DNA of 64,000 nt from an uncultured Candidatus Rokubacteria bacterium (GTDB taxonomy: Bacteria; Methylomirabilota; Methylomirabilia; Rokubacteriales; DASRDR01), in NCBI GenBank assembly GCA_963805625.1, contig CAWDVE010000013.1, positions 1 through 64,000 of the forward strand. The letters are read 5' to 3'. Position numbers and translations under genes: made by a program. How positions within the stretch are numbered: position 1 is the first letter of the stretch; each line of letters starts with the position of its first letter. This document shows, in pieces, positions 1 through 64,000 of the stretch. A model generated the notes under the pieces. That model ran no database searches, was not told the origin of the DNA, and was given only the letters and a program-made list of their open reading frames with translations.

Positions 1-31
1 CTGAAATCCTGCACGCTAACCCTGCGAGATC

Positions 32-1213
32 TCAGCGCGGGAGCGCGGTGACTTTGCCACTTCTCCGCCTGTCTTTGCCACTCTCGCTTCGGGCAAGCCC
101 CGCGGCGGCCAGGCGCGCCCCCGCTTCCTGGAGCATCCCCTCCTCGACGATCGCGTACCGCTGGAACACGGCCCGCGTCCGATGCCCGGTCAGCTTCATG
201 GCGACCGTCTCCGGGATGCCGGCCCGGATCAGGTTGCGGACGGCCGTGCGGCGGAAGTCGTGGAACAGGCGCCCGGGAAGGCCCGCGTGCTTCCGGGCCG
301 TCGTCCACGCCTTCTTGAAGTCGCCCACGGGGGCGCCGTCGTCGCGGCAGAAGAGCCACGGAATGACCTGGCCGGTCGCCTGCTGGATCGCGTCCACGCG
401 GGCCCGCTGCGCCTCGAGGACGGCGCGGAGTTCAGGGATCAAGGGGAACTGGCGCCCGTCGCCATTCTTCGTTTCCTCGGGCTCGAGCCGCAGCCAGCCC
501 GCCGTGAAGTCGACGTGCCGCCACTGCCGGGAGCGCAGCTCCGACTTCCGCCAGCCGGTGAGCTTCGCGACGGTGACCAGGGCGGCGAGCTCGGAACGGA
601 GTTGTCGGCAGATGGCGGCGAAGGCCTCCTCCTCGAAAAACCCTTCCCGCGCGTTCCGTTCCTTGAGCTTCTGGACCACGAACGGCACCACGAGCCCGTA
701 TTGGCGCCGGGCCAGCGACCCCATCCGCCCGAGGATCGCGAGTTCGCGATTGACCGTCCCCGCGGCGGTCCGGTGCGGCGTCGGGATGCGCGTGACGCCC
801 GCCGCCGTCGTGACCGTGCGGCAGACGCGCTCCGCCAGCCGCCCCGCCTTGTAGGCCTCCACGTGGCCGGTCGTGAGCCGGGCCAGTCGCGCCTCGGCGC
901 CGAAGTACGCCAACAGGTGCGTCAGCCGCAACTCGAGCGTGTCGGCCGACTTGTGGCCGTTCGCCACGTAGTCCTGGCGGATCAACGTGGCCGCATCACT
1001 GAGCGTCAGCCGGTCCGCTTCGACGTTGACCGGGATGTTCAAGGCCACCCGCCCCTGGCGCTCTTGGAGAAACTTCTTGGCCTTCGGCTCTGAGTCCGTC
1101 TCCGTGGACTGGCGCACCGTCTTGCCATGCTGGCGAAAGCGGATCCAGTAGACCGCCGACGTCTGCTTGACGCCGTGCCGGTCGATGTAGTGCGGGCGAT
1201 AGATGGTCCCCAT
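32..1213 (-). CDS. Tyrosine recombinase/integrase
   Basis: Catalytic residues GWRKSE (R), ETKN (K), HDFRR (HxxR), GHRT (H), FQRY (Y); N-terminal arm-binding-like YWIRF region; ATG at 1213 with upstream GGGAG. Confidence 0.95.
   Translation of the reverse strand: MGTIYRPHYIDRHGVKQTSAVYWIRFRQHGKTVRQSTETDSEPKAKKFLQERQGRVALNIPVNVEADRLTLSDAATLIRQDYVANGHKSADTLELRLTHLLAYFGAEARLARLTTGHVEAYKAGRLAERVCRTVTTAAGVTRIPTPHRTAAGTVNRELAILGRMGSLARRQYGLVVPFVVQKLKERNAREGFFEEEAFAAICRQLRSELAALVTVAKLTGWRKSELRSRQWRHVDFTAGWLRLEPEETKNGDGRQFPLIPELRAVLEAQRARVDAIQQATGQVIPWLFCRDDGAPVGDFKKAWTTARKHAGLPGRLFHDFRRTAVRNLIRAGIPETVAMKLTGHRTRAVFQRYAIVEEGMLQEAGARLAAAGLARSESGKDRRRSGKVTALPR
52..82. repeat. Direct repeat CTTTGCCACT x2, putative integrase arm-type sites
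   Basis: Copies at 52-61 and 73-82; related GTCTTTGCTCC/GTCTTTGCTAC at 14054-14075. Confidence 0.55.
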
Positions 1214-1262
1214 CAGGCTCCCCTCCCCGCGCCGGTGCTCTTGCGGGCGTAGATGGCGGCGA

Positions 1263-1868
1263 TCATGAGGCGTCTCCCGCGAGATCGTCTGGCTGTCCAA
1301 GGATCGTGACACCCTCGGGAATCGCCTGCGTCCTGGGCAGCCACTCCGCAAGGATGGCGTCAAGGTCGATCGCTCGAATGAACCCCATGTGATACAGGAT
1401 CCGAGACTGGATCACCTTGCGCTGTGCTGTAAGACAATTCTGCACGGGCTCGAACGTCTTCCGAAGCGTGGGAGGTTGAGAGAAGGCCATGCTTCCCAAC
1501 GTGCGGGCAAGGTTCTTCAGATGGGTTAGGTCCGCATATAGTGTCCCGTCGTCTTTGGGGAAGAACCCGAAAAGCTCACCGTCCATGGCCAGCAACGCAC
1601 TTCTCTCCCGGATATGTTGCAGGGCGAGCCTCCGACGTTCGTCGTCAGGTACCTTTCCGCGACTCATCAGTAGGTCTGCGAGTTGCGTCACTGCATCGGC
1701 GCTGAGTCGGCTGAACCGCGAAAAGATGTCGCGCTGGAAGTCCCTTCGTTGCCTCATGCGCTGCCATCGCTCGGAAAGGACCAACGCGATGACCGCCGCA
1801 CCGAGGACCTGGAGCAGGGCAGGCGCAACAGCAATGACAAGCGGGTGGCGGAAGAAGTCCTGTATCAT
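1263..1868 (-). CDS. Hypothetical protein with N-terminal transmembrane helix (cargo)
   Basis: ORF with hydrophobic LVIAVAPALLQVLGAAVIALVL followed by helical soluble region; visibly less GC-rich; start uncertain. Confidence 0.65.
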   Translation of the reverse strand: MIQDFFRHPLVIAVAPALLQVLGAAVIALVLSERWQRMRQRRDFQRDIFSRFSRLSADAVTQLADLLMSRGKVPDDERRRLALQHIRERSALLAMDGELFGFFPKDDGTLYADLTHLKNLARTLGSMAFSQPPTLRKTFEPVQNCLTAQRKVIQSRILYHMGFIRAIDLDAILAEWLPRTQAIPEGVTILGQPDDLAGDAS

Positions 1869-1986
1869 ACGCACCCCCGCGTACATGTAGGCATCGCTAG
1901 TCGTGTCCAATGCCTCAGTGCTCCAGTAGCCTCGGCGCGGCCGTCCGGGCGTCGAGGCCAGCGATCATAGTCTCGCGCTCGGGTTC

Positions 1987-2466
1987 TCAACGATTCGCAC
2001 GGAGGTAGTCTGCCGCGAAGCTAGTCAGTGCTTTGTCGAGCATCTTCTTCAACTCCTCATTCGGAGCACTGCCGAAAAACGAGTAGACACCTGATGTCCA
2101 CACTCTCGAGAAGACGACTTCACCAGAGTCCACGATCGTCGTCCATCGGTAGAGCGACAGCTCTAAGGCCGCGCCGCGGTCGGACGTGACTAAATTCAAC
2201 TCCAGCCACGCCCTGTCAGTATCGGAGCGCCCGAGACTTGGAATTGCCTGACTCAGCATGACCTCCAACCTGTCGCTCCACTCCTTCCGACTCGTGCTGG
2301 CGTTGTCTTCGGACAGGCTGCCGCCTGGCCGAACGACGATGGCGACCGTCTTGAGACCCTTCAAGGCTCGAATCTTGTGCTCCGCGAGTATGTCTTGACT
2401 AAAAGCAGACTCAGCAATTCCAAGGACTGCTGCGAAGCAGGCGGCGGCGATGGCAACCCGGTTCAT
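1987..2466 (-). CDS. Hypothetical exported protein
   Basis: Signal-peptide-like N-terminus (MNRVAIAAACFAAVLGIAESAFS); strong AAGGAGG RBS. Confidence 0.75.
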   Translation of the reverse strand: MNRVAIAAACFAAVLGIAESAFSQDILAEHKIRALKGLKTVAIVVRPGGSLSEDNASTSRKEWSDRLEVMLSQAIPSLGRSDTDRAWLELNLVTSDRGAALELSLYRWTTIVDSGEVVFSRVWTSGVYSFFGSAPNEELKKMLDKALTSFAADYLRANR

Positions 2467-2485
2467 TCGTAGCCCTCCTTGCGCG

Positions 2486-2662
2486 CTATTCCAGCAGCTT
2501 CGTCATCGGCACGCCGAGCGCCCTGGCGAGGCGCTGGAGCATCCGCATTGACGGTTGGCGATCACCGCGCTCCAGCCGAGAGATGGTGATCTTGTGCACA
2601 CCGACCATCTCGGCCAGCTCGACCTGCGTCAGCTTGCGACGGGTTCGCGCCTGCTTCAGCAC
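2486..2662 (-). CDS. XRE-family helix-turn-helix regulator
   Basis: LKQARTRRKLTQVELAEMVGVHKITISRLERG is a typical HTH_3; GTG start at 2662 after GGAGAGGGA. Confidence 0.9.
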   Translation of the reverse strand: MLKQARTRRKLTQVELAEMVGVHKITISRLERGDRQPSMRMLQRLARALGVPMTKLLE

Positions 2663-2688
2663 CTTCCCTCTCCACCATGATCGTGACA

Positions 2689-2717
2689 AGAGTAAACCTC
2701 TTTGGTTTACCTGTCAA
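2689..2717 (-). promoter_or_regulatory. Sigma70 promoter with overlapping palindromic operator
   Basis: Minus strand TTGACA-17 nt-TACTCT; inverted repeat GTAAACC-N5-GGTTTAC at 2692-2710. Confidence 0.75.
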
Positions 2718-2903
2718 ACCACGTCACGCGCCACCCGTCGGGTGCGTTTCGCTCGGGAAGCACGCATAGACCCAGCGTGTCCCATGAGCCTCTTCAGGCA
2801 GCCGCCACGCGGCTTCACACTCAAACCTCCATCGAAATGCCCTAACGGCATTCGTCCAATGCACCAGCGGATAGTTGTCCGCGGCGCCGACCCAGAGCAT
2901 CCG

Positions 2904-3188
2904 TCACTCCTCCACCACCGAGTTGGCGTAGGCCACCCAGCGGTCGATCCGGCGCAGCCACTGGTGGAGATGCGGCGGACTGGTCCGGAAGGTGACCCGG
3001 GCGCCATCAAGCCCGAGGCGGCCGAACTCCGGCGTGAACCGCGTCGTCGTCAGCCCGGGTGGCGGCCGGAGAAAGGCGGCGCGCCAGCCCGGCGACGGAA
3101 CCGCACTGAGTGCGACCTCGTAGAGCGCCAGGGACGGCGTGGCCAGCGCGATCGGGTGGGGTGGACGCTGGACCCGGCGGATCACCAT
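2904..3188 (-). CDS. Small hypothetical protein
   Basis: 94-aa ORF with globular, protein-like composition ending in an amphipathic helix (LRRIDRWVAYAN). Confidence 0.6.
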   Translation of the reverse strand: MVIRRVQRPPHPIALATPSLALYEVALSAVPSPGWRAAFLRPPPGLTTTRFTPEFGRLGLDGARVTFRTSPPHLHQWLRRIDRWVAYANSVVEE

Positions 3189-3381
3189 GACCGTTAGCGC
3201 GGCTCAGGCGGCCTGTACCGCCGGAGCGGGTTCACAGTCTGATCGGGCTCCCAGATCGGTACGAGAAGCCATCAGCCATCACCGACAAGGACGGGTACGT
3301 CCTCGGTATTGCAGCCACACCACAGGATCGCGGGACCTCGGAGAACTCCAACGATGTGCCGCAGAAACGAGTTGCGGAGCG

Positions 3382-4096
3382 TCATTGCTGAGCAGATCGG
3401 GCGCCACGGCGCCACGCGAGCGCGCCGAGCGTCAGCAGACCGCACGCCGTGAGCAGCACGGTCGACGGCTCCGGCACCCGCTGCCGGAACAACAAAATAT
3501 CGAAAGCACCAACCCGATCGCGCTCACCGAGGCTGATCGTTTTCTCCATCACTCCGCCGCCACGGTCCGGCAAGGTGTTCGACGATGCCGAGCGCATGAC
3601 CGATCTCGTGTTTCGCTACGGTGAGGAAGTCGGTCGTTAGCGCGGGTGGCTCGCCTGCGTCGTCCGTCGCCGGAGTCGGATCGAGGAACCACTGGAGCAA
3701 CGTGTTGAAGTAGATCTCCCCCTCCGGGAAGTCGGGGGAGTTTCTCGGCGGAGATGGGTACTGCCCCGCCGCCCAGCCGCCTTGAGGGACGGTGACGCCC
3801 GGGATATCTAAGAGATCGTTTGGGGCGCCCACCTCGCCGAACCTCTTGAAGAGATCCGCGTCCTCCCACCGGAGGGTCCAGGTGCCGAGCACCTGATCGA
3901 AGTTCTCGATGAAAGTCTTCCACTCCGAGAGGGCCTCGTTGACGATCGCTTTCTCGGCCTCAGTCCACGGCTTGGCAGGGTGGCCGGCAGTCGTGCCGGC
4001 GTCACCCGGGTTGACGAAGATGACCCCGGCGCGCGCCGGATGCGTGCCGAGCGTGAGTGTCGAGAGGAGAGCAAGGAGAAGGATCGTGGAGATCAT
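3382..4096 (-). pseudogene. PEP-CTERM-anchored matrixin-like zinc metalloprotease, split by one extra base near 3574
   Basis: Signal peptide and HEIGHALGIVEH in one frame; Met-turn-like GVM and VPEPSTVLLTACGLLTLGALAWRR in the next frame. Confidence 0.8.
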
Positions 4097-4139
4097 AACC
4101 GGCCCCCTTCAGGGATGGCTGTGCGTGAGTCGCATCGGG

Positions 4140-4154
4140 GCAACCTCGCGGCCA
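4140..4154 (-). promoter_or_regulatory. Candidate sigma54 promoter for the PEP-CTERM gene
   Basis: TGGCCGCGAGGTTGC = GG-N10-GC, 44 nt upstream of the ATG. Confidence 0.5.
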
Positions 4155-4215
4155 CACGTCCAGCAAGCGCGAGTCGGCCGCGGGCGGCCGGTGGCGTCGA
4201 GCCGGATGGGAGGCG

Positions 4216-5217
4216 TCACTGGATGATCTGGTCCGCTCGGGCCAGGATCGAAGGCGCGATCGTCAGGCCCAGCGCCTTGGCAGTCTTCAGGTTCACGAAC
4301 AGGTCAAACTTCGTCGGCTGCTCGACGGGCATGTCGCCGGGCTTCGCCCCCTTGAGGATCTTGTCGACGAACGTCGCGGCGCGCCGCCGAACGTCGAGCG
4401 GGTTCGAGTAGTAGGACATGAGGCCGCCTTCCTCCACCGCATCCCCGTCGTCGTACATCGTGGGCAGGCGGTTCCGGGCCGCGAACTCCAAGATGAGGTT
4501 AAAGTGCTCGCTGTTGATGGCGCTCCCAAACAGGAAGAGCCCGTCGGCGCGCTCCCGGGTGATGGCCGCCAGGGCCGCCGTCAGCTCGGCCAGCGTCCTG
4601 GCGTCGTGGGGCAGGAGCGTCATCCCGAGCTTCGGTGCCACGCGCCGCTGGACGCGGACGTAGGGGTCATAGAGGTTCTCGCTCGAGTACAGCACCGCCA
4701 CCCGCGAGATCCTGGGCACGGCCTCCTTGAAGAGCTCGAGCCCCTTGCCGGCGATCTCTGGCCCCGGATTTGAGGTCACCCCGGTCACGTTCCCGCCGGG
4801 CCGGGCGAAGCTCGCCACGAGCCCCTGCCCGACCGGGTCGGCGCTCCCGATGAAGACGATGGGGATCGTGGCCGTCGCCGCCTTGGCGGCTTTGGCGCTC
4901 GTCGAGTTCGCGGCCACGATGACGTCGACCTGGAGCGCGACCAGCTCGGCCGCGAGGGCGGGAAGCCGATCGACCTTCGACTCCGCGAAGCGACTCTCGA
5001 TGACCAAGTCCCGCCCCTCGACGTAGCCCAATTCAAAGAGGCCCTGTCGGAAGGCCCCGAAGTTAGTCCGGGGGCTGGGCGGTCCGAAGACTGGGGGCTG
5101 GCCGGTGTGCAGAAACCCGATGCGGTAGACCTTTCCCGTCGGCTGGGCCTCGGCGGCGAGCGGCGCGACGAGGAGGGCCAGGACGAGAACCGTGGTCGTG
5201 AACCGGGCAAGCCTCAT
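4216..5217 (-). CDS. ABC transporter substrate-binding protein (ABC_sub_bind family, orphan)
   Basis: Signal peptide; DPVGQGLVASFARPGGNVTG and [22 protein letters not shown] motifs; ATGA overlap with the upstream ORF. Confidence 0.92.
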   Translation of the reverse strand: MRLARFTTTVLVLALLVAPLAAEAQPTGKVYRIGFLHTGQPPVFGPPSPRTNFGAFRQGLFELGYVEGRDLVIESRFAESKVDRLPALAAELVALQVDVIVAANSTSAKAAKAATATIPIVFIGSADPVGQGLVASFARPGGNVTGVTSNPGPEIAGKGLELFKEAVPRISRVAVLYSSENLYDPYVRVQRRVAPKLGMTLLPHDARTLAELTAALAAITRERADGLFLFGSAINSEHFNLILEFAARNRLPTMYDDGDAVEEGGLMSYYSNPLDVRRRAATFVDKILKGAKPGDMPVEQPTKFDLFVNLKTAKALGLTIAPSILARADQIIQ

Positions 5218-5483
5218 GAAGTCCTCCTGTCGTCCAGCACCCGGAGCGCCGACTCAAGGAACCGCCGGAGTTCGGCGTCGCGCGCCGCCAGCCGGGCGGC
5301 CCGGTCTCGTCGATGGAGCGCGGCCCGGCAGCGCCCGGAGCAGACCCGTTGCCCCTCGCGGGGCGGCGCCCCCTCCGGTTGGAGCGGCCGGCCACAGACC
5401 GGGCACCGCGGGTCCGAGGGTACTACGGGCGGGGCCGGCGTACGTACGCCGCCTGGGCGGCCTGGCGTCCGTCTGGGAACCAT
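5214..5483 (-). CDS. Small zinc-finger protein
   Basis: CPVC...CSGRC four-Cys motif followed by a charged helix; AAGGAG RBS. Confidence 0.7.
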   Translation of the reverse strand: MVPRRTPGRPGGVRTPAPPVVPSDPRCPVCGRPLQPEGAPPREGQRVCSGRCRAALHRRDRAARLAARDAELRRFLESALRVLDDRRTS

Positions 5484-5535
5484 TCTGGGTGATCTCCTTA
5501 CCGGGCCGCGCGCGCCCTGCGGGAGCCGGACGCGG

Positions 5536-5676
5536 TCACGACGGCGACTGCTGGAAGCCGCAGCGCGGGCGCTTCCCCTTCTTCACTTGGGGACCCGTCG
5601 TCGCCGTCGTCACGCTGTTCTTCGGCGGCGTGTAGTACGGGGTCGGGGTCGGTTTGGGATAACTCGGGCCGCCCAT
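5536..5676 (-). CDS. Small Pro/Thr-rich basic hypothetical protein (46 aa)
   Basis: ATG two nt after the stop of the upstream ORF; MGGPSYPKPTPTPYYTPPKNS... Confidence 0.5.
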   Translation of the reverse strand: MGGPSYPKPTPTPYYTPPKNSVTTATTGPQVKKGKRPRCGFQQSPS

Positions 5677-5678
5677 GG

Positions 5679-6413
5679 TCACCGGCGCGCCGTCGGCGGA
5701 TCGGCCGGCCACCGCTGCCGCAAGGTTGCGGCATGCTTCGCCCCAAAGTTCTCCGCCACCTTCTGGATCGCGGCCTCGCGGTCCAGGTCGTAGTACCCCG
5801 CAAACTGCTGAATCATCTTCACCGCATTCCCGAGCCCGCTGCCATCGAGCGCCGTCTTGAGCCGGGTCTCCAACTCCGGCGCCAGGCTCTTCACCACGCT
5901 GAGCACGCGCATCCCTTTCCCGAGCGTCTGCCGGGCCGCGTCCGCCGACCCCTCCGCCTTGATCAACGCGTCCAAGGCCTCGCGGTCGGTCGTCTGCACG
6001 ACCCCGATCGCCGCCTCGGGCAGATCCTCCCGGAACCCGCGGATGTAATCCACGAGCGATTGCTGCACCGTGGCCGACACGCCCGCCGCCTGGCACACCT
6101 CGCCGACGACCCGCCCGGTCTCGGGGTCGAGACCCACCAGGGGCGCCGGCGCCGGTCCAGACACCCCGCTGGGCGCGGACGTCGTCCCGGAGACCACCCG
6201 CAGGAGGCGGTCCATTTCTTCCAGCGCGCCGGGGGCGCCACGCCAGTAGGGGGACGAGGGATCGGCGCGGATCTGCTGGATCCTCTGCTCCGCCGCGACG
6301 CGATCCCCACTCCCACTCGGGGCGGGGGCGCCACTCGGCGGGGACGCGGGCGGCGGGGGCGCGACGGGACTACTCGGGACCGACGGGGCGGCGGGGGCGA
6401 TGGACTCAGGCAT
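5679..6413 (-). CDS. Hypothetical protein, putative capsid scaffolding-like
   Basis: GAAGGAG RBS; Pro-rich linkers; motifs AEQRIQQIRADPSSPYW...ALEEMDRL and LDGSGLGNAVKMIQQFA recall podoviral scaffold proteins (from memory, unverified). Confidence 0.6.
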   Translation of the reverse strand: MPESIAPAAPSVPSSPVAPPPPASPPSGAPAPSGSGDRVAAEQRIQQIRADPSSPYWRGAPGALEEMDRLLRVVSGTTSAPSGVSGPAPAPLVGLDPETGRVVGEVCQAAGVSATVQQSLVDYIRGFREDLPEAAIGVVQTTDREALDALIKAEGSADAARQTLGKGMRVLSVVKSLAPELETRLKTALDGSGLGNAVKMIQQFAGYYDLDREAAIQKVAENFGAKHAATLRQRWPADPPTARR

Positions 6414-7179
6414 CGGCGACTCCTTCGTCGTCCGCCCCGGGGCTGGACGTCGTGATGGTGATGCCGACGTTCGGCTGGGCGGGGCGTCCGGCGTCCACCT
6501 CGAGGGTGGCGTGCGCGGGCAGTTTCATGTTGATGGCCGACAGGTGATACTGGATGGCTGCCACCGACGCCGGCACCTGGGCCACCATGGATTCGGCGTT
6601 CTCCAGATCCTGGATGATGCGGCCGACCAGACAGGGACACCGCGGGGGGGGCGGCGGGCACGCATGGACGTCCTGCACGGTCAGTGCGGCGATCCGGCCG
6701 GGCAGGGCCGTCAGCATCTGCAGGGCCGAGGTGCCCCGGGCGGTCGCCGCCGTGAACACGCCCCGCACCAGCGCCGTGTGCTTGCGGAGCTCCCGCACGT
6801 CGATCCCTTGGAGCTTCCGCTCCCATTCGACCAGGGCACTGATCCGCCCGTGCGCGCGGGGCTGCTCGTAGCGCTGCACTTCCTCGAGCACGCGGTCACA
6901 GGACGGCTGCAACGCCTCCGCGCGCTGCCGCGCCGCGAGCGCGCGCGGCGGGATCCAGTCCAGGCGGGCCCGCAGCGCGGCCCCCGCCGCGGCGTCGGCG
7001 TCCACCGGCGCCTGCACCCGGGCGCGGAGCTCCACCCACACCGGGTCGACGGGCGACGGCACGATCGGGGGAATCACGACCTTCGGCGGCCGACCGCGAC
7101 CCCGTTTCTTCGGCTCGGGCTCGAGGGCGTCGAGCGCGGCCGCTTGGTCCTCGCGCAGACTCGTGCGGGGGAGCGTCAT
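6406..7179 (-). CDS. Hypothetical protein with AT-hook-like motif
   Basis: KKRGRGRPPK near N-terminus; helical body; AGAGGGG RBS; overlaps the next start. Confidence 0.7.
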   Translation of the reverse strand: MTLPRTSLREDQAAALDALEPEPKKRGRGRPPKVVIPPIVPSPVDPVWVELRARVQAPVDADAAAGAALRARLDWIPPRALAARQRAEALQPSCDRVLEEVQRYEQPRAHGRISALVEWERKLQGIDVRELRKHTALVRGVFTAATARGTSALQMLTALPGRIAALTVQDVHACPPPPPRCPCLVGRIIQDLENAESMVAQVPASVAAIQYHLSAINMKLPAHATLEVDAGRPAQPNVGITITTSSPGADDEGVADA

Positions 7180-7192
7180 TGTGGCCCCTCTC

Positions 7193-7453
7193 TTACTCGC
7201 CATACGCGGCGGCCAGATTCGCGTAGCTAAAACTTTTCCACGACAACTCCCCGGCGTTGCCCCCCTTGGCGTTGCCGGGCTGATTCGCCGTGCTGTTCGC
7301 GGTGTCTCCGGGTTTCGGGTCTTTGACCCAGTACACGCCCGCCGTTGCATCGCTGGTGGCGGTGGGCAGGGCGATGATGACCGACACGCCCGCGTGGCCT
7401 GTCATCACTTTGCGTCTCAGGGTCTCAAGGTCGCTCAAGGCAATCGTGGCCAT
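7193..7453 (-). CDS. Hypothetical protein (86 aa)
   Basis: AAGGAGG RBS; tightly packed in the operon; Gly/Ala/Asn-rich. Confidence 0.75.
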   Translation of the reverse strand: MATIALSDLETLRRKVMTGHAGVSVIIALPTATSDATAGVYWVKDPKPGDTANSTANQPGNAKGGNAGELSWKSFSYANLAAAYGE

Positions 7454-7454
7454 C

Positions 7455-7751
7455 TCAGTCCTCCTTGGGGGTCAGGGCCGCCTCGGTCAACAACGTCATC
7501 CGAGGGGGCGGGGCCGCGCGCAGGGGTTCGGACGCGGGCGGATCCACGGGGACGGGGAGCGGCGCCCCGCCGCGGCGTCGCCGTCGACGCGGGACCGGCG
7601 CCTCGGCCTGATACACGCGCTCCCGGCCGTCCGGGCCATGGCGCCAGCCCACCGCGTGGAAGAGCGTCCCCCGGAGCCGCAGGGGGGTGTCGGTCCCCTC
7701 GCCCGGGAGACGGGCGATCACGCGTGTGAGGTGCTCGTCGTAGTAGATCAC
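7455..7751 (-). CDS. Hypothetical protein
   Basis: GTG start overlapping the upstream TGA (GTGA); poly-Arg stretch. Confidence 0.65.
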   Translation of the reverse strand: MIYYDEHLTRVIARLPGEGTDTPLRLRGTLFHAVGWRHGPDGRERVYQAEAPVPRRRRRRGGAPLPVPVDPPASEPLRAAPPPRMTLLTEAALTPKED

Positions 7752-8137
7752 CGCGCCGCGGCCGCCGTGCGCATCGCCTCCAGGGCCTTGACGCTGGCCG
7801 CGCGCATCGCCTCGCGGTCGGCCGTCGCCTGGCGCAGCTCCTCCGCCACGCTGGCCAATAGCGCCTTCTGTTTGTCGAGGGTGGCCACCGCCGCCTTCGC
7901 CTCCGCCTCCGCCGCGGCGATGGTCCGGTCCGCCTCGCGCCGCTCCCGCGCCGCTTCGTCCGTCGCCGCCCGCACCACCGCGTCCGCCTGCTGCTGGCCC
8001 CGTTGGTACAGCGCGCGCATGTTCTCGATCCGTGCGGGCCACTGCTCGATCTTCGTGAGGATCGGGCGCACCTCCGCGAGGAAGGCCGTCAGCTCGGCGG
8101 CCGCTTGGTCGAGCTCGGTGAACTTCACTTCAGTCAT
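7748..8137 (-). CDS. Coiled-coil hypothetical protein
   Basis: AAGGAG RBS before MTEVKF; Ala/Glu/Arg-rich heptads. Confidence 0.75.
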   Translation of the reverse strand: MTEVKFTELDQAAAELTAFLAEVRPILTKIEQWPARIENMRALYQRGQQQADAVVRAATDEAARERREADRTIAAAEAEAKAAVATLDKQKALLASVAEELRQATADREAMRAASVKALEAMRTAAAAR

Positions 8138-8354
8138 GGTCGTGCGCTCCTTGTGGGTGAAGGGGTGACTGCGGGACGCTTCGGGAGAGCTGGGGGATCG
8201 GAACGGCCCCACCTGGTCAGATGACGAGTCTGAGGCGCTGCGCAGTTTCGGGGTGACGGAGGAGGAGGCCGTTCTGGTGGCCGCTGGCAATCGCAATCGA
8301 CGCGCGCGGGCCCGTCGTCGAGTGCGAGGTCCATGTGAGACACAGGCCGCGGGC

Positions 8355-8441
8355 TCATGATCCGAGCCAATACCAGAAGAGCGTGAGCCAGATGGCGACG
8401 GCGCCCACCCAGGCCGCTGCCGTCCACCACCACGCGCTCAT
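8355..8441 (-). CDS. 28-aa Trp-rich single-pass membrane peptide
   Basis: MSAWWWTAAAWVGAVAIWLTLFWYWLGS; ATGA-coupled to the upstream HTH gene. Confidence 0.5.
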   Translation of the reverse strand: MSAWWWTAAAWVGAVAIWLTLFWYWLGS

Positions 8442-8785
8442 CGAGCCACCTTGAAAGCGGGCGCGAAGAGATGGTCGAGGTCTTGGCGGTCGAAGATGGC
8501 CCGACGACAGCCCGGCCACCGCACGACACGGAGCTCGCCCCGCTCGACCTTGCGCCAGAGCTCCCGCACGCTCACGCCGACGTAGGCCGCCGCATCCTTC
8601 ACGGACAGGCCGCGAGGGAGCACGGTCGCGGCAAAGACAGCGCCCGGACCCGCATCTGGGGCGGGTGTCAGGGGCGAGCGCTGGTCTGGCGAACCAGCGA
8701 CCGCCCCTGCCAGGACCCGGCGGGGCCGCCCGGCCGGCCGACGCAGGCGGGCACTGGCGTCCACCAAGGGGCGCGCCGTGGGCAT
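8438..8785 (-). CDS. Excisionase/AlpA-like HTH DNA-binding protein
   Basis: LSVKDAAAYVGVSVRELWRKVERGEL...FDRQDLD pattern (HTH_17-like). Confidence 0.8.
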   Translation of the reverse strand: MPTARPLVDASARLRRPAGRPRRVLAGAVAGSPDQRSPLTPAPDAGPGAVFAATVLPRGLSVKDAAAYVGVSVRELWRKVERGELRVVRWPGCRRAIFDRQDLDHLFAPAFKVAR

Positions 8786-8979
8786 CACTCGGGCGCCTCC
8801 GGGCGCGGCGCCGGCTTCTCGCTGGACCACACGGGCCCCTCACAGTGCCGCGCGCACCGAGGCGATCGCGCGAGACACCATTGACGAAGCCAGCTCGCAC
8901 ACGCGACCCGCACGACCGGCTCGCCCCGCAGCGCCCGCTTCAACCGCTCGAGCCGCTGGACGTAACTCGTTCGACTCAT
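8785..8979 (-). CDS. Small Cys-containing hypothetical protein
   Basis: 64 aa, coupled at both ends; four Cys plus His. Confidence 0.6.
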   Translation of the reverse strand: MSRTSYVQRLERLKRALRGEPVVRVACASWLRQWCLARSPRCARHCEGPVWSSEKPAPRPEAPE

Positions 8980-9428
8980 CGAAGCACCCGAATGGACCGG
9001 GCCCGCGCCGTCACGATCTTCTCGATCTCGTCGAGCCGCTGGCCGACGTTGGCGTCATGCGCCCGGATCGCGGCCTCGGCAAGCCTAGTCAGCGCGTTCG
9101 CATCCCGCGAGTGGAGCACGCCGCGAAGCACCTCGCCCCCGAGCTCCTCGAGGAACGCCTGGACCTCCGCCACCGTCTTGAGCGCGGGATTCGGCGCGTC
9201 CGGGCGGCGCAGGTTCCGCGCGCTGGATGCGGCCCCCCGAAGGATCGCCCCACGCTTCGCCTCCGTGCTCACCTGGTCCTCGGGCGAGTGGAACCAGCAG
9301 CGGGTCCGATTCGAGGCGATCGTGGTGAACGACCCGCACGGGTGCCCATTCCGGTTCAAGGCCGTGCAGCGCGGGACCGGCTCGACGGAAAGCCTCAAGC
9401 GGCCCGGGACGGGCATAGCAGGAGCCAT
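8976..9428 (-). CDS. Zn-finger protein, possible small-terminase-like
   Basis: RCTALNRNGHPC...RCWFH (HGGxSTG-like C3H finger) plus helical C-terminus; start uncertain. Confidence 0.6.
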   Translation of the reverse strand: MAPAMPVPGRLRLSVEPVPRCTALNRNGHPCGSFTTIASNRTRCWFHSPEDQVSTEAKRGAILRGAASSARNLRRPDAPNPALKTVAEVQAFLEELGGEVLRGVLHSRDANALTRLAEAAIRAHDANVGQRLDEIEKIVTARARSIRVLR

Positions 9429-9450
9429 TCGCGGCTTTTCCCCATCCTCA

Positions 9451-9733
9451 TTGCTCAATGCCCTCTCCCTATAAGGGATGAGCAACGTGAGCAACGACAC
9501 GGAGTCAGGGCCCCCTGGGGCCCTTGACCACCGAGTCTCGAAGTGGACGACGCGCGAACGCTGCTCACCTGAGCAACGTTGAGGATCGCCGCGTCTAGTG
9601 CGGGGTTCCGTGCCTCAGTGGGGTGATGTTGCTCAGGGTGAGCATGATCAGGAGCACGATCGGGTCCGACCCCGGAATGAGATGCGCTGAAACGTTGCGC
9701 AGGGGGGCTGAAAAAAGGGGGGGGTGAGCAACG
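9451..9733. repeat. Cluster of TGAGCAAC(G) repeats in both orientations, putative replication origin
   Basis: Forward copies 9479, 9488, 9570, 9725, partial 9639; reverse copies 9451, 9561, 9628, 9693; directly downstream of the replicase. Confidence 0.75.
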
Positions 9734-9737
9734 TGGT

Positions 9738-11690
9738 TCAGGCCGCATCGTCCCAGTCCTCGTCGGCCGGCCAGGTGGTGAGGTCGACGGTCAGGTGGAC
9801 GTGCTTGCCGTGCCGCACCTCCGTCACCACGGCCTGGGTCTTGTCACGGAGGGGTCCGTAGGGCCACGGCTTCCGGCCCCGGAGCACGTCGAGGGCGCGG
9901 CGATAGGTCGCCTTCGAGATCCCGGCCGCCAAGACCTGCTCCCCGAGGTCGCGCTGGAAGAGGCCCGCCGGCGCGGCCTTCAGGAGGCCCGCGGCGGTCG
10001 CCACGGCCTTCTGCACGCCCGCCTGGATGCCCTGCGCCGCCTCGCTGAAGCGGCCGCCATACACCAAGCGAACCGCGCGTCCGGGCTCGGGCTCCTGGAG
10101 TTCGAACCAAATCGGCGCGTGCCGGGGCCCGATGCGCTGTTTCGAATGCTTGAGCACCACGGCGAACTCGCCGAGGGAGCGGTCCCGCTTGAGATACAGG
10201 AGCGTATCGGCCGCGTTCCGCCAGTCGCCGGCCCCGCGGGCCACGTGCTCATCGCCGAACGCCACGCCGGGCTGGGTCGGGGCCTTCGGGGAATGGCCGA
10301 TCAGGAGGACCGTCGCGCCGTGCGTGCGCGCGAGCGGGAGGATGCGCGTCTTCATGAAGGCGCGCACCTCGGTGTTGTCGTTCTCCCGGGCGAGGCCAGA
10401 GAGGGCAATGGCACTGTCGAGGACGATGAGCACCGGCCGCAGTTGCGCGACGAGGGCGACCACCGCGGCGTAGTCCTCCGCGTCGCTGAGACTCACGCCC
10501 CCGGCATCGACGAACGTGATGGGGAGATCGTCGGGCAACTCGAGGCCCGCCTTGAGCAATTGACAGCGCCGCCGCTCCTCGGCGAGCGCATTCTCCCCGG
10601 CGAGGTAGAGCACCGGGCCGGATTGGACCGGCGCCTCGTCCGCGCCCGGCTCCGCGAAGGCGGGGCGACCCGCGGCGGCCATGCAGGCGAGGTACGCGGC
10701 GAGCCAACTCTTGAGACTTTCGCCCGCCGCCGACATGAGCGCCACGGCCGCGACGGAGATCCAGCCCGGCCAGAAGTAGGCGACGGGCTCGATGTCGCCG
10801 CGGGTGAGCTCCGCCCAGCTGACCACCTTCAACCGGGATGCGAGGCGCTCGGCGGCCGGGGGGGCGGGTTCTGGCGTGTAGCGCCCCGCACTCGCGGCGA
10901 TCTGCCGGAGCTCGACGGCCTCGAGCGGCGGCCGGCACCGGCCGGCGTTGACCAAGGTGAGGGCGCCGAGAATCTCCTCGGTCGTCATCCCGCGGCGCCG
11001 CATGGACCCGGCCAGCGAGAACAGGAGCTGATTCCGCCGGCCCTCGCCGATGATCTCGTCGACCACCGGGGCGTGGCCCGTGCCATTCCCGTTGGTCGGC
11101 TGAAGCCGCGCCAAGAGCCACGCCGGGGCGTCCGCGAGCGGCACGTCGGCGGGATCATGCAGGAGGTCCCACGCGTAGGCCCGGCCGTTCGCGTGCCGGC
11201 TCGGTGCCGCGACAATCTGCCCGCCGTCGCCGCGCACGTCGAGCCCCGGCGCGAGGGTCGCCTCGCCCTGCTGGTTCCCGATGCGCCAGCCCGGGTGCCG
11301 GAACAGCACGTGCTCGCCGCCGCCGCCCGTCACCTGGCGTGGCGTCCGTGGAAGCGGGCCGTGCGTGGCCTCCAGGCGCGCCAGCGCCTCGTCGCCGCCA
11401 TGCCGGGGGTCCACGTCCAGCGCGAAGACGCCGGAGGCAGCGCCCGTCGCGATCCCCACGTTGCTCTCGGGCCAGCGCGTGAACCACTCCCGGATCTCGG
11501 TCTCGATCACGGAGGCCCGCGTCGGCCACTCCCGGAGGCGCGGGTGCTTCCCGGGGTGTTCACACGCCGCGCCGCTCGGGCAACTGCAGCCGCCAGGGCG
11601 CGGCCCGTACAGCGGCACGACCCGCCACCCGCGCCGGGCATAGGTCAGAGCCGCCTCCACGCGCTGTGCATGGGTCCCCGTGGTGCTCAC
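9738..11690 (-). CDS. Bifunctional DNA primase/polymerase fused to PriCT and AAA_25/RepA-type helicase
   Basis: GKHP, NVGIATG, ALDVDPRHGG, TGGGGEH, GLDVRGDGG Prim-Pol motifs; GRRNQLLF PriCT; Walker A-like AAGESLKS, Walker B LIVLDS, LIGHSPK; GTG start coupled to the upstream ORF. Confidence 0.93.
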   Translation of the reverse strand: MSTTGTHAQRVEAALTYARRGWRVVPLYGPRPGGCSCPSGAACEHPGKHPRLREWPTRASVIETEIREWFTRWPESNVGIATGAASGVFALDVDPRHGGDEALARLEATHGPLPRTPRQVTGGGGEHVLFRHPGWRIGNQQGEATLAPGLDVRGDGGQIVAAPSRHANGRAYAWDLLHDPADVPLADAPAWLLARLQPTNGNGTGHAPVVDEIIGEGRRNQLLFSLAGSMRRRGMTTEEILGALTLVNAGRCRPPLEAVELRQIAASAGRYTPEPAPPAAERLASRLKVVSWAELTRGDIEPVAYFWPGWISVAAVALMSAAGESLKSWLAAYLACMAAAGRPAFAEPGADEAPVQSGPVLYLAGENALAEERRRCQLLKAGLELPDDLPITFVDAGGVSLSDAEDYAAVVALVAQLRPVLIVLDSAIALSGLARENDNTEVRAFMKTRILPLARTHGATVLLIGHSPKAPTQPGVAFGDEHVARGAGDWRNAADTLLYLKRDRSLGEFAVVLKHSKQRIGPRHAPIWFELQEPEPGRAVRLVYGGRFSEAAQGIQAGVQKAVATAAGLLKAAPAGLFQRDLGEQVLAAGISKATYRRALDVLRGRKPWPYGPLRDKTQAVVTEVRHGKHVHLTVDLTTWPADEDWDDAA

Positions 11691-11860
11691 GCGGCTCTCC
11701 GAAGGGCGCGCGGCCCCTGGCGCTCCAGCGCCCGCTCCAGCGCGACGAGCCGCCGGTCGATCTCCAAAGAGGCCTGCCGGGAGAAGGGCCTCGAGACGGC
11801 GCGCTCCGCCAGTCGAAGCTGAAGGCGGCGGACGCGGAAGCCGATCGATGGCCGGCGCAT
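11687..11860 (-). CDS. 57-aa basic hypothetical protein (not in ORF track)
   Basis: MRRPSIGFRVRRLQLRLAERAVSRPFSRQASLEIDRRLVALERALERQGPRALRRAA; starts 2 nt after the xis stop and its TGA overlaps the replicase GTG. Confidence 0.6.
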   Translation of the reverse strand: MRRPSIGFRVRRLQLRLAERAVSRPFSRQASLEIDRRLVALERALERQGPRALRRAA

Positions 11861-11862
11861 CG

Positions 11863-12069
11863 CTACGCCTCGACAACCTCGCGCGATTCCGCGGTGGCTA
11901 CCACGTAGCGCTCGATGAATGTGCGGAGGTCCTCGTCACGGAACAGCAGGCGTCGGCCAAGCCGGACATGGCCGAGCCGCCCGGCCGCGACCTCCTGGCG
12001 CACGCGACTCTCGCTGACTCGGAGCGCTCCCGCAGCCTCGCCAAGATCCCGGAGAAGCGGCTCACTCAT
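11863..12069 (-). CDS. Excisionase-family HTH protein
   Basis: EAAGALRVSESRVRQEVAAGRLGHVRLGRRLLFRDEDLRTFIE; AAGGAGG RBS. Confidence 0.88.
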   Translation of the reverse strand: MSEPLLRDLGEAAGALRVSESRVRQEVAAGRLGHVRLGRRLLFRDEDLRTFIERYVVATAESREVVEA

Positions 12070-12116
12070 GTGGTCCTCCTTGGCGTCATGCATCAGGTAG
12101 CGTCATTAGGCGCGAC

Positions 12117-12148
12117 TTGACACCCAAAGTGAACCGAAAGACACTTTG
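12117..12148 (+). promoter_or_regulatory. Sigma70-like promoter with inverted-repeat operator
   Basis: TTGACA(12117)-17 nt-GACACT; CAAAGTG-N10-CACTTTG at 12125-12148; ATG 7 nt after the -10. Confidence 0.65.
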
Positions 12149-12151
12149 TAC

Positions 12152-12784
12152 ATGGCACGGCGTGCTTTGAAGCCTCAAGAGAAGCGCTTCCCCCCGAAGG
12201 AGGCTCAGGACTGGACATGGGGGCGCCGGCCGCGACAAGAGGTTGATTGGGAGATTTGGCAGGACGAGGCTGGAGGCAAATGGGACGGGCTCTCCGCCAT
12301 TCGTGAGACGGCAGAGGCCGGGCCGCCCTCCGTCTTCTCGCCGGAGAACCGCTACGCGACGCTCGAGATCCTGCGGCAGTACCTCAGCCTCTGGCAGGTG
12401 GAGCAGGATGAACGCGAGGCTGGGATCCGCCTCTCAGCCGATCGGGTCGCATTCGGCCGAACGTGGGCGCGGATCGTCACGCTCGTGCGTGAGAAGGGCC
12501 TCCATCGCGCCCGGCAGCGATACGACCGCCTTCCGCGAAATAGTCCGGCCGATAGACACGCTCGGTTATTGGCCCTGACCTATCTCACGGCGCCGGGAGG
12601 CCTTGGGCGACTGAAGCGCTGCGCTGCCTGTGGCGAGTGGTTCGTCGACTACAGCCGGAACCGCTCAGGAAAGCGCTGTTCCCAAGACACCTGGCGCTGG
12701 TGGAACCGTGAACGCCGCCGGAAGGCGGGTCAGCCGAGCCAGCGGAAGGGGATCAGCCCCGCCGAGCCCGCGCGATTTACTTAG
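12152..12784 (+). CDS. Putative regulator with CGNR-like zinc finger
   Basis: RLKRCAACGEWFVDYSRNRSGKRCS; divergent from the xis-rep operon. Confidence 0.7.
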   Translation: MARRALKPQEKRFPPKEAQDWTWGRRPRQEVDWEIWQDEAGGKWDGLSAIRETAEAGPPSVFSPENRYATLEILRQYLSLWQVEQDEREAGIRLSADRVAFGRTWARIVTLVREKGLHRARQRYDRLPRNSPADRHARLLALTYLTAPGGLGRLKRCAACGEWFVDYSRNRSGKRCSQDTWRWWNRERRRKAGQPSQRKGISPAEPARFT

Positions 12785-12923
12785 ACTGGCGCTTCTTTCG
12801 CGACACTACCGTAGAGGCGAGTGTTCGACTTGACTGCAAGTCAGGCGCGAACAGGGGCTTGAGGGTGGAGGCGGAAACGTAGCAGTAGTTTGCGGACCTG
12901 AAGTCTACCGGACGCACCTGCAC
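12777..12923 (-). CDS. Possible 48-aa peptide downstream of the SDH protease
   Basis: GTG 4 nt after the protease stop with GAGGA; basic C-terminus RKKRQSK. Confidence 0.35.
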   Translation of the reverse strand: MQVRPVDFRSANYCYVSASTLKPLFAPDLQSSRTLASTVVSRKKRQSK

Positions 12924-12927
12924 GTCC

Positions 12928-13983
12928 TCAAGGTGTACCGGTCGCGGCCGAGGCGGGCGCACCACCTGACGGGGCATTCGGACCTCCTCGCTGGATTGAC
13001 TTCCAGGTAATGGCCACGGTTTCTCCCGCTCCATCAACCACGCCGTACCCGATCCGACGAAGCCGAGCGGTGTCGACAAAATAGGCTTGCACGACGACGG
13101 TTCCGGGCTTTCCTGATATGACTGCCTGTTTGTTGACCACGCGAGATTCACCTTCATAGTACCTCACAAGCCCTTCCATCCTCTGCTTCAATTCGGGTCC
13201 AGGCTCGGTCACAGGCAATCCTAGATCATTGCGGGCGTCTGATCGAGAGATCGGGAAGGAATGAGAGAAGTACTTCCCAGCTAATTGTTCAACGATCTGC
13301 TCTACTTGTTCCGGAGGCAACTGCGACCGCCGAGTACCAAGCACCTTCCGTGTGATTAGTTTGGACAGTTCCGCCGACTGTTCGATCGCGCCAAGGGAGA
13401 GTGGATGGACCTGGCGGAATAGCTCACTGATGACTGCAGCCATGTCACTGCCTTGGTGAGACTCCCCCAGATGTCGCCTTACGAAGTCCACACAGTGCTT
13501 GAGGTCCTCCACCGACATTGGTGTCGGGTTCCCGTCCTTGTCCTTCGGAAGCAGCGGATGCCGTCGTGTAGGGTCAACGGAACTCAAAGTGGCGAGTTCG
13601 GTCATGATAAGGGAGTCACCCGCTAGGGCAATGTGCGTCGCGCCACTATGGGCGACATCCGGAACGAGAATCTTGAGTTCGTCGGTGTACTCCCTCAGCA
13701 AGGACACGAGCTTCCACGGAACCTCTGTGATCCCGCCTGTGCTCCTCAAGAAAAGGCCAAGAACCTTCTGGTTCCCGATGGACTCGAGCAGCTCCGAGAA
13801 TGGACGATAGAGTTCAGGGCGCAGCATGCCTCCTTCGCCTATGTACAACGCGATGATGGGAGCGCCCAAGGCCTGTTCCAAGTCATCGATCAGCTTCCAG
13901 TTCTCCGGAACCGGAACGTTCTGTAGAGCCTGCTGGATCGGAACCTGTTGTTGACCTTGGCCGGGAGGAACAGGCTTGGCCAC
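12928..13983 (-). CDS. SDH-family ClpP-like serine protease
   Basis: STGG, AHSGATHIAL (Ser), SSVDP (Asp), SHSFPI (His); AAGGAG RBS; lower GC than flanks. Confidence 0.85.
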   Translation of the reverse strand: MAKPVPPGQGQQQVPIQQALQNVPVPENWKLIDDLEQALGAPIIALYIGEGGMLRPELYRPFSELLESIGNQKVLGLFLRSTGGITEVPWKLVSLLREYTDELKILVPDVAHSGATHIALAGDSLIMTELATLSSVDPTRRHPLLPKDKDGNPTPMSVEDLKHCVDFVRRHLGESHQGSDMAAVISELFRQVHPLSLGAIEQSAELSKLITRKVLGTRRSQLPPEQVEQIVEQLAGKYFSHSFPISRSDARNDLGLPVTEPGPELKQRMEGLVRYYEGESRVVNKQAVISGKPGTVVVQAYFVDTARLRRIGYGVVDGAGETVAITWKSIQRGGPNAPSGGAPASAATGTP

Positions 13984-14053
13984 CGGCGTGCGGCTCCTTC
14001 CTGACAGAAGGGGTCAGAAGGCGTCAGTTGCGTTAGAGGGGGCACATTCTAGC

Positions 14054-14120
14054 GTCTTTGCTCCGTCTTTGCTACATCGGCTGGCACAACTGGGCATTCC
14101 GGGGCACCCGTGGGCACACC
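14054..14120. repeat. att-arm repeats: GTCTTTGCT x2 and four 10-bp-phased GGCA boxes
   Basis: GTCTTTGCTCC/GTCTTTGCTAC at 14054-14075; ctggcacaac tgggcattcc ggggcacccg tgggcacacc at 14081-14120. Confidence 0.6.
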
Positions 14121-14175
14121 AGAGACGCGAACGGGCGGCCCAGGGAGTGGCCCGGAACCGCCCGTCACAACGATG

Positions 14176-14197
14176 AAAAGCCGCATCCCATGCGGCT
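14176..14197 (-). terminator. Intrinsic terminator downstream of tRNA-Val
   Basis: Minus strand AGCCGCA-TGGGA-TGCGGCT followed by TTT. Confidence 0.7.
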
Positions 14198-14204
14198 CCG
14201 CGAG

Positions 14205-14280
14205 TGGTGGACGATGCAGGACTTGAACCTGCGACCCCCGGCATGTGAGGCCGGTGCTCTGCCAACTGAGCTAATCGTCC
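14205..14280 (-). tRNA. tRNA-Val (anticodon CAC)
   Basis: 76 nt GGACGAT...ATCGTCCACCA; D-arm AGCTCAGTTGGCAGAGC, anticodon stem CCGGC/GCCGG with loop CTCACAT, T-loop GGTTCAAGTCC, encoded CCA. Confidence 0.97.
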
Positions 14281-14289
14281 GTGCCTGCA

Positions 14290-14318
14290 ATCCTAGCTAC
14301 TTGCCGGACGGCCGTCAA
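14290..14318 (-). promoter_or_regulatory. Sigma70 promoter of tRNA-Val
   Basis: TTGACG-17 nt-TAGGAT ending 9 nt before the tRNA. Confidence 0.8.
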
Positions 14319-15421
14319 CGGCCGCGGTCTGGACTTTGCCCGATACTTGGCCCGTGAGCCGCCGCGCCACGTCCTGGAGGTCTCGCCCGGATTGACGATG
14401 TGCTAGCGGTCGAACACGGCCCGCGCCTTGTGGCCGGTGACGGTCATAGCAACCCGCTCGGCCACGCCCGCGTTGACCATGTTTCGGACCGCCGTTCGCC
14501 GGAAGTCGTGCCGCAGCCGGCCGGGACAGCCGGCCTGCTTGACCGCCAGTGCCCATGCCTTCCGGAAGTCCCGGCGCCGGGTCCCCTTCCACGGCCCCCG
14601 CAGATGCGGGAACAGGAACGGGATACACGCGGCCGAGCGTGCGCTCGAGCACTCGGACGCGATCTACTTGGGCGGCCAGCTGGGCCTGGACGTCGGCCGG
14701 GAGGTAGACGACCCGCCCGTCGTCGTTCCTCGTGGTGGTGCCGGGATCCAGCCGCAGGGTCCCCGCCTCGAGGTCGAGGTGTCGGCGCTCGAGGGTGAGC
14801 CCTTCGCTCTGCATCCGCCAGCCGAACGTGTACGCTACCCCCCACGGACACCTGGAGATCCGGCGGGAGATGCTTTCTGACTGCGGCGAACTGCCCGAGT
14901 TCGAAGAAGCCTTGGCGCGGGCCGTTCTCCTTCAGCTTCCGGATCATTAGGGAAAGCACTTTGCGCGTCTCGTAGCCGAGCCGGAGCATCCGGATCAAGA
15001 CCGCGAGCTCGCGGTTGATCGTGCCGTTTGCGCCCCCTCCCCATGCCGGTGCGCGACATAGGCCGTGGCCTCGGGCTGCCCGAGGCGCGATGGCCCGCAA
15101 AGAACGCCTTGAGGTGGGCGAAGCGACCGTCCGCCTCCTCGAGGTCCCGGCATTCGGTCGTCTCGCAATGCCCCCGGAGATCCGCCGCAAGCTCCTCGTA
15201 GCGCACGCGATCCGCTCGAGACAGCCCGGGCTGCCCGGTCGCGACGCGGCCCTCGCGCCCCTTGAGGAAGCGCTGCGCTTCGGTCCGACTGTCGGTGTCG
15301 GCCGGCCATTCACGTAGTACTTCACCCACCAGATCCGCGACTCGATCAGCACGCCGGCCGCCTTGGCGGACTTGTACGTCTGCCCGGTCGGCGGATACTT
15401 GGGACGCCACACGCTTCCCAT
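14293..15421 (-). pseudogene. Degraded tyrosine integrase (multiple frameshifts)
   Basis: Fragments in three frames: WWVKYYVNG, GTINRELAVL...GFFE, LRLDPGTT...[25 protein letters not shown]; homologous to integrase 32-1213. Confidence 0.9.
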
Positions 15422-15506
15422 TGCCGGCGGCCGATGCAGATGAGCCCCAGGCGCTGGCGGAGCGCGGCGATCCGGCGTCCGACCTTGGCCGCGCCGGTCG
15501 ACATGG

Positions 15507-15863
15507 CTAGGCGGTGCCCCTGCCTGAACCGGGGCGCTCTCGCCGCACCACGACAAAGCCCAATGCCCGCCAGGCGGCCGGCATGCGTCGACGTCGCTCG
15601 GCCCGTCGTCGGTCAGGCAACCGCGCCTCAGGCCGTTGGCGGCGCTCCAGTTGTCGCTGGTCCAGGAACACCGGCTCGGGTTCAGGGTCTCGGCGGTCTT
15701 GGACACGCCGCTCCACGGGGACCGATGCAGCGGGACGACGCCGATCACCCGCCCGGCGATCCCAGAGGAGTTCCACGTCGTCGCCGAGCGTCTGCGCCAA
15801 CGTCGCCTGGAAGTGTTGGAACACCCGGTTGGCGTCGCGCCGGACGACGATGAGCGTCGTCAT
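15507..15863 (-). CDS. Small protein with tandem DRR/ERR repeats
   Basis: LIVVRRD...WDRRAGDRRR...ERRVQDRR...ERRQR...DRRRAERRRR...LGFVVVR. Confidence 0.75.
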   Translation of the reverse strand: MTTLIVVRRDANRVFQHFQATLAQTLGDDVELLWDRRAGDRRRPAASVPVERRVQDRRDPEPEPVFLDQRQLERRQRPEARLPDRRRAERRRRMPAAWRALGFVVVRRERPGSGRGTA

Positions 15864-15865
15864 CG

Positions 15866-16535
15866 CTACTGGATCAACTCGTCCGCCCGCGCCAGCACTG
15901 ACGGCGGGATCGTCAGACCGAGGGCCTTGGCGGTCTTGAGATTAATGACGAGCTCCACCTTCGTGGGTTGCTCGAGCCGCGGCCTCGGTCTCCCGCAGAA
16001 CCTCCGCGGCGCCGGGGTCAGTCGGATTCCAGACAACGGCCACAAGGGCAATATTGGGGACGGCCTCTTTGTGGAGCTGTAACCGTTTACCGCTCAGCTC
16101 GGGGTGCATCAAGGTCAATCCTGTGACATTTCCGCCGGGCCGGGAGAGACTGCCCACCACCCCGGCCTTCACCGGGTCGCCGGCGATGGCCATCACGACG
16201 GGAATGATTTGGGTGGCATGCGCGGCGGCCAGCGCCGCCGCGTTGCTCTCGGTGACGATGACGTCGACCTTGAGACGCACCAGTTCGGCCGCCAGGGCCG
16301 AGAGTTTGTCGGTCCTTCCTGCCGCGAACCGAAACTCGAGGGCGATGTTTCGGCCCTCAACATAGCCGTGCTCCCGAAGGCCCTGCCGGAACGTCTCAGC
16401 GAGCGGCGTCGAGGATGCGACCAGAAGCGTGAGCACTCCGATCCGGGCGACCTTCGCCGGCGGCTGCGCCTCCGCGAGAAGCGGCACGGCGAGGAGGGCT
16501 AGGGCAAGGCCGAGCGTGAGCCCCCGAACCCTCAT
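15866..16535 (-). pseudogene. ABC substrate-binding protein with internal deletion/frameshift
   Basis: N-terminal ~190 aa paralogous to 4216-5217, joined out of frame to the terminal [36 protein letters not shown]. Confidence 0.85.
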
Positions 16536-16751
16536 GGGCGTGCTCCTTTCGTTCGGCGGCTGAGGGCCGTCCCGCCGACCCTACCAAGCCCCCGACCCGG
16601 ACGCCAGACGGGCCTGGACGCGGGTAACGGCAAGAGCGGGCGGGCCGAGATAGCCATCGCCGGCGCGACGCCGCGTCGTCCACATGCCGACGTGTCGCGC
16701 GTTCTGGCAGCCCAGCCTGAGAAAAACGACCCCGGCCGTCCGATTTCCACC

Positions 16752-16767
16752 TGGCACTGGCCCTGCA
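16752..16767 (+). promoter_or_regulatory. Candidate sigma54 promoter
   Basis: TGGCACTGGCCCTGCA, GG-N10-GC. Confidence 0.55.
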
Positions 16768-16871
16768 CCCCGGCAATGGGGCGTCCTATGGCAGCTCAGC
16801 ACTCGATGAGGCTCTCCAAATGCCCGGTGTGCGCAATCGCACGCCGGCTCAACACGCCGGCTCAAAGGGAC

Positions 16872-17393
16872 ATGGCCATGTTGTACTACGTCGTAACTGA
16901 AGGCCGCGCGAACATCCTCGACCGCTTAAACCTCCGTAATCGGTCGACATATGGGCTGGACTGGATGGTGTTCTACGCGAGTACCGCACGCGACTCCGTC
17001 CGGCAGTGGACGCTGTATAAGGCCGGGACGCATCCGCGGCAAGCCGACCTTGAGGCTGAGGCCGCGGGGTACCGAGCGGCCACCGCCGGCTATGCGCCCG
17101 CGTGGGAGGCTGAGCGCGAGGTGATTGCGGTCGATGCCGCTGACCGGCTCCACGCCGTGGAGACCGAGCAGGGCGTCCTGAGCGATGCGCAGGCCGATCT
17201 GGATGCTCCACGCAAAGGCCTGCGGCGAATCGCCGCGGCTGCCCCGGACCCACTCCGACCACGGCGGCGCTCATCCTCGGCGTCACCTCGACCTAAGCAA
17301 ACCGGGCGCCGGCGGACGAAGGCTAAGGCGGACACGCGGGGCCCGACGAAGAACCGGGCGCCGGCGACGAGACGACGCCGCAAGCGCCGCTAG
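16872..17393 (+). CDS. Hypothetical protein with very basic C-terminal tail
   Basis: AAGGGA RBS before MAMLYYVV; a 13-bp tandem repeat upstream (16840-16865) argues against earlier starts. Confidence 0.55.
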   Translation: MAMLYYVVTEGRANILDRLNLRNRSTYGLDWMVFYASTARDSVRQWTLYKAGTHPRQADLEAEAAGYRAATAGYAPAWEAEREVIAVDAADRLHAVETEQGVLSDAQADLDAPRKGLRRIAAAAPDPLRPRRRSSSASPRPKQTGRRRTKAKADTRGPTKNRAPATRRRRKRR

Positions 17394-17583
17394 CCGCGCG
17401 TCGCACGAGAGTGACGCCATCCTGCCGGAGCCATCACGGGCCGGTTCTCACCCTGAGATGGGCTCCACGGGCGTCCGGGCTCGTCACAGGCCCCTTCCCT
17501 GCCCGGGTCGGTTAAGATCGGTGAAGATTCAAGGCGCACCTGAGCTCCTCACACCCGTGGCAACCAATGGGTACTCCCTGTTC

Positions 17584-17599
17584 TGGCACCGACGATGCT
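17584..17599 (+). promoter_or_regulatory. Candidate sigma54 promoter
   Basis: TGGCACCGACGATGCT, GG-N10-GC; predicted +1 about 17610. Confidence 0.6.
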
Positions 17600-17611
17600 T
17601 CACCCCGATTC

Positions 17612-17714
17612 GGGGGCTACGGGGCGCGTAGTGCCACGTCTCGGAACAAGACGGCCGCGACGGTGACGACGCAGCCAAACTGATCTGGGAACTGTGAGGC
17701 GCTCCGTAGCTTCC
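17612..17714 (+). ncRNA. Candidate rod-shaped hairpin RNA (SRP 4.5S-like architecture)
   Basis: 16-bp terminal stem GGGGGCTACGGGGCGC/GCGCTCCGTAGCTTCC with G-U pairs, inner helices CACG/TGTG, TCTCGGA/TCTGGGA, GGC/GCC, GCG/CGC, apical CG-GTGA-CG. Confidence 0.55.
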
Positions 17715-18000
17715 TCGATCGTGCCCGACAAGGCCGCCGTGGCAGCCGACGCCCCGAATCGATTGGGAGGTGTTCCAGTAGCGACGGGGGGTCGCTTTGT
17801 GATGCCGGGGTTCGGTTCTCCGAGTCACGCAACGGTAGATAAACACCCGTTGTGGGTACCCGAGGGGCCGGGCCTCCAGTGTGCCCAAGAATGTGCCCGC
17901 GAGCGTTCCGGCCGCCCAATTCCATTCCATGCTCCTATCACTACGCCCAGCCCGCCATACGGTTTGCGACGGGATGAGAGCGGAGCACTCGCCGGGGACC

Positions 18001-18127
18001 GGCCGGAGACCACCGCGAAGAGCCTCGACGACCGCCGGATTCTCACGCAGCTCACGCGCTCTGACCTGGAGGAGACCCCCCTCCCCCGGACGCCAGACGA
18101 GTCCGGCCCTTGTGGTATGCCCCGGCC
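18001..18127 (-). ncRNA. Candidate rod-shaped hairpin RNA
   Basis: Nested helices GGCCGGGG/CTCCGGCC, ACCAC/GTGGT, AAGGGCC/GGCTCTT, TCTGGC/GTCAGA, GGGGGAG/CTCCTCC; G-U pairs favour the minus strand. Confidence 0.5.
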
Positions 18128-18139
18128 ATACATTTTCGG

Positions 18140-18155
18140 AGCAGCTGCCGTGCCA
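18140..18155 (-). promoter_or_regulatory. Candidate sigma54 promoter
   Basis: TGGCACGGCAGCTGCT, GG-N10-GC; predicted +1 about 18129. Confidence 0.6.
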
Positions 18156-18260
18156 CGTTGGGCAACGCGATGCACACCCGTCGACTCCCGCGCGTGACAC
18201 GACGCCCGGCGACGGCTGTCTGCGTGGGCACTTCGGCGAGCCTACCCGGCCACCCCGTCC

Positions 18261-18276
18261 TGGCCCAACACTTGCT
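18261..18276 (+). promoter_or_regulatory. Candidate sigma54 promoter
   Basis: TGGCCCAACACTTGCT, GG-N10-GC with consensus TTGCT. Confidence 0.65.
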
Positions 18277-18319
18277 CCGCCTATCCCGGGGTCTGTAGAC
18301 CCGGGCGGGAGGTGCGGCA

Positions 18320-18415
18320 ATGTGGACGCGCCAGTGCCCCAATTGCGGCCAGCGGCTTACCAAGATCGACCCGATGGAAACCGTCTACTGCCTGTGCGGC
18401 TGGGTCTGGTCCTAA
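18320..18415 (+). CDS. 31-aa zinc-ribbon microprotein (not in ORF track)
   Basis: MWTRQCPNCGQRLTKIDPMETVYCLCGWVWS; GGGAGG RBS at 18307-18312. Confidence 0.7.
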   Translation: MWTRQCPNCGQRLTKIDPMETVYCLCGWVWS

Positions 18416-19008
18416 CGACGCGCCCCGCCGCCACTGCGTCCCGAACCCGCATGGCGGCGTCGCTCTGTGCCTCGCGCACGCCGTCGCCCAATAAGCGCTG
18501 CTCGAATTGGATCGGTTGCTCACGATCTTCCTCGAGACGGTCCTGTCGCCCATGGAGCGCGCAACGGGCCGCGGCGACGTGATCAGGGCGGCACGGGATA
18601 CAGTGCGCGCGGGACTCGGCCGACCGCCAGCTCCGGCCTATGCCAAGGAGGCGGTCGGCTGTGCCGTGTCCGCCAGTGGCCTGATCTTCTTCCCGACCGG
18701 ATGGCAGCTCCTCTGGGCGCCGGCGTGGTGGGCCGGTGTGGCGGGCGATCGCACGGGGCCAGCAGCTCGACGGAAACGTCTTCGGGCTGTAGGCCGGCCG
18801 TCACACCGCCTGCCCACGCCGCCGGGCCCGATAGGCACGCTGGCGGGTTCCCGTCCGAGCCGGCGCCAGTCTCAGAGTAACGGAAGATCGTCTCGCGTCC
18901 CCGCGATTCATTCGGGTCCCTGGAGCCGGACTCGCGAACCGGTATCTCCACAAGGTCCCCGGTTCCGTTACGCGTCCGCGCGTTCGGGGGACCCGCCAGG
19001 ACCTCGCC

Positions 19009-19302
19009 CTAACGTGAGCCTTTGATCAGTCGACGGTACTCCGCCTCCGGGAACGCCTTGAGGGTTGTGGTTCTCACGTTGCCCTGGGCCGCGAGGGCCA
19101 GAGCGTACTTGGCCGCCGTCTCGTCGTCTTTGACCTCCATCACGGCGACGAAATCGTACGTCCCCATCGTGAGGTAGAAGCCGGTCATCTTCCCGCCGAT
19201 CTTGGTCAGCGCCGCCTGGGCGGCGTCGAGGCGCCGCGGTGACTCCTGGATCGTTCGCCGGCCCTGATCGGTGAAGGTCCCCAGGATGACATATGTGAGC
19301 AC
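19009..19302 (-). CDS. GYD-domain protein
   Basis: FTDQG...FYLTMGTYDFVAVME...GNVRTTTLKAF; GAGGAGG RBS. Confidence 0.9.
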   Translation of the reverse strand: MLTYVILGTFTDQGRRTIQESPRRLDAAQAALTKIGGKMTGFYLTMGTYDFVAVMEVKDDETAAKYALALAAQGNVRTTTLKAFPEAEYRRLIKGSR

Positions 19303-19368
19303 GGGATCCTCCTCTCGGAATCGAGACAGTCGGATGGCCGGCAGAACGGGCGCCGACTCCGTGCGGTC

Positions 19369-20085
19369 CTACACGACAATGCGCGACGCGAGGAGCACGC
19401 GACCGGTCACCGAAAACGACTGCATCTCGACCACGTGCCGCGTGCGATTCGGCGGGATGGCCTCATGCACCACGGTGAGCTCCAGGCGAGCTGGCGGCTC
19501 GGTGAACCGCGGTATCTCCACGCGCAACATCGTGCCGCACTGGGAGCATCGGCCCGACACCGGACCAATGGCCTCGTAGACCTCGAAGCCGTCCCCTCGA
19601 TGGGCCAGACGAAAGTCGGGCACTTGCGTCGGGAGCCTGTCCGCACTCCGCCGCCCGACGCCGCGGCGCTCGGTCCCCGGTGCGCTGCCGCCGCTCCGGC
19701 GCCGCTGCCCGCGACGGCGGTCGACCACTACCTGGACCCAGGCTGACCCCACGAAGCTTCGCCGGAGAGCCGCGAACACTTCTGGCCGGTCCGCTCGCAC
19801 GACGATCGTCCATCGCGGACGCTCGGGAGTGACGTGCCGGTCCGCCGAGGCGTCCGCCAAGCGCCGCTCCCGCACGGACTCGCTTCGCCCCTGCCAGAAG
19901 AGGACACAGAGGGAGTGCCAGGGATTCTCACCGACGACCGAATCCACCTCCGGCTCGTCGCACCCGTAGCATCTATCCTCACCGCCCGACCTCGGGTGAG
20001 GCGTGTCAGTCTGGGTCGCCGGACTGAGCATGCCGGCTCTCAGCTTCTCGACGATGCGCTTCTCACGGGCGCGCTGAGAGATCAC
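19369..20085 (-). CDS. Hypothetical protein: Zn-finger + DRR-repeat + CxxC domains
   Basis: CYGC...HSLC; IVVRADR...VVVDRRRGQRRR...ERR; CSQCG; start uncertain. Confidence 0.65.
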   Translation of the reverse strand: MISQRAREKRIVEKLRAGMLSPATQTDTPHPRSGGEDRCYGCDEPEVDSVVGENPWHSLCVLFWQGRSESVRERRLADASADRHVTPERPRWTIVVRADRPEVFAALRRSFVGSAWVQVVVDRRRGQRRRSGGSAPGTERRGVGRRSADRLPTQVPDFRLAHRGDGFEVYEAIGPVSGRCSQCGTMLRVEIPRFTEPPARLELTVVHEAIPPNRTRHVVEMQSFSVTGRVLLASRIVV

Positions 20086-20804
20086 AGGAAGCCGCCCGTC
20101 TCGCGATCGAGACCTTCGGCCATGGCCCGCTCCCACGGGGATCGCAGGATCTCACGATGTCGCACGGAGCGAACTCTAGCCGAGCCTTGTGACTCACCTG
20201 GGCCACGCAGGCATCGAGCGCCATAGTGCGTCGCACGTCGTATCGTCAGCAAGCGTGCCATCTATCTTCCCATTCTGCCCCGAGGCTTCCACCCTGAGGC
20301 AAGAACTAGCTTGAGAGGTCACATTCCGGTGAACCCGCAATCCGCACGGGTATGTCCCGTCACGCCAAACCCACGACGTCGACAGCGAGGTACTCGACGG
20401 CGGCCCATCGCGGAGGTAGGGCTCGAGCCGCGCCGGATGCCCGCGCCATGCGTCCCCGCCCGCGAGACGCGGCCGCAGTCAGTACACGTCCGGACCTCGA
20501 GCCGTGTCACGAGCGACGACGACGTGCCACGCACCAGGCGGCCCGCTTCCCGCGCCCGCCGGACGAGGGCGGTGTCCCGTGTGAGAAGCCCCCGGCACTC
20601 GGCGAGCGCGACGGCGAGGAGCCGCCCATCCGGCGCGGCGTCCGGATGCCCGGGTGTACGGCGTGTCGTGTCCAGGGGCGCGGCGCCCGCGGGAGACGCC
20701 CGAGCATCACGTCGGCGACGAGCCGCAGATCGTCCATTCAGGGCTCCAGGGACGGCGCCGCCGTTGCGGCGCCGACGATGCCATTGTATCCTTCGTCGGG
20801 CCTG

Positions 20805-21839
20805 ATGCTCCCCCCGCTCGCCGATCGGCTCTATCACGTCTTCTACGGTAGCCTGCTCTCCCGGGTTCCCGAGGCCACGGCGGTGCGCGTCGGCCAGGCG
20901 CTGTTCCGGGCGCTCCCAGTGGCGCCACTCTGGGCCCTCGCCGTCGACGACTCGAGGCTCGCCGTGGACCTCGCGGGGGTCCGCCTGCCCGGCCCCCTCA
21001 TCCTGTCCTCGATGTACTACGACCTCCGCATCCTCCGGCGGGCGATGGCCCTCGGTTTCGGTGCCGTCACGGCCAAAAGCATCACGGTCCGCCCGCGCCC
21101 CGGCCACCCGGAGCCGAACCTGGTTCGCGTGACCACGCCGGCGGGGCTGGGATTCGTGAACTGCAACGGGTTCCAGAACCCCGGCCTCGAGGCCTTCCGA
21201 TCGGCACTGCCCGGGCTCCGTCACGACCGCCCGGTCATCGTGAGCATCGCCGGCGAGTCCCCGGAGGAGTACCGGCAGCTCGTCGAGGCCCTCGAGCCGC
21301 ATGCCGACCTCGTCGAGGCCAACATATCCTCGCCGAACACGCGACTCGTCTACGAGCTGTCAGGCTCGCCGCCCCTCGTCCGCGCGCTCCTTCGCCTGGT
21401 CCGCGAGGCCACGCGGAAGCCGCTCATCCTGAAACTCTCGCCCGACTTTCCAGACGAGAATCGGAGCGCGATCATCCCGGCCGCCCTCGACGCGGGCGTC
21501 GACGCGATCAACTTCGGAAACACCCGCCGCGTCGACGAGCCGCGGCTCTCGCAGGGCTCGGGCGGCCTCTCGGGCCCCGAGCTCTTCCCAACCGTTCTCG
21601 AGACGGTGCGGGAGCTCCGCCGCACCGTGGGGCCTCACGTCGGAGTGATCGCGACGGGCGGCATCGACACTCCCGCCAAGGCCCTGGCCGCTCTCGAGGC
21701 GGGCGCCGATGCCGTCAGCTGCTTCACCGCGTTCATCACGCAAGGGCCCACGTTCCCCCGTCGGGTGAATCGGGCCCTGCTCGAAATCATCGAGCAGCGC
21801 GGTCTCCGGCGTCTCGGCGACCTCCGCGCGCCAGTCTGA
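20805..21839 (+). CDS. pyrD: Dihydroorotate dehydrogenase
   Basis: AKSIT, NCNGFQNPG, ANISSPNT, LKLSPD, GGLSG, ATGGI motifs with class 2-like N-terminal extension. Confidence 0.9.
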   Translation: MLPPLADRLYHVFYGSLLSRVPEATAVRVGQALFRALPVAPLWALAVDDSRLAVDLAGVRLPGPLILSSMYYDLRILRRAMALGFGAVTAKSITVRPRPGHPEPNLVRVTTPAGLGFVNCNGFQNPGLEAFRSALPGLRHDRPVIVSIAGESPEEYRQLVEALEPHADLVEANISSPNTRLVYELSGSPPLVRALLRLVREATRKPLILKLSPDFPDENRSAIIPAALDAGVDAINFGNTRRVDEPRLSQGSGGLSGPELFPTVLETVRELRRTVGPHVGVIATGGIDTPAKALAALEAGADAVSCFTAFITQGPTFPRRVNRALLEIIEQRGLRRLGDLRAPV

Positions 21840-22170
21840 CCGGCCGCGAAGCATCGGCGGGCCCAGCATGCCGGGGCCCGAGGGCCACCTCACCCCGCGG
21901 AGATCGCGGCGGCATGTCCGAGCGGCGGACCGTGACCTCGGCGTAGGGAGCGAGCGGCAGCGAGGCCGCCAGTGCGCGGGCGTCGGCCTCGGACCCAACG
22001 TCGACGAGCAGGGTGCCGCCGGGCACCGACACAGGGCGGCCATAAGCGAGGGCGACACCCGACGAGAGCCAGCCCAGCACCATCTCCCATTCCTTGACCG
22101 CGAGGTCGAAGTAGTCAGCAGGCGTGAGCCCGCAGGACGGCCGGAGACGACCCTCGATCAGGAACCGCAT
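21787..22170 (-). CDS. Muconolactone isomerase/YCII-like dimeric alpha-beta protein
   Basis: MRFLIE...GGTLLVDVGSEADARALAASLPLAPYAEVTV pattern. Confidence 0.6.
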   Translation of the reverse strand: MRFLIEGRLRPSCGLTPADYFDLAVKEWEMVLGWLSSGVALAYGRPVSVPGGTLLVDVGSEADARALAASLPLAPYAEVTVRRSDMPPRSPRGEVALGPRHAGPADASRPVRLARGGRRDAGDRAAR

Positions 22171-22194
22171 CCCGCTCTCCTTTCCCGGCGGCGA

Positions 22195-22884
22195 TCAGAT
22201 GAGTCCGCGCTGCGCCAGGCTCACGTGACTGCCGCGGCCGATGATGACGTGGTCGTGGACGCGCAGCCCAAGGAGGCGGGCGCCCTCCACGAGCTGCCGC
22301 GTGAGGTGAACGTCCTCCTTGGAGGGCGTCGGGTCTCCGGATGGGTGGTTGTGGACGAGGATGAGGTGGGCGGTGGCTTCGAGGATCGCCGTCCGGAAAA
22401 CCTCGCGCGGGTGCACGATCGAGGCCGACAAGCTGCCCTCTGACACCTGGACGTCGCGCAGCAGCCCGTTCTGGCTGTCGAGCAGCGCCACGCGGAAAAC
22501 TTCCTTCTTCTTTCCCTCGAGCCCGGGACCGAAGTAGCCGGCCACCTCCTCCGGGCTCGACAGGCGCACCCGCCCGCCGTTTGGTCGCGCGCGGAGGCGC
22601 CGGGACAGCTCGATCGCCGCGCCCAGCCGAACGGCCTTCGCGATACCGAGCCCGCCCACCCACGCGAGCTCCTGCACCTCGCGATCGGCCACCGCCGCGA
22701 TGGAACCGAAGGTGGCGAGCAGGGCTTGCGCCTGGTCGAGCGCCGTCTGCCCGGGAACACCGCCCCCGAGCAGGAGCGCGAGACACTCGGAGTCACTGAG
22801 GGCATCGGCCCCCTTCGTGAGAAACCGCTCGCGCGGTCGGTCCTCGGCTGGCCACTCGCGAATCGGGGGACGCTGGCCGTTCAC
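22195..22884 (-). CDS. radC: RadC family JAB-domain protein
   Basis: RPRERF...LSDSECLALLL; VHPREVF, HNHPSGDPTPSKED, DHVII. Confidence 0.95.
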   Translation of the reverse strand: MNGQRPPIREWPAEDRPRERFLTKGADALSDSECLALLLGGGVPGQTALDQAQALLATFGSIAAVADREVQELAWVGGLGIAKAVRLGAAIELSRRLRARPNGGRVRLSSPEEVAGYFGPGLEGKKKEVFRVALLDSQNGLLRDVQVSEGSLSASIVHPREVFRTAILEATAHLILVHNHPSGDPTPSKEDVHLTRQLVEGARLLGLRVHDHVIIGRGSHVSLAQRGLI

Positions 22885-22898
22885 ACCTCACGGTGCAG

Positions 22899-22914
22899 AG
22901 CAACGTCGATGCCA
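22899..22914 (-). promoter_or_regulatory. Sigma54-type promoter upstream of radC
   Basis: TGGCATCGACGTTGCT, near-consensus -24/-12. Confidence 0.6.
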
Positions 22915-23057
22915 GGACGAGCGGGGCAAACACAAAAGCCTATCGGCGCGAGGTTACGCGTGGGGACACGCGCTCCCGCGCCACACACCCGTATCGGCCG
23001 GTGGACGGAACTGACTCCGCGGCGTCACGGCCGTTCAGCCCGCCGCGCGGAGATCGA

Positions 23058-23543
23058 TCAGGCCGGATCGATCAAACCCGGTGGCCAACCCGGGGGCGCC
23101 CCGGCGATCTCGACGATCCGCGGCTCGTTGCCGGCGCCCTGGATATGGACGCGCACCGCGCGGAGCGGCAGCAGAAGCTCGGCCTTCTCCGCCCACTCGA
23201 TCGCGGTGACGCCGTCGCCGTCCATCAGCTCCTCGAGGCCGAGCCTACGGATCTCCTCGAGGCTCTCGGTGCGATAGAGGTCCACGTGGTAGAGGGGGAG
23301 ACGCCCCGCGTGCTCGGCGATCATGATGAAGGTGGGGCTCGTCACGGGGCCCTCGACGCTGAGCCCGGCGGCGAGACCCTGGATGAAGCAGGTCTTGCCT
23401 GCCCCGAGGTCACCGCTGAGCGCGATCACGGTGCCGGGCGGCGCGCACCGGGCGAGCCCGGCGGCAAGCGCTTGGGTCGACTCGGCGCTTGGGCAGGAGA
23501 CCGTAACCGGGCTGCGAGCCGCCGCGGGCCGGGACCCGCTCAC
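23058..23543 (-). CDS. tsaE: tRNA threonylcarbamoyladenosine biosynthesis ATPase
   Basis: GDLGAGKT, VTSPTF, HVDLYR, IEWAE. Confidence 0.95.
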   Translation of the reverse strand: MSGSRPAAARSPVTVSCPSAESTQALAAGLARCAPPGTVIALSGDLGAGKTCFIQGLAAGLSVEGPVTSPTFIMIAEHAGRLPLYHVDLYRTESLEEIRRLGLEELMDGDGVTAIEWAEKAELLLPLRAVRVHIQGAGNEPRIVEIAGAPPGWPPGLIDPA

Positions 23544-25117
23544 GCGCCGTCCGCGTGGAGAATGCGGCGGATCGCCGCCGGAATCGCATCGGCCACGTCC
23601 CCCGCGAGGAGACCGGCCTCGCCGCGCGCTTCCGCCGCGAGGTCCCCGGCCAGGCCGTGAAGGTAAACCGCGGCGCTCAGCACCGCGGCCGGCGCGACGC
23701 CCTGGGCGAGAAGCCCGCCCGCGATCCCCGTGAGCACGTCGCCGGTGCCGCCCGTCGCCATCCCGGGATTGCCCGTCGGGTTCACCGTCACCCGGCCGTC
23801 AGGACTCGCCACCACGGTCCGCGCGCCCTTGAGCGCGATGAGGGCACCGCTCTCGACCGCCAGACGCCGGGCGCTCGCGATCCGGTCCGTCTGCACGTCG
23901 ACGATCCCGCAGCCGAGAAGCCGCGCCGCCTCGCCCGGGTGCGGCGTCAGGAGCCGCGGCGCCCGCGCCTCGCGGCAGAGCCCGAGGCGGCCGGCGAGCG
24001 CCGTCAGGGCGTCGGCGTCCACGACCATGGGGCGCGCGACGTCCCGCACCAGGGTCTGGACGGCGGCCTGCGTCTCTGGATCGAGGCCAACCCCGGGGCC
24101 GAGGGCCACCGCATCCATGCGCGACAGGAGCTCGACGATCCGCTCCACCGCCTTCGCAGAGAGCGTCCGCGCGGCGGTCTCCGGGAGAGGCTCCGTCATG
24201 GGCTCCGGCAGGTGGCCCGCCACCACGGGCTGCTGCGAGGCCGGCGTCGCGCACGTGACGAGGCCCGTGCCCGCCCGCAGGGCACCGAGGCAAGCGAGCA
24301 CCGCCGCGCCGGTCCTCCCGACGGAGCCGGCGACGACGAGGAGATGTCCGTAGCTCCCCTTGTGGGCGTCGACCGGTCGCCGCGGAAGAGCCTCCCGGAC
24401 GTCGGCCGCCTCGACCAGGGCCGTCGGGATCCCCTCCCCGAGCCACGCGCGAGGGATGCCCAGGTCGGCGATCTCCACGCGGCCGGCGTACGCCACGCCC
24501 CCCGGCAGGACGAGCCCGAGCTTCGGCAACCCGAAGGTCACGGTGACACGCGCCCGCACGACGGGACCCGCGGCACCTTCACCGTCGGACGGGAGCCCCG
24601 AGGGCAGATCGAGCGCACAGACGGGCCGCCCCGCGGCCCCCGCCGCATTGATGGCCTCGATCGCCGCCGCGATCGCGCCCGTCGCCGGGCCGCGCACGCC
24701 CGTCCCCAGCAGCGCATCGACGACGACGTCGGCGTCCCCGAGCGCGGCGCGGAGGCGATCGGCGGCACTACCGCCCGCGTCGGGCGCCTCGGTCACGCTC
24801 TCGCCGGCCCGCCGGAGCGCCTCCAGGTTCACGCGCGCGTCCCCCTGTACGTCGCTGACCCGCCCCACGAGCCACGCGGAAACCCGAGCGCCCCGGCCAA
24901 GCAAGTGGCGCGCCACGACGAAGCCGTCGCCGCCGTTGTTACCCTTCCCGCAGACGACCGCGATGCGTCGGCTGCCGACCGGGCCCAGCACGCGCTCGAG
25001 CGCGTCAACGGCCCCGCGGCCCGCATTCTCCATCAGCAGGAGGCTCGGCACGCCGTAGTGCTCCGTCGCACGCCGGTCGGCGCGACGCATCTCCTCGGCT
25101 ATCGCCAGTGGGATCAC
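23540..25117 (-). CDS. nnr: Bifunctional NAD(P)H-hydrate epimerase/dehydratase
   Basis: LMENAG, GKGNNGGDG, DALLGTG, DLPSG, HKGSYG, TPHPGE, ATGGTGDVL. Confidence 0.95.
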   Translation of the reverse strand: MIPLAIAEEMRRADRRATEHYGVPSLLLMENAGRGAVDALERVLGPVGSRRIAVVCGKGNNGGDGFVVARHLLGRGARVSAWLVGRVSDVQGDARVNLEALRRAGESVTEAPDAGGSAADRLRAALGDADVVVDALLGTGVRGPATGAIAAAIEAINAAGAAGRPVCALDLPSGLPSDGEGAAGPVVRARVTVTFGLPKLGLVLPGGVAYAGRVEIADLGIPRAWLGEGIPTALVEAADVREALPRRPVDAHKGSYGHLLVVAGSVGRTGAAVLACLGALRAGTGLVTCATPASQQPVVAGHLPEPMTEPLPETAARTLSAKAVERIVELLSRMDAVALGPGVGLDPETQAAVQTLVRDVARPMVVDADALTALAGRLGLCREARAPRLLTPHPGEAARLLGCGIVDVQTDRIASARRLAVESGALIALKGARTVVASPDGRVTVNPTGNPGMATGGTGDVLTGIAGGLLAQGVAPAAVLSAAVYLHGLAGDLAAEARGEAGLLAGDVADAIPAAIRRILHADGA

Positions 25118-25151
25118 GTGCCCGGCCTCCCGCACCCGACGCGGGCCGACC

Positions 25152-25541
25152 TCACGGTGCGCCCTCGCCCTCGGCGAGGACCTGCGCCACCGCCAGGCCC
25201 GCGTCGTGGCTCAGCGAGACGTGGAGGCGCCGGACGCCGCGAGCTTCCCCGAGCTCGGCCGTCCGTCCCGAGAGAGCGAGCCGCGGCGGCTGGCCCCGCC
25301 CCCGGCGCACCTCCATCTCCCGCCATCGCACCCCCATCGAGAGGCCGGTGCCGAGCGCCTTCAGCGTCGCCTCCTTCGCGGCGAAGCGGGCAGCCAGGTG
25401 CTGGGCGGGATCATGGCGGCGTAGGGCGTACGCGAGCTCCGCCTCCGTGAAGACGCGCTGGAGGAACCGATCCTGCCAGCGCTCCATCAAGCGGCGAATT
25501 CGCGCGATCTCCACGACGTCGATGCCGATTCCGACGACCAA
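25152..25541 (-). CDS. acpS: Holo-[acyl-carrier-protein] synthase
   Basis: GIGIDVVEI, AARFAAKEATLKALGTG, HVSLSHD. Confidence 0.95.
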   Translation of the reverse strand: MVVGIGIDVVEIARIRRLMERWQDRFLQRVFTEAELAYALRRHDPAQHLAARFAAKEATLKALGTGLSMGVRWREMEVRRGRGQPPRLALSGRTAELGEARGVRRLHVSLSHDAGLAVAQVLAEGEGAP

Positions 25542-25583
25542 CCCCGGCTCCTCCCCCTGCTTCCGACCCCGGCGTGAAGCGCG

Positions 25584-26000
25584 TCAGTCGATGCTGGCGC
25601 GGATCCGGTCGAGAACCGTCCGCACCGTGGCCGGCGACGCGTCGACAGCCCGCCAGCTACCGCCGCTCAAGACCTCCGTCTCGACCGTCACCGTGACGCG
25701 CGTGATCTTGTCGGCCACGGCCTCTACCCGGACCGTGACGCGCTCCGCGACCCGCTCCACCTCCCCCTCGTCCGGCCGCGGCGCGCGCTCCACGCGCGCG
25801 GTCTCGATGACGCCATCGGAGGCTCGAGCGAGCGCATGCCCCCCGAGTGCCCGGACCGTCCCCTCCCAAACCCGCGCATACGGCAGGTCCATCACGAGCA
25901 GCCTCGGAGTTGCCGGTTGAGCCATCGCGCCCATCGCGGGCAGGAGCCAGGCCGCCACCACCGCTAGCGCCGCGAGCCCCCTGCTCACCCGCAGTCTCAT
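25584..26000 (-). CDS. Exported hypothetical protein
   Basis: Signal peptide, then alpha/beta pattern with GVIET; operonic position. Confidence 0.7.
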   Translation of the reverse strand: MRLRVSRGLAALAVVAAWLLPAMGAMAQPATPRLLVMDLPYARVWEGTVRALGGHALARASDGVIETARVERAPRPDEGEVERVAERVTVRVEAVADKITRVTVTVETEVLSGGSWRAVDASPATVRTVLDRIRASID

Positions 26001-26008
26001 CTACCCGC

Positions 26009-26653
26009 TCACTGGCGTACCGGGGAGACGAACGTCATGACGTTCTTGCCACCCGGGCGCCGCAAGCCGAAACGCTTGGTCTCCGCGCTGACCGTGGTGC
26101 CGGGGGGGAGATGATAGAGGTCTCGCAAGACCCCGGTCACGAGCGGGGTGATCACGCCGTTGCCCCCGTCGGCGTCCATGAGCCCGCCGTCCGAAGTGTG
26201 ACCGAGGAAGCCGATCGCGTGCGCGGTCTCGTGCGTCACCGTGCGCTGGCACTGGGGGCCTCGATAGATAGGCTGGCTGACCTGAACCTCCGCCGAAGTG
26301 AGATCTCCTTCATCGGTGAATTCGACGTAGGTCACCCCACAGATGTCCGATCCGCTTCGAAACCCAAATCTGACGTTGGCCACCCCCGCACTACCGACGA
26401 AGGTGAAGGTCACGGCGCCGTCCGTCGCCGCCGTCCAGGTGTTCACCTCGTCGGGTCGGGCCGCGCTGCCGAGGAACACGCGGACAGGAAGGTTTCGCCA
26501 CCGAATGGTCCGGCCGCCATTGTTCTGGGCGTTGAACTCGAAGAGCGGGGCGTTCTTCGTTGCACCCGTCCCGTTGTCATTGCCACACCCCAAGAGCCAC
26601 AGGGCGCTCAGTGCGAGGATTCCAGCCACTTCCCAGCTGGGTCGTCGGGTCAC
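26009..26653 (-). CDS. Matrixin-like zinc metalloprotease lipoprotein
   Basis: Lipobox LLGC; HETAHAIGFLGH followed by GLM Met-turn; overlaps the glmM stop. Confidence 0.8.
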   Translation of the reverse strand: MTRRPSWEVAGILALSALWLLGCGNDNGTGATKNAPLFEFNAQNNGGRTIRWRNLPVRVFLGSAARPDEVNTWTAATDGAVTFTFVGSAGVANVRFGFRSGSDICGVTYVEFTDEGDLTSAEVQVSQPIYRGPQCQRTVTHETAHAIGFLGHTSDGGLMDADGGNGVITPLVTGVLRDLYHLPPGTTVSAETKRFGLRRPGGKNVMTFVSPVRQ

Positions 26654-28017
26654 GATGTCGCTCCGATCTCCTCGTCAATGGCGGTGGCAATCTCTCGGGC
26701 TGCGGCGTCGATTGTCGTCTGGTCGTCTCCCTCCACCATCACCCGGGCGAGGGGCTCGGTCCCCGAGTAGCGGAGGAAGAGCCGAGCGCGTCCGTCGAGC
26801 TTCGCCTCCCAGCGCGCCAGGGCCTCCGCCACCCCACGAAGCTCGCCGAGCGGCGGCCTGGCGCGGACGCGGACGTTCAGCAGCACCTGGGGAACCTTCT
26901 CGACCTGGGCCGCCAGCACCGAGAGCCGCTGCCCCGCCTCGCGCACCGCCCGAAGCAGCTGGAGGGCGGTCAGAAGTCCGTCTCCCGTCCGCGCGTGGTC
27001 GAGGAAGATGACGTGGCCCGACTGCTCGCCGCCGAGGTTCGCCCCGAGCCGCCGCATCTCCTCCAGCACGTAGCGGTCGCCGACGGCGGTCCGGGCCATC
27101 CTGACCCCGAGCGCCACCAGGGCGCGCTCGAGCCCGAGGTTTGCCATCACCGTCGAGACCACGACCCCGCCCTTGAGAGCGCCGCGCGCGCTGAGCGCCC
27201 GGGCACAGATCGCGAGCACGTGATCCCCGTCCCGGACGGCGCCTGACTCGTCGACGACGATGAGACGGTCACCGTCACCGTCGAACGCGAGACCGACCGC
27301 CCCGGGCGTCGCGCGGACGCTCGCCTGGAGCGCCTCCGGGTGAAGGGCCCCCACGCCGCGGTTGATGTTCGTCCCGCTCGGTCGCGTTCCGAGCGTCGCC
27401 ACGTCCGCCCCGAGCGAACGAAAGAGGCGCGGCGCGACGCGATACGTCGCTCCGTGAGCGCAGTCGAGCACGAGCCTCACGCCCGTCAGATCGAAGCCCG
27501 CCGGCAGACTCGCCCGGAGCCCGTCGAGATAGCGGCGCTCGGCGCCCCGGACGGACCGCACGCGCCCGATCCGGGCGCCGGTGGGTCTCGGCCCGTCCGG
27601 GTCGGCCTCGAGTCGCGCCTCTATCTCGTCCTCCCAGGCATCCGGCAGCTTGTCGCCCTCACCCGAGAAGAGCTTGACTCCGTTGTCCTCGAACGGGTTG
27701 TGGGACGCCGACAGCACCGCCCCGCCCACTGCCCCGAGGGCGGGAATGAGAAAGGCGATGGCCGGGGTCGGCAGGACGCCCGCAACGAGCGCGTCCACGC
27801 CCGCCGAGAGGATGCCCGCGACGAGGGCTTGCTCGAGGAGCGGCCCGGACACCCGGGTATCCCGGGCAATGAGGAGAGCGGGCCGGGGCCGGCTCGGCCC
27901 GACGCGCTCGGCGAGGTAGGTCGCCGCGACCCGGCCAAGGCGGCACGTTTGCTCTGGGGTCAGCGATCCTGCGTTTGCCACCCCGCGAACCCCGTCGGTC
28001 CCGAAGAGCCGCCCCAT
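26650..28017 (-). CDS. glmM: Phosphoglucosamine mutase
   Basis: LFGTDGVRG, SASHNP, FDGDGDR, GGEQSGH, RYSGTEP. Confidence 0.97.
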   Translation of the reverse strand: MGRLFGTDGVRGVANAGSLTPEQTCRLGRVAATYLAERVGPSRPRPALLIARDTRVSGPLLEQALVAGILSAGVDALVAGVLPTPAIAFLIPALGAVGGAVLSASHNPFEDNGVKLFSGEGDKLPDAWEDEIEARLEADPDGPRPTGARIGRVRSVRGAERRYLDGLRASLPAGFDLTGVRLVLDCAHGATYRVAPRLFRSLGADVATLGTRPSGTNINRGVGALHPEALQASVRATPGAVGLAFDGDGDRLIVVDESGAVRDGDHVLAICARALSARGALKGGVVVSTVMANLGLERALVALGVRMARTAVGDRYVLEEMRRLGANLGGEQSGHVIFLDHARTGDGLLTALQLLRAVREAGQRLSVLAAQVEKVPQVLLNVRVRARPPLGELRGVAEALARWEAKLDGRARLFLRYSGTEPLARVMVEGDDQTTIDAAAREIATAIDEEIGATS

Positions 28018-28019
28018 GG

Positions 28020-28406
28020 CTACTGCTGCGACTCCAGAGTGGCGCGCACCTCGCTGGGTGTGACCCGCACGACCCGGACTCCCGCGGGAGCCGACACATT
28101 GTCCGCGTCGATGCGGGCGACGAAGCGGCCAGGCCGGGCGCTCTTGAGACTCACCTCCGCCCGGAAATCAGCCTCGTGGAGACGCCGCAGGACACTGTCG
28201 CGGCCTTCGACCCGGACGACGACCATCTCGACGCCGACCGAGGCCACCTCCACGCCGGTGGGACGATCGACCAGATCGAGCGGTACGGTGAACACGGCGT
28301 CCGTCCGCTCTTCGGTCACCACGAATACCCAGAGGGCAAGCGCGAACACCGCCGCCACGAGCTTGAGCGGCCAGTTCCCGAGGAGGAGCGCCCGCAATCC
28401 AGTCAC
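28020..28406 (-). CDS. cdaR: CdaR/YbbR-like regulator (single domain)
   Basis: NWPLKLVAAVFALALWVFV TM plus YbbR-like domain; between cdaA and glmM; GTGA overlap. Confidence 0.85.
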   Translation of the reverse strand: MTGLRALLLGNWPLKLVAAVFALALWVFVVTEERTDAVFTVPLDLVDRPTGVEVASVGVEMVVVRVEGRDSVLRRLHEADFRAEVSLKSARPGRFVARIDADNVSAPAGVRVVRVTPSEVRATLESQQ

Positions 28407-29233
28407 GCCTTGCTCCGGGCCGTGAAGCGGCGGACTCCGGCGAGCAGGGACCGGCTCCGGCTCGGCGCCTCGCCCGCGTTGAGCAGCGCGGTGAGGCGCT
28501 CCTGCAGACGCTCCGTGTCGAGCCCGCGCTCGATGACGCCGTCCACCGCGAGGGAGATCATCCCGGTCTCCTCGGAGACCACGACGACGGCGGCGTCCGT
28601 CTCCTCGGAGAGGCCGACCGCGGCGCGGTGGCGCGTGCCGAGCGTGCGGGAGAGTCCGAGATTTCGGGACAGCGGCAGGAAGCAGCCCGCCGCCGTGATC
28701 CGGTCTCCCTGGATGAGGGCCGCACCGTCGTGGAGCGGCGACCCGGGCTGGAAGAGGCTCCCCAGAAGCTCGGCAGACACGACCGCCTCCATCGGTACCC
28801 CCAGCTCCGCGTAGGCCCGCAGCCCCACCTGCCGCTCGACGGCGATCAGGGCGCCGATGCGCTTGACGGCCAACGCGTCTACCGCCCGCACCACCTCCTC
28901 GAGGAGCTGGCGCCGCGCGGCCGATGCCTGGCCCACCACGCGCTGAAGCAACGGGTTCCGCCCCGCCTGGGCCAGCGCCCTTCGCAGCTCCGGCTGGAAG
29001 AGGACGATGAGGGCCAGAACCCAAAACGCCCAGAAATTCTCGAGCACGAACGACAGGCTCCGGAGGTCCGCTTGCCGCGCGGCAAGACGGGCGGCCATCA
29101 GGAGCCCGAGACCGGCCAGCATCTGGATCGCGACCGTGCCCCGGAACACGAGGAGGACGCGGTAGAGCACGAAGGCCACGATCACCACGTCCACCAGGTC
29201 GCGCACGCGGAACCCGGCCCACAGGTGAAACAT
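28403..29233 (-). CDS. cdaA: Diadenylate cyclase
   Basis: Three TM helices, FQPELRRAL, HDGA and GTRHRAA motifs. Confidence 0.95.
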   Translation of the reverse strand: MFHLWAGFRVRDLVDVVIVAFVLYRVLLVFRGTVAIQMLAGLGLLMAARLAARQADLRSLSFVLENFWAFWVLALIVLFQPELRRALAQAGRNPLLQRVVGQASAARRQLLEEVVRAVDALAVKRIGALIAVERQVGLRAYAELGVPMEAVVSAELLGSLFQPGSPLHDGAALIQGDRITAAGCFLPLSRNLGLSRTLGTRHRAAVGLSEETDAAVVVVSEETGMISLAVDGVIERGLDTERLQERLTALLNAGEAPSRSRSLLAGVRRFTARSKA

Positions 29234-29265
29234 GACCCGGCTAGCCCTCGGCTCTCATGAACCGC

Positions 29266-30123
29266 TCATCCCGGCACGGCGTCGCGGATGGCCTCGGCTA
29301 CGCGGACCGCCCGCCGCACGGCGGCGACATCGTGGACCCGCACGATGTGCGCACCCGCCATCACGGCCATGACGCACGCCGCCAGCGTCCCTTCGAGACG
29401 CTCCCCCGGCGGCACGTGATCGAGGAGCGCACCGATGAAACTCTTCCGTGACGGTCCAACCAGGATCGGCTTCCCGATTGGACTGAGCGCGTCGAGCCGT
29501 TTGAGCAGGGTGAGATTGTGCGCCACCGTCTTGCCGAATCCGATGCCAGGGTCCACGCAGAGCGACTCGGGCGCCACGCCGGCCTTCTCCGCGGTGGCCA
29601 CGGCGGTCTCGAGCCCAGCCCGCACCTCTCCCAGGAGATCGTCGTACCGCGGGTCGGCCTGCATGGTGCGGGGCGTCCCCCGCATGTGCATGACCGTGAG
29701 GCCGGCACCGTGCGCGGCACACACGCGTGCGAGCTCGGGTCCGCCGGCCAGGCCCGTGACGTCGTTCACCATGTGGGCCCCAAGGGCAAGCGCGGCCTCG
29801 GCGACTTCCGGCTTCGACGTGTCCACCGACACCGGGCAGGGCGGGTCGTGGAGGAGGAGCTGCTCCAGCACCGGCAGGAGACGCGCGCGCTCCTCGTCCG
29901 TCGGCACTCCCGGCGATCCCGGCCGCGTCGACTCCGCCCCCACGTCGAGGAGGTCAGCTCCCTCGGCGGCGAGAGCCCGCGCCTGGCGCACGGCCGCGGC
30001 TGGGTCGAGGTACCGGCCCCCGTCGGCAAACGAGTCGGGCGTCACGTTCACGATCCCCATGATCAGGGCTCGGGGCCGCTTCGCGTCCCACGCAAACTCG
30101 ACCCCACGCATGCGGAGTCTCAC
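29266..30123 (-). CDS. folP: Dihydropteroate synthase
   Basis: MGIVNVTPDSF, ESTRPG, DPGIGFGK, SRKSF, RVHDV. Confidence 0.97.
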   Translation of the reverse strand: MRLRMRGVEFAWDAKRPRALIMGIVNVTPDSFADGGRYLDPAAAVRQARALAAEGADLLDVGAESTRPGSPGVPTDEERARLLPVLEQLLLHDPPCPVSVDTSKPEVAEAALALGAHMVNDVTGLAGGPELARVCAAHGAGLTVMHMRGTPRTMQADPRYDDLLGEVRAGLETAVATAEKAGVAPESLCVDPGIGFGKTVAHNLTLLKRLDALSPIGKPILVGPSRKSFIGALLDHVPPGERLEGTLAACVMAVMAGAHIVRVHDVAAVRRAVRVAEAIRDAVPG

Positions 30124-30192
30124 GGCCGAGACCGCGGCGAAGACCGGCCAGCCGGAACCGTCGTGGCGAGGGCCACGCGATCCGGCCGGACG

Positions 30193-32013
30193 CTACGCCG
30201 GGGCGCCTTCGAGCGCGCCGTGCGGCTCGACGGCGAGGACACGCGTGATCTCCTCAGCGTCGAGCGACTCGTGCTCCAGCAGCGCCTTGGCCAGGCGGTG
30301 GAGCCTTGCGATCTGCTCCTCGAGGATGGAGCGCGCCCGGGCCGCGCTGTCGAGGACGATCTGCTTGACCTCGGCGTCGATGAGGACCGCCGTCTCCTCG
30401 CTGTAGTCCTGATGACGGGCGAACTCCCGACCCAGGAAGATGTGCTCCTCCCGCTTGCCGAAGGTCAGCGGGCCGAGCTTCTCGGACATGCCCCACTCGC
30501 AGACCATCTTGCGGGCCATCTCGGTCGCCTTCTCGAGGTCGTCTCCGGCGCCGGTGGTCTGCTGCCGGAACACCATCTCCTCGGCCGCCCGGCCACCGAG
30601 GAGGATCGTGATGCGATTCATGAGGTAGTCGCGCGAGTAGTTGTACTTGTCGTCGGCCGGCAGCTGCTGGGTCAGCCCCAGCGCGCGACCGCGTGGGATG
30701 ATCGTGACCTTGTGGACGGGATCGGCCCCGGGCAGCGTGTGCGCGACCAGCGTGTGCCCCGCCTCGTGGTAGGCGATCGTCCGCTTCTCCTCCTCGCTGA
30801 TGATCATGCTCCGGCGCTCGACACCCATCAGGACCTTGTCCTTCGCGCTCTCGAAGTCGAACATCTCCACGACCTTCTTGGAGTGGCGCGCGGCGAGGAG
30901 CGCGGCCTCGTTGACGAGGTTCGCGAGATCGGCACCGGAGAAACCGGGGGTCCCACGAGCGAGGACCTTGAGGTCCACGTCCGGTCCGAGCGGGATGCGG
31001 CGGGCGTGGACGCGCAGGATCTCTTCCCGCCCCTTGACGTCGGGGCGCGGCACCACCACCTGACGGTCGAAGCGGCCGGGCCGGAGTAGCGCCGGATCGA
31101 GCACGTCGGGGCGGTTGGTCGCCGCGATCAGGATCACGCCCTCGTTCGTCTCGAAGCCGTCCATCTCGACGAGGAGCTGGTTGAGGGTCTGCTCGCGCTC
31201 GTCGTGACCGCCGCCGAGCCCCGCCCCGCGGTGGCGCCCGACCGCGTCGATCTCGTCCATGAAGATGATGCACGGGGCGTGCTTCTTGCCCTGCTCGAAC
31301 AGGTCCCGGACGCGCGAGGCCCCGACACCCACGAACATCTCGACGAAATCGGAGCCCGAGATGGAGAAGAACGGGACGTTCGCCTCACCGGCGATCGCCT
31401 TCGCGAGGAGGGTCTTACCCGTCCCCGGGGGGCCGACCAGCAACACGCCCTTGGGGATCTTCCCGCCGAGCTTCTGGAACCTCTGCGGGTCCTTGAGAAA
31501 TTCGATGATCTCGCGGAGCTCCTCCTTGGCCTCGTCGACTCCCGCCACGTCGGCGAACGTGATCTTGTTGTGTTTCTCCGAGATCAGTCGCGCTCGCGCC
31601 TTGCCGAAGGAGAGGGCCTTAGCGCCGCCACCCTGCATCTGGCGCATGAAGAAGATCCACACGCCGATGAACAGGATCATGGGAAACCACGAGATCAGGA
31701 GCGACATGTACCAGGGGTTCTGGTCCACCGGCCGAACGCTGATCTTGACGTTCTTGTCCCGGAGCAGCTTGAGGAAGTCCTGGGACTCGACGACGTAGGT
31801 GCGGAATTCGCCCCCGTCCTTTAGCTTCCCCGTCACGAGGTTGCCCCGGATCGTGACGGACTGGACGAGCCCGGCGTCGACGTTCCTCAGAAAGTCCGAG
31901 TAGTTGGGCTCGAACGTAGCCTTCTCGGACAGACCCCCGAACACGTTGAAGAGAAGGACGACGACGAGACCGATGACCATCCACAGAGCAAGGTTCTTGT
32001 AGAACGGATTCAT
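30193..32013 (-). CDS. ftsH: ATP-dependent zinc metalloprotease FtsH
   Basis: Two TMs, [40 protein letters not shown]. Confidence 0.98.
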
Positions 32014-32164
32014 CCCCGGTCCGCCGCCCTCCCTCCGGTCACGCCGAGTTCTGCTCGATAGGACGCAAACCTGCGCAACGTAAGCGCAGTATAGCACACG
32101 GCCGAAGGCCGACTCGGAGGCCGGCCTCGACCTCCACGCGGCGGGGGCGCCGGGTCGTCAGGGC

Positions 32165-32707
32165 TCAGGCCGACCGGAGGTCGGAAGGGTCCAGGACGCC
32201 CAGGTACGGCAGGTTCCGGTAGAGCCCGGCGAAGTCGAGCCCGTAGCCGACGACGAACTCGTCGGGAATCGTGAACCCGACGTAGTCGAGCGAGACCGGC
32301 ACTTCCCGGCGGGACACTTTGTCGAGGAGCGTGCAGACGCGGAGGGTCCCGGGCTGCCGGGTCTCGAGGTTCCGGAGGAGGTAGGCCAGGGTTCGCCCCG
32401 TGTCCACGATGTCCTCGACGATGAGAACGTCGCGGCCCTCGATCGGCACCGAGAGGTCCTTGGTCAGCTCGACGATCCCCGACGAGCGGGTCGAGGCCCC
32501 GTACGACGAGACCGCGATGAAGTCACACTCGCAGGGCGCGTCGATCGCCCGCATCAGATCGGCCAGGAAGACCACTGCGCCCTTCAGCACCCCGACCAGC
32601 ATCGGCGTCCGCCCAGCGTAGTCGCCCCGGATCTGCCGACCCAGCTGGCCGACACGCGCAGTCAGGTCCTCGGCGGGAATGAGAACGCGCTGGATTCCCG
32701 GGGGCAC
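32165..32707 (-). CDS. hpt: Hypoxanthine phosphoribosyltransferase
   Basis: VLKGA, VLIVEDIVDTGRTL, FVVGYGLD. Confidence 0.96.
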   Translation of the reverse strand: MPPGIQRVLIPAEDLTARVGQLGRQIRGDYAGRTPMLVGVLKGAVVFLADLMRAIDAPCECDFIAVSSYGASTRSSGIVELTKDLSVPIEGRDVLIVEDIVDTGRTLAYLLRNLETRQPGTLRVCTLLDKVSRREVPVSLDYVGFTIPDEFVVGYGLDFAGLYRNLPYLGVLDPSDLRSA

Positions 32708-32713
32708 GCGGCG

Positions 32714-33553
32714 CTACCGGGTGCGCGGCGTCACCAGGGGGTTGAGCCCCCGCTCGTTGCGGAGCTCGATAGCGACCCGCTCGGCGTCGCTCCGAGTCGG
32801 GTACGTGCCGACCCGGACCCGGTACCGGGGCCGGCCATCCTCGGTGATCGAGGGAAAGACGTACGCGTCGAAGCCCCGGGCCGCCAGTCGCGCCCGGAGC
32901 TCCTCGGCGAGGGACCGGCTCCGGAAGGCGCTCACCTGCACCGTCCACGCCTCCGGCTCCGCGGTCGTGGTCGCCGCCGCGACCTGGGCCGGCGCCGGCC
33001 TCGCCGGAGCCGCCGCGGGGGCGCGCGCGACACGCGCGGGCCGCGGAGCCGGCGCGGCCTCCGCGGCCTTCGGGGTGTGGCGCTCCGGCGCAGCTCGCGG
33101 AGCCTCCGGTGCGGGCCGCGGGACCTCCAGTGCGGGCCGAGGAGGCTCCGGCGCGGCCCGGGCGGGCTCCGGCGCCACGTTGGCAGCGACGGAGGTTGCC
33201 GGCTCCTCCTTGGGAACCAGCCGCTCTTCGATCGTCGGCTTCCCGACCTGGGGCAGATCTTGCGTCGGTGCGGTCAGCGTCCGGTAGAAGGTGACCTTCT
33301 CCTCTGCTCGCGTGGCCGCGGTCTTGACCGGCGCCTCGCCCCCGCGCAGTCCTTCCGGCTCCGGAAGCCGGTGCTCGCGCGTCGCGTCCGCGCGGGCCGC
33401 CCCCTTGCCCCGGGCCATCTCGCGCCCCACCACGATGCCGGCGGCGAAGACGAGGCTCGCGATCAGGCAGAAAACGGCTCCAAGGACGACGAGCTCACGC
33501 CGCCCGAAGCGGAACTCGTGATGTGTACGGCCTAGCCGGCGGGTCGCCATCAT
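32714..33553 (-). CDS. SPOR-domain cell division protein
   Basis: N-terminal TM, TFYRTL, Pro/Ala linker, WTVQVSAF...YRVRVG; follows argS. Confidence 0.9.
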   Translation of the reverse strand: MMATRRLGRTHHEFRFGRRELVVLGAVFCLIASLVFAAGIVVGREMARGKGAARADATREHRLPEPEGLRGGEAPVKTAATRAEEKVTFYRTLTAPTQDLPQVGKPTIEERLVPKEEPATSVAANVAPEPARAAPEPPRPALEVPRPAPEAPRAAPERHTPKAAEAAPAPRPARVARAPAAAPARPAPAQVAAATTTAEPEAWTVQVSAFRSRSLAEELRARLAARGFDAYVFPSITEDGRPRYRVRVGTYPTRSDAERVAIELRNERGLNPLVTPRTR

Positions 33554-33563
33554 GCGACGGGCC

Positions 33564-35246
33564 TCACATCGACTCCGGGGCCGAGATTCCCAGAAGCCCG
33601 AGCCCGTTCCGCAGAACCTGGGCGACCGCCCGCGCGAGCCCAAGTCGGGCGCGCGTCGCCGCGGGCTCCTCAGGCCGAACGATTCGGAACTGGGGCGTAT
33701 GGGTACCGAGGTGGTGGTAGGCGTGGAGCTGCGCCGCCAGGTCGTAGAGGTACACGGCGATGCGGTGCGGCTCGAAGGCGCGGGCGGCGCCGGCGACCGC
33801 ATGCGGGTAGCGCAGCAGCGTCTTCACGAGGGCCAGCTCCTCGGGCGCCCCGAGCGTCACCAGGTCGGCCTCGGCCCAGACTGCCGGCGCGACGATGCCG
33901 CGCTCCCGGGCGTGGGTGAAGACGCTCGCGACCCGCGCGTGGGCGTACTGGACGTAGAACACCGGGTTCTTCTGCCAGTCCTGCTCAGTGGCGGCGTCGA
34001 GGTCGAAGTTGAGATGGCTCTCCGGGCTCCGCGTCACCATGAACCAGCGGAAGACGTCGATGCTCCCGACTTGGTCGAGGAGATCGTCGATGGTCACGTA
34101 CGTCGCCCGGCGCGTCGACATCTTCACCTCGACGCCGCCGCGCGTGATCGTCACGAACTGGTGGATGAGGTAGCGGATCCGGTCGGCCGGCAGCCCGAGA
34201 GCGCCGATGGCCGCCACGACGTCCTTGGCTTCCTCGATGTGGTCGGCGCCCTGGACATTGAGGATCCGGTCGAACCCGCGGACAAGCTTCTCCCGGTGAT
34301 AGGCGATGTCGGGGAGCCGGTACGTCGGTTCGCCCGTGGACTTCACCAGCACGCGGTCCTGCGGCCGGTCGATGGCGGAGAACCTGAGCCAGACCGCGCC
34401 GTCCTTCTCGTAGACGAGCCCGGCCGCTCGGAGCGCCTCGAGGGTAGCCTCGACCTTCCCCTCCGTGTAGAGCAGCGCCTCGTTCGAGTAGACGTCGAAG
34501 CGAATGCCGAGGCGCTCCAGGGTCCGCCGGATGTCGGCGAAGATGCCGTCCTCCGCGGCCTGCCGGAAGACGGTCTCGTGGCCCTCGCCCGCCAGCGATT
34601 CCCCGTACCGGCCGCGAAGCTCGGCCGCGATCTCCCGGATGTAGTCGCCCTGGTAGCCGTCCTCGGGTAGCGCCGCCGGCCAGCCGAGGAGCTCGAGGTA
34701 CCGGGCGCGGACCGATTCTCCGAGCACGCGCATCTGGCGCCCCGCGTTGTTGAAGTAATACTCGCGGGTCGTCTCGTAACCCATTGCCCCGAAAAGCCTG
34801 GCCACGCAGTCGCCGAGAATCCCTTGGCGACCATGACCGAGCGTCAGCGGCCCCGTAGGGTTGGCGCTCACAAACTCCACCATGGCGCGCTGGCCGCGGC
34901 CCTCGTTGTCAGTGCCAAAGCGATCGCTCTCGGCGAGGATCCGCGCCAGCCCCGCCCGGCAGTACGCGGGCGAGAGGAACACGTTGAGGAATCCCGGTCC
35001 CGCGACCTCGGCGCGCTCGATCTCGTCCACGCCGGGGAGATGCGCGAGGATCGCCTCCGCCACCTGGCGGGGCGGGCGTCGGTGGGATTTGGCGAGGAGC
35101 ATCGCGAGGTTGGTCGCGTAGTCCCCGTGGGTAGGATCTCTCGGGACCTCCCACGCGACGTCCGAAGCCGGCACGGTCGGAAGCCCGGCCCGGTCGAGAG
35201 CGTCCAGCAGAGCGCCCGACAAGACCGCGGTCACATCCAGAGCCAT
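33564..35246 (-). CDS. argS: Arginine--tRNA ligase
   Basis: HGDYATN, AGPGFLN, VEFVSANPTGPL, GADH, KMSTR, NPVFYVQYAHAR. Confidence 0.96.
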   Translation of the reverse strand: MALDVTAVLSGALLDALDRAGLPTVPASDVAWEVPRDPTHGDYATNLAMLLAKSHRRPPRQVAEAILAHLPGVDEIERAEVAGPGFLNVFLSPAYCRAGLARILAESDRFGTDNEGRGQRAMVEFVSANPTGPLTLGHGRQGILGDCVARLFGAMGYETTREYYFNNAGRQMRVLGESVRARYLELLGWPAALPEDGYQGDYIREIAAELRGRYGESLAGEGHETVFRQAAEDGIFADIRRTLERLGIRFDVYSNEALLYTEGKVEATLEALRAAGLVYEKDGAVWLRFSAIDRPQDRVLVKSTGEPTYRLPDIAYHREKLVRGFDRILNVQGADHIEEAKDVVAAIGALGLPADRIRYLIHQFVTITRGGVEVKMSTRRATYVTIDDLLDQVGSIDVFRWFMVTRSPESHLNFDLDAATEQDWQKNPVFYVQYAHARVASVFTHARERGIVAPAVWAEADLVTLGAPEELALVKTLLRYPHAVAGAARAFEPHRIAVYLYDLAAQLHAYHHLGTHTPQFRIVRPEEPAATRARLGLARAVAQVLRNGLGLLGISAPESM

Positions 35247-35308
35247 GGCGCCGTCCACTATAGCCCACGACCCGAGAGGGTCGAAGAAAAAGCGGGGGTT
35301 ATGGCCTC

Positions 35309-36394
35309 TCAGCGCAGCCGGAACTCGACGGGCAGGCGGATGACGAGCGGCCGGGCCGCGAGTCCCGGCGGGAACGGAAACGGCACTGAGCCACGCACGG
35401 CCGCCAATGCTGCGACGCGAAGCGTGTCCGCGCTCGCCCCCGCGACGACCTCGACGGCGGCGAGTCGGCCATCGGGACCGAGACGCAGCTCGAGCTCGAC
35501 CACGCCCTGCTGACCGCGGCGCACGGCCATCCACGGGTAGACGAGCCGATCCTGGATGCGCTGGCGGAGCGCACGCACGTAGGACTCGTACTCGGGCGGG
35601 ATGCCGCCGTCCGGGGCATTCCCCTCTTGACCCTCGCCCGGCGGGAGACGCGCGAGATTCACCCCACCGGCCGGCGCCAGCTGGCCTCCCGCACCCGCCG
35701 CGCCGCCCTGCGCTGGTCGACCGCCCGACCCTCTTTCCGCCGCCACTCCGGGCCCCGGATCGCGGGACGCACGTGAGCCGCTCATCGCGAATGCCGGCGG
35801 TACCTGGCGACCGTCGACGAGGTCCCGCGACGGAATCAGTGTGGCCGGCTCTGGCGCCGTCGTCGGGGGCGCGCTCATTCCGGTGTCACTCGTCGGACCG
35901 GGGGCCACGGTTTCCGTCGGCGGCAGGACCATCGGCAAGGAGACCACCGCCGGTGGCATCGAGGCGGGCTGGGGCGGCGCCGGCGCGGGTCCCTGGGGCG
36001 CCGGCGCGTCGATCGACCTGGGCGAGGCCGGCACGGTCGGCGGCCGCGGCACCTCGGGCGCGGCACTCGCCGTCCCGGGCGGCGTCACCACCGGAGCGCC
36101 CGCCGCGGCCACCGGCGTGTCCGGCGGCAGCACTGCGCCGGACGGTGCGCGTGTCCCACGGCCGAGGGAAGTCCCGGGCCGCCCGATCCGAGGGCGCACC
36201 GCGGAGCTGTCGGCGGCCTCGTGCCGATCGCTGATCGCAACGACAGGGTGGACCAGGTCCACGTAAAGGGCAGCCGGCGGCGGGGCCAGGCGCGGGCCGG
36301 TCAGCCATGCTGCGCCGACCACGCCGATCGTGGCGACGGCGGCGCCGTGGGCAAGGATCGAGAGGGTGAGCGCGCCCCCGAGCCCGCGGCTCAT
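35309..36394 (-). CDS. tonB: TonB-family energy transducer
   Basis: TM with SxxxH (SILAH), long Pro-rich linker, YPWMAVRRGQQGVV C-terminal domain. Confidence 0.85.
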   Translation of the reverse strand: MSRGLGGALTLSILAHGAAVATIGVVGAAWLTGPRLAPPPAALYVDLVHPVVAISDRHEAADSSAVRPRIGRPGTSLGRGTRAPSGAVLPPDTPVAAAGAPVVTPPGTASAAPEVPRPPTVPASPRSIDAPAPQGPAPAPPQPASMPPAVVSLPMVLPPTETVAPGPTSDTGMSAPPTTAPEPATLIPSRDLVDGRQVPPAFAMSGSRASRDPGPGVAAERGSGGRPAQGGAAGAGGQLAPAGGVNLARLPPGEGQEGNAPDGGIPPEYESYVRALRQRIQDRLVYPWMAVRRGQQGVVELELRLGPDGRLAAVEVVAGASADTLRVAALAAVRGSVPFPFPPGLAARPLVIRLPVEFRLR

Positions 36395-36768
36395 CCGGGC
36401 TCTCCTCGTTTCACCGGCAGCTTCTCCCGAGAAGCGCGGCCCCCGCCAGCAGGACGACGGTGATGCCGGCCGCGGCGCCCAGGAACGCGGCGCGCGCGGC
36501 AAATCGCGTCGGGCGAGGATGGCAGCGCGCCCTCGGCCGCCGTCATGAGCCCGACGAACGGCTCGGTGATGCCCAGACTCCGCGCGATGGTGCGGAGATC
36601 CGCGCCGGGGTCGGCGGAGTCGTAGCCTCCCCGCACGTGCATGTTCACCACGTGGCGCGTGACGTCGAGAGCGCCGCCTACCACGGCCGAGGCCAGGACG
36701 CGGAGCGGCGCCGCGCTTCGGAGCCACACCGCGTCTCGGCCGACGTCGATCTCGACGCCCTCGATCAC
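36391..36768 (-). pseudogene. cbiZ: Truncated adenosylcobinamide amidohydrolase
   Basis: LRVLASAVVGG...NMHV...VGLMTAA matches the CbiZ N-terminus; similarity stops after ~78 aa. Confidence 0.75.
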
Positions 36769-36908
36769 CCGCGCCTCCTGCGCCGTGCGCCCGAGCGCCC
36801 CATTCGATCCGCGCCCGATGCTTCGTGGGTCGCGCCGCCACCCGCGGAACTCCAGGCGTCCCTCGACCGGGGCGCTCGGTGCAGCATCAAGTGCCGATCG
36901 GCCGCCAG

Positions 36909-38837
36909 TCAGTCAAAGGTGGCGCGGATCCCGGCCACGACGTGCGTCCCGAGCGCTGGGAAGCCCGCCACCTCGGAATAGTTCTCGTTGAAGATGTTGG
37001 TCGCCCGCAGGTGCAGCGTGACGTTCGACAGGCACCCCCAGCGCTTGATCGGCAGCCGGTACGCCGCCGCCGCGTTGACGACGGTGTACCCGGGGTTCCG
37101 CGGCAGATCCGGCGCCTCGAACTGGCTCGACATCGCCAGCACCTCCCCGGAGAGCGTGAGGCCCGGCAACGGCTCCCAGGTGGCCGTCACCGATAGGGCG
37201 TTGGGGGCAACGCGCCGGAGCGGATCCCCCGTCGTCCGATCCTCAGAGTCGGTGTACGTGTAGGCGAGCGCCAGGACGAGGCCGTCGACCGGCATCACGC
37301 TCCCCTCCACCTCGACGCCCTCGGAGCGGGCCTTGCCGACGTTCTGGGCTTCGAAGCAGAAGTTCGTGGGATCGGTCAGCGTGGGCTGGATGAGATTCTT
37401 GTAGTCGTTGCGGAAGTAGGTCGCGGCGAGCCGTATCCGCCGCTCCCAGAGGTGCTGCTCCACGCCCGCGTCCCAGCTGTTGCTCTCCTCCGGCTTGAGA
37501 TTGGGGTTGCCGAACGGCGGGCACGGCGCGAAGGCCGGGAAGAACAACTCGTTGAACGTCGGCGCGCGGAAGCCCTGCCCCCAGCTGGCCTTGAGCCGCG
37601 TGTCCGTGGCCTTGAGCAGATAGGAGAGCGCCACGCGCGCCGTCGCCTTGTCCTCGAACGCGCTGTTCCCATCGTAACGGACGCCCGCCGTGAGGTACAG
37701 GCGGTCGAACAGCGTCAGCTGGTCCTGGAGGACGAGAGCCCAGGAGTCGATGGTCTCCTTGTAGCTCCCCTTGACCTCACCCACCTCGTTCCGGTACTCG
37801 CCGCCGAGCGTGATCGTGTTCCACCGGACGGGCTTGATGAAGTGGTACCACTCGGCCTCGAGCCGCCTCGAGGAGATGTCCGAGGTGAAGCCGAACGGAT
37901 GCGCGGGATCGGCCTCGTCCGTCAACGTGAGCGTCTCGTCCACGGCCGACACGCGGACCTTGTGCTCCCACATCGACGTCCAGGGCTGGCGCCACTCGAG
38001 GGAGAGGAGCCAGAGCTGCTGGTCCTGCTCGCGGTTCGGGTCGAAGTCGGGGAACACCGTGGCGAACGGAATCCCGAGATGCCCGTCCTGGAACCGCCCG
38101 GTGAGCGAGACCTCGCCCTTGTTCGGCAGCGCGTAGCCGACTCGCGCGTTCACGCTGGTGACGTTGTGCTCGTCGTTGTCGAACTGGCCCTGGAAGTCGA
38201 ACCGGCTCACGCCGAGGGAATAGCTCCAGGGCCCGGTGCTCCCCGACACGCCGGCGCGCTCCCGGAATGTCTCGTAGTTGCCCGCCTCGAAGTCCAGTAA
38301 TGCGGACGGCGGCCCCTGTCCCCGCTTGGTGATGACGTTGACCACGCCGCCGATCGCGTCCGCGCCGTAGAGGGTCGACTGCGGACCGCGTAGGACCTCG
38401 ATCCGCTCGACGTCGTCGAGAGTGAGGTCGGCGAAGTCGAAGTCACCGGAAGTGAGGCTCTTCACTCTCACGCCGTCGATCAGCACCTGCACCTGGGTCG
38501 GGTTGGCCCCGCGGATGCGAATGGTCGAGAGCTTCCCGGGGCTGCCCGATGTCTGGACCTGGACACCCGGGATCGTCCGGAGAACCTCGTCCACCGCCCG
38601 GTACTCTTGGACCCGCATTGCCTCCTCGGGAACGACGGTCACCGACGCGCCGATCTCCTCGAGCGGCTGCTCGCTCCGCGTGGCCGTCACAACCACCGGA
38701 TCGGCTCGCCGGACGTCGCCCGCCGGGGCTGCCGGGGCGGCCCCCGGGGTCGTCTGGGCCGTCTCCTCGGCTGCGGCGGATCCCGATCCGAGCCACAGCA
38801 GCATCGCGAGCACGCCCCACATGTCTCTACGCGTCAT
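36909..38837 (-). CDS. btuB: TonB-dependent cobalamin receptor
   Basis: VVVTATR, IRG...VLIDG, ERIEVLRGPQSTLYG, NIFNENY, terminal F; downstream of a cobalamin riboswitch. Confidence 0.92.
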   Translation of the reverse strand: MTRRDMWGVLAMLLWLGSGSAAAEETAQTTPGAAPAAPAGDVRRADPVVVTATRSEQPLEEIGASVTVVPEEAMRVQEYRAVDEVLRTIPGVQVQTSGSPGKLSTIRIRGANPTQVQVLIDGVRVKSLTSGDFDFADLTLDDVERIEVLRGPQSTLYGADAIGGVVNVITKRGQGPPSALLDFEAGNYETFRERAGVSGSTGPWSYSLGVSRFDFQGQFDNDEHNVTSVNARVGYALPNKGEVSLTGRFQDGHLGIPFATVFPDFDPNREQDQQLWLLSLEWRQPWTSMWEHKVRVSAVDETLTLTDEADPAHPFGFTSDISSRRLEAEWYHFIKPVRWNTITLGGEYRNEVGEVKGSYKETIDSWALVLQDQLTLFDRLYLTAGVRYDGNSAFEDKATARVALSYLLKATDTRLKASWGQGFRAPTFNELFFPAFAPCPPFGNPNLKPEESNSWDAGVEQHLWERRIRLAATYFRNDYKNLIQPTLTDPTNFCFEAQNVGKARSEGVEVEGSVMPVDGLVLALAYTYTDSEDRTTGDPLRRVAPNALSVTATWEPLPGLTLSGEVLAMSSQFEAPDLPRNPGYTVVNAAAAYRLPIKRWGCLSNVTLHLRATNIFNENYSEVAGFPALGTHVVAGIRATFD

Positions 38838-38881
38838 CGCGCACTCCTCTTCCGCGAAGGGGTGTGAGTCTTCACGCATCC

Positions 38882-39075
38882 CGATCGGTCTCCTGACTCG
38901 TGGCTCGTCGCGCCCACCACGCCTTCCCAGGGCAAATGGCCCCAGTGACGTTGCCCCGCCGCGGACACGCGGCGGAAGTGGGGGCGCTCCCCACTCACAG
39001 TTGCGGGACAGTGCCGGAATCAGCGTCCGGAAGGACGTCTCACCGGCTTCCCGACATCGGGACGCACATCAGCCG
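38882..39075 (-). ncRNA. Cobalamin riboswitch upstream of btuB
   Basis: GGGAAgccGGTG...CCGGcacTGtCCCgcAACTGT...CACTG...GGGAAGG...GAGTCAGGAGACC. Confidence 0.92.
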
Positions 39076-39102
39076 CTCGAGCGCTCACCTCCTCTCAATG
39101 GG

Positions 39103-39167
39103 GTCAGACTGTGACTTCCCGACCATTCGCGCCCGCCGACAAAAATGTCGGGAAGTCACAGTCTGAC
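39103..39167. repeat. Perfect 21-bp inverted repeat (REP/MITE-like)
   Basis: GTCAGACTGTGACTTCCCGAC (39103-39123) and its reverse complement (39147-39167), 23-nt spacer. Confidence 0.85.
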
Positions 39168-39959
39168 TCCGAGAACGACGGGGCGGCCGGAGGCGAGGCG
39201 CTCCACCCAGACGGGGCAGCCATACGCTTCCTCGAGTGCCGCCTCGTCCAGCACCTCGCGCGGCGGGCCGAGCCGGATCACGCGCCCGCCCGAGAGGAGG
39301 AGCAGTCGGTTGGCCAGCTCCCCTGCCAGGTTCAGGTCATGGCTCACGAAGATCACCGTCATGCCCCGCTCACGGTTGAGCCGCCGGAGCAGCCCGACCA
39401 GATGCCGCTGGTGCACGAGGTCGAGGTGGCTCGTCGGCTCGTCCAGCAGGAGCGCTCGCGGCTCCTGGGCGAGCGCCCGCGCAAGGAGCGCCCGCTGGCG
39501 CTCGCCGCCGGCCAGCGTGTCGACCGGGTGGTCGCCGAGCTCGAGGACCCCCGCGAGGGCCATCGCCTCGCGCGCCCGGGCGAGATCCGCCGGACCCTCG
39601 AAGAGCCGCCCCTCGCTCCGGGGGAAGCGCCCCATGAGGACGAGCTCCTCCACGCTCACCGAGAACGCCAGCTGCTCCTCCTGCGGGACGACCGCCACAT
39701 CCCGAGCGAGGGCGAGGCGCCGTACGGCACCGAGCGGCTGACCCTGGTACCGGATCTCGCCGCGGTCGGGAGCGTGCACCTTCGAGAGGAGACGCAGCAG
39801 CGTGGTCTTCCCGGAGCTGTTCGGGCCGACCAGGCCCAGGATCTCGCCCTCCGCCACCTCGAACGACGCGCCAGCGAGACGGAACACGCCGCCGTAGCCG
39901 AACTCCACCCCCTTTGCCTCGAACACCGGCGGACCGGCCGCGGCCGTGCGCGAGCTCAC
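39156..39959 (-). CDS. btuD: Cobalamin/iron-chelate ABC transporter ATPase
   Basis: GPNSSGKT, VVPQ, LAGGERQR, LLLDEPTSHLD, SHDLN. Confidence 0.9.
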   Translation of the reverse strand: MSSRTAAAGPPVFEAKGVEFGYGGVFRLAGASFEVAEGEILGLVGPNSSGKTTLLRLLSKVHAPDRGEIRYQGQPLGAVRRLALARDVAVVPQEEQLAFSVSVEELVLMGRFPRSEGRLFEGPADLARAREAMALAGVLELGDHPVDTLAGGERQRALLARALAQEPRALLLDEPTSHLDLVHQRHLVGLLRRLNRERGMTVIFVSHDLNLAGELANRLLLLSGGRVIRLGPPREVLDEAALEEAYGCPVWVERLASGRPVVLGVRL

Positions 39960-40972
39960 GCGCTGCGCCGGCGTAGTCGGGTCCGCAGGAGGTAGACGAA
40001 GAACGGCGCGCCGCAGAAGGCGGTCACCACCCCGACCGGCAGCTCGGCGGGCTGCACCACCAGGCGCGCCAGCGTGTCCGCCAGCACGAGAAACGTCGCG
40101 CCCGCGCCGGCGGCCACCGGCAGCAGGAGCCGGTTGTCCGACCCGACGGTCAGACGGACGGCGTGCGGCACGATGAGCCCGACGAATCCGATCGGCCCCG
40201 TCTGGGCGACGATCACGCCCGTGAGAAGCGCCGCTGCCACGAAGACGATGCGCTTGACCCGCTCGGCCTCGACCCCCAGCTGGAGGGCCGACTCCTCACC
40301 GAGCGCGAGCAGATTGAGCGCACGCGCCTGCGCGTAGATCATCGCCGTCCCAGCCGCCGTGCCGACCGCGATCACGCCGACCGCGCGGTACCCCACGATC
40401 CCGAGGCTCCCCATGAGCCAGTGGAGGATCCCGCCCAGCTGGGCGAAGTCCACGAGCGAGACGACCAGTGTGATCACGGCCGAGAAGAAGAGTCCCGTGA
40501 TGACCCCGGCCAGGAGCAGCGTCTGGACGGGAAGCCACCCGCCCGACGTGGCGATGAGGTACACGATGATCGCCGCGATCAGCGCGCCTGCGAAGGCAAA
40601 GGCTGACAGCCCTACTGTCGCGGCCAGCGAGCCCTCGAGTCCCCAGAGGTGCCCGAGCACGGCGCCCAGCGCCGCGCCGCCGGCCACGCCCAGCACCGCG
40701 GGATCCGCGAGCGGATTCCGCGTCAGGGCCTGGAACGCCGCCCCCGCGACGGCAAGGCCTCCGCCCGCCAGTGCGGCGAGGATGACCCGCGGCAGCCGGA
40801 GCTCCAGCACGACCGTGGCGGCGAGGTCCGAGCGCGCCCGTCCCACCAGCGCGGCGACGACCTCGCCGAGGCCGATCGGCGCGGGTCCGGTGGCGAGCCC
40901 GATGAGACCCGCGAGAGCCAGTCCACCGGTAACGACGACACAGGCCGCCCCCACGCGGCGCCGGGAGATCAC
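39956..40972 (-). CDS. btuC: FecCD-family ABC permease
   Basis: LRLPR, RNPLADP, LALGEESA...LGV, GPIGFVGLIVPH, ELPVG. Confidence 0.92.
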   Translation of the reverse strand: MISRRRVGAACVVVTGGLALAGLIGLATGPAPIGLGEVVAALVGRARSDLAATVVLELRLPRVILAALAGGGLAVAGAAFQALTRNPLADPAVLGVAGGAALGAVLGHLWGLEGSLAATVGLSAFAFAGALIAAIIVYLIATSGGWLPVQTLLLAGVITGLFFSAVITLVVSLVDFAQLGGILHWLMGSLGIVGYRAVGVIAVGTAAGTAMIYAQARALNLLALGEESALQLGVEAERVKRIVFVAAALLTGVIVAQTGPIGFVGLIVPHAVRLTVGSDNRLLLPVAAGAGATFLVLADTLARLVVQPAELPVGVVTAFCGAPFFVYLLRTRLRRRSA

Positions 40973-41904
40973 GGCACGCGCTCCGGGTGGATCACGCGGG
41001 CCAGCGCCCGGAGGGCCTCGACCATCCGAGGGCCCGGCCGGTGGACGAGGTCGCCGTCGACGGCAAACACGCGACCGTCGCGCAGCGCGCTGACCGAGCC
41101 GAGGCGCCCCCAGCCGCGGAGAAGCTCCTCGACCGTCCCCTGCCCGTGGCGCCCGACGATGATCCGGTCCGGACGCCGCTCGACGACCGTCTCCAGCGAG
41201 AGGCGCGGGTACGGAAGCGGTTCGGCGCCCGTGACGCTCTCGCCGCCGGCGCGCTGGATGAGCTCGCTGATGAGCGTACCCCCACCCGGCGCGATGAGCG
41301 GGTTCGGCCACACCACGTAGAGGACGCGCGGGCGGGGCGAGCCTGCAACCGCGCGTGCAATGGCCTCCGCATCCCGCCGCATCGAGGCCACCCGCGCGCG
41401 GGCGGCAACGTCACGGCTGAGCACGCCGCCGATGCGCTCGATCGACTCGAGGACGGTCTCGAAATCGACCGGCCGAATCACGTAGACGGCCAGCCCGAGC
41501 GACACGAGCCGCTGGACGTGCTCTGCGTAGTTGCTCTCCGCCGTGGCAAGGACCAGGTCGGGTCGGAGCGCCAGGATCGCCTCGAAGCTCGGCGTGGAGA
41601 TCCCGCCGACGCGGGGCTTCAGGGTCGCTTCCGGCGGGTAGTCACAGTAGTCGGTGACCCCGACCAGCCGGTCGCCGTCGCCGAGGACGAACATGGTCTC
41701 GGTGATGCTCGGCGCCAGCGACACGATCCGGGCCGCGTGATCCGGAATCCGCACACGCCGGCCGAGCATGTCCGTCACCTCGCCGGCCGCGCCGGCGCGC
41801 GGCCCGCCCCCAAGTGCCGCCAGCGCCACGACGACGAACAGCAGGGCCCGTGACGCACGCCGACCCCCGCGACGGGCGGCGCATGCCGCCGACGGCATCC
41901 TCAC
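40969..41904 (-). CDS. btuF: Cobalamin-binding periplasmic protein
   Basis: DMLGR...RIVSLAPSITE, VGVTDYCDYP, RPGPRM. Confidence 0.9.
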   Translation of the reverse strand: MRMPSAACAARRGGRRASRALLFVVVALAALGGGPRAGAAGEVTDMLGRRVRIPDHAARIVSLAPSITETMFVLGDGDRLVGVTDYCDYPPEATLKPRVGGISTPSFEAILALRPDLVLATAESNYAEHVQRLVSLGLAVYVIRPVDFETVLESIERIGGVLSRDVAARARVASMRRDAEAIARAVAGSPRPRVLYVVWPNPLIAPGGGTLISELIQRAGGESVTGAEPLPYPRLSLETVVERRPDRIIVGRHGQGTVEELLRGWGRLGSVSALRDGRVFAVDGDLVHRPGPRMVEALRALARVIHPERVP

Positions 41905-42950
41905 CGGAGGCGCTCCGATACGCCGGCTTCCTTGAACGTCGCCATCTCCCGGTAGCAGGCGAGCGCCGCGCGGAGGAGGCCGATCCCGAGCGCGGCGCCG
42001 GTGCCCTCGCCAAGCCGCATGCCGAGCTCGAGGTACGGGGTGAGGCCGAGGGTTTCGAGCAGCCGCGCGTGTCCGGGCTCGGCACTCCGGTGCGCGGCGA
42101 TCAGGTAGCTCCGCGCGGCGGGAGCGAGGCGGGCGGCGACCAGCCCGGCGGCGGTGGCGATGAAGCCGTCGAGCACGACGGGGACGCGGCGGGCCGCTCC
42201 CGCCAGGACGACGCCGACGAGCCCCGCGATCTCGAAGCCGCCGACCGCCGCGAGGACACCGAGGGCGTCGCCCGCATCCGGGCGGTTGACGGCCAGTGCC
42301 CGCCGGACCACCTCGACCTTCCTCACCCAGACGTCGTCAGGGACCCCCGTGCCGCGGCCCGTGACCATCGCGGGATCGCCGCCGGTGAGCGCGGCCGTGA
42401 GCGCGCTCGCCGCGGTCGTGTTGCCGATCCCCATTTCCCCGGTACCGACACAGTCCGGGGCCGCCGCCTCGACGAGCGCTGCCCCTTCAGCGATCGCCCG
42501 GACGGCCTCCTCGCGGGTCATCGCCGGTCCCTTCGTGATGCTGCGAGTGCCAGGCGCGATGCGACGCTCGACGATGCCGGCGTGACCGGCCAGCGGCGCC
42601 GCGACGCCGAGATTCGCGACGACGACCCGGGCACCGACGTGGCGAGCGAGGACGTTCACCCCGGCGGCGCCTCGCGCGAAGTTCTCGACCATCTGCGCGG
42701 TAACGGCCTGTGGGTAGGCGCTCACGCCCTCGGTCGCGACACCGTGGTCGCCGGCGAGCGTGAAGATCACCGGCGCATCCACCCGCGGCAGGGGATTCCC
42801 GGTGATCACGACCACCCGGACGGCGAGCTCCTCCAGCCGCCCCAGGCTCCCCCGCGGCTTCGTTAGGCTGTCGAGCCGACGACGGGCCGTCTCGGCCAGC
42901 CGCTCGTCCGGCACGACGACGGAGGCGATGAGGCGCTCGAGGGCGATCAC
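41901..42950 (-). CDS. cobT: Nicotinate-nucleotide--dimethylbenzimidazole phosphoribosyltransferase
   Basis: LTKPRGSLGRLE, GDHGV, GEMGIGNTT, DGFI, RLGEGTGA. Confidence 0.97.
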   Translation of the reverse strand: MIALERLIASVVVPDERLAETARRRLDSLTKPRGSLGRLEELAVRVVVITGNPLPRVDAPVIFTLAGDHGVATEGVSAYPQAVTAQMVENFARGAAGVNVLARHVGARVVVANLGVAAPLAGHAGIVERRIAPGTRSITKGPAMTREEAVRAIAEGAALVEAAAPDCVGTGEMGIGNTTAASALTAALTGGDPAMVTGRGTGVPDDVWVRKVEVVRRALAVNRPDAGDALGVLAAVGGFEIAGLVGVVLAGAARRVPVVLDGFIATAAGLVAARLAPAARSYLIAAHRSAEPGHARLLETLGLTPYLELGMRLGEGTGAALGIGLLRAALACYREMATFKEAGVSERLR

Positions 42951-43519
42951 GCGGGCCGGCCGCCTTCGGGGGACGCGTGGGCACCGGCGGGCTTCACGAC
43001 GAGCGGGCAGCCGGCGACCATCAGCACCACCTCGTCCGCGGCCCGCGCCACGGCCTGGTTGACCAGGCCGAGCGCGTCGCGAAAGCGCCGGCCGAGCTCC
43101 GTCTCGGGGTGGACCCCCCAGCCGACCTCGTTGGAGACGAGGATGATGAGCGCGAAGCGCGGGCGCCTGGTGGCGGCCTCCAGCTGCGCCGCCTCCGCCA
43201 GGAGGTCGGACTCGGTCAGCTCAGGTCTTTGGTGGAGAAGGTTTGCGACCCACAGGTTGAGACAGTCCACGACCACGACATCGGCCTCGCCCTCGAGCCC
43301 GGTGAGGGCCGACGCGAGCGCGATCGGAACCTCGACCGTGCGCCAGGCTGGGGGTCGCTCCGCCCGGTGGCGGGCGATCCGGGCCGCCATCTCCTCGTCC
43401 CCGGCCTCGGCGGTCGCGACGAACGCAACCCGCCCATCGTGCGCTCGGGCGCGAGCGACGGCGAACGCGCTCTTCCCCGCGCGGACGCCCCCCAGGACGA
43501 GGACGGTCCGCGGGCTCAC
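42947..43519 (-). CDS. cobU: Adenosylcobinamide kinase/guanylyltransferase
   Basis: GGVRAGKS, RIARHRAERP, DCL, SNEVGWG, FRD. Confidence 0.95.
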   Translation of the reverse strand: MSPRTVLVLGGVRAGKSAFAVARARAHDGRVAFVATAEAGDEEMAARIARHRAERPPAWRTVEVPIALASALTGLEGEADVVVVDCLNLWVANLLHQRPELTESDLLAEAAQLEAATRRPRFALIILVSNEVGWGVHPETELGRRFRDALGLVNQAVARAADEVVLMVAGCPLVVKPAGAHASPEGGRPA

Positions 43520-43599
43520 GGCGAACTGGTGCGGGGTCTCCGGCTGGGCGAGATCGCGTGCGGCAACCCGGGCCTCCCTCGAAGACCGGTTCGGAGTGC

Positions 43600-43776
43600 G
43601 CGGGTTCCAGGCAGGTCTCCTGACTCTCGGATCGTCCTACTCCCCGCGCCCTTCCCGGCGCGCCGCGCCAGTGGGCTTTGTTTGCGGGTTTCGTCCCCGA
43701 TCACAGTGACGGGGTCGTGGCGGTCTCGCACCGCCTTCCCTCTTGGCCCCCAAGGGGGCACACCTGGAACCCCGTG
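43600..43776 (-). ncRNA. Cobalamin riboswitch upstream of cobU
   Basis: AGGGAAggcGGTGcgagaCCG...CCCCgtCACTGTGA...CCACTG...GGGAAGG...AGTCAGGAGACCTG; closing helix GGGTTCCAGG/CCTGGAACCC. Confidence 0.93.
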
Positions 43777-43786
43777 AACGTCGCTA

Positions 43787-43815
43787 ACGCTAGCAGCCGG
43801 AGAAAGGCCCGTCAA
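43787..43815 (-). promoter_or_regulatory. Sigma70 promoter of the cob/btu operon
   Basis: TTGACG-17 nt-TAGCGT directly upstream of the riboswitch. Confidence 0.7.
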
Positions 43816-43845
43816 GAACGGGCCGGAACGGAACGGGCCGGAACG
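43816..43845. repeat. 15-bp tandem duplication GAACGGGCCGGAACG
   Basis: Exact copies at 43816-43830 and 43831-43845. Confidence 0.8.
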
Positions 43846-44057
43846 GAGGGGCTCGGAGACCCACGCCGGGTCCGACACCCCTCGTGCCGGCGCGGGGATT
43901 CCAGCGGCCGGAAGAGGATGTTGTCGTTGCGGGACGGAGACAGGGCAGAGGATCGGGGACAGACTCCTCATGGACTGCCTCCATTCGTCTACGGCGGGTC
44001 CATTGATGCTCTCAGGACGGGCCCACGTCCACCGCATGGGTGGACTGAGTATCCTTC

Positions 44058-44507
44058 TTATCGGGCGAGCCGGGACTTCACGAGATCGGAGAGCGCCTTG
44101 CCGTCGACGGTCTGGCCCTGGAGGCGGGCGCGGACGGCCTTCATGACGGCCCCCATGTCCTTCGGCGAGGTGGCGCCCGTCTCCGCGACGGCTGCCTCGA
44201 CGGCCCGCGCCATGTCGTCGGCCGAGGCGGCGCCCGGGAGGTACTCCTGGATGACCTTGGCCTCGCGCTCTTCCTTCTGAGCCAGGTCCTCGCGGCCGGC
44301 CGCCCGGAACTGCTCGGCGGCGTCCCGCCGCTGCTTCACGAGGGTGTTGAGGACGCGCAAGGCGTCCTCGTCCCCGAGGCTCCCGGGCACCTCGGTCTCG
44401 CGAAGCTTCAGCGCCGTCTTGACCATCCGGAGCGCGCCGAGCCGCTCGGCCTCGCGCGCCTTTAGCGCCTCGATCAGATCCTTGTCGATCCGCTGCACGA
44501 TCGTCAT
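44058..44507 (-). CDS. GatB/YqeY domain protein
   Basis: LGALRMVK, VKQRRDAAEQF...GREDLA, YLP, DMGAVMK. Confidence 0.93.
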   Translation of the reverse strand: MTIVQRIDKDLIEALKAREAERLGALRMVKTALKLRETEVPGSLGDEDALRVLNTLVKQRRDAAEQFRAAGREDLAQKEEREAKVIQEYLPGAASADDMARAVEAAVAETGATSPKDMGAVMKAVRARLQGQTVDGKALSDLVKSRLAR

Positions 44508-44633
44508 GGGAGCCTCGGGGCACTATAGCATCGCAGTCGTCCCACCAGGACACTCAGCCCACTGCGACATGGGATCAATCGAGGGCTCGTACTACAATCA
44601 CGGCCAGGCTCGCGCGCAAAGGAGAGAGACCCG

Positions 44634-45086
44634 ATGGCCCCACTGGCTGTGGACCGCACGTACATTGCCGAGAACGCGGCGGAGCTCCGCCGCCTCCGCG
44701 CCATCGTCGAACGTCTGAGCGACGCGGACCTGGCGCGTCCCACACCCGGCGGCTGGACCGTCGCCGCCTCGCTCGCCCACGTCGCCTTCTGGGACCAGCG
44801 GATCCTCTTCTGGCTCGATCGGTGGGAGCGCGGCGAGTCGCCGCGCCGGCTCGAAGAGGCGGACGTCGACTGGATCAACGATGCCGGGAAGCCTCTTTGC
44901 CTCGCGCTCCCGCCACGGGTCGCGGCCCGGCTGACCGTCGAGATCGCCGAGGAGGTCGACCGGCGGCTGGCGGCGCTCAGCGACGAGCGGATCTCCTCGA
45001 ACCGGGCGGCCGGCGAGCCGCTCTTCCTCGCCCGCGCGCACCACCGCAAGACGCACCTCGACGAGATCGAGCGCGTGCTCCGGTAG
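44634..45086 (+). CDS. DinB/mycothiol maleylpyruvate isomerase N-terminal-like protein
   Basis: GWTVAASLAHVAFWD...HRKTHLDEIE. Confidence 0.8.
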   Translation: MAPLAVDRTYIAENAAELRRLRAIVERLSDADLARPTPGGWTVAASLAHVAFWDQRILFWLDRWERGESPRRLEEADVDWINDAGKPLCLALPPRVAARLTVEIAEEVDRRLAALSDERISSNRAAGEPLFLARAHHRKTHLDEIERVLR

Positions 45087-45134
45087 CGCCGCCTCGCAGC
45101 GGCCGGACCAGCAGGGAATCGGAAGACGGTCGGC

Positions 45135-45806
45135 GTGAAGCTCCTCGTCCTGGGCGCAACGGGCGGCACCGGACGGCAGGTGATCAGCCAGGCGCTGCAG
45201 CACGGCCACGACGTCACCGCCTTCGTCCGCGACCCCGGGAAGATGACGAGTACCCACGGTCGCCTTCGTGTCGTCGTCGGAAGCCTGACGGACGACGAGG
45301 CCGCCGTCGCCCAAGTGATGCGCGGTCATGACGTGGTCGTCAGCGCGCTGGGCCGGCGCAAGGCGTTCAGATCCTCGAATCTCATCTCCCGCAGCATGCG
45401 AACGATCGTTCCCGCGATGGAAGGCCAGGGAGTGCGCCGTCTGATCGTCGTCTCGGCCTATGGCGTCGGCGATTCGGCCCACGACGCCCCGCTGCTCCCG
45501 AGGCTCATGTACCGACTGCTCCTCAGGGACATCTTCGCGGACAAGAAGGCCGGTGAGGATTACCTGCGCCGGAGCGCTCTCGACTGGACGCTCGTGTACC
45601 CGGTGGCCCTGACCGATGGTCCCCGAACGGGCAGGTACCGGGTGGGCGAGCGCCTGGTGCTCCGCGGTATCCTGCCCCGAATCGCCCGCGCCGACGTCGC
45701 GGACTTCATCCTCACGCAGCTCGCCAGCACCGCCTACCGACAGAAGGTCGCGGTGATCAGCTACCAGTCCGTGCGCCGCCGTGCGCGCGCCTCTCCCGTG
45801 AGCTGA
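45135..45806 (+). CDS. NAD(P)-binding oxidoreductase (flavin reductase-like atypical SDR)
   Basis: GATGGTG, LDWTLVYP, IARADVADF. Confidence 0.88.
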   Translation: MKLLVLGATGGTGRQVISQALQHGHDVTAFVRDPGKMTSTHGRLRVVVGSLTDDEAAVAQVMRGHDVVVSALGRRKAFRSSNLISRSMRTIVPAMEGQGVRRLIVVSAYGVGDSAHDAPLLPRLMYRLLLRDIFADKKAGEDYLRRSALDWTLVYPVALTDGPRTGRYRVGERLVLRGILPRIARADVADFILTQLASTAYRQKVAVISYQSVRRRARASPVS

Positions 45807-46067
45807 GCAAGATCCTCCAAGCGTGGGACCGCGCGGCCGAGCTAGTCTCGAAGCGTGAAGGCGCCTCGGCGGCGCTCGCCGGCCTGCTGGGTCTCCTCGG
45901 GGCACTCCTCGGGGCGCGCGTGCGGGACCTTCGCGAAGCGGGCATCCCGACGAGGCCTCACAGCCGATCTGAGGGCAGGCGGGCAGCCCTTCCACGCCGG
46001 GACGTCCCTCCCCGTGTGGGGCCGAGAAGCGCGGTAGACTGAGCCACATGGCGCGAGGAGGCACCCG

Positions 46068-46559
46068 ATGAGCGAGATGGGCGCGGTGCGAGGCCACGCG
46101 GTCGTCGTCCAGCCCGGCGGCGGGCCGTCCTACTGGCAGCCCGTCCCGGCCAACGGGCACGCGGATCCGACACTCCATCCCGGGGCCACGCGCTTCGAAG
46201 GCCTGTCGATGGGCTACCAGACCATTGCGCCGGGCGGGCGGATCCGGGAGCACTCGCACGGCGACCAGGTCGAGCTCCAGATCTGCTTCCGCGGCCGGGG
46301 GCGCGTGGTCGTGGACGGGGTGAGCCATCCGCTCGCGCCCGGAACGGCCTGCTTCCTCGGCTACGACGTCCGGCACGAGATCCTGAACGAGAGCGACGAG
46401 GAGCTGGTCCTGCTCTGGGTCGTCTCGCCCCCGGGGCTCGAGCACTTCTTCGAGGCGATCGGACGGCCGCGCCGCGCCAGCGAGCCGACACCCGCGCCCT
46501 TCGCTCGCCCCGCCGACGTCGTCGCCATCGAGCGCTCCCTCGGCCTCAACGACACCTGA
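46068..46559 (+). CDS. Cupin domain protein
   Basis: HSH...E and HEILN cupin motifs. Confidence 0.88.
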   Translation: MSEMGAVRGHAVVVQPGGGPSYWQPVPANGHADPTLHPGATRFEGLSMGYQTIAPGGRIREHSHGDQVELQICFRGRGRVVVDGVSHPLAPGTACFLGYDVRHEILNESDEELVLLWVVSPPGLEHFFEAIGRPRRASEPTPAPFARPADVVAIERSLGLNDT

Positions 46560-46613
46560 ACGGGAACGGGCGAGGCGTTCCGGCACCTCCAGGCACCTCG
46601 AGCTGAGAGACCG

Positions 46614-47399
46614 ATGCTCCGCGTCTACGCACTCTGCGGCGGCTATCTCGATCTCGAGCTCGCGCTGATGGTGCCGGACCGCGAGCCCGGGACGCGCTGG
46701 ACGGTGCCCGTCCCCGCGTTCCTCGTCGTCCATCAGGCGGGACGGCTCCTCTTCGACACCGGCGTCCACTGCGCCGCGATCACGGATCCGGTGGGGCGGC
46801 TCGGCGAGAGTCGCGCCCGGCGATTCGGTGTCCGCTCCCAGCCCGGTGACGACGCGGTGAGCCAGCTCGCGCTCCTCGGTCTCCGGCCCGACGACGTCAC
46901 GTACGTCGCGAACTCCCATTTCCACTTCGATCACTGCGGCGGCAACGAGTTCTTCCCGTGGTCGACGTTCCTCGTCCAGCGGCGGGAGCTGGAGGCCGCG
47001 CGCGATCCTGCGGTCCTGGCCGAGAAGCGCTACGCTCCGAGCGCGCCCGATTTCGATCATCCGCTCGCGTACCAGCCGGTTGACGGCGAGCACGACGTGT
47101 TCGGCGACGGGACCGTCGTGCTCATCCCGACCCACGGCCATACCCCCGGCCACCAGTCCCTCCGGGTGCGCGCGGGCAAGGGAACGGATCTGGTGCTGGC
47201 CGCCGACGCCTGCTACACGCGGGAGAACATGGACCGGGACCTCCTGCCGGGAGTGCTCTGGGACCCGGACGAGGTGGCCCGCTCCCTGGCACGCCTGCGC
47301 GAGCTCCGCGACCGTAAGGGCGCCACGGTCATCTACGGCCACGACCCGGCTCAGTGGCAGGACCTGCCTCGCGCGCCGGCGCCGCTCGCAGTCGGCTGA
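46614..47399 (+). CDS. N-acyl homoserine lactonase-family metallo-beta-lactamase
   Basis: SHFHFDHCG, GHTPGHQS, ADACY, GHD. Confidence 0.88.
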   Translation: MLRVYALCGGYLDLELALMVPDREPGTRWTVPVPAFLVVHQAGRLLFDTGVHCAAITDPVGRLGESRARRFGVRSQPGDDAVSQLALLGLRPDDVTYVANSHFHFDHCGGNEFFPWSTFLVQRRELEAARDPAVLAEKRYAPSAPDFDHPLAYQPVDGEHDVFGDGTVVLIPTHGHTPGHQSLRVRAGKGTDLVLAADACYTRENMDRDLLPGVLWDPDEVARSLARLRELRDRKGATVIYGHDPAQWQDLPRAPAPLAVG

Positions 47400-47426
47400 C
47401 GTGACTGGGAATCGGTCGACGGAACG

Positions 47427-47813
47427 GTGATGCTCTTCCTCTGGTCCCTCGGGTTCGCGGTGGTAGGTCTGGTCGTCAGCCGCGTCGGCGCGAGGGCTCT
47501 AGCTCGCCGGGCTCCGACCCCAACGCCCCGTGTCCTGTGGGTCGCCGGACTGCCGGCGCTCCTGCTCGCCTGGCTCGTCCCGTTCGTGTCGCTCTTGAAC
47601 GCCTCGGGAACGGCCGAAGGGCCGCCGCGCAAGGCGTTCATGGTCGCCTCGGCGGCGGCGATCCTGGGCGTGCTGGGGAGCGACTGGCTGATCAACCGCG
47701 AGGAGAGGCAAGACTCGGCCTCACGGCCACTCGTGAGCTGGCTCCTCGGGGTCGCCGCCCTCGCGCCGGCGTGGCTAGTGGCCCTGTTCCTCGCCGCCCG
47801 CCTGGGCCACTGA
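47427..47813 (+). CDS. Hypothetical membrane protein
   Basis: Four hydrophobic segments. Confidence 0.7.
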   Translation: MMLFLWSLGFAVVGLVVSRVGARALARRAPTPTPRVLWVAGLPALLLAWLVPFVSLLNASGTAEGPPRKAFMVASAAAILGVLGSDWLINREERQDSASRPLVSWLLGVAALAPAWLVALFLAARLGH

Positions 47814-47832
47814 TCCGGCGGCGGCGGGACGG

Positions 47833-48861
47833 CTACCGCGTCACGGGCCGTGCGACGCCCGACGCGCAGCAATCTGGGGCGCAGACGTCGGTGCGCGGCC
47901 CGCGGGCCCCGAGGGCGCGCCGTTCACCGCCCGCCACGCGCTCCTCGACCAGCTCGCGGATCATCCGCACGAAGGCCGGGTGGGTCCGCGCCGTTCCGGC
48001 CCGCACGAAACCGAGGCCGAGCGCGGCCGCCCGCTCGCGCGCCTCGACATCGAGGTCGTAGACAACCTCCATGTGGTCGGACACGAAGCCAACGGGCGCC
48101 ACGACCACGTCCGCGACACGCTCGGCCTTGAGGGCGGCGAGGTGGTCGAGGATGTCCGGCTCGAGCCACGGCTGCTGAGGCGAGCCGCTCCGGCTCTGAT
48201 ACACGAGCGCCCAGGGCTCGTGCGGCACCGCCTCCGCCACCAGGGCGCACGTCTCCCGGAGCTGCGAGACGTAGTCGGAACCGGCCGCCATCGCCGCGGG
48301 GATGCTGTGCGCGGTGAAGGCGATCCGCGCCGCCGAGCGGCGAGCCGGCGGCAGCGTGGCGAGCGCCTCTCGCACACGGGCGGCGTTGGCCTCGACGAAC
48401 CCCGGATGGTCGTGGAAGACGCGCAGCTTGTCGACGATGGGCGCGCTCGGCCCCACCTCGGCCCGCGCGCGGGCGATGTCCTCGAGGTACTGGCGACACC
48501 CCGAATAGGAGCTGTACGCCGAGGTGACGAGCGCGAGCGCGCGCTTCACGCCGTCTCCCGCCATCGCCCGGAGCGCCTCGGCGAGGAACGGGTGCCAGTT
48601 CCGGTTGCCCCAGTAGAGCGGCAGGCGCAAGCCGTGGGCGCCGAGCTCCACCCGGAGCGCCTCGAGGAGCACCCGGTTCTGGGCATTGATCGGGCTCACG
48701 CCTTCGAAGCGCTCGTAGTGGTGGGCCACCTCGCGCTTGCGCTCCGGAGGCACGTTGCGACCCCGCAGCACGTGGTCGAGAAACGGCATGACGTCCGCCA
48801 TCCCCTCGGGCCCCCCGAAGGAGACGAGTAGAAAGGCGTCGTAGGGCACGGTGTCACTCAC
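47833..48861 (-). CDS. hemH: Ferrochelatase
   Basis: SFGGPE, FTAHSIP, YQSRSG...WLEPD, GFVSDHMEVVYDLD. Confidence 0.95.
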   Translation of the reverse strand: MSDTVPYDAFLLVSFGGPEGMADVMPFLDHVLRGRNVPPERKREVAHHYERFEGVSPINAQNRVLLEALRVELGAHGLRLPLYWGNRNWHPFLAEALRAMAGDGVKRALALVTSAYSSYSGCRQYLEDIARARAEVGPSAPIVDKLRVFHDHPGFVEANAARVREALATLPPARRSAARIAFTAHSIPAAMAAGSDYVSQLRETCALVAEAVPHEPWALVYQSRSGSPQQPWLEPDILDHLAALKAERVADVVVAPVGFVSDHMEVVYDLDVEARERAAALGLGFVRAGTARTHPAFVRMIRELVEERVAGGERRALGARGPRTDVCAPDCCASGVARPVTR

Positions 48862-49012
48862 GCGGCCATCCGGCCTCCGCTGCCGTTCATTGTGCGTGGG
48901 CCGCGTGCGGCCTCGGTCGAAGCGTAACATGGGGTCCGCGACGCGGGTAAACTAGCCCGGGCCGCATGAGACTCGCGTCACGGCACTCGATCCCTGAAAG
49001 GAGACCAGCTCG

Positions 49013-50005
49013 ATGACCGTCCCTGCCCGCCCCCTGGTCGTGATCGCCGGCAAGATCAATCCCGCCGGCGTGGCGCAGCTCGAGTCCGAGACCCGCGTGG
49101 TCATCACGCCGGACCAGGAGCCGAGGACCGTGATCGAGCTGGCGCTGGACGCCGAGGCCATCCTCTTCCGGGCGGGCCCCCGCTGCGACGACACGATCCT
49201 GGGGGCGTGCCCGCACGTGCGGGTGGTGGGGCGACACGGCGTGGGGCTCGACACGGTCGATCTGGAGTCGGCGACCCGGCACGGCGTGGCGGTGGTCCAC
49301 GCGCCGGGCTCCAACTCGCAGGCGGTGGCCGAGCACGCGCTCATGCTCATGCTCGCGTGCGTCAAGCGCACGGTGGAGATCGACCGGCTGACCCGCAAGG
49401 GCGACTGGCGCCCGCGCCACGAGGTGGGTAACACCGAGCTCGCCGGGAAGACCCTCGGCATCGTGGGGGTCGGCAACGTCGGCCGGCGGGTCGCCCGGTT
49501 CGCCGGCGCCATCGGGATGCGCGTCCTCGGCTACGACAAGTACGTCCCCGCCGAGGAGGTCCGCCGGCGCGGCGCCGAGCCCGTCGGGAGCCTGGAGGAG
49601 CTCTTGCCCCAGGTCAACGTGCTCACCTGCCACACGCCCCTGACCCCGGAGACGCGTCACATGATCGATGAGCGGGCGCTCGCCCGGCTGCGTCCCGGCG
49701 CGATCTTCATCAACACGTCGCGCGGTCCCGTCCACAGCGAGCGGGCGGTCTTCGAGGCCCTCGTCCAGAAGCGCCTCAGCGCCGCGGGCCTCGACGTGTT
49801 CGAGCAGGAGCCGAGCCCGATCGACAACCCGATCTTCAACCTCGACAACGTGGTGTGCTCGGGCCACGTCGCCGGGGTGACGCTCGAGGCGAACCGCGAG
49901 GCCTCCCTCCAGGTGACGGCGGAGATCCTGCGCGTGCTGCGCGGGGAGCGGCCTCGCGACCTCGCGAACCCCGAGGTCTGGCCCCGGCCCGCTCACCGGC
50001 GCTGA
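49013..50005 (+). CDS. D-isomer-specific 2-hydroxyacid dehydrogenase (SerA-like)
   Basis: GVGLD, GVGNVG, INTSRG, AGLDVFEQEP, HVAG. Confidence 0.92.
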   Translation: MTVPARPLVVIAGKINPAGVAQLESETRVVITPDQEPRTVIELALDAEAILFRAGPRCDDTILGACPHVRVVGRHGVGLDTVDLESATRHGVAVVHAPGSNSQAVAEHALMLMLACVKRTVEIDRLTRKGDWRPRHEVGNTELAGKTLGIVGVGNVGRRVARFAGAIGMRVLGYDKYVPAEEVRRRGAEPVGSLEELLPQVNVLTCHTPLTPETRHMIDERALARLRPGAIFINTSRGPVHSERAVFEALVQKRLSAAGLDVFEQEPSPIDNPIFNLDNVVCSGHVAGVTLEANREASLQVTAEILRVLRGERPRDLANPEVWPRPAHRR

Positions 50006-50013
50006 CCCGCCGG

Positions 50014-51180
50014 ATGGAGATCCGACCCTTCGCCGTCGACGTCCCGCAGGCGACGCTCGACGACCTGCGGGCCCGTCTCGGCCGCACGCGCTGGCCCGAC
50101 GAGGTCGAGGACGCCCGCTGGGACTACGGCGCGAGCCTCGCCTATCTCCGGGCGGCCGTGGAGTACTGGGGCACGCGCTTCGACTGGCGGGCGCAGGAGC
50201 GCGTGATGAACGCGCTCCCGCACTTCCGCGCGGACGTCGACGGCCATGGCATCCACTTCATCCATGTGCGTGGGGCGCGCGGCCGCGGTCCCGCCCCGCT
50301 GCCGCTCATCATCACGCACGGCTGGCCGAGCTCGTTCGTCGAGATGCTCCCTCTGATCCCGCTCCTGGCCGATCCGGCGGCCCACGGCGGCGACCTGGCG
50401 GACGCCTTCGACGTGGTGGTCCCCTCGGTGCCCGGCTTCGGGTTCTCTGACCGGCCCACGAAGCGCGGCATGACCCGGAGCCGCGTGGCCGCCCTCTGGG
50501 CGCGGCTGATGGAGGGTCTCGGCTACGCGCGCTTCGCCGCCCACGGCAACGACATCGGGGCGGTCATCACGGGCTGGATGGCCGCCGACTTTCCGGACCG
50601 CCTGATCGCCATCCACACGATGATGCCGGGCTTCCCGCCTCCGGTCGTCGGTCCCGACGTCCAGCCGCCGAGCGACGCGGAGCGGGCCCACGCGGAGATC
50701 CAGGCGCGCTGGCAGCGGGAGGAGGGCGGCTACAACCTGATCCAGGAAACCCGGCCCCAGACCCTCGCCTACGGGCTCCATGACTCCCCGGCCGGACTGG
50801 CCGCCTGGATCCTCGAGAAGTGGCGGGCCTGGACCGATCCGGCGGGCGACGTGGAGCGGTACTTCTCCCGGGATCTCCTCCTCGCCAACGTCACGCTCTA
50901 CTGGGTGACGGGAACCATCAACGCCGCGAACCGCTCCTACTACGAGCGCGCTCGGGACCCGCGGCGCATCACCTCCCGCATCACGGTGCCGACCGGCGTG
51001 GCGCTGTCGACGGAAGCCGTCCAGCGGGTGCCTCGCGAGCGGGCCGAGCGAAGCTACGCCGACATCCGGCGATGGACCGAGTTCCCCCGCGGCGGCCACT
51101 TCTTCGCGGCGGAGGAGCCGCGCCTCCTGGCGGAGGAGCTCCGCGCCTTCTTCCGCCCGTTCCGCCTGACGGACCACTGA
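50014..51180 (+). CDS. Epoxide hydrolase (EHN-domain alpha/beta hydrolase)
   Basis: HGWP, GNDIG nucleophile, DSPAGLAAWILEK, GGHF. Confidence 0.92.
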   Translation: MEIRPFAVDVPQATLDDLRARLGRTRWPDEVEDARWDYGASLAYLRAAVEYWGTRFDWRAQERVMNALPHFRADVDGHGIHFIHVRGARGRGPAPLPLIITHGWPSSFVEMLPLIPLLADPAAHGGDLADAFDVVVPSVPGFGFSDRPTKRGMTRSRVAALWARLMEGLGYARFAAHGNDIGAVITGWMAADFPDRLIAIHTMMPGFPPPVVGPDVQPPSDAERAHAEIQARWQREEGGYNLIQETRPQTLAYGLHDSPAGLAAWILEKWRAWTDPAGDVERYFSRDLLLANVTLYWVTGTINAANRSYYERARDPRRITSRITVPTGVALSTEAVQRVPRERAERSYADIRRWTEFPRGGHFFAAEEPRLLAEELRAFFRPFRLTDH

Positions 51181-51199
51181 CCCGGCGGCGCGGCCGGGG

Positions 51200-52225
51200 C
51201 TAGACCTGGGCGGTCTTCTCTCCGGCGTCGAGCACGGACAGAAGCGCGGCAGCGCGCTCTCGCTTCCCCGCGTCCTTGTCTCGCTGGACTATGCGCAGGA
51301 GGGACGCCCGGGCGGCGCGGTCTCCCCGCTCGGCCATCTCGAACGCGATCACGTCGCGCCGCTCGTAGTACTGCGTGTCGAACTCGCCGATCGTGATCGG
51401 AAGGCGCCGCCAGTAGTACTGGAACTCGTCGGACTTCCAGCCGGCGTAGACCTGGTCCCAGGTGAACATGTTCGCGTAGGGGCGGAGGCTCAGGTCGGAG
51501 ACCGGCTCGCTCACCCGCTGGTAGCGGGCGTCCATCGACTGGCGAAGCCGGTCGGTCAGGTTCGGCAGGCCTTTGTGGACCGTGAGGCTGTGAAAGATCA
51601 GCACGTCGCCCGCGGAGAACGGGCTCGCGCGCCAGCGGCCGGCCAGCGGGTCGACGACCTCCAGGCCGCCCGAGCCGTTCGTCACGCGAAAGTCCCGGAC
51701 GCCGTCCCGGTGCGATCCGGCCGCCACCGTGAGGCTGCCCTGCTCGAGCGGGCAGTCCCCCAGCGGGATCCAGGTCGTGTACGTCGCGGGGGTGCCCTGG
51801 ATGTGCACGTAGTCCTGGTGGGCTGGCGTCGTCGACTCGGGCCGCTGAGGAAAGATGTTCCGCATGACGAACAGCGGATGAACAAGCACGGGCTCGCCGA
51901 GCAGCCGCTCGAAGAATCCCACGATCGCGGGGTGATGCTTGAGCGCGTGGAGCGCTTCCAGCACGTAGAGACGACGGAACACCTCCACGTACTTGGGCTC
52001 GGGATCGGTGCAGGCTGCCGCGCGATTGGCGACACCGTCGTCCACAGGGTATGCGGGATCGAGCCACCCGCTCGCCGCCGCCACCGCCCGACATTGACGG
52101 CGCACGTCGAGGACGGCCGGGCGCGGGAGGAGCCCCCGGACGAACAGGTATCCCTCGGCGACGAGCCGCTCGTTCAGGGCATCGGGATCCGCGGCCAGGT
52201 TCGTCGAGTCCAGGAAAGGCTGCAT
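51200..52225 (-). CDS. Phytanoyl-CoA dioxygenase-family Fe/2OG enzyme
   Basis: HQD, WIPL, GSH, GDVLIFHSLTVH, R...S. Confidence 0.88.
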   Translation of the reverse strand: MQPFLDSTNLAADPDALNERLVAEGYLFVRGLLPRPAVLDVRRQCRAVAAASGWLDPAYPVDDGVANRAAACTDPEPKYVEVFRRLYVLEALHALKHHPAIVGFFERLLGEPVLVHPLFVMRNIFPQRPESTTPAHQDYVHIQGTPATYTTWIPLGDCPLEQGSLTVAAGSHRDGVRDFRVTNGSGGLEVVDPLAGRWRASPFSAGDVLIFHSLTVHKGLPNLTDRLRQSMDARYQRVSEPVSDLSLRPYANMFTWDQVYAGWKSDEFQYYWRRLPITIGEFDTQYYERRDVIAFEMAERGDRAARASLLRIVQRDKDAGKRERAAALLSVLDAGEKTAQV

Positions 52226-52374
52226 CGCACGCCTCCATCCAGCGAATCGTCTCGCCGCCGCCACCAGCGCGTGCCGCTCCTCGCGGCTCTCGATGCGCGC
52301 CCGCGGTTGACAGCGTACGTCGTTCAGAATGTAATAGCGCGAATTCCAGGCGATGTCACCGACCATCCAGCCCC

Positions 52375-52554
52375 GTGACCACGCCGCCGGTCGGGATCAC
52401 GATGTTCATCGCCTGCCAGCTCGCGGGGATCACGGTCAACGAGTTCACCCGGGCGGTGTGGCGGCCGTTCCTGGCGCTCGTCCTGGCGGTGATCGTGTGC
52501 GCGCTCTGGCCGGGCCTGGTGCTGTTCCTGCCGAACCTCGTGATGGGGCGGTAG
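52375..52554 (+). pseudogene. C-terminal relic of a TRAP transporter large permease (DctM)
   Basis: TPPVGITMFIAC...PFL...PGLVLFLPNLV; no upstream portion. Confidence 0.75.
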
Positions 52555-52612
52555 GCGGAACCAGCCGCGCCGCTCCGCGCGACGTGTCGGGACCTCGCCG
52601 AAGGAGGCACTC

Positions 52613-53518
52613 ATGCCGGAATCCCCTCGAGTCGCCCAGGATCGGGTCGAGAGCTACTTCAAGGAGCTGAACAACTGGGGCCGCTGGGGTCACGACGACC
52701 AGCGGGGCACGCTCAACCTGATCACGCCCGCCCGGCGCGCCGACGCGCTCCGGCTGATCCGCACGGGCCGCACGGTGTCTCTGGCCCGCGACGTGGTGCC
52801 GCGCCCCGTGTACATGTACCACGTCACGTTCCCGACCAAGCGCGAGCGGGTCGACGCGGTGCTCGACCGCTTCGACATGGTCTACCACGGCTACTGGATC
52901 ACGCACGTGGACGCCCTTTGCCACGTCGGCTGGGACGGCGAGCTGTACAACGGCCGGCCGTTCGCCGCGAGCCTCTCCGTCGAGGGCGCGAGCTGGTGCC
53001 CGATCGACCCCATCGCCGTGGACGGGATCACGACGCGCGGCGTCCTGCTCGACGTCGCGGCCGGACGCGCGGAAGGGTTCGTGACGGTCGGCCGCCCGGT
53101 CACCCCGCGGGAGCTGGACGAGACGGCGGCGCACGCCGGTGTCCGGGTCCAGCCCGGTGACGCGGTGGTGATCCGGAGCGGCGACGAGGCATTCCGCCAG
53201 GCGCATCAGGACTGGGTGCCGCGGGTGTCACCCCACCCCGGCCTCCACGTCTCGTGCCTCGAGTGGCTCCGCCAGAAGGACGTCGCCGCCGTGGCGTGGG
53301 ACATGATGGACGAGCGTCCCAGCGGCTATCCCGGATTCGGGATGGGCGCCCACCTGGCGATCCCGTTCCTGGGCCTCGTCCTCGTGGACAACGTCAGCCC
53401 GGAAGCCCTGGCCCAGGCCTGCCGCGAGGAGAGCCGCTACGAGTTCTTCTTCACCGCGACGCCGCTCCGGCTCCGCGGCGCCACGGGCGCTCCCGCCCAC
53501 CCGATCGCGATCTTCTGA
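52613..53518 (+). CDS. Cyclase-family (kynurenine formamidase-like) hydrolase
   Basis: NNWGRWG..DQRGTLN, HG..THVDALCH, RGVLLD, PLRLRGATGAP. Confidence 0.9.
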   Translation: MPESPRVAQDRVESYFKELNNWGRWGHDDQRGTLNLITPARRADALRLIRTGRTVSLARDVVPRPVYMYHVTFPTKRERVDAVLDRFDMVYHGYWITHVDALCHVGWDGELYNGRPFAASLSVEGASWCPIDPIAVDGITTRGVLLDVAAGRAEGFVTVGRPVTPRELDETAAHAGVRVQPGDAVVIRSGDEAFRQAHQDWVPRVSPHPGLHVSCLEWLRQKDVAAVAWDMMDERPSGYPGFGMGAHLAIPFLGLVLVDNVSPEALAQACREESRYEFFFTATPLRLRGATGAPAHPIAIF

Positions 53519-53594
53519 CCCACCCGGCCTCTCCCGGAGGAGCGCCCGCGAATGGCGTTTGTGCCGCCTCCGCACACCGCCTAACATCGGGTCC

Positions 53595-53837
53595 ATGCAC
53601 CTCGGTACCCTGCTCTCCAGGCATGCCCGCTCTCGCCCCGCCCATCTCGCGGTCGTGATCGGTCACGAGCGCCTGACGTTTCGGAAGCTCAACGTCCGGG
53701 TAAACCGCCTCGTCAACGCGCTGCTGGCCGCAGGACTCGGAAAGGGCGACAAGCTTGCCACGATCCTGCCGAACTGTCTCGACAGCTTGAGGTCTATCTC
53801 GCCGCCACGAAGATGGGCATCGTGGTGGTGCCGCTGA
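53595..53837 (+). pseudogene. 5' relic of an AMP-binding acyl-CoA synthetase
   Basis: RLTFRKLNVRVNRLVNALLAAGLGKGDKLATILPNC, then frameshift to KMGIVVVPL and loss of similarity. Confidence 0.8.
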
Positions 53838-54084
53838 AGCGGGTCCACAGGCCGAATCGCCCCGGTGTGCCGAGAGACCGCCGGCGCATTCTCATCGCCC
53901 CGGGCTCAATGCATCACCCGGCCGCCGTCCACGTTGACGAAGATGGGGGCTGATCTCGAACGCGGCCGCACGATCATCCATGATCGTCAGCGACTCTGCC
54001 TCGGAACCTCAATCTGGACACGCTGGCCCCAGCGTGTCATGAAGAGGGCTCTTCTTCATGGCGACGCCGCTCCGACCCCGCCGC

Positions 54085-55470
54085 TCAGTTCCGGGCGAGC
54101 TCGGCCTCCGCCTTGCGAACCGCTCCCGTCACGATGTCGGCCACGTGGTCGATCTCCGATTCCGAGATCACGAGGGGCGGTGACAGCGCGATGGTGTCGC
54201 TGATGGAGCGCACGATGAGGGCCCGCTCGAGGCAGTGGCGGCGCACGAGAGCGCTGCCGCGCCCGTCGGGGAACGGGGCCCGCGTCTTCCGGTCGGCGAC
54301 GATCTCCACACCCGTCAGGAGACCGAGCCCCCGCACCTCGCCGACGATCGGCGAGCTCTCGATGGGACGGAGCCGGTCGAGCAGGCGCCGGCCCATGCGC
54401 TGGGCGTGCTCGACGAGGTTCTCCTTCTCCAGGATCTCGATCGTCTGGAGGGCCGCCGCGCAGCAGCCGGGGTGCGCGTTGTAGGTGAAGCCCTGCCAGA
54501 ACGTGAACTCCTCTGGGCGGGTCGTCAGGACCTCGTAGATGCCGCCGCCGACGGCGACGCCGGAGAGCGGCATGTACCCGCTCGTCAGCCCTTTGCCGAT
54601 CGTCAGCATGTCGGGGACCACGCTCCAGTTGTCGACTCCGAACCAGCGCCCGGTCCGCCCGAACCCGCAGATGACCTCGTCGGCAACGAGCAGGACGTCG
54701 TGCGCGCGGCAGATCTCCCGGAGACTCGGGAGGTACGTGGGCGGCGGGACGATGATGCCCCCCGCCGCCTGGACCGGCTCCGCGATGACCATGGCCACCG
54801 TGTCCGGCCCCTCGCGCCGGATGAGGGCGTCCACCGCCTCGGCGCACGCCCCAGTGCAGCTCGGCTGCGTCCCGCACGCTTCGCAGCGATAGCGGTACGG
54901 CGCCGGGGCCTCGACGAAGCCCTCCATCAGCGGGCTGACGTGTTCGTGGTACTGGCGCAGGCGGGTCGCCGAGAGCGTGCCGTAGGTGGCGCCGTGGTAG
55001 GCGCGCGCGCGCGAGATGACCTTCACCTTGCGCCCATTGCCCCGCGCCTTGTGGTAGGAGCGGGCGAGCTTGATGGCCGTCTCGTTGGCCGCGGAACCGC
55101 TGTCGACGAAGAAGAAACGGTCGAGCCCGGGAGGCGTGATGCGGGCGAGTCGCGCGGCCAGCTCGATCCCGGCCGGATGAGCAAAGCCGAAGAACGACGT
55201 GCTGAACGCGAGCTGGCGCATCTGGCCCGTGATGGCGTCCACGATGTCCTGGCGCCCGTGCCCGCAGTTGACGTTCCACAGGGAGGCGAGACCGTCGATA
55301 AACGCCCGCCCCTTCGCGTCGTACAGGTAGATGCCCTCACCGCCGACGAAGATGCGCGGACCGTCCTTCGCGTGCTGCTGGAGGGGCGTCGCCGCGTGAA
55401 AAAAATGGGCGCGATCGAGCGCGGTGAGCCGGTCGATCTCCTCGTCGCTGAGCGTCAGGCGTGTCGTCAT
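54085..55470 (-). CDS. Class III PLP-dependent aminotransferase
   Basis: SGSAANE, AYHG, DEVICGFGRTG, GKGLTSGY; GGAGG RBS. Confidence 0.93.
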   Translation of the reverse strand: MTTRLTLSDEEIDRLTALDRAHFFHAATPLQQHAKDGPRIFVGGEGIYLYDAKGRAFIDGLASLWNVNCGHGRQDIVDAITGQMRQLAFSTSFFGFAHPAGIELAARLARITPPGLDRFFFVDSGSAANETAIKLARSYHKARGNGRKVKVISRARAYHGATYGTLSATRLRQYHEHVSPLMEGFVEAPAPYRYRCEACGTQPSCTGACAEAVDALIRREGPDTVAMVIAEPVQAAGGIIVPPPTYLPSLREICRAHDVLLVADEVICGFGRTGRWFGVDNWSVVPDMLTIGKGLTSGYMPLSGVAVGGGIYEVLTTRPEEFTFWQGFTYNAHPGCCAAALQTIEILEKENLVEHAQRMGRRLLDRLRPIESSPIVGEVRGLGLLTGVEIVADRKTRAPFPDGRGSALVRRHCLERALIVRSISDTIALSPPLVISESEIDHVADIVTGAVRKAEAELARN

Positions 55471-55514
55471 GTGGCCTCCTCGCGGCGGTACCATAGCACG
55501 TGGAGGTTCCATCG

Positions 55515-56576
55515 ATGACGACCCCACTATCGCCCCGCGCCGGCCGCGCACAGACGGTCCTCGGCCTCGTGGCGCCGGAGTCCCTCGGCCTGACGCTGCC
55601 GCACGAGCACCTCTTCGTCGACCTCAGCTTCCTCTACCGCGAGCCGCCGGCTGGCGGCGCCCACGGGCCCGAGCGAGAGGCGATCGAGCTCTCGAACCTC
55701 TACGAGATCAACTACGACTGGTTCTCGAGCCGCGAGAACCTGAGCCTGACCGACGAGGCGACGGCCATCGAGGAGGCGGGCATCTTCCGGCGGGACGGCG
55801 GCCAGACCCTGGTCGACCCCACGACCGCCGGGATCGGCCGGAATCCCCCGGCCCTCCAGCGCGTCGCCAGGGCGACCGGGCTCCACGTCATCATGGGCTC
55901 GGGCTACTACACGGAGCCGGCCCACCCGCCCGGGCTGGCGGCGGCGACCGAGGACGCCCTGGTACGCGAGATCGTCCGGGACGTCGTTGACGGCGCCGGG
56001 GACACCGGCGTGCGGGCGGGCCTGATCGGCGAGATCGGATGCTCGTGGCCCTGGACGCCCGCCGAGCGGAAGTCCCTGCGGGCGGCGGCCATCGCCGCGC
56101 GGGAGACCGGCGCGCCGCTCATGATCCACCCCGGCCGCGATCCGCGAGCTCCGGAGGCGCACCTGGACGAAGTCCGCCGAGCGGGGCTCGACCTCCGCCG
56201 GGTCGTCATCGCCCACATCGAGCGCACGATCGTCGCCGACCCCGCGCGGCTCCGCGCCGTCGTCGACACCGGCTGCTACGTGGAGTACGACCTCTTCGGC
56301 GTGGAGATCTCCCACTTCCCGTGGGGCGGGCCGGACATGCCCAACGACACCGAGCGCATCCGGCAGGTCCTCTGGCTGGTGGAGCAGGGCTTCGGACAGC
56401 AGATCCTGCTGTCGCACGACGTGTGCTTCAAGATCCGACTCACGCGGTACGGGGGAACGGGGCTCGGGCATATCCCTCGCCGGATCGTACCGCGCCTTCG
56501 ACAGCGGGGTCTCTCCGAGGCCGACGTCCGGGCGCTGCTCGTCGAGAATCCCGCCCGGGCGCTGACGTTCGCCTAG
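55515..56576 (+). CDS. Phosphotriesterase-related (PHP/PTER-type) amidohydrolase
   Basis: HEH, GEIG, IH, AH, SHD metal-ligand motifs; GGAGG RBS. Confidence 0.92.
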   Translation: MTTPLSPRAGRAQTVLGLVAPESLGLTLPHEHLFVDLSFLYREPPAGGAHGPEREAIELSNLYEINYDWFSSRENLSLTDEATAIEEAGIFRRDGGQTLVDPTTAGIGRNPPALQRVARATGLHVIMGSGYYTEPAHPPGLAAATEDALVREIVRDVVDGAGDTGVRAGLIGEIGCSWPWTPAERKSLRAAAIAARETGAPLMIHPGRDPRAPEAHLDEVRRAGLDLRRVVIAHIERTIVADPARLRAVVDTGCYVEYDLFGVEISHFPWGGPDMPNDTERIRQVLWLVEQGFGQQILLSHDVCFKIRLTRYGGTGLGHIPRRIVPRLRQRGLSEADVRALLVENPARALTFA

Positions 56577-56830
56577 GCTCGGGACCCCACCGCCTGGACG
56601 TCCGCCCTGGCAGGCGCTCCGGCGCACTTCGGGCAGGTCGTCGCCCACGAATAGAGGCAGGTCTGCCCGGTGTGAGGCCACTCCTCGTCGCACTCCGCGC
56701 AGTAGTGCGGATGCATCGCCGCCTCGGCCGCCGCCGCCTGCTCGCGCCTCCGGGCCCTTCGCGCGGCCACGAGTACTCCGCTCAACCCCGCCACCGCCGC
56801 CAGCCCCACTCCGACCACGAGAATCACCAT
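56573..56830 (-). CDS. Small membrane-anchored zinc-ribbon protein
   Basis: N-terminal TM; HYCAECDEEWPH...C...CPKC. Confidence 0.65.
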   Translation of the reverse strand: MVILVVGVGLAAVAGLSGVLVAARRARRREQAAAAEAAMHPHYCAECDEEWPHTGQTCLYSWATTCPKCAGAPARADVQAVGSRA

Positions 56831-56929
56831 GTGGGCGAGATTCGCACGGGCCCTCCCCGCGCGCCAAAAAATTCCGGCGCCACGGCCGATCGGAGCGCGG
56901 GCCCGAAAGGCGGGTGGGGGCGCCCCGCC

Positions 56930-58363
56930 TCAGCGCCGTCCAGCGCGGTAGTGGTCGGCGAGGATCTCGGCGACGCAGGCAGTCACGCGGACGCCCGTGG
57001 GGACGTGGAGGAACTCGTTCGGACCGTGGGCATTCGACCCGGGGCCGAGCACGCCCGTGATCACGAACTGCGCGTCGGGGAACCGCTCGCCGAGCATGCT
57101 CATGAACGGGATCGACCCTCCCACCCCCGCGGACATCGGTGGCCGGCCGAAGTGCGTCATGGAAGCGCGCTCGAGAGACTCCACGAGCCAGTCGACCAGC
57201 GGCGGAGCTTCCCACCCCGGGCTGGGCGTCGCCGGTGTGAAGCGCACACGCGCGCCGTACGGAGGATCCGCCTCGAAGAGCTCCTGGAGAAGGCGCGCCG
57301 CCCTCCTGGCGTCGAGGGTGGGCGGGATACGGAGAGAAACCTTCACGGCCGTCCGGGGGTGGAGGACGTTCCCGGCGTCCGCGATGGGCGGGAGTCCGTC
57401 GGCGCCGGTGATCGCGAGCGCCGGGCGCCAGGTATGGGCCAGGACTTGCTCGCCGGGATCGGCGTGCGCGGCGCGCATGCCGGGAACGAAGGGCATCCGG
57501 GAGCCCAGATCCCCGAGAGTCGCCGCCACGTCCCGCGCCTGTCGCTCGCGCTCGGGCGGAATCTCGACATGGAGGCCGCGCGGCCGCACCTCCCCGGTCC
57601 GCTCGTCCTCCAGGCGCGAGAGGAGCTGGCGCAGGATCCGGAAGCCCGAGGGCACGATCCCGCTCGCGCCCGAGTGGATGCCCTCCCCCAGCACCTCCAC
57701 CGAGAGCTCGCCGCCAACCAGGCCCCGGAGCGAGGTCGCCGTCCAGAGCTGGTCGTAGTTCCCGCAGGAGGCGTCCAGGCAGATCACGAGGCCCGGCGTG
57801 CCGATGCGAGCCTTCAGCGCGTCCATGTAGGCGGGCAGGTCCGCGCTCCCGCTCTCCTCGCAGGTCTCGACGACGATGACGCACCGGGCGTGCGGCACTC
57901 CCTGAGCCTGGAGCGACTCCACGGCGGTGAGCGCCGCGAACGCCGCGTAGCCGTCGTCGGCCGCGCCCCGGCCGTAGAGACGGTCGCCGCAGCGGACGGG
58001 CGTCCACGGCCCCAGTCCCTCGCTCCAGCCCACCATCTCGGGCTGCTTGTCGAGGTGGCCGTACAGGAGGACGGTCTCGTCCGCCGTCCCCGGGATCTCC
58101 ATCAGGAGGATCGGCGTCCGACCCGGCAAACGGACAACCTCCACCTGGAGGCCCTCGACCGGACGCTCGCGCGCCCAACGCGCCGCGAGCTCGACCGCCC
58201 GGTCCAGGTGGCCGTGGGCCTGCCACTCGCGATCGAACCCCGGCGACTTCGCGGGGATGCGGACGTATTCCTCGAGCGTGGGGACGATCCGCAAGTCCCA
58301 CGCATCCTGGACGAAAGCACGGAGCCGGTCGGGAATGATCGCGCGAGCGGCGGTCGGCCTCAT
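56930..58363 (-). CDS. M20/M25/M40 family metallopeptidase
   Basis: YGHLDKQP, GRGAADDG, CEESGS, GGSIP, NAHGPNE. Confidence 0.93.
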   Translation of the reverse strand: MRPTAARAIIPDRLRAFVQDAWDLRIVPTLEEYVRIPAKSPGFDREWQAHGHLDRAVELAARWARERPVEGLQVEVVRLPGRTPILLMEIPGTADETVLLYGHLDKQPEMVGWSEGLGPWTPVRCGDRLYGRGAADDGYAAFAALTAVESLQAQGVPHARCVIVVETCEESGSADLPAYMDALKARIGTPGLVICLDASCGNYDQLWTATSLRGLVGGELSVEVLGEGIHSGASGIVPSGFRILRQLLSRLEDERTGEVRPRGLHVEIPPERERQARDVAATLGDLGSRMPFVPGMRAAHADPGEQVLAHTWRPALAITGADGLPPIADAGNVLHPRTAVKVSLRIPPTLDARRAARLLQELFEADPPYGARVRFTPATPSPGWEAPPLVDWLVESLERASMTHFGRPPMSAGVGGSIPFMSMLGERFPDAQFVITGVLGPGSNAHGPNEFLHVPTGVRVTACVAEILADHYRAGRR

Positions 58364-58483
58364 GACGCCGAGCGTATCACGCAGCAAGCCCGGCGCGTTC
58401 TCCACGGGGCCGGAGACACCGGCAACGGCAGCGACCGTGCTTGACGCTCTTCGTCCCGCCGTGCTACCGAGGAGTCTATCGCG

Positions 58484-59923
58484 ACGCTCCGGTCCTGGAA
58501 TGACGCGCGCTCTCCTCGAGGCCTCGCGCCGGATGAGCGGCAATGGCTGGCGATCGTCGCCGACGGCGCCCTGCTCGTCGCCGGCCTCTTCGTCCTGTAC
58601 ACCCTCTTCGGGGGCGAGGTCCGGTGGAAGACCGCCTTCTTTCGGATCACCCTGACGGAGCCCAACCGCCCGATTCAGATCTGCGTCCTAGTCCTCCTCA
58701 TCAAGGTTGCCGGCGGCCTCGGCCGGGGTCTTTTCGCTTCCCTTGCAACCACCCACCTCCCCGTCGTCGGTCCCGCCGCGGCCCTCGTCCATGCCCTCGA
58801 GCTCCACCTGCGCGCTCTGTTCCTCGCCTACCGCGCGCCGCTCCTCCTCAGCGCGGCGAGCCTCGGCCTATCGCTCGGACTCCTTGAGCTGTACCTCCGA
58901 TACTTCCCCCTCACCCTGCCCCACGCCCTCGCCAATCACGTTGCCACCGGGTATCACGCCGGCCCCTCCGGGATCTACCGATATGCTCCTGAGCTCCGGA
59001 CGAGCCTGATGCGCCCGAATCACGAGCGGACGATGTACTTCAACGGATACCGGTGGCACCACAGGACGGATTCGCGCGGGTTCCGCAATCCCATCGAGCG
59101 CACGCACGCGTCCGTCGTCCTCCTGGGGGACTCGATCGTCTACGGGCACGGCGTCGAGGAGACCTCGACGGTCCGACACCATCTCGAGACCATCCTCGGC
59201 CAGCCGGTGATCAACCTGGGCATCCAGGGCAGCTCGATCCATGACGAGTACCAGGTGCTGAAGGCCTTTGGCGTGAGCCTGCGCCCCCGTTTCGTCTTTC
59301 TGTTTTTCTTGGCCAACGACATCGATGACCTCGGACTCCTGACGGAGCGCGAGATGTCCGCCTTCCTGAGCACGCCCATCGCCGATCACTCCACTCCATA
59401 CTTCCACGTCAGGGCTCCGAAAAAGCAACCATGGCAGGTCGCGTGGTCTCGGGCCTTCGAAGCCCACCTGGAGGACCTGTACGTCGTGAAGGCGTGGGAC
59501 TTTCTCCGAGGATACGTGCGGGCTCACTCCGACAATCCGGCCGAGGCCTCCGAGGACGCCCTGTCATCGCTGCCCCCGGTCCCCGGCGGTCCGAAGGCCA
59601 TCATGGCGATGCGATTCCACCTTCATGCCCTGCAGAAGATCCAGAACCTCGCCGACCAGAATCACTTCCAGGTCGTCAACGTCTTCACCTACACCGGCGT
59701 GATTCCGGCCGAGGCCACCTATGAGGAGATCCTGGAGACATACTGCCGCACCCACGCCATCGCTTTCCTGAGTCTCAGATCCGCGTTCGAGCGTGCCCTC
59801 TCCAACCGCGAGAACGTGTTCTTGAAAGGAGACGGACACCTCTCGGACGCCGGCGCGCAGCTCGCGGCAGAGGTGCTGGCCCGGTACATTGACCAGCACC
59901 CGACGCCCAGCCCCGGGCGCTGA
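58484..59923 (+). CDS. Membrane-anchored SGNH/GDSL-type hydrolase or acyltransferase (start unresolved)
   Basis: LGDSIVYG, NLGIQG, ND, DGH motifs; the frame stays open upstream of ATG 59009 to 58445 and encodes hydrophobic helices, but has no ATG/GTG/TTG. Confidence 0.75.
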   Translation, partial: TLRSWNDARSPRGLAPDERQWLAIVADGALLVAGLFVLYTLFGGEVRWKTAFFRITLTEPNRPIQICVLVLLIKVAGGLGRGLFASLATTHLPVVGPAAALVHALELHLRALFLAYRAPLLLSAASLGLSLGLLELYLRYFPLTLPHALANHVATGYHAGPSGIYRYAPELRTSLMRPNHERTMYFNGYRWHHRTDSRGFRNPIERTHASVVLLGDSIVYGHGVEETSTVRHHLETILGQPVINLGIQGSSIHDEYQVLKAFGVSLRPRFVFLFFLANDIDDLGLLTEREMSAFLSTPIADHSTPYFHVRAPKKQPWQVAWSRAFEAHLEDLYVVKAWDFLRGYVRAHSDNPAEASEDALSSLPPVPGGPKAIMAMRFHLHALQKIQNLADQNHFQVVNVFTYTGVIPAEATYEEILETYCRTHAIAFLSLRSAFERALSNRENVFLKGDGHLSDAGAQLAAEVLARYIDQHPTPSPGR

Positions 59924-60042
59924 GAGCTTCTCAACCTCCCGTCCTTTCTCGCTCGTGTGCGCGCCGAGGCGCGCAGGGGTCGGCCGCGCCCGTCGCTCGC
60001 GGACGGTACAATCGAGCGCGTGACCCCGACGGGACGCCGGGC

Positions 60043-61239
60043 GTGAGCGGGTCGCGCGCGCCCGCGGTCCATCCGGCGGCGCCGCTACCGTGGAGCATGC
60101 TCGCGACGCTCTCGGTGGTGACGTTCCTCGTCACGGGGTCGGCGGTCGCCCTCGCTCCGTTCCTCCTCGACATCGCCCGCGACCTCGGCGCGACCCTGGC
60201 GGCCGTGGCCAACCTGGTCGCCGTGATGAGCGTCAGCTGGGGCGTGGTGTCGGTCACGGCCGGGGCGGCCTCCGACCGGATCGGCCGGCGGCCGGTGCTC
60301 TTCGCCGCCGTGCTCACGCTCGGTGCGGCCCGGCTCGGCCTCGCCCTCTCACACGGCTACGGCGCCGCCGTGATGTGGCAGCTTCTCGCCGGAGTCGGCG
60401 GCGGAGGCTTCATGGGAACGGTGTTCGCGACCGTCTCCGACCATGTGGCCCCCGCCCAGCGAGGCCGCGCCCTCGGCTGGGTCATCACCGGGCAATCGCT
60501 CTCGCTCGTGGTCGGCGTGCCCCTCGTCACACTCCTCGGCGCCTTCGGGGGCTGGCGCGTGGCGATCGCCGCACACGCGGGTACGGCGCTCATCGCGGCG
60601 GCCGCCGTCTGGCTCTCCGTGCCAGGCGGGCCCAGTGTTCCGGCGGCACTGGACCGCTCCCGCGGACAACTGCGCGACGTAGTCGGCACCCGGATCTTCG
60701 CGCTCCTGCTGGCGAACACCATGGAGCGCACGTGCTTCGCGGCGATGGCCGTCTACCTGGCGACGTTCCTTCTCATGACCTACGGAGTCGGGATGCAGGC
60801 GCTCGCTCTCGCCCTCGCCCTGGTGGCCCTGGGAAATCTCGCGGGCAACCTCCTCGGCGGCTGGCTCGCCGATCGCGTGGTGGCGCGGCCGCTCGTGTTC
60901 ACCGTGACCTCGACCGTGACCGGCGCTCTCGGGCTGCCCCTGATGCTGTGGCACCCCGGCGTGACGCTCTCCGTGGCGCTCGGGTTCGCCTACTCGCTGG
61001 CGAACGCGGCCGGGCGGCCTGCTCTCATGGCCACGCTCTCCGAGGTACCGGCCGACGTCCGCGGGGCGATTCTCGGCCTCAACGTCACGATGTCGAGCGT
61101 CGGCTGGCTCGGGGCCGCGGCGCTCGGAGGCTGGCTCGTGGGCAGTCACGGCTTCGAGAGCCTCGGCGTGCTGACGGCCGCGGCCGCCGGCGCGGGCGCG
61201 CTCCTCGCGGTGACTGCCTGGCGCGCGCGGCGCACGTAG
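60043..61239 (+). CDS. MFS transporter
   Basis: About 12 hydrophobic segments; GAASDRIGRRPV motif A. Confidence 0.92.
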   Translation: MSGSRAPAVHPAAPLPWSMLATLSVVTFLVTGSAVALAPFLLDIARDLGATLAAVANLVAVMSVSWGVVSVTAGAASDRIGRRPVLFAAVLTLGAARLGLALSHGYGAAVMWQLLAGVGGGGFMGTVFATVSDHVAPAQRGRALGWVITGQSLSLVVGVPLVTLLGAFGGWRVAIAAHAGTALIAAAAVWLSVPGGPSVPAALDRSRGQLRDVVGTRIFALLLANTMERTCFAAMAVYLATFLLMTYGVGMQALALALALVALGNLAGNLLGGWLADRVVARPLVFTVTSTVTGALGLPLMLWHPGVTLSVALGFAYSLANAAGRPALMATLSEVPADVRGAILGLNVTMSSVGWLGAAALGGWLVGSHGFESLGVLTAAAAGAGALLAVTAWRARRT

Positions 61240-61257
61240 CGGGTGGAGGCGCGCCGC

Positions 61258-61725
61258 TCAGGCTCCCTTGCCCGGGGGGGCCCCCGCTGCCTCCCACGCC
61301 GTGATCTCCTCCTGCGCGATGCGAAGCGCCTTCAGCGCGACCGGCATCCCGCCGTAGAAGGCCATCTGCATCAGGATCTCCTTGATCTCCGCAGGCGTGA
61401 CGCCAACGTGGAGCGCCCCCTGGAGGTGGCGGCGAAGGTAGTCGTCCCGGCCGAGCACGGTGAGCGCCGCGACCGTCAGCATGCTCCGCGTCTTGAGGTC
61501 GAGCCCCGGCCGCGTGTACACGCGGCCGAACACGAGCTCGTCGGAGAGCCGCAGGAGGTCATCCGCCAGACTCCCGTGGGAGACCGGGCGTTCCTTCCCC
61601 GCCCCGAACAGCCGGCGCTTCACCTCGAGGCCCTGCCGGTAGGCGTCGTCCGTCACCGGGCTAGCCTCGGCCACGCTGGGGGCCACGCTGGGATTGATCG
61701 GACGGCCTTCGCCCTGTGCGGTCAT
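61258..61725 (-). CDS. Carboxymuconolactone decarboxylase family protein
   Basis: FGRVYTRPGLDLKTRSMLTVAAL...H...EIKEILMQMAFYGGMP. Confidence 0.9.
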   Translation of the reverse strand: MTAQGEGRPINPSVAPSVAEASPVTDDAYRQGLEVKRRLFGAGKERPVSHGSLADDLLRLSDELVFGRVYTRPGLDLKTRSMLTVAALTVLGRDDYLRRHLQGALHVGVTPAEIKEILMQMAFYGGMPVALKALRIAQEEITAWEAAGAPPGKGA

Positions 61726-61816
61726 TCTGTCCTCCTTGCACCGCGCTCGTCTCGGGGACACTGCCTCGGGTGGGGTCCCCACCGCTCGGCCCGGCCGCTC
61801 TCGTCGAAGGCCACGC

Positions 61817-62833
61817 TCAGGCGCGCGCCGCGAGGCCGAGCCGCACGAGCGCCTCGGCGAGAATCTCCGCCAGCAGGTCGTCGAGCGGTCGCCCGAGCAC
61901 CTCGGCGAGGATGCCGAAGGAGCCGTCGGGCGCGAACGTCGGGAGCGGGTTCATCTCGAGGAAGTGGGGCCGGCCACCGCGGTCGAGGCGGAAGTCGGCG
62001 CGGGCGAAGTCTCGGCACTCGAGCGCCTCGAACGCCCGCCGGGCCAGTGCCACCAACTCGGCCTCGAGCGCCGTGTCGAGCGCGCCGGGCGTGACGTGAC
62101 GCCAGCCCCCCGGCGGCGGCGGGTGCCGCTCAAGGGCGTGGGCCCCGATGCCGGTCGAGACCTCGAGCGCCCGCTGGAGCGTGGGCAAGGCCCGGGGCGG
62201 CCGGTGGCCCACCAGCGTGACCGTGTACTCGGGTCCCTCGAGGAACGCCTCGACGAGGGCAGGCTGGGCGTAGGTCGTGACGACGCGGGCGACCTCGCGC
62301 ACGAGGGCGTCACGGTTCTCCACCCGTGAGCTCGGGCCGATGCCCTTGGCGGTTCCTTCCCAGCGCGGCTTGACGAAGAGCGGGAACGGCGCCGGTAAGC
62401 GTGAGTCCGCCGCTGCCTCCGGCGAGGCCAGGCTCGCGTGCGCCGGCACCGGCACGCCCACCGCCGCGACGACGCGATGCGCCCAGAGCTTATCGAGGGT
62501 CGTCGATAGGGTCAGGGCGTCGGATCCGAGAGCCGGGACGCCCGCCATCTCGCAGAGGGTCGGCACCCACGCCTCGCGATTCCTAGGACCGTAGCCCTCG
62601 GCGATGGTGAGGACCGCGTCGAGGCGCGGCAGCCGTTCCTGCCCGGCCGCCCGGAGGACGGCGTGCGGGTTGCCGAGACGCAGCGGCTCGTGCCCCAGGC
62701 GGCGGAGGGCCGCCTCCAGCACGAGGACGGTTGCCTCCGGCTCGTACTCCACCTCGGCGTCGGGCGGGTCACCCGGACGCAAGGGGTAGCTGCCGAAGAG
62801 ATCGTAGGCCAGGCCGATCCGCAGCGCCGGCAC
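61817..62833 (-). CDS. D-alanine--D-alanine ligase-like ATP-grasp protein
   Basis: LDK, FPLFVKP..EGTAKGI, EAFLEGPEYTV, ARADFR, LEMNPLP. Confidence 0.85.
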   Translation of the reverse strand: MPALRIGLAYDLFGSYPLRPGDPPDAEVEYEPEATVLVLEAALRRLGHEPLRLGNPHAVLRAAGQERLPRLDAVLTIAEGYGPRNREAWVPTLCEMAGVPALGSDALTLSTTLDKLWAHRVVAAVGVPVPAHASLASPEAAADSRLPAPFPLFVKPRWEGTAKGIGPSSRVENRDALVREVARVVTTYAQPALVEAFLEGPEYTVTLVGHRPPRALPTLQRALEVSTGIGAHALERHPPPPGGWRHVTPGALDTALEAELVALARRAFEALECRDFARADFRLDRGGRPHFLEMNPLPTFAPDGSFGILAEVLGRPLDDLLAEILAEALVRLGLAARA

Positions 62834-62885
62834 GGACGGTACGATACGGGACCCCCCGGCGGCCCGCAAACCGCCGGGGACCGGC

Positions 62886-64000
62886 TTACGCCTCGGGGAG
62901 ACCATCCTCCACGCGCGCGAAGCCCCAGAAGACGGGCTCGGGATGAAGACGTACCCCGAAGCGGGCCAGGACGCCGTCGCGCACGCAGCGCGCGACCCGC
63001 ACGACGTCCGCCGCGCGCGCGCCCTCGCGAGCCACGATCGCCAGCGTGTGGCGCGTCGAGATCCCCGCGGCGCCGTCCGCGTGGCCGCGCGCGAAGCCGG
63101 CTCGCTCGACGAGCCACGCGGCGGCGAGCTTCACCCGCCCCCCTCCCGGCTCGGGCCACCGCGGCATGCTGGGGTCCCCCGCGACGGACGCGATGCGCTC
63201 GGCCTCCGCCGCCGGAACCACCGGGTTCACGAAGAAGGAGCCGCAGCTTCGCCGGTTCGGGTCCGCAGAATCGAGGACCATCGATTTCTCACGGCGCACG
63301 GCGACCACGCTCTCCCGCACGTCCATCAGCGCCGGCGTCGCGATCCCGCGAGCGGCCAGGTGCCGCTCGAGCTCCGCGTAGCGGACCGACGGCGCCCCGC
63401 CCGGGCGGAGCCGGTAGGTCACGCCGAGGATGACGTGACGGTCGGGCGTGCGGCTCTTGAACGCGCTGTCGCGGTAGCCGAACCCGCACGCCGCCGGCGG
63501 GAGCGTCACGACGGTGCGGGTGGCGCGGTCCAGCGCGCGCACGGCCGCAACGGTGTCGCTCACCTCCTGCCCGTAGGCCCCGACGTTCTGGATGGGCGTC
63601 GCGCCGACGAGGCCGGGAATGCCGCTCAGGCACTCGAGGCCAGCCCACCCCCGCTCGACGGCGAACCGGACGACGTCGTCCCACGGCTCCCCGGCCGCCG
63701 CCGTGAGCTCGACCGCGGACCCTGCCTCTCGCACGGCGAGACCCCGGAGGGCGACGCGGAGCACGAGGGCGTCGACGCCTGCGTCGGCGACGACCAGGTT
63801 GGAGCCGCCGCCGAGGACGCGGAGCGGGAACCCGCGCCCCTCCGCCCAGCGGAGCGCCGCGAGGACCGTGGGCTCGTCGTGCGCCTCGACGTACCAGCGC
63901 GCCGGCCCGCCGACGCCCATCGTGGTGAGCGGGGCGAGCGGCATGCCCTCGCGCGGCCGGACCCGAGCGTCCCGTGCCCCCTCGACCCGGTCCCGAGCCT
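62886..64000 (-). CDS. murB: UDP-N-acetylenolpyruvoylglucosamine reductase (frame open to the window edge)
   Basis: GGGSNL, GIPGLVGATPIQNVGAYG, YRDSAFK, GSFFVNP. Confidence 0.95.
   Translation of the reverse strand, partial: ARDRVEGARDARVRPREGMPLAPLTTMGVGGPARWYVEAHDEPTVLAALRWAEGRGFPLRVLGGGSNLVVADAGVDALVLRVALRGLAVREAGSAVELTAAAGEPWDDVVRFAVERGWAGLECLSGIPGLVGATPIQNVGAYGQEVSDTVAAVRALDRATRTVVTLPPAACGFGYRDSAFKSRTPDRHVILGVTYRLRPGGAPSVRYAELERHLAARGIATPALMDVRESVVAVRREKSMVLDSADPNRRSCGSFFVNPVVPAAEAERIASVAGDPSMPRWPEPGGGRVKLAAAWLVERAGFARGHADGAAGISTRHTLAIVAREGARAADVVRVARCVRDGVLARFGVRLHPEPVFWGFARVEDGLPEA

Follow-up and report, generated by a model that had tools for sequence, protein, structure and literature searches.

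A cluster of sigma54-type promoter motifs in a Rokubacteria genome, with a rod-like RNA family and two small protein families probably answering to more than one activator

Can a stretch poor in open reading frames be a sigma54 regulon of small products that gene callers overlook? The question is raised by a patch of about 1.7 kb within a 64,000-nucleotide stretch of an uncultured Candidatus Rokubacteria genome (the window, hereafter). A first-pass annotation read it as four sigma54 promoters of a single regulon, each followed by its product: an orphan gene with a leader, two long hairpins and a zinc-ribbon microprotein. The four TGGC-started motifs of the form GG-N10-GC (TGGC-N9-GC) are indeed all present, at 16752 (+), 17584 (+), 18155 (-) and 18261 (+), as a pattern check of the sequence confirms:

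16752-16767, plus strand: P1, sigma54 -24/-12 motif, 16.5 bits; predicted +1 near 16778
17584-17599, plus strand: P2, sigma54 -24/-12 motif, 16.0 bits; predicted +1 near 17610
18140-18155, minus strand: P3, sigma54-like motif, 15.6 bits, without comparative support or a supported product
18261-18276, plus strand: P4, sigma54 -24/-12 motif, 12.3 bits; predicted +1 near 18287

Is their density unusual? As first worded, the loose motif is at chance level in the patch: with 10,922 copies of TGGC-N9-GC in the 7.27-Mb genome, 2.6 are expected in the 1.72 kb considered and four are seen. The stricter form TGGCAC-N6-TGC, shared by three of the four, occurs 114 times in the genome, for an expectation of 0.027. 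Scoring against the genome background, with a matrix whose training set of 100 non-coding sites excludes positions 15000-20000 of the window, places all four patch sites above 12 bits; no other 1.6-kb stretch of non-coding sequence in the genome contains four sites of at least 10 bits (two contain three), and the Poisson chance of such a cluster is about 0.02 genome-wide. The density claim thus fails for the loose motif and holds for the matrix, by which the patch is the densest sigma54 cluster of the genome.

All four sites have GG at -24 and GC at -12 with the fixed spacing (12.3 to 16.5 bits); the consensus quoted for sigma54 promoters in PMC4253122 is of the type TGGCAC-N5-TTGCW. The excess in the genome is specific to the spacer: 96 copies of TGGCAY-N6-TGCW against 17-44 at seven other spacers. 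rpoN, whose absence the first-pass annotation had named as an argument against its reading, is present in this genome (99.9% complete), together with 48 matches to PF00158 (E<1e-10 for 41 of them; some are split or duplicated), i.e. roughly 35-40 sigma54 activators. The motif is kept in homologous regions at P2 (9/9 members of the RNA family described below), P4 (4/4 homologs) and P1 (soil strains X5 and X6, where TGGCAC has become TGGCAT with the consensus still kept). The idea of sigma54-type promoters before small unannotated products is therefore supported by comparison for P1, P2 and P4, the RNA and the microprotein being conserved together with their promoters; P3 has no such support. 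Transcription from P1, P2 and P4 is predicted from sequence. The only RNA-labelled run, X17, gave contigs at 16868-17408, 17563-17807 and 18952-19188; the one starting at 17563 includes the P2 promoter itself and may be DNA, and the run is given no weight here.

P2 is followed by the following element:

17610-17716, plus strand: structured non-coding RNA, a rod-like hairpin, indicated by fold, covariation and family search, with no Rfam match

The hairpin was expected to begin within 2-3 nt of the transcription start, and it does so, at the predicted +1 to +3. Over 111 nt its z-score is -3.8, none of 200 shuffles being as stable, and it ranks first of 117 promoter-proximal 110-mers. The RNA, of about 105 nt, folds into a closing stem of 15-16 bp, a middle helix of 6 bp and an apical stem-loop. 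A second hairpin at 17720-17810 is not significant (z -0.9), and a scan for terminators downstream of the RNA found none.

Covariance searches in related genomes uncovered a family. A model built from 2 sequences (R1) brought 4 more members and its successor (R2) 3 more, so that nine members are found in six genomes, all in the genus. For the seven found without any promoter in the model, a -24/-12 site of 14.5-17.2 bits lies 28-38 nt upstream; among weak hits, 0/8 and 0/16 score above 5.3 bits, for a background rate of 0.001-0.002 per 41 positions. The promoter motif precedes all nine members at a fixed orientation and distance. In the alignment 90.3% of 207 cells are paired (37-52% in slid controls), and pairs changed on both sides number 10 against 4.0 in shuffles (0/500 reach it), a test which overstates, since the fold it examines came out of this very alignment and the members are related to each other. 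The closing stem holds 12 G-U cells and a single A-C, which favours the promoter's strand; a strain change at 17623 (G>A) turns G-U into A-U. For two members, folding of 125 nt gives hardly more stability than their shuffles have (z -0.7 and -1.9). The conserved fold, the compensatory changes and the absence of a conserved reading frame are those of a structured non-coding RNA. The longest internal unpaired runs are of 5-9 nt and differ among members, as do the flanks and the downstream genes. Six of the nine have a GA/GA pair beside a 4-nt bulge at the middle helix, by patterns fitted by eye; we take this to recall a kink-turn, though not a canonical one, and as a lead only.

The family is new to Rfam (8 member loci gave no match at E<=1, and the window gave 3 chance matches with E 4.7-8.2) and confined, among the genomes searched, to 6 of the 15 of the genus, this genome having two copies. 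BLAST over 251 genomes gave one true homolog; a hit in G176 was set aside, as it sits in a coding-like stretch. All 65 matches to an exact 19-nt pattern in metagenome contigs are due to chance, none having flanking similarity. A promoter-plus-stem pattern found 22 genome loci, 4 of them true (no new member) and 18 not members, and none in viral contigs.

What could activate these promoters? Upstream of P1 lies a candidate:

16666-16697, no strand assigned: dyad CGnCA-N3-TGTCG-N6-CGACA-N3-TGnCG, a candidate activator site 55-86 nt before P1, 18.6 bits

The matrix behind this score was built from 20 sites, none of them in the window; of 600 random non-coding 270-mers, 0.5% score 15 bits or more. 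Among the promoters of the genome the dyad occurs in 12/117 at gap 8, in 0-3 at seven other gaps and in 0.3% of controls; the exact pattern is found in 15/15 genus genomes and the reversed one in none. As the dyad is in all fifteen and the RNA in six, the RNA is accessory. Seven of the nine RNA members have the dyad upstream (16.4-24.9 bits), a count which is not independent, because the dyad was first noticed there; one member's site also sits in the training set. At P2 itself the best local score is -4.2 bits, so that the RNA copy in the window has none, and it is also absent at the G011 copy of the RNA. By their Pfam names, the genes near dyads concern gas vesicles, hemerythrin, BON/PRC, DUF1328, isoamylase, SOD-like proteins, topoisomerase IB and CBS; glycogen genes are among them. 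That RNA members share the dyad with gas-vesicle, hemerythrin, BON/PRC and glycogen genes suggests a stress regulon run by sigma54. The signal may be general stress or starvation, judging from those Pfam names and from known general-stress gene sets; SigB, RpoS and EcfG are the usual general-stress regulators for comparison. The dyad itself would be the binding site of a bEBP, the best candidate being a REC-AAA-HTH protein with a histidine kinase (C17:644120-646962), a pair located in the middle of the densest dyad cluster. The half-dyad resembles NorR sites; a literature search on this likeness found nothing. P1 and P2 would then likely belong to this regulon under one enhancer-binding activator. 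With its local dyad lost, P2 would here be weakly active, or else be served by the P1 dyad, which lies 918 nt upstream, or by transcripts reading through from P1.

The product of P1 follows a leader of about 100 nt:

16878-17393, plus strand: gene of a 171-aa protein, 68 clusters; homologs start at M[LQR]YY

It is no orphan: its family counts 68 clusters including itself (67 others). Nor is it invisible to gene callers, being already called as P0001. The protein has a beta/alpha domain of about 70 aa, a coiled coil and a 48-aa tail with 21 K/R against 2 D/E. It has no Pfam, NCBIfam or PHROG family and no Atlas hit. The N-terminal domain is modelled at pLDDT 85 and pTM 0.72 and has no structural match (best Z 2.2 among 48,161 chains), which does not prove a new fold; matches of the full-length model are coiled coils only. 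No homolog locus was confirmed in the genome or viral contigs searched, and 251 genomes gave only a fragment in G008.

P4 has a product and an upstream region of its own:

18320-18415, plus strand: 31-aa CxxC/CxC zinc-ribbon microprotein, with GGGAGG 7 nt upstream
18146-18164, no strand assigned: TGCC-N11-GGCA dyad, 97-115 nt before P4, picked out visually in the alignment

Both the small frame and its strong ribosome-binding site were foreseen and are present. The microprotein is 77-94% identical in three genus genomes, with the stop kept, and its cysteines (C6, C9, C24, C26) are invariant in 4/4 as well as in the 6 loci read of family f10, where the ribbon forms the C-terminus of a coiled-coil protein of about 65 aa. 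Two conserved Cys knuckles make it a zinc ribbon by layout, and zinc binding is predicted. Against curated cut-offs its best scores are low (16.1 bits for 27, 16.7 for 63), Pfam zinc-ribbon hits being weak; three weak hits in family f2 are other things. The CPNCG knuckle, the second Cys pair and the tiny size recall the one-domain CPxCG zinc-finger microproteins, as Brz is described in PMC2253796; the 31-aa protein differs by a second knuckle CxC-G-W, by being bacterial and sigma54-linked, and by Pfam hits under cut-off. P4 scores 13.0 (G014), 18.7 (G008), 11.8 (G001) and 10.1 bits (own C11 paralog) in its homologs, with a varying spacer. Promoter and microprotein are conserved together in three relatives, the P1-type dyad being absent. 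The TGCC-N11-GGCA dyad, exact in G000 and the C11 paralog, with one mismatch in G014 and G001 and three in G008, is a candidate enhancer for P4 only. P4 and the microprotein would thus likely answer to a different activator.

The case of P3 is the reverse. At its homologous place the best scores are 1.8, 1.6 and -3.9 bits (kept in 0/3 homologs scored); the spacing is one base longer in C11 and G014, and G001 was judged from the alignment only, unscored. The second long hairpin, expected after P3, did not materialize: its predicted transcript folds no better than shuffles (z +0.31 over 236 nt; between -0.33 and +0.92 for the 11 lengths tried, 50 to 250 nt). P3 is likely incidental, although 15.6 bits are rarely reached by chance, which counts against this. 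A shared enhancer, proposed in the 105-bp gap between P3 and P4, was not found in the form of the P1-type dyad, whose best scores are -5.7 and -7.5 bits. Other landmarks around these units are:

16578-16607, minus strand: sigma70-like motif CTGGCG-N17/18-TAGGGT, before a truncated ABC substrate-binding gene at 15942-16535 (PF04392)
17880-17898, plus strand: TGTGCCC-N5-TGTGCCC direct repeat, 5 genome copies
17917-18028, no strand assigned: 112-nt block absent in related soil strains, 101 nt downstream of the P3 +1
18075-18100, minus strand: decayed copy of the sigma70-like motif, CTGGCG kept and TAGGGT lost, intact in homologous P4 modules (alignment A8)

The sigma70 assignment is suggested by the shape of the motif, of which the genome holds 18 exact copies, several of them ahead of ABC-SBP or HTH genes. 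The strain joint 17916-18029 is seen in runs X4, X5 and X6; in strains, moreover, 17409-17562 gives way to a segment of 116 nt. One copy of the direct repeat lies about 700 nt from an integrase-like match on C10; presumably the repeat is an integrase arm-type site marking the junction between P1-P2 and P3-P4. The patch also adjoins integrase remnants and a tRNA.

Do the four promoters nevertheless form one regulon, P3 and P4 sharing an enhancer in the gap, as the first-pass annotation had it? In this direction, all four exceed 12 bits in the densest cluster of the genome, divergent sigma54 pairs surround one dyad elsewhere (e.g. C19:210255/210389), and the order of the parts is the same in soil strains. 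On the other hand the dyad shared by P1 and most RNA promoters is lacking around P3 and P4, the conserved region upstream of P4 is a different one, P3 is not kept and its unstructured product is partly missing in strains, and the RNA, the microprotein and the basic protein lie at separate places in other genomes. The single regulon does not survive this comparison; we hold it highly improbable.

What would the RNA do? We favour a stable rod-shaped molecule, made from P2, its paired 5' and 3' ends possibly protecting it, that most likely acts by binding or titrating a protein, not by pairing with mRNAs. Three observations argue for binding over pairing: Hfq, ProQ, CsrA and Jag_N have no match in the 99.9% complete genome, the unpaired runs are short and variable, and the downstream genes differ. 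A pairing sRNA working without Hfq, perhaps once processing frees its C/U-rich 3' arm for ribosome-binding sites, is quite unlikely: the GCUCC and CCCUC runs of that arm do complement purine-rich ribosome sites (alignment A6), and Pxr works in a host without hfq (PMC5684412), but these runs are buried in the most stable helix, no conserved single-stranded seed was found among the members, and a search for 13-mer complements turned up no more than scattered matches, on either strand.

The hairpin could otherwise be a portable 5' leader of sigma54 transcripts, its 3' arm hiding a ribosome site or a short uORF, and would be a gene-less leftover in the window. This is unlikely. In its favour, the hairpin starts at +1 and four or five members are closely followed by a gene on the same strand. 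Two members stand ahead of cation-transporter frames; in two, a short ORF that comes out of the 3' arm runs up to, or into, the beginning of a response-regulator gene. In 7/9 an in-frame ATG or GTG immediately precedes the 3' arm, one or two codons ahead of CGCTCC. However, no gene follows the hairpin in the window or in G014a, the next gene in G006 has its own -24/-12 motif, the short ORFs span 9 to more than 100 codons without similarity past the stem, and the frame is broken in 2/9. Lastly, the hairpin could be left over from a small mobile element (MITE-like, or a terminator-derived inverted repeat) that travels with a promoter, and be devoid of RNA function. This would suit the patchy, genus-limited distribution, the varied and decayed neighbourhoods, the integrase remnants and tRNA nearby, and the occurrence in G039 of a plain terminator whose stem is almost identical in sequence. 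We consider it very improbable: the genome holds two copies only, where a MITE would have many, orientation and promoter distance are fixed in 9/9, and there are compensatory changes and a one-strand G-U bias.

The protein-binding RNA that we favour can be set beside known ones. Its rod shape and paired ends recall 6S and small SRP RNA, and its length is near that of the latter; the genome however has its own 6S (C17:454986; the RF00013 model hits C17 and weakly C19, not the RNA locus) and SRP RNA (C21:394134; a single RF00169 hit on C21, none at the RNA locus at E<=10), and the hairpin lacks the large central bubble of the ~187-nt 6S RNA, its own unpaired runs being of 5-9 nt. A Csr/Rsm decoy was discarded, the genome having no PF02599 match and the GGA motifs being mostly paired. 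So was a Y RNA: hosts of Y RNAs carry a Ro60/Rsr (TROVE) gene, usually adjacent, and no PF05731 match occurs in the genome. GlmY, the enterobacterial sigma54-dependent decoy sRNA for RapZ as presented in PMC7073468, shares with it a sigma54 promoter under a two-component bEBP and the proposed protein binding. A RapZ homolog is encoded in this genome's rpoN operon; membership of the GlmY/GlmZ family was rejected (no Rfam match, 0 at E<=1 on 8 member loci), and the hairpin RNA is one rod, with no GlmZ-like partner seen. GlmY consists of several stem-loops, and the C-terminus of the RapZ homolog lacks most of the basic residues that bind RNA in E. coli. Pxr (Myxococcus, PMC5684412), NrsZ (Pseudomonas, PMC4253122) and CrcZ are likewise intergenic RNAs preceded by a -24/-12 promoter and, further upstream, by an enhancer region, and the host of Pxr also lacks hfq. 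They differ in form (three stem-loops in Pxr, processing into short repeats in NrsZ, as there reported) and have no sequence or Rfam similarity to the hairpin RNA, which is limited to one genus among the genomes searched. At the scale of the genome, the sigma54 regulome of Desulfovibrio vulgaris as outlined in PMC4641369, with about 37 bEBPs, many small dyad-defined regulons and four non-coding RNAs, offers a likeness from another phylum.

Taken as a whole, we would explain the patch as a sigma54 mosaic of at least two units, with P1 and P2 in a stress regulon, a protein-binding RNA, P4 under another activator and P3 incidental; we give this explanation about even odds. A bolder version is a long shot: a general-stress programme of Rokubacteria through sigma54 and one activator, including rod-shaped RNAs of a new class that serve as decoys by binding to the transcription or translation machinery (a 6S-like brake which the sigma54 system both produces and is subject to) and a histone-like basic protein with a new N-terminal fold.

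Sigma54-dependent small RNAs are a known kind; our literature search found none described for this abundant uncultured soil lineage. The analysis defines an RNA family whose starts are predicted, an activator motif present across the genus together with a candidate for its regulator, and two families of small proteins, within a genus-restricted, patchy distribution and with predicted expression. As the host seems devoid of Hfq, ProQ and CsrA, the partner of the RNA could be a new RNA-binding protein. If true, a stress-type gene set under sigma54 would be of interest for dormancy in soil bacteria.

The four sigma54 -24/-12 motifs that the first-pass annotation had placed at 16752 (plus, P1), 17584 (plus, P2), 18155 (minus, P3) and 18261 (plus, P4) are all present. 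Their description as a dense cluster stands in part: the loose motif pattern is at chance level, and its count proves nothing since 2.6 matches are expected per 1.72 kb, but three of the four sites are TGGCAC-N6-TGC, of which 0.027 are expected. By a matrix trained on sites outside the island—the gene-poor stretch that carries them—P1 to P4 score 16.5, 16.0, 15.6 and 12.3 bits (ranks 93, 107, 121 and 347), and the island is the sole 1.6-kb stretch of its genome with four sites of at least 10 bits, for which chance gives about 0.02 genome-wide. At 12 bits 151 non-coding sites were found versus 41–54 with shifted spacers, and at 14 bits 100 versus 15–22, about a third and a fifth respectively being expected to be false; the gene and non-coding calls behind these counts are our own crude calls. 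The genome carries rpoN, 48 activator-domain matches, including split or duplicated ones (41 reach E<1e-10), and 96 TGGCAY-N6-TGCW sites versus 17–44 at seven wrong spacers; on this basis sigma54 is in wide use. The top site of the window (22914, minus, 22.1 bits) lies just upstream of a radC-like gene (22195-22884, named by eye).

Contig C13, whose start is the window, belongs to a 7.27-Mb genome with 69% G+C. Within the gene-poor stretch lie a GYD gene and a truncated gene for an ABC substrate-binding protein, and the tRNA-Val border of the stretch is adjoined by a satellite-like integrative element (window 32-14200):

32-1363, minus strand, integrase of the element
9738-11876, minus strand, Prim-Pol/PriCT/AAA_25 protein of the element
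12928-13983, minus strand, SDH-type protease of the element
within 32-14200, zf-CGNR-like gene of the element
14205-14280, tRNA-Val, left border of the gene-poor stretch, with integrase fragments
from about 20350, core genes, right border of the gene-poor stretch

Window 14204-15840 recurs exactly on contig C25, and an arm-site-type direct repeat at 17880 may mark the boundary between a P1-P2 and a P3-P4 unit. The motif CTGGCG-N17/18-TAGGGT, found in front of ABC substrate-binding and HTH genes at 16578-16607 and at 17 further places, is likely a promoter spread along with these gene families. Two cobalamin riboswitches lie on the minus strand (38866-39076 and 43593-43782).

Behind P2, the 111 nt from 17610 fold as a single rod with z -3.8; the fold is shared by a G014 homolog (z -7.4), G014 being a genome of the same genus. 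A covariance model of these two RNAs, promoter left out, found four further members in 150 order genomes; the six-member model added three, including a second copy in the own genome (C10:244196-244309), and the nine-member model no further one in 21 family and 150 phylum genomes. The hairpin noted behind P2 belongs to a family of nine with a predicted promoter upstream, spread over 6 of 15 genus genomes; of the named public records with family members, three are labelled Candidatus Rokubacteria and one Methylomirabilota, so that the window's genome is probably of this lineage. In each of the seven members found later, a -24/-12 site of 14.5–17.2 bits lies 28–38 nt upstream, the stem starting at about +1 to +12 from the predicted start; the founder in G014 carries a CGGCAC variant that scores 4.3 bits, and no weak model match exceeds 5.3 bits upstream (0/8 and 0/16 in two sets).

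In the nine-sequence alignment 90.3% of cells are paired and 10 of 23 pairs are altered on both sides, exceeding 500 of 500 shuffles and every slid control, although these tests are biased towards structure, the members being related and the structure itself having been derived from this alignment. The middle helix is supported by six sequences; the closing stem has 12 G-U cells versus one A-C, which favours the strand of the promoter. Ranked by folding among 117 non-coding promoters, the window RNA comes first and its C10 paralog third, but two members fold weakly (z only -0.7 and -1.9), which counts against the structure. No Rfam family matches the RNA. Identity with 6S or SRP RNA was rejected, as the own genome's copies sit elsewhere. 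We conclude that this is a new sigma54-linked family, of a known kind, whose transcription is predicted.

How would such an RNA work? Its unpaired runs are short and variable, and the downstream genes differ between members. The RNA may be the leader of the following gene, a possibility we keep since the 3' arm carries an in-frame start in 7 of 9 members and two members directly adjoin a response-regulator gene. A rod that is stable and closed by a conserved helix would best fit a protein-binding role. No match to Hfq, ProQ, CsrA, Jag_N or TROVE was found in the own genome, and a RapZ homolog sits in its rpoN operon. GlmY, likewise under sigma54, acts by binding a protein (PMC7073468). A further well-folding sigma54 leader (z -3.8, with 14 long-range pairs) precedes a 456-aa gene at C17:772862 (minus), and near the second RNA copy a 43-aa sigma54-led ORF resembles a peptide precursor (C10:237574-237705; L153:1461-1592).

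The hairpin proposed behind P3 did not hold: the predicted transcript is unstructured at 11 of 11 lengths. It crosses a decayed copy of a sigma70-like motif, intact in homologs, and reaches a 112-nt block missing from three soil strains (X4, X5 and X6). Three homologous regions give 1.8, 1.6 and -3.9 bits at the corresponding position, the TGG-TGC distance being one base longer in C11 and G014, and P3 overlaps a TGCC-N11-GGCA dyad kept in homologs 97–115 nt upstream of P4 (alignment by eye). P3 may be a recent gain; we read it as incidental, its 15.6 bits nonetheless being rare by chance.

The gene behind P1 is no orphan as had been thought, its 171-aa basic protein belonging to a family that counts 68 clusters with its own and has 40 representatives at 50% identity. 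Since the homologs begin with M[LQR]YY, we set the gene at 16878-17393, which leaves a leader of about 100 nt. Some representatives are lone 70–85-aa domains and one is fused to an HTH. The protein is modelled with a compact domain (pLDDT 85) for which no fold match was found; it also has a coiled coil and a very basic tail, the latter suggesting nucleic-acid binding. Of the 251 phylum genomes, just one carries the intact gene and G008 a fragment of it, so the RNA does not depend on this protein as a partner.

The 31-aa zinc-ribbon frame seen behind P4 is borne out by conservation: 3 of 14 other genus genomes retain the four cysteines, the ribosome site and the stop, the G001 copy having ATA as start. 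The promoter is conserved as well, its spacer being variable, and it recurs in the C11 paralog, where a different ORF follows. The four copies differ by few codon changes, which show no clear sign of purifying selection (by codon position, 5, 3 and 7 columns vary). In the family f10 the zinc ribbon ends a protein of about 65 aa. In 5 of the 6 loci read, one unpublished genome being left aside, a sigma54 site of 19 bits precedes the match by about 207 nt; the closest-scoring locus has no such site. The f10 zinc-ribbon gene is the first of a sigma54-led pair whose second gene encodes another small, conserved CxxC protein (MYEIRCIFC...; L217, L219, L220, L222, L225). Upstream of the microprotein in G008 and G001 (L004, L005), a similar small Cys/Trp-containing frame on the minus strand diverges from the P4 module.

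A double dyad was first noticed upstream of several RNA members. With at most two mismatches and a gap of 8 it precedes 12 of 117 promoters of the own genome, whereas seven alternative gaps give 0–3 and controls 0.3%. All 15 of the 15 genus genomes contain an exact match, and none contains the pattern reversed. Training a matrix on 20 sites from elsewhere than the window yielded CGnCA-N3-TGTCG-N6-CGACA-N3-TGnCG, and 26 of the 68 sites of at least 15 bits adjoin a sigma54 site. The dyad scores 16.4–24.9 in 7 of 9 RNA members and 18.6 at P1, 6.0 in the G011 member, and below zero at the window's P2, P3 and P4. The local P2 dyad may have been lost, since X4 and X5 have a different sequence in the place directly before P2.

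The dyad is dense at C17:619-730 kb, among gas vesicle, hemerythrin, isoamylase, BON/PRC, DUF1328, SOD-like and CBS genes (62 of 157 called ORFs, chosen by us, were scanned), which we take to be a general-stress set. This cluster surrounds a histidine kinase and a REC-AAA-HTH protein, by its position a candidate activator. The region (C17:619000-730000; L149-L152, L154), dense in dyads and sigma54 sites, also holds glycogen genes and is partly duplicated on C26. A second run, C19:315000-394000, has about 15 strict sigma54 sites, mostly without dyad, before CBS, Usp-like, Hsp20-like and HPF-like genes (named by eye from translations); a weak 6S-model match lies inside it (315529-315600).

We found no relevant paper on sigma54, RpoN, small RNA or stress in Rokubacteria or Methylomirabilota. 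In other bacteria sigma54-dependent sRNAs are already known, as PMC4253122, PMC5684412, PMC7073468 and PMC4641369 indicate, and the Desulfovibrio motif tables of the last may bear on the dyad. As a whole, the first-pass observation is confirmed for the motifs, the P2 RNA and the 31-aa ORF, not for the P3 hairpin and the orphan gene. Its interpretation, one undescribed sigma54 regulon of small regulators, is partly supported: the new RNA family is joined by a new putative activator motif and by two small protein families, those of the P1 protein and the P4 microprotein, all of known kinds.
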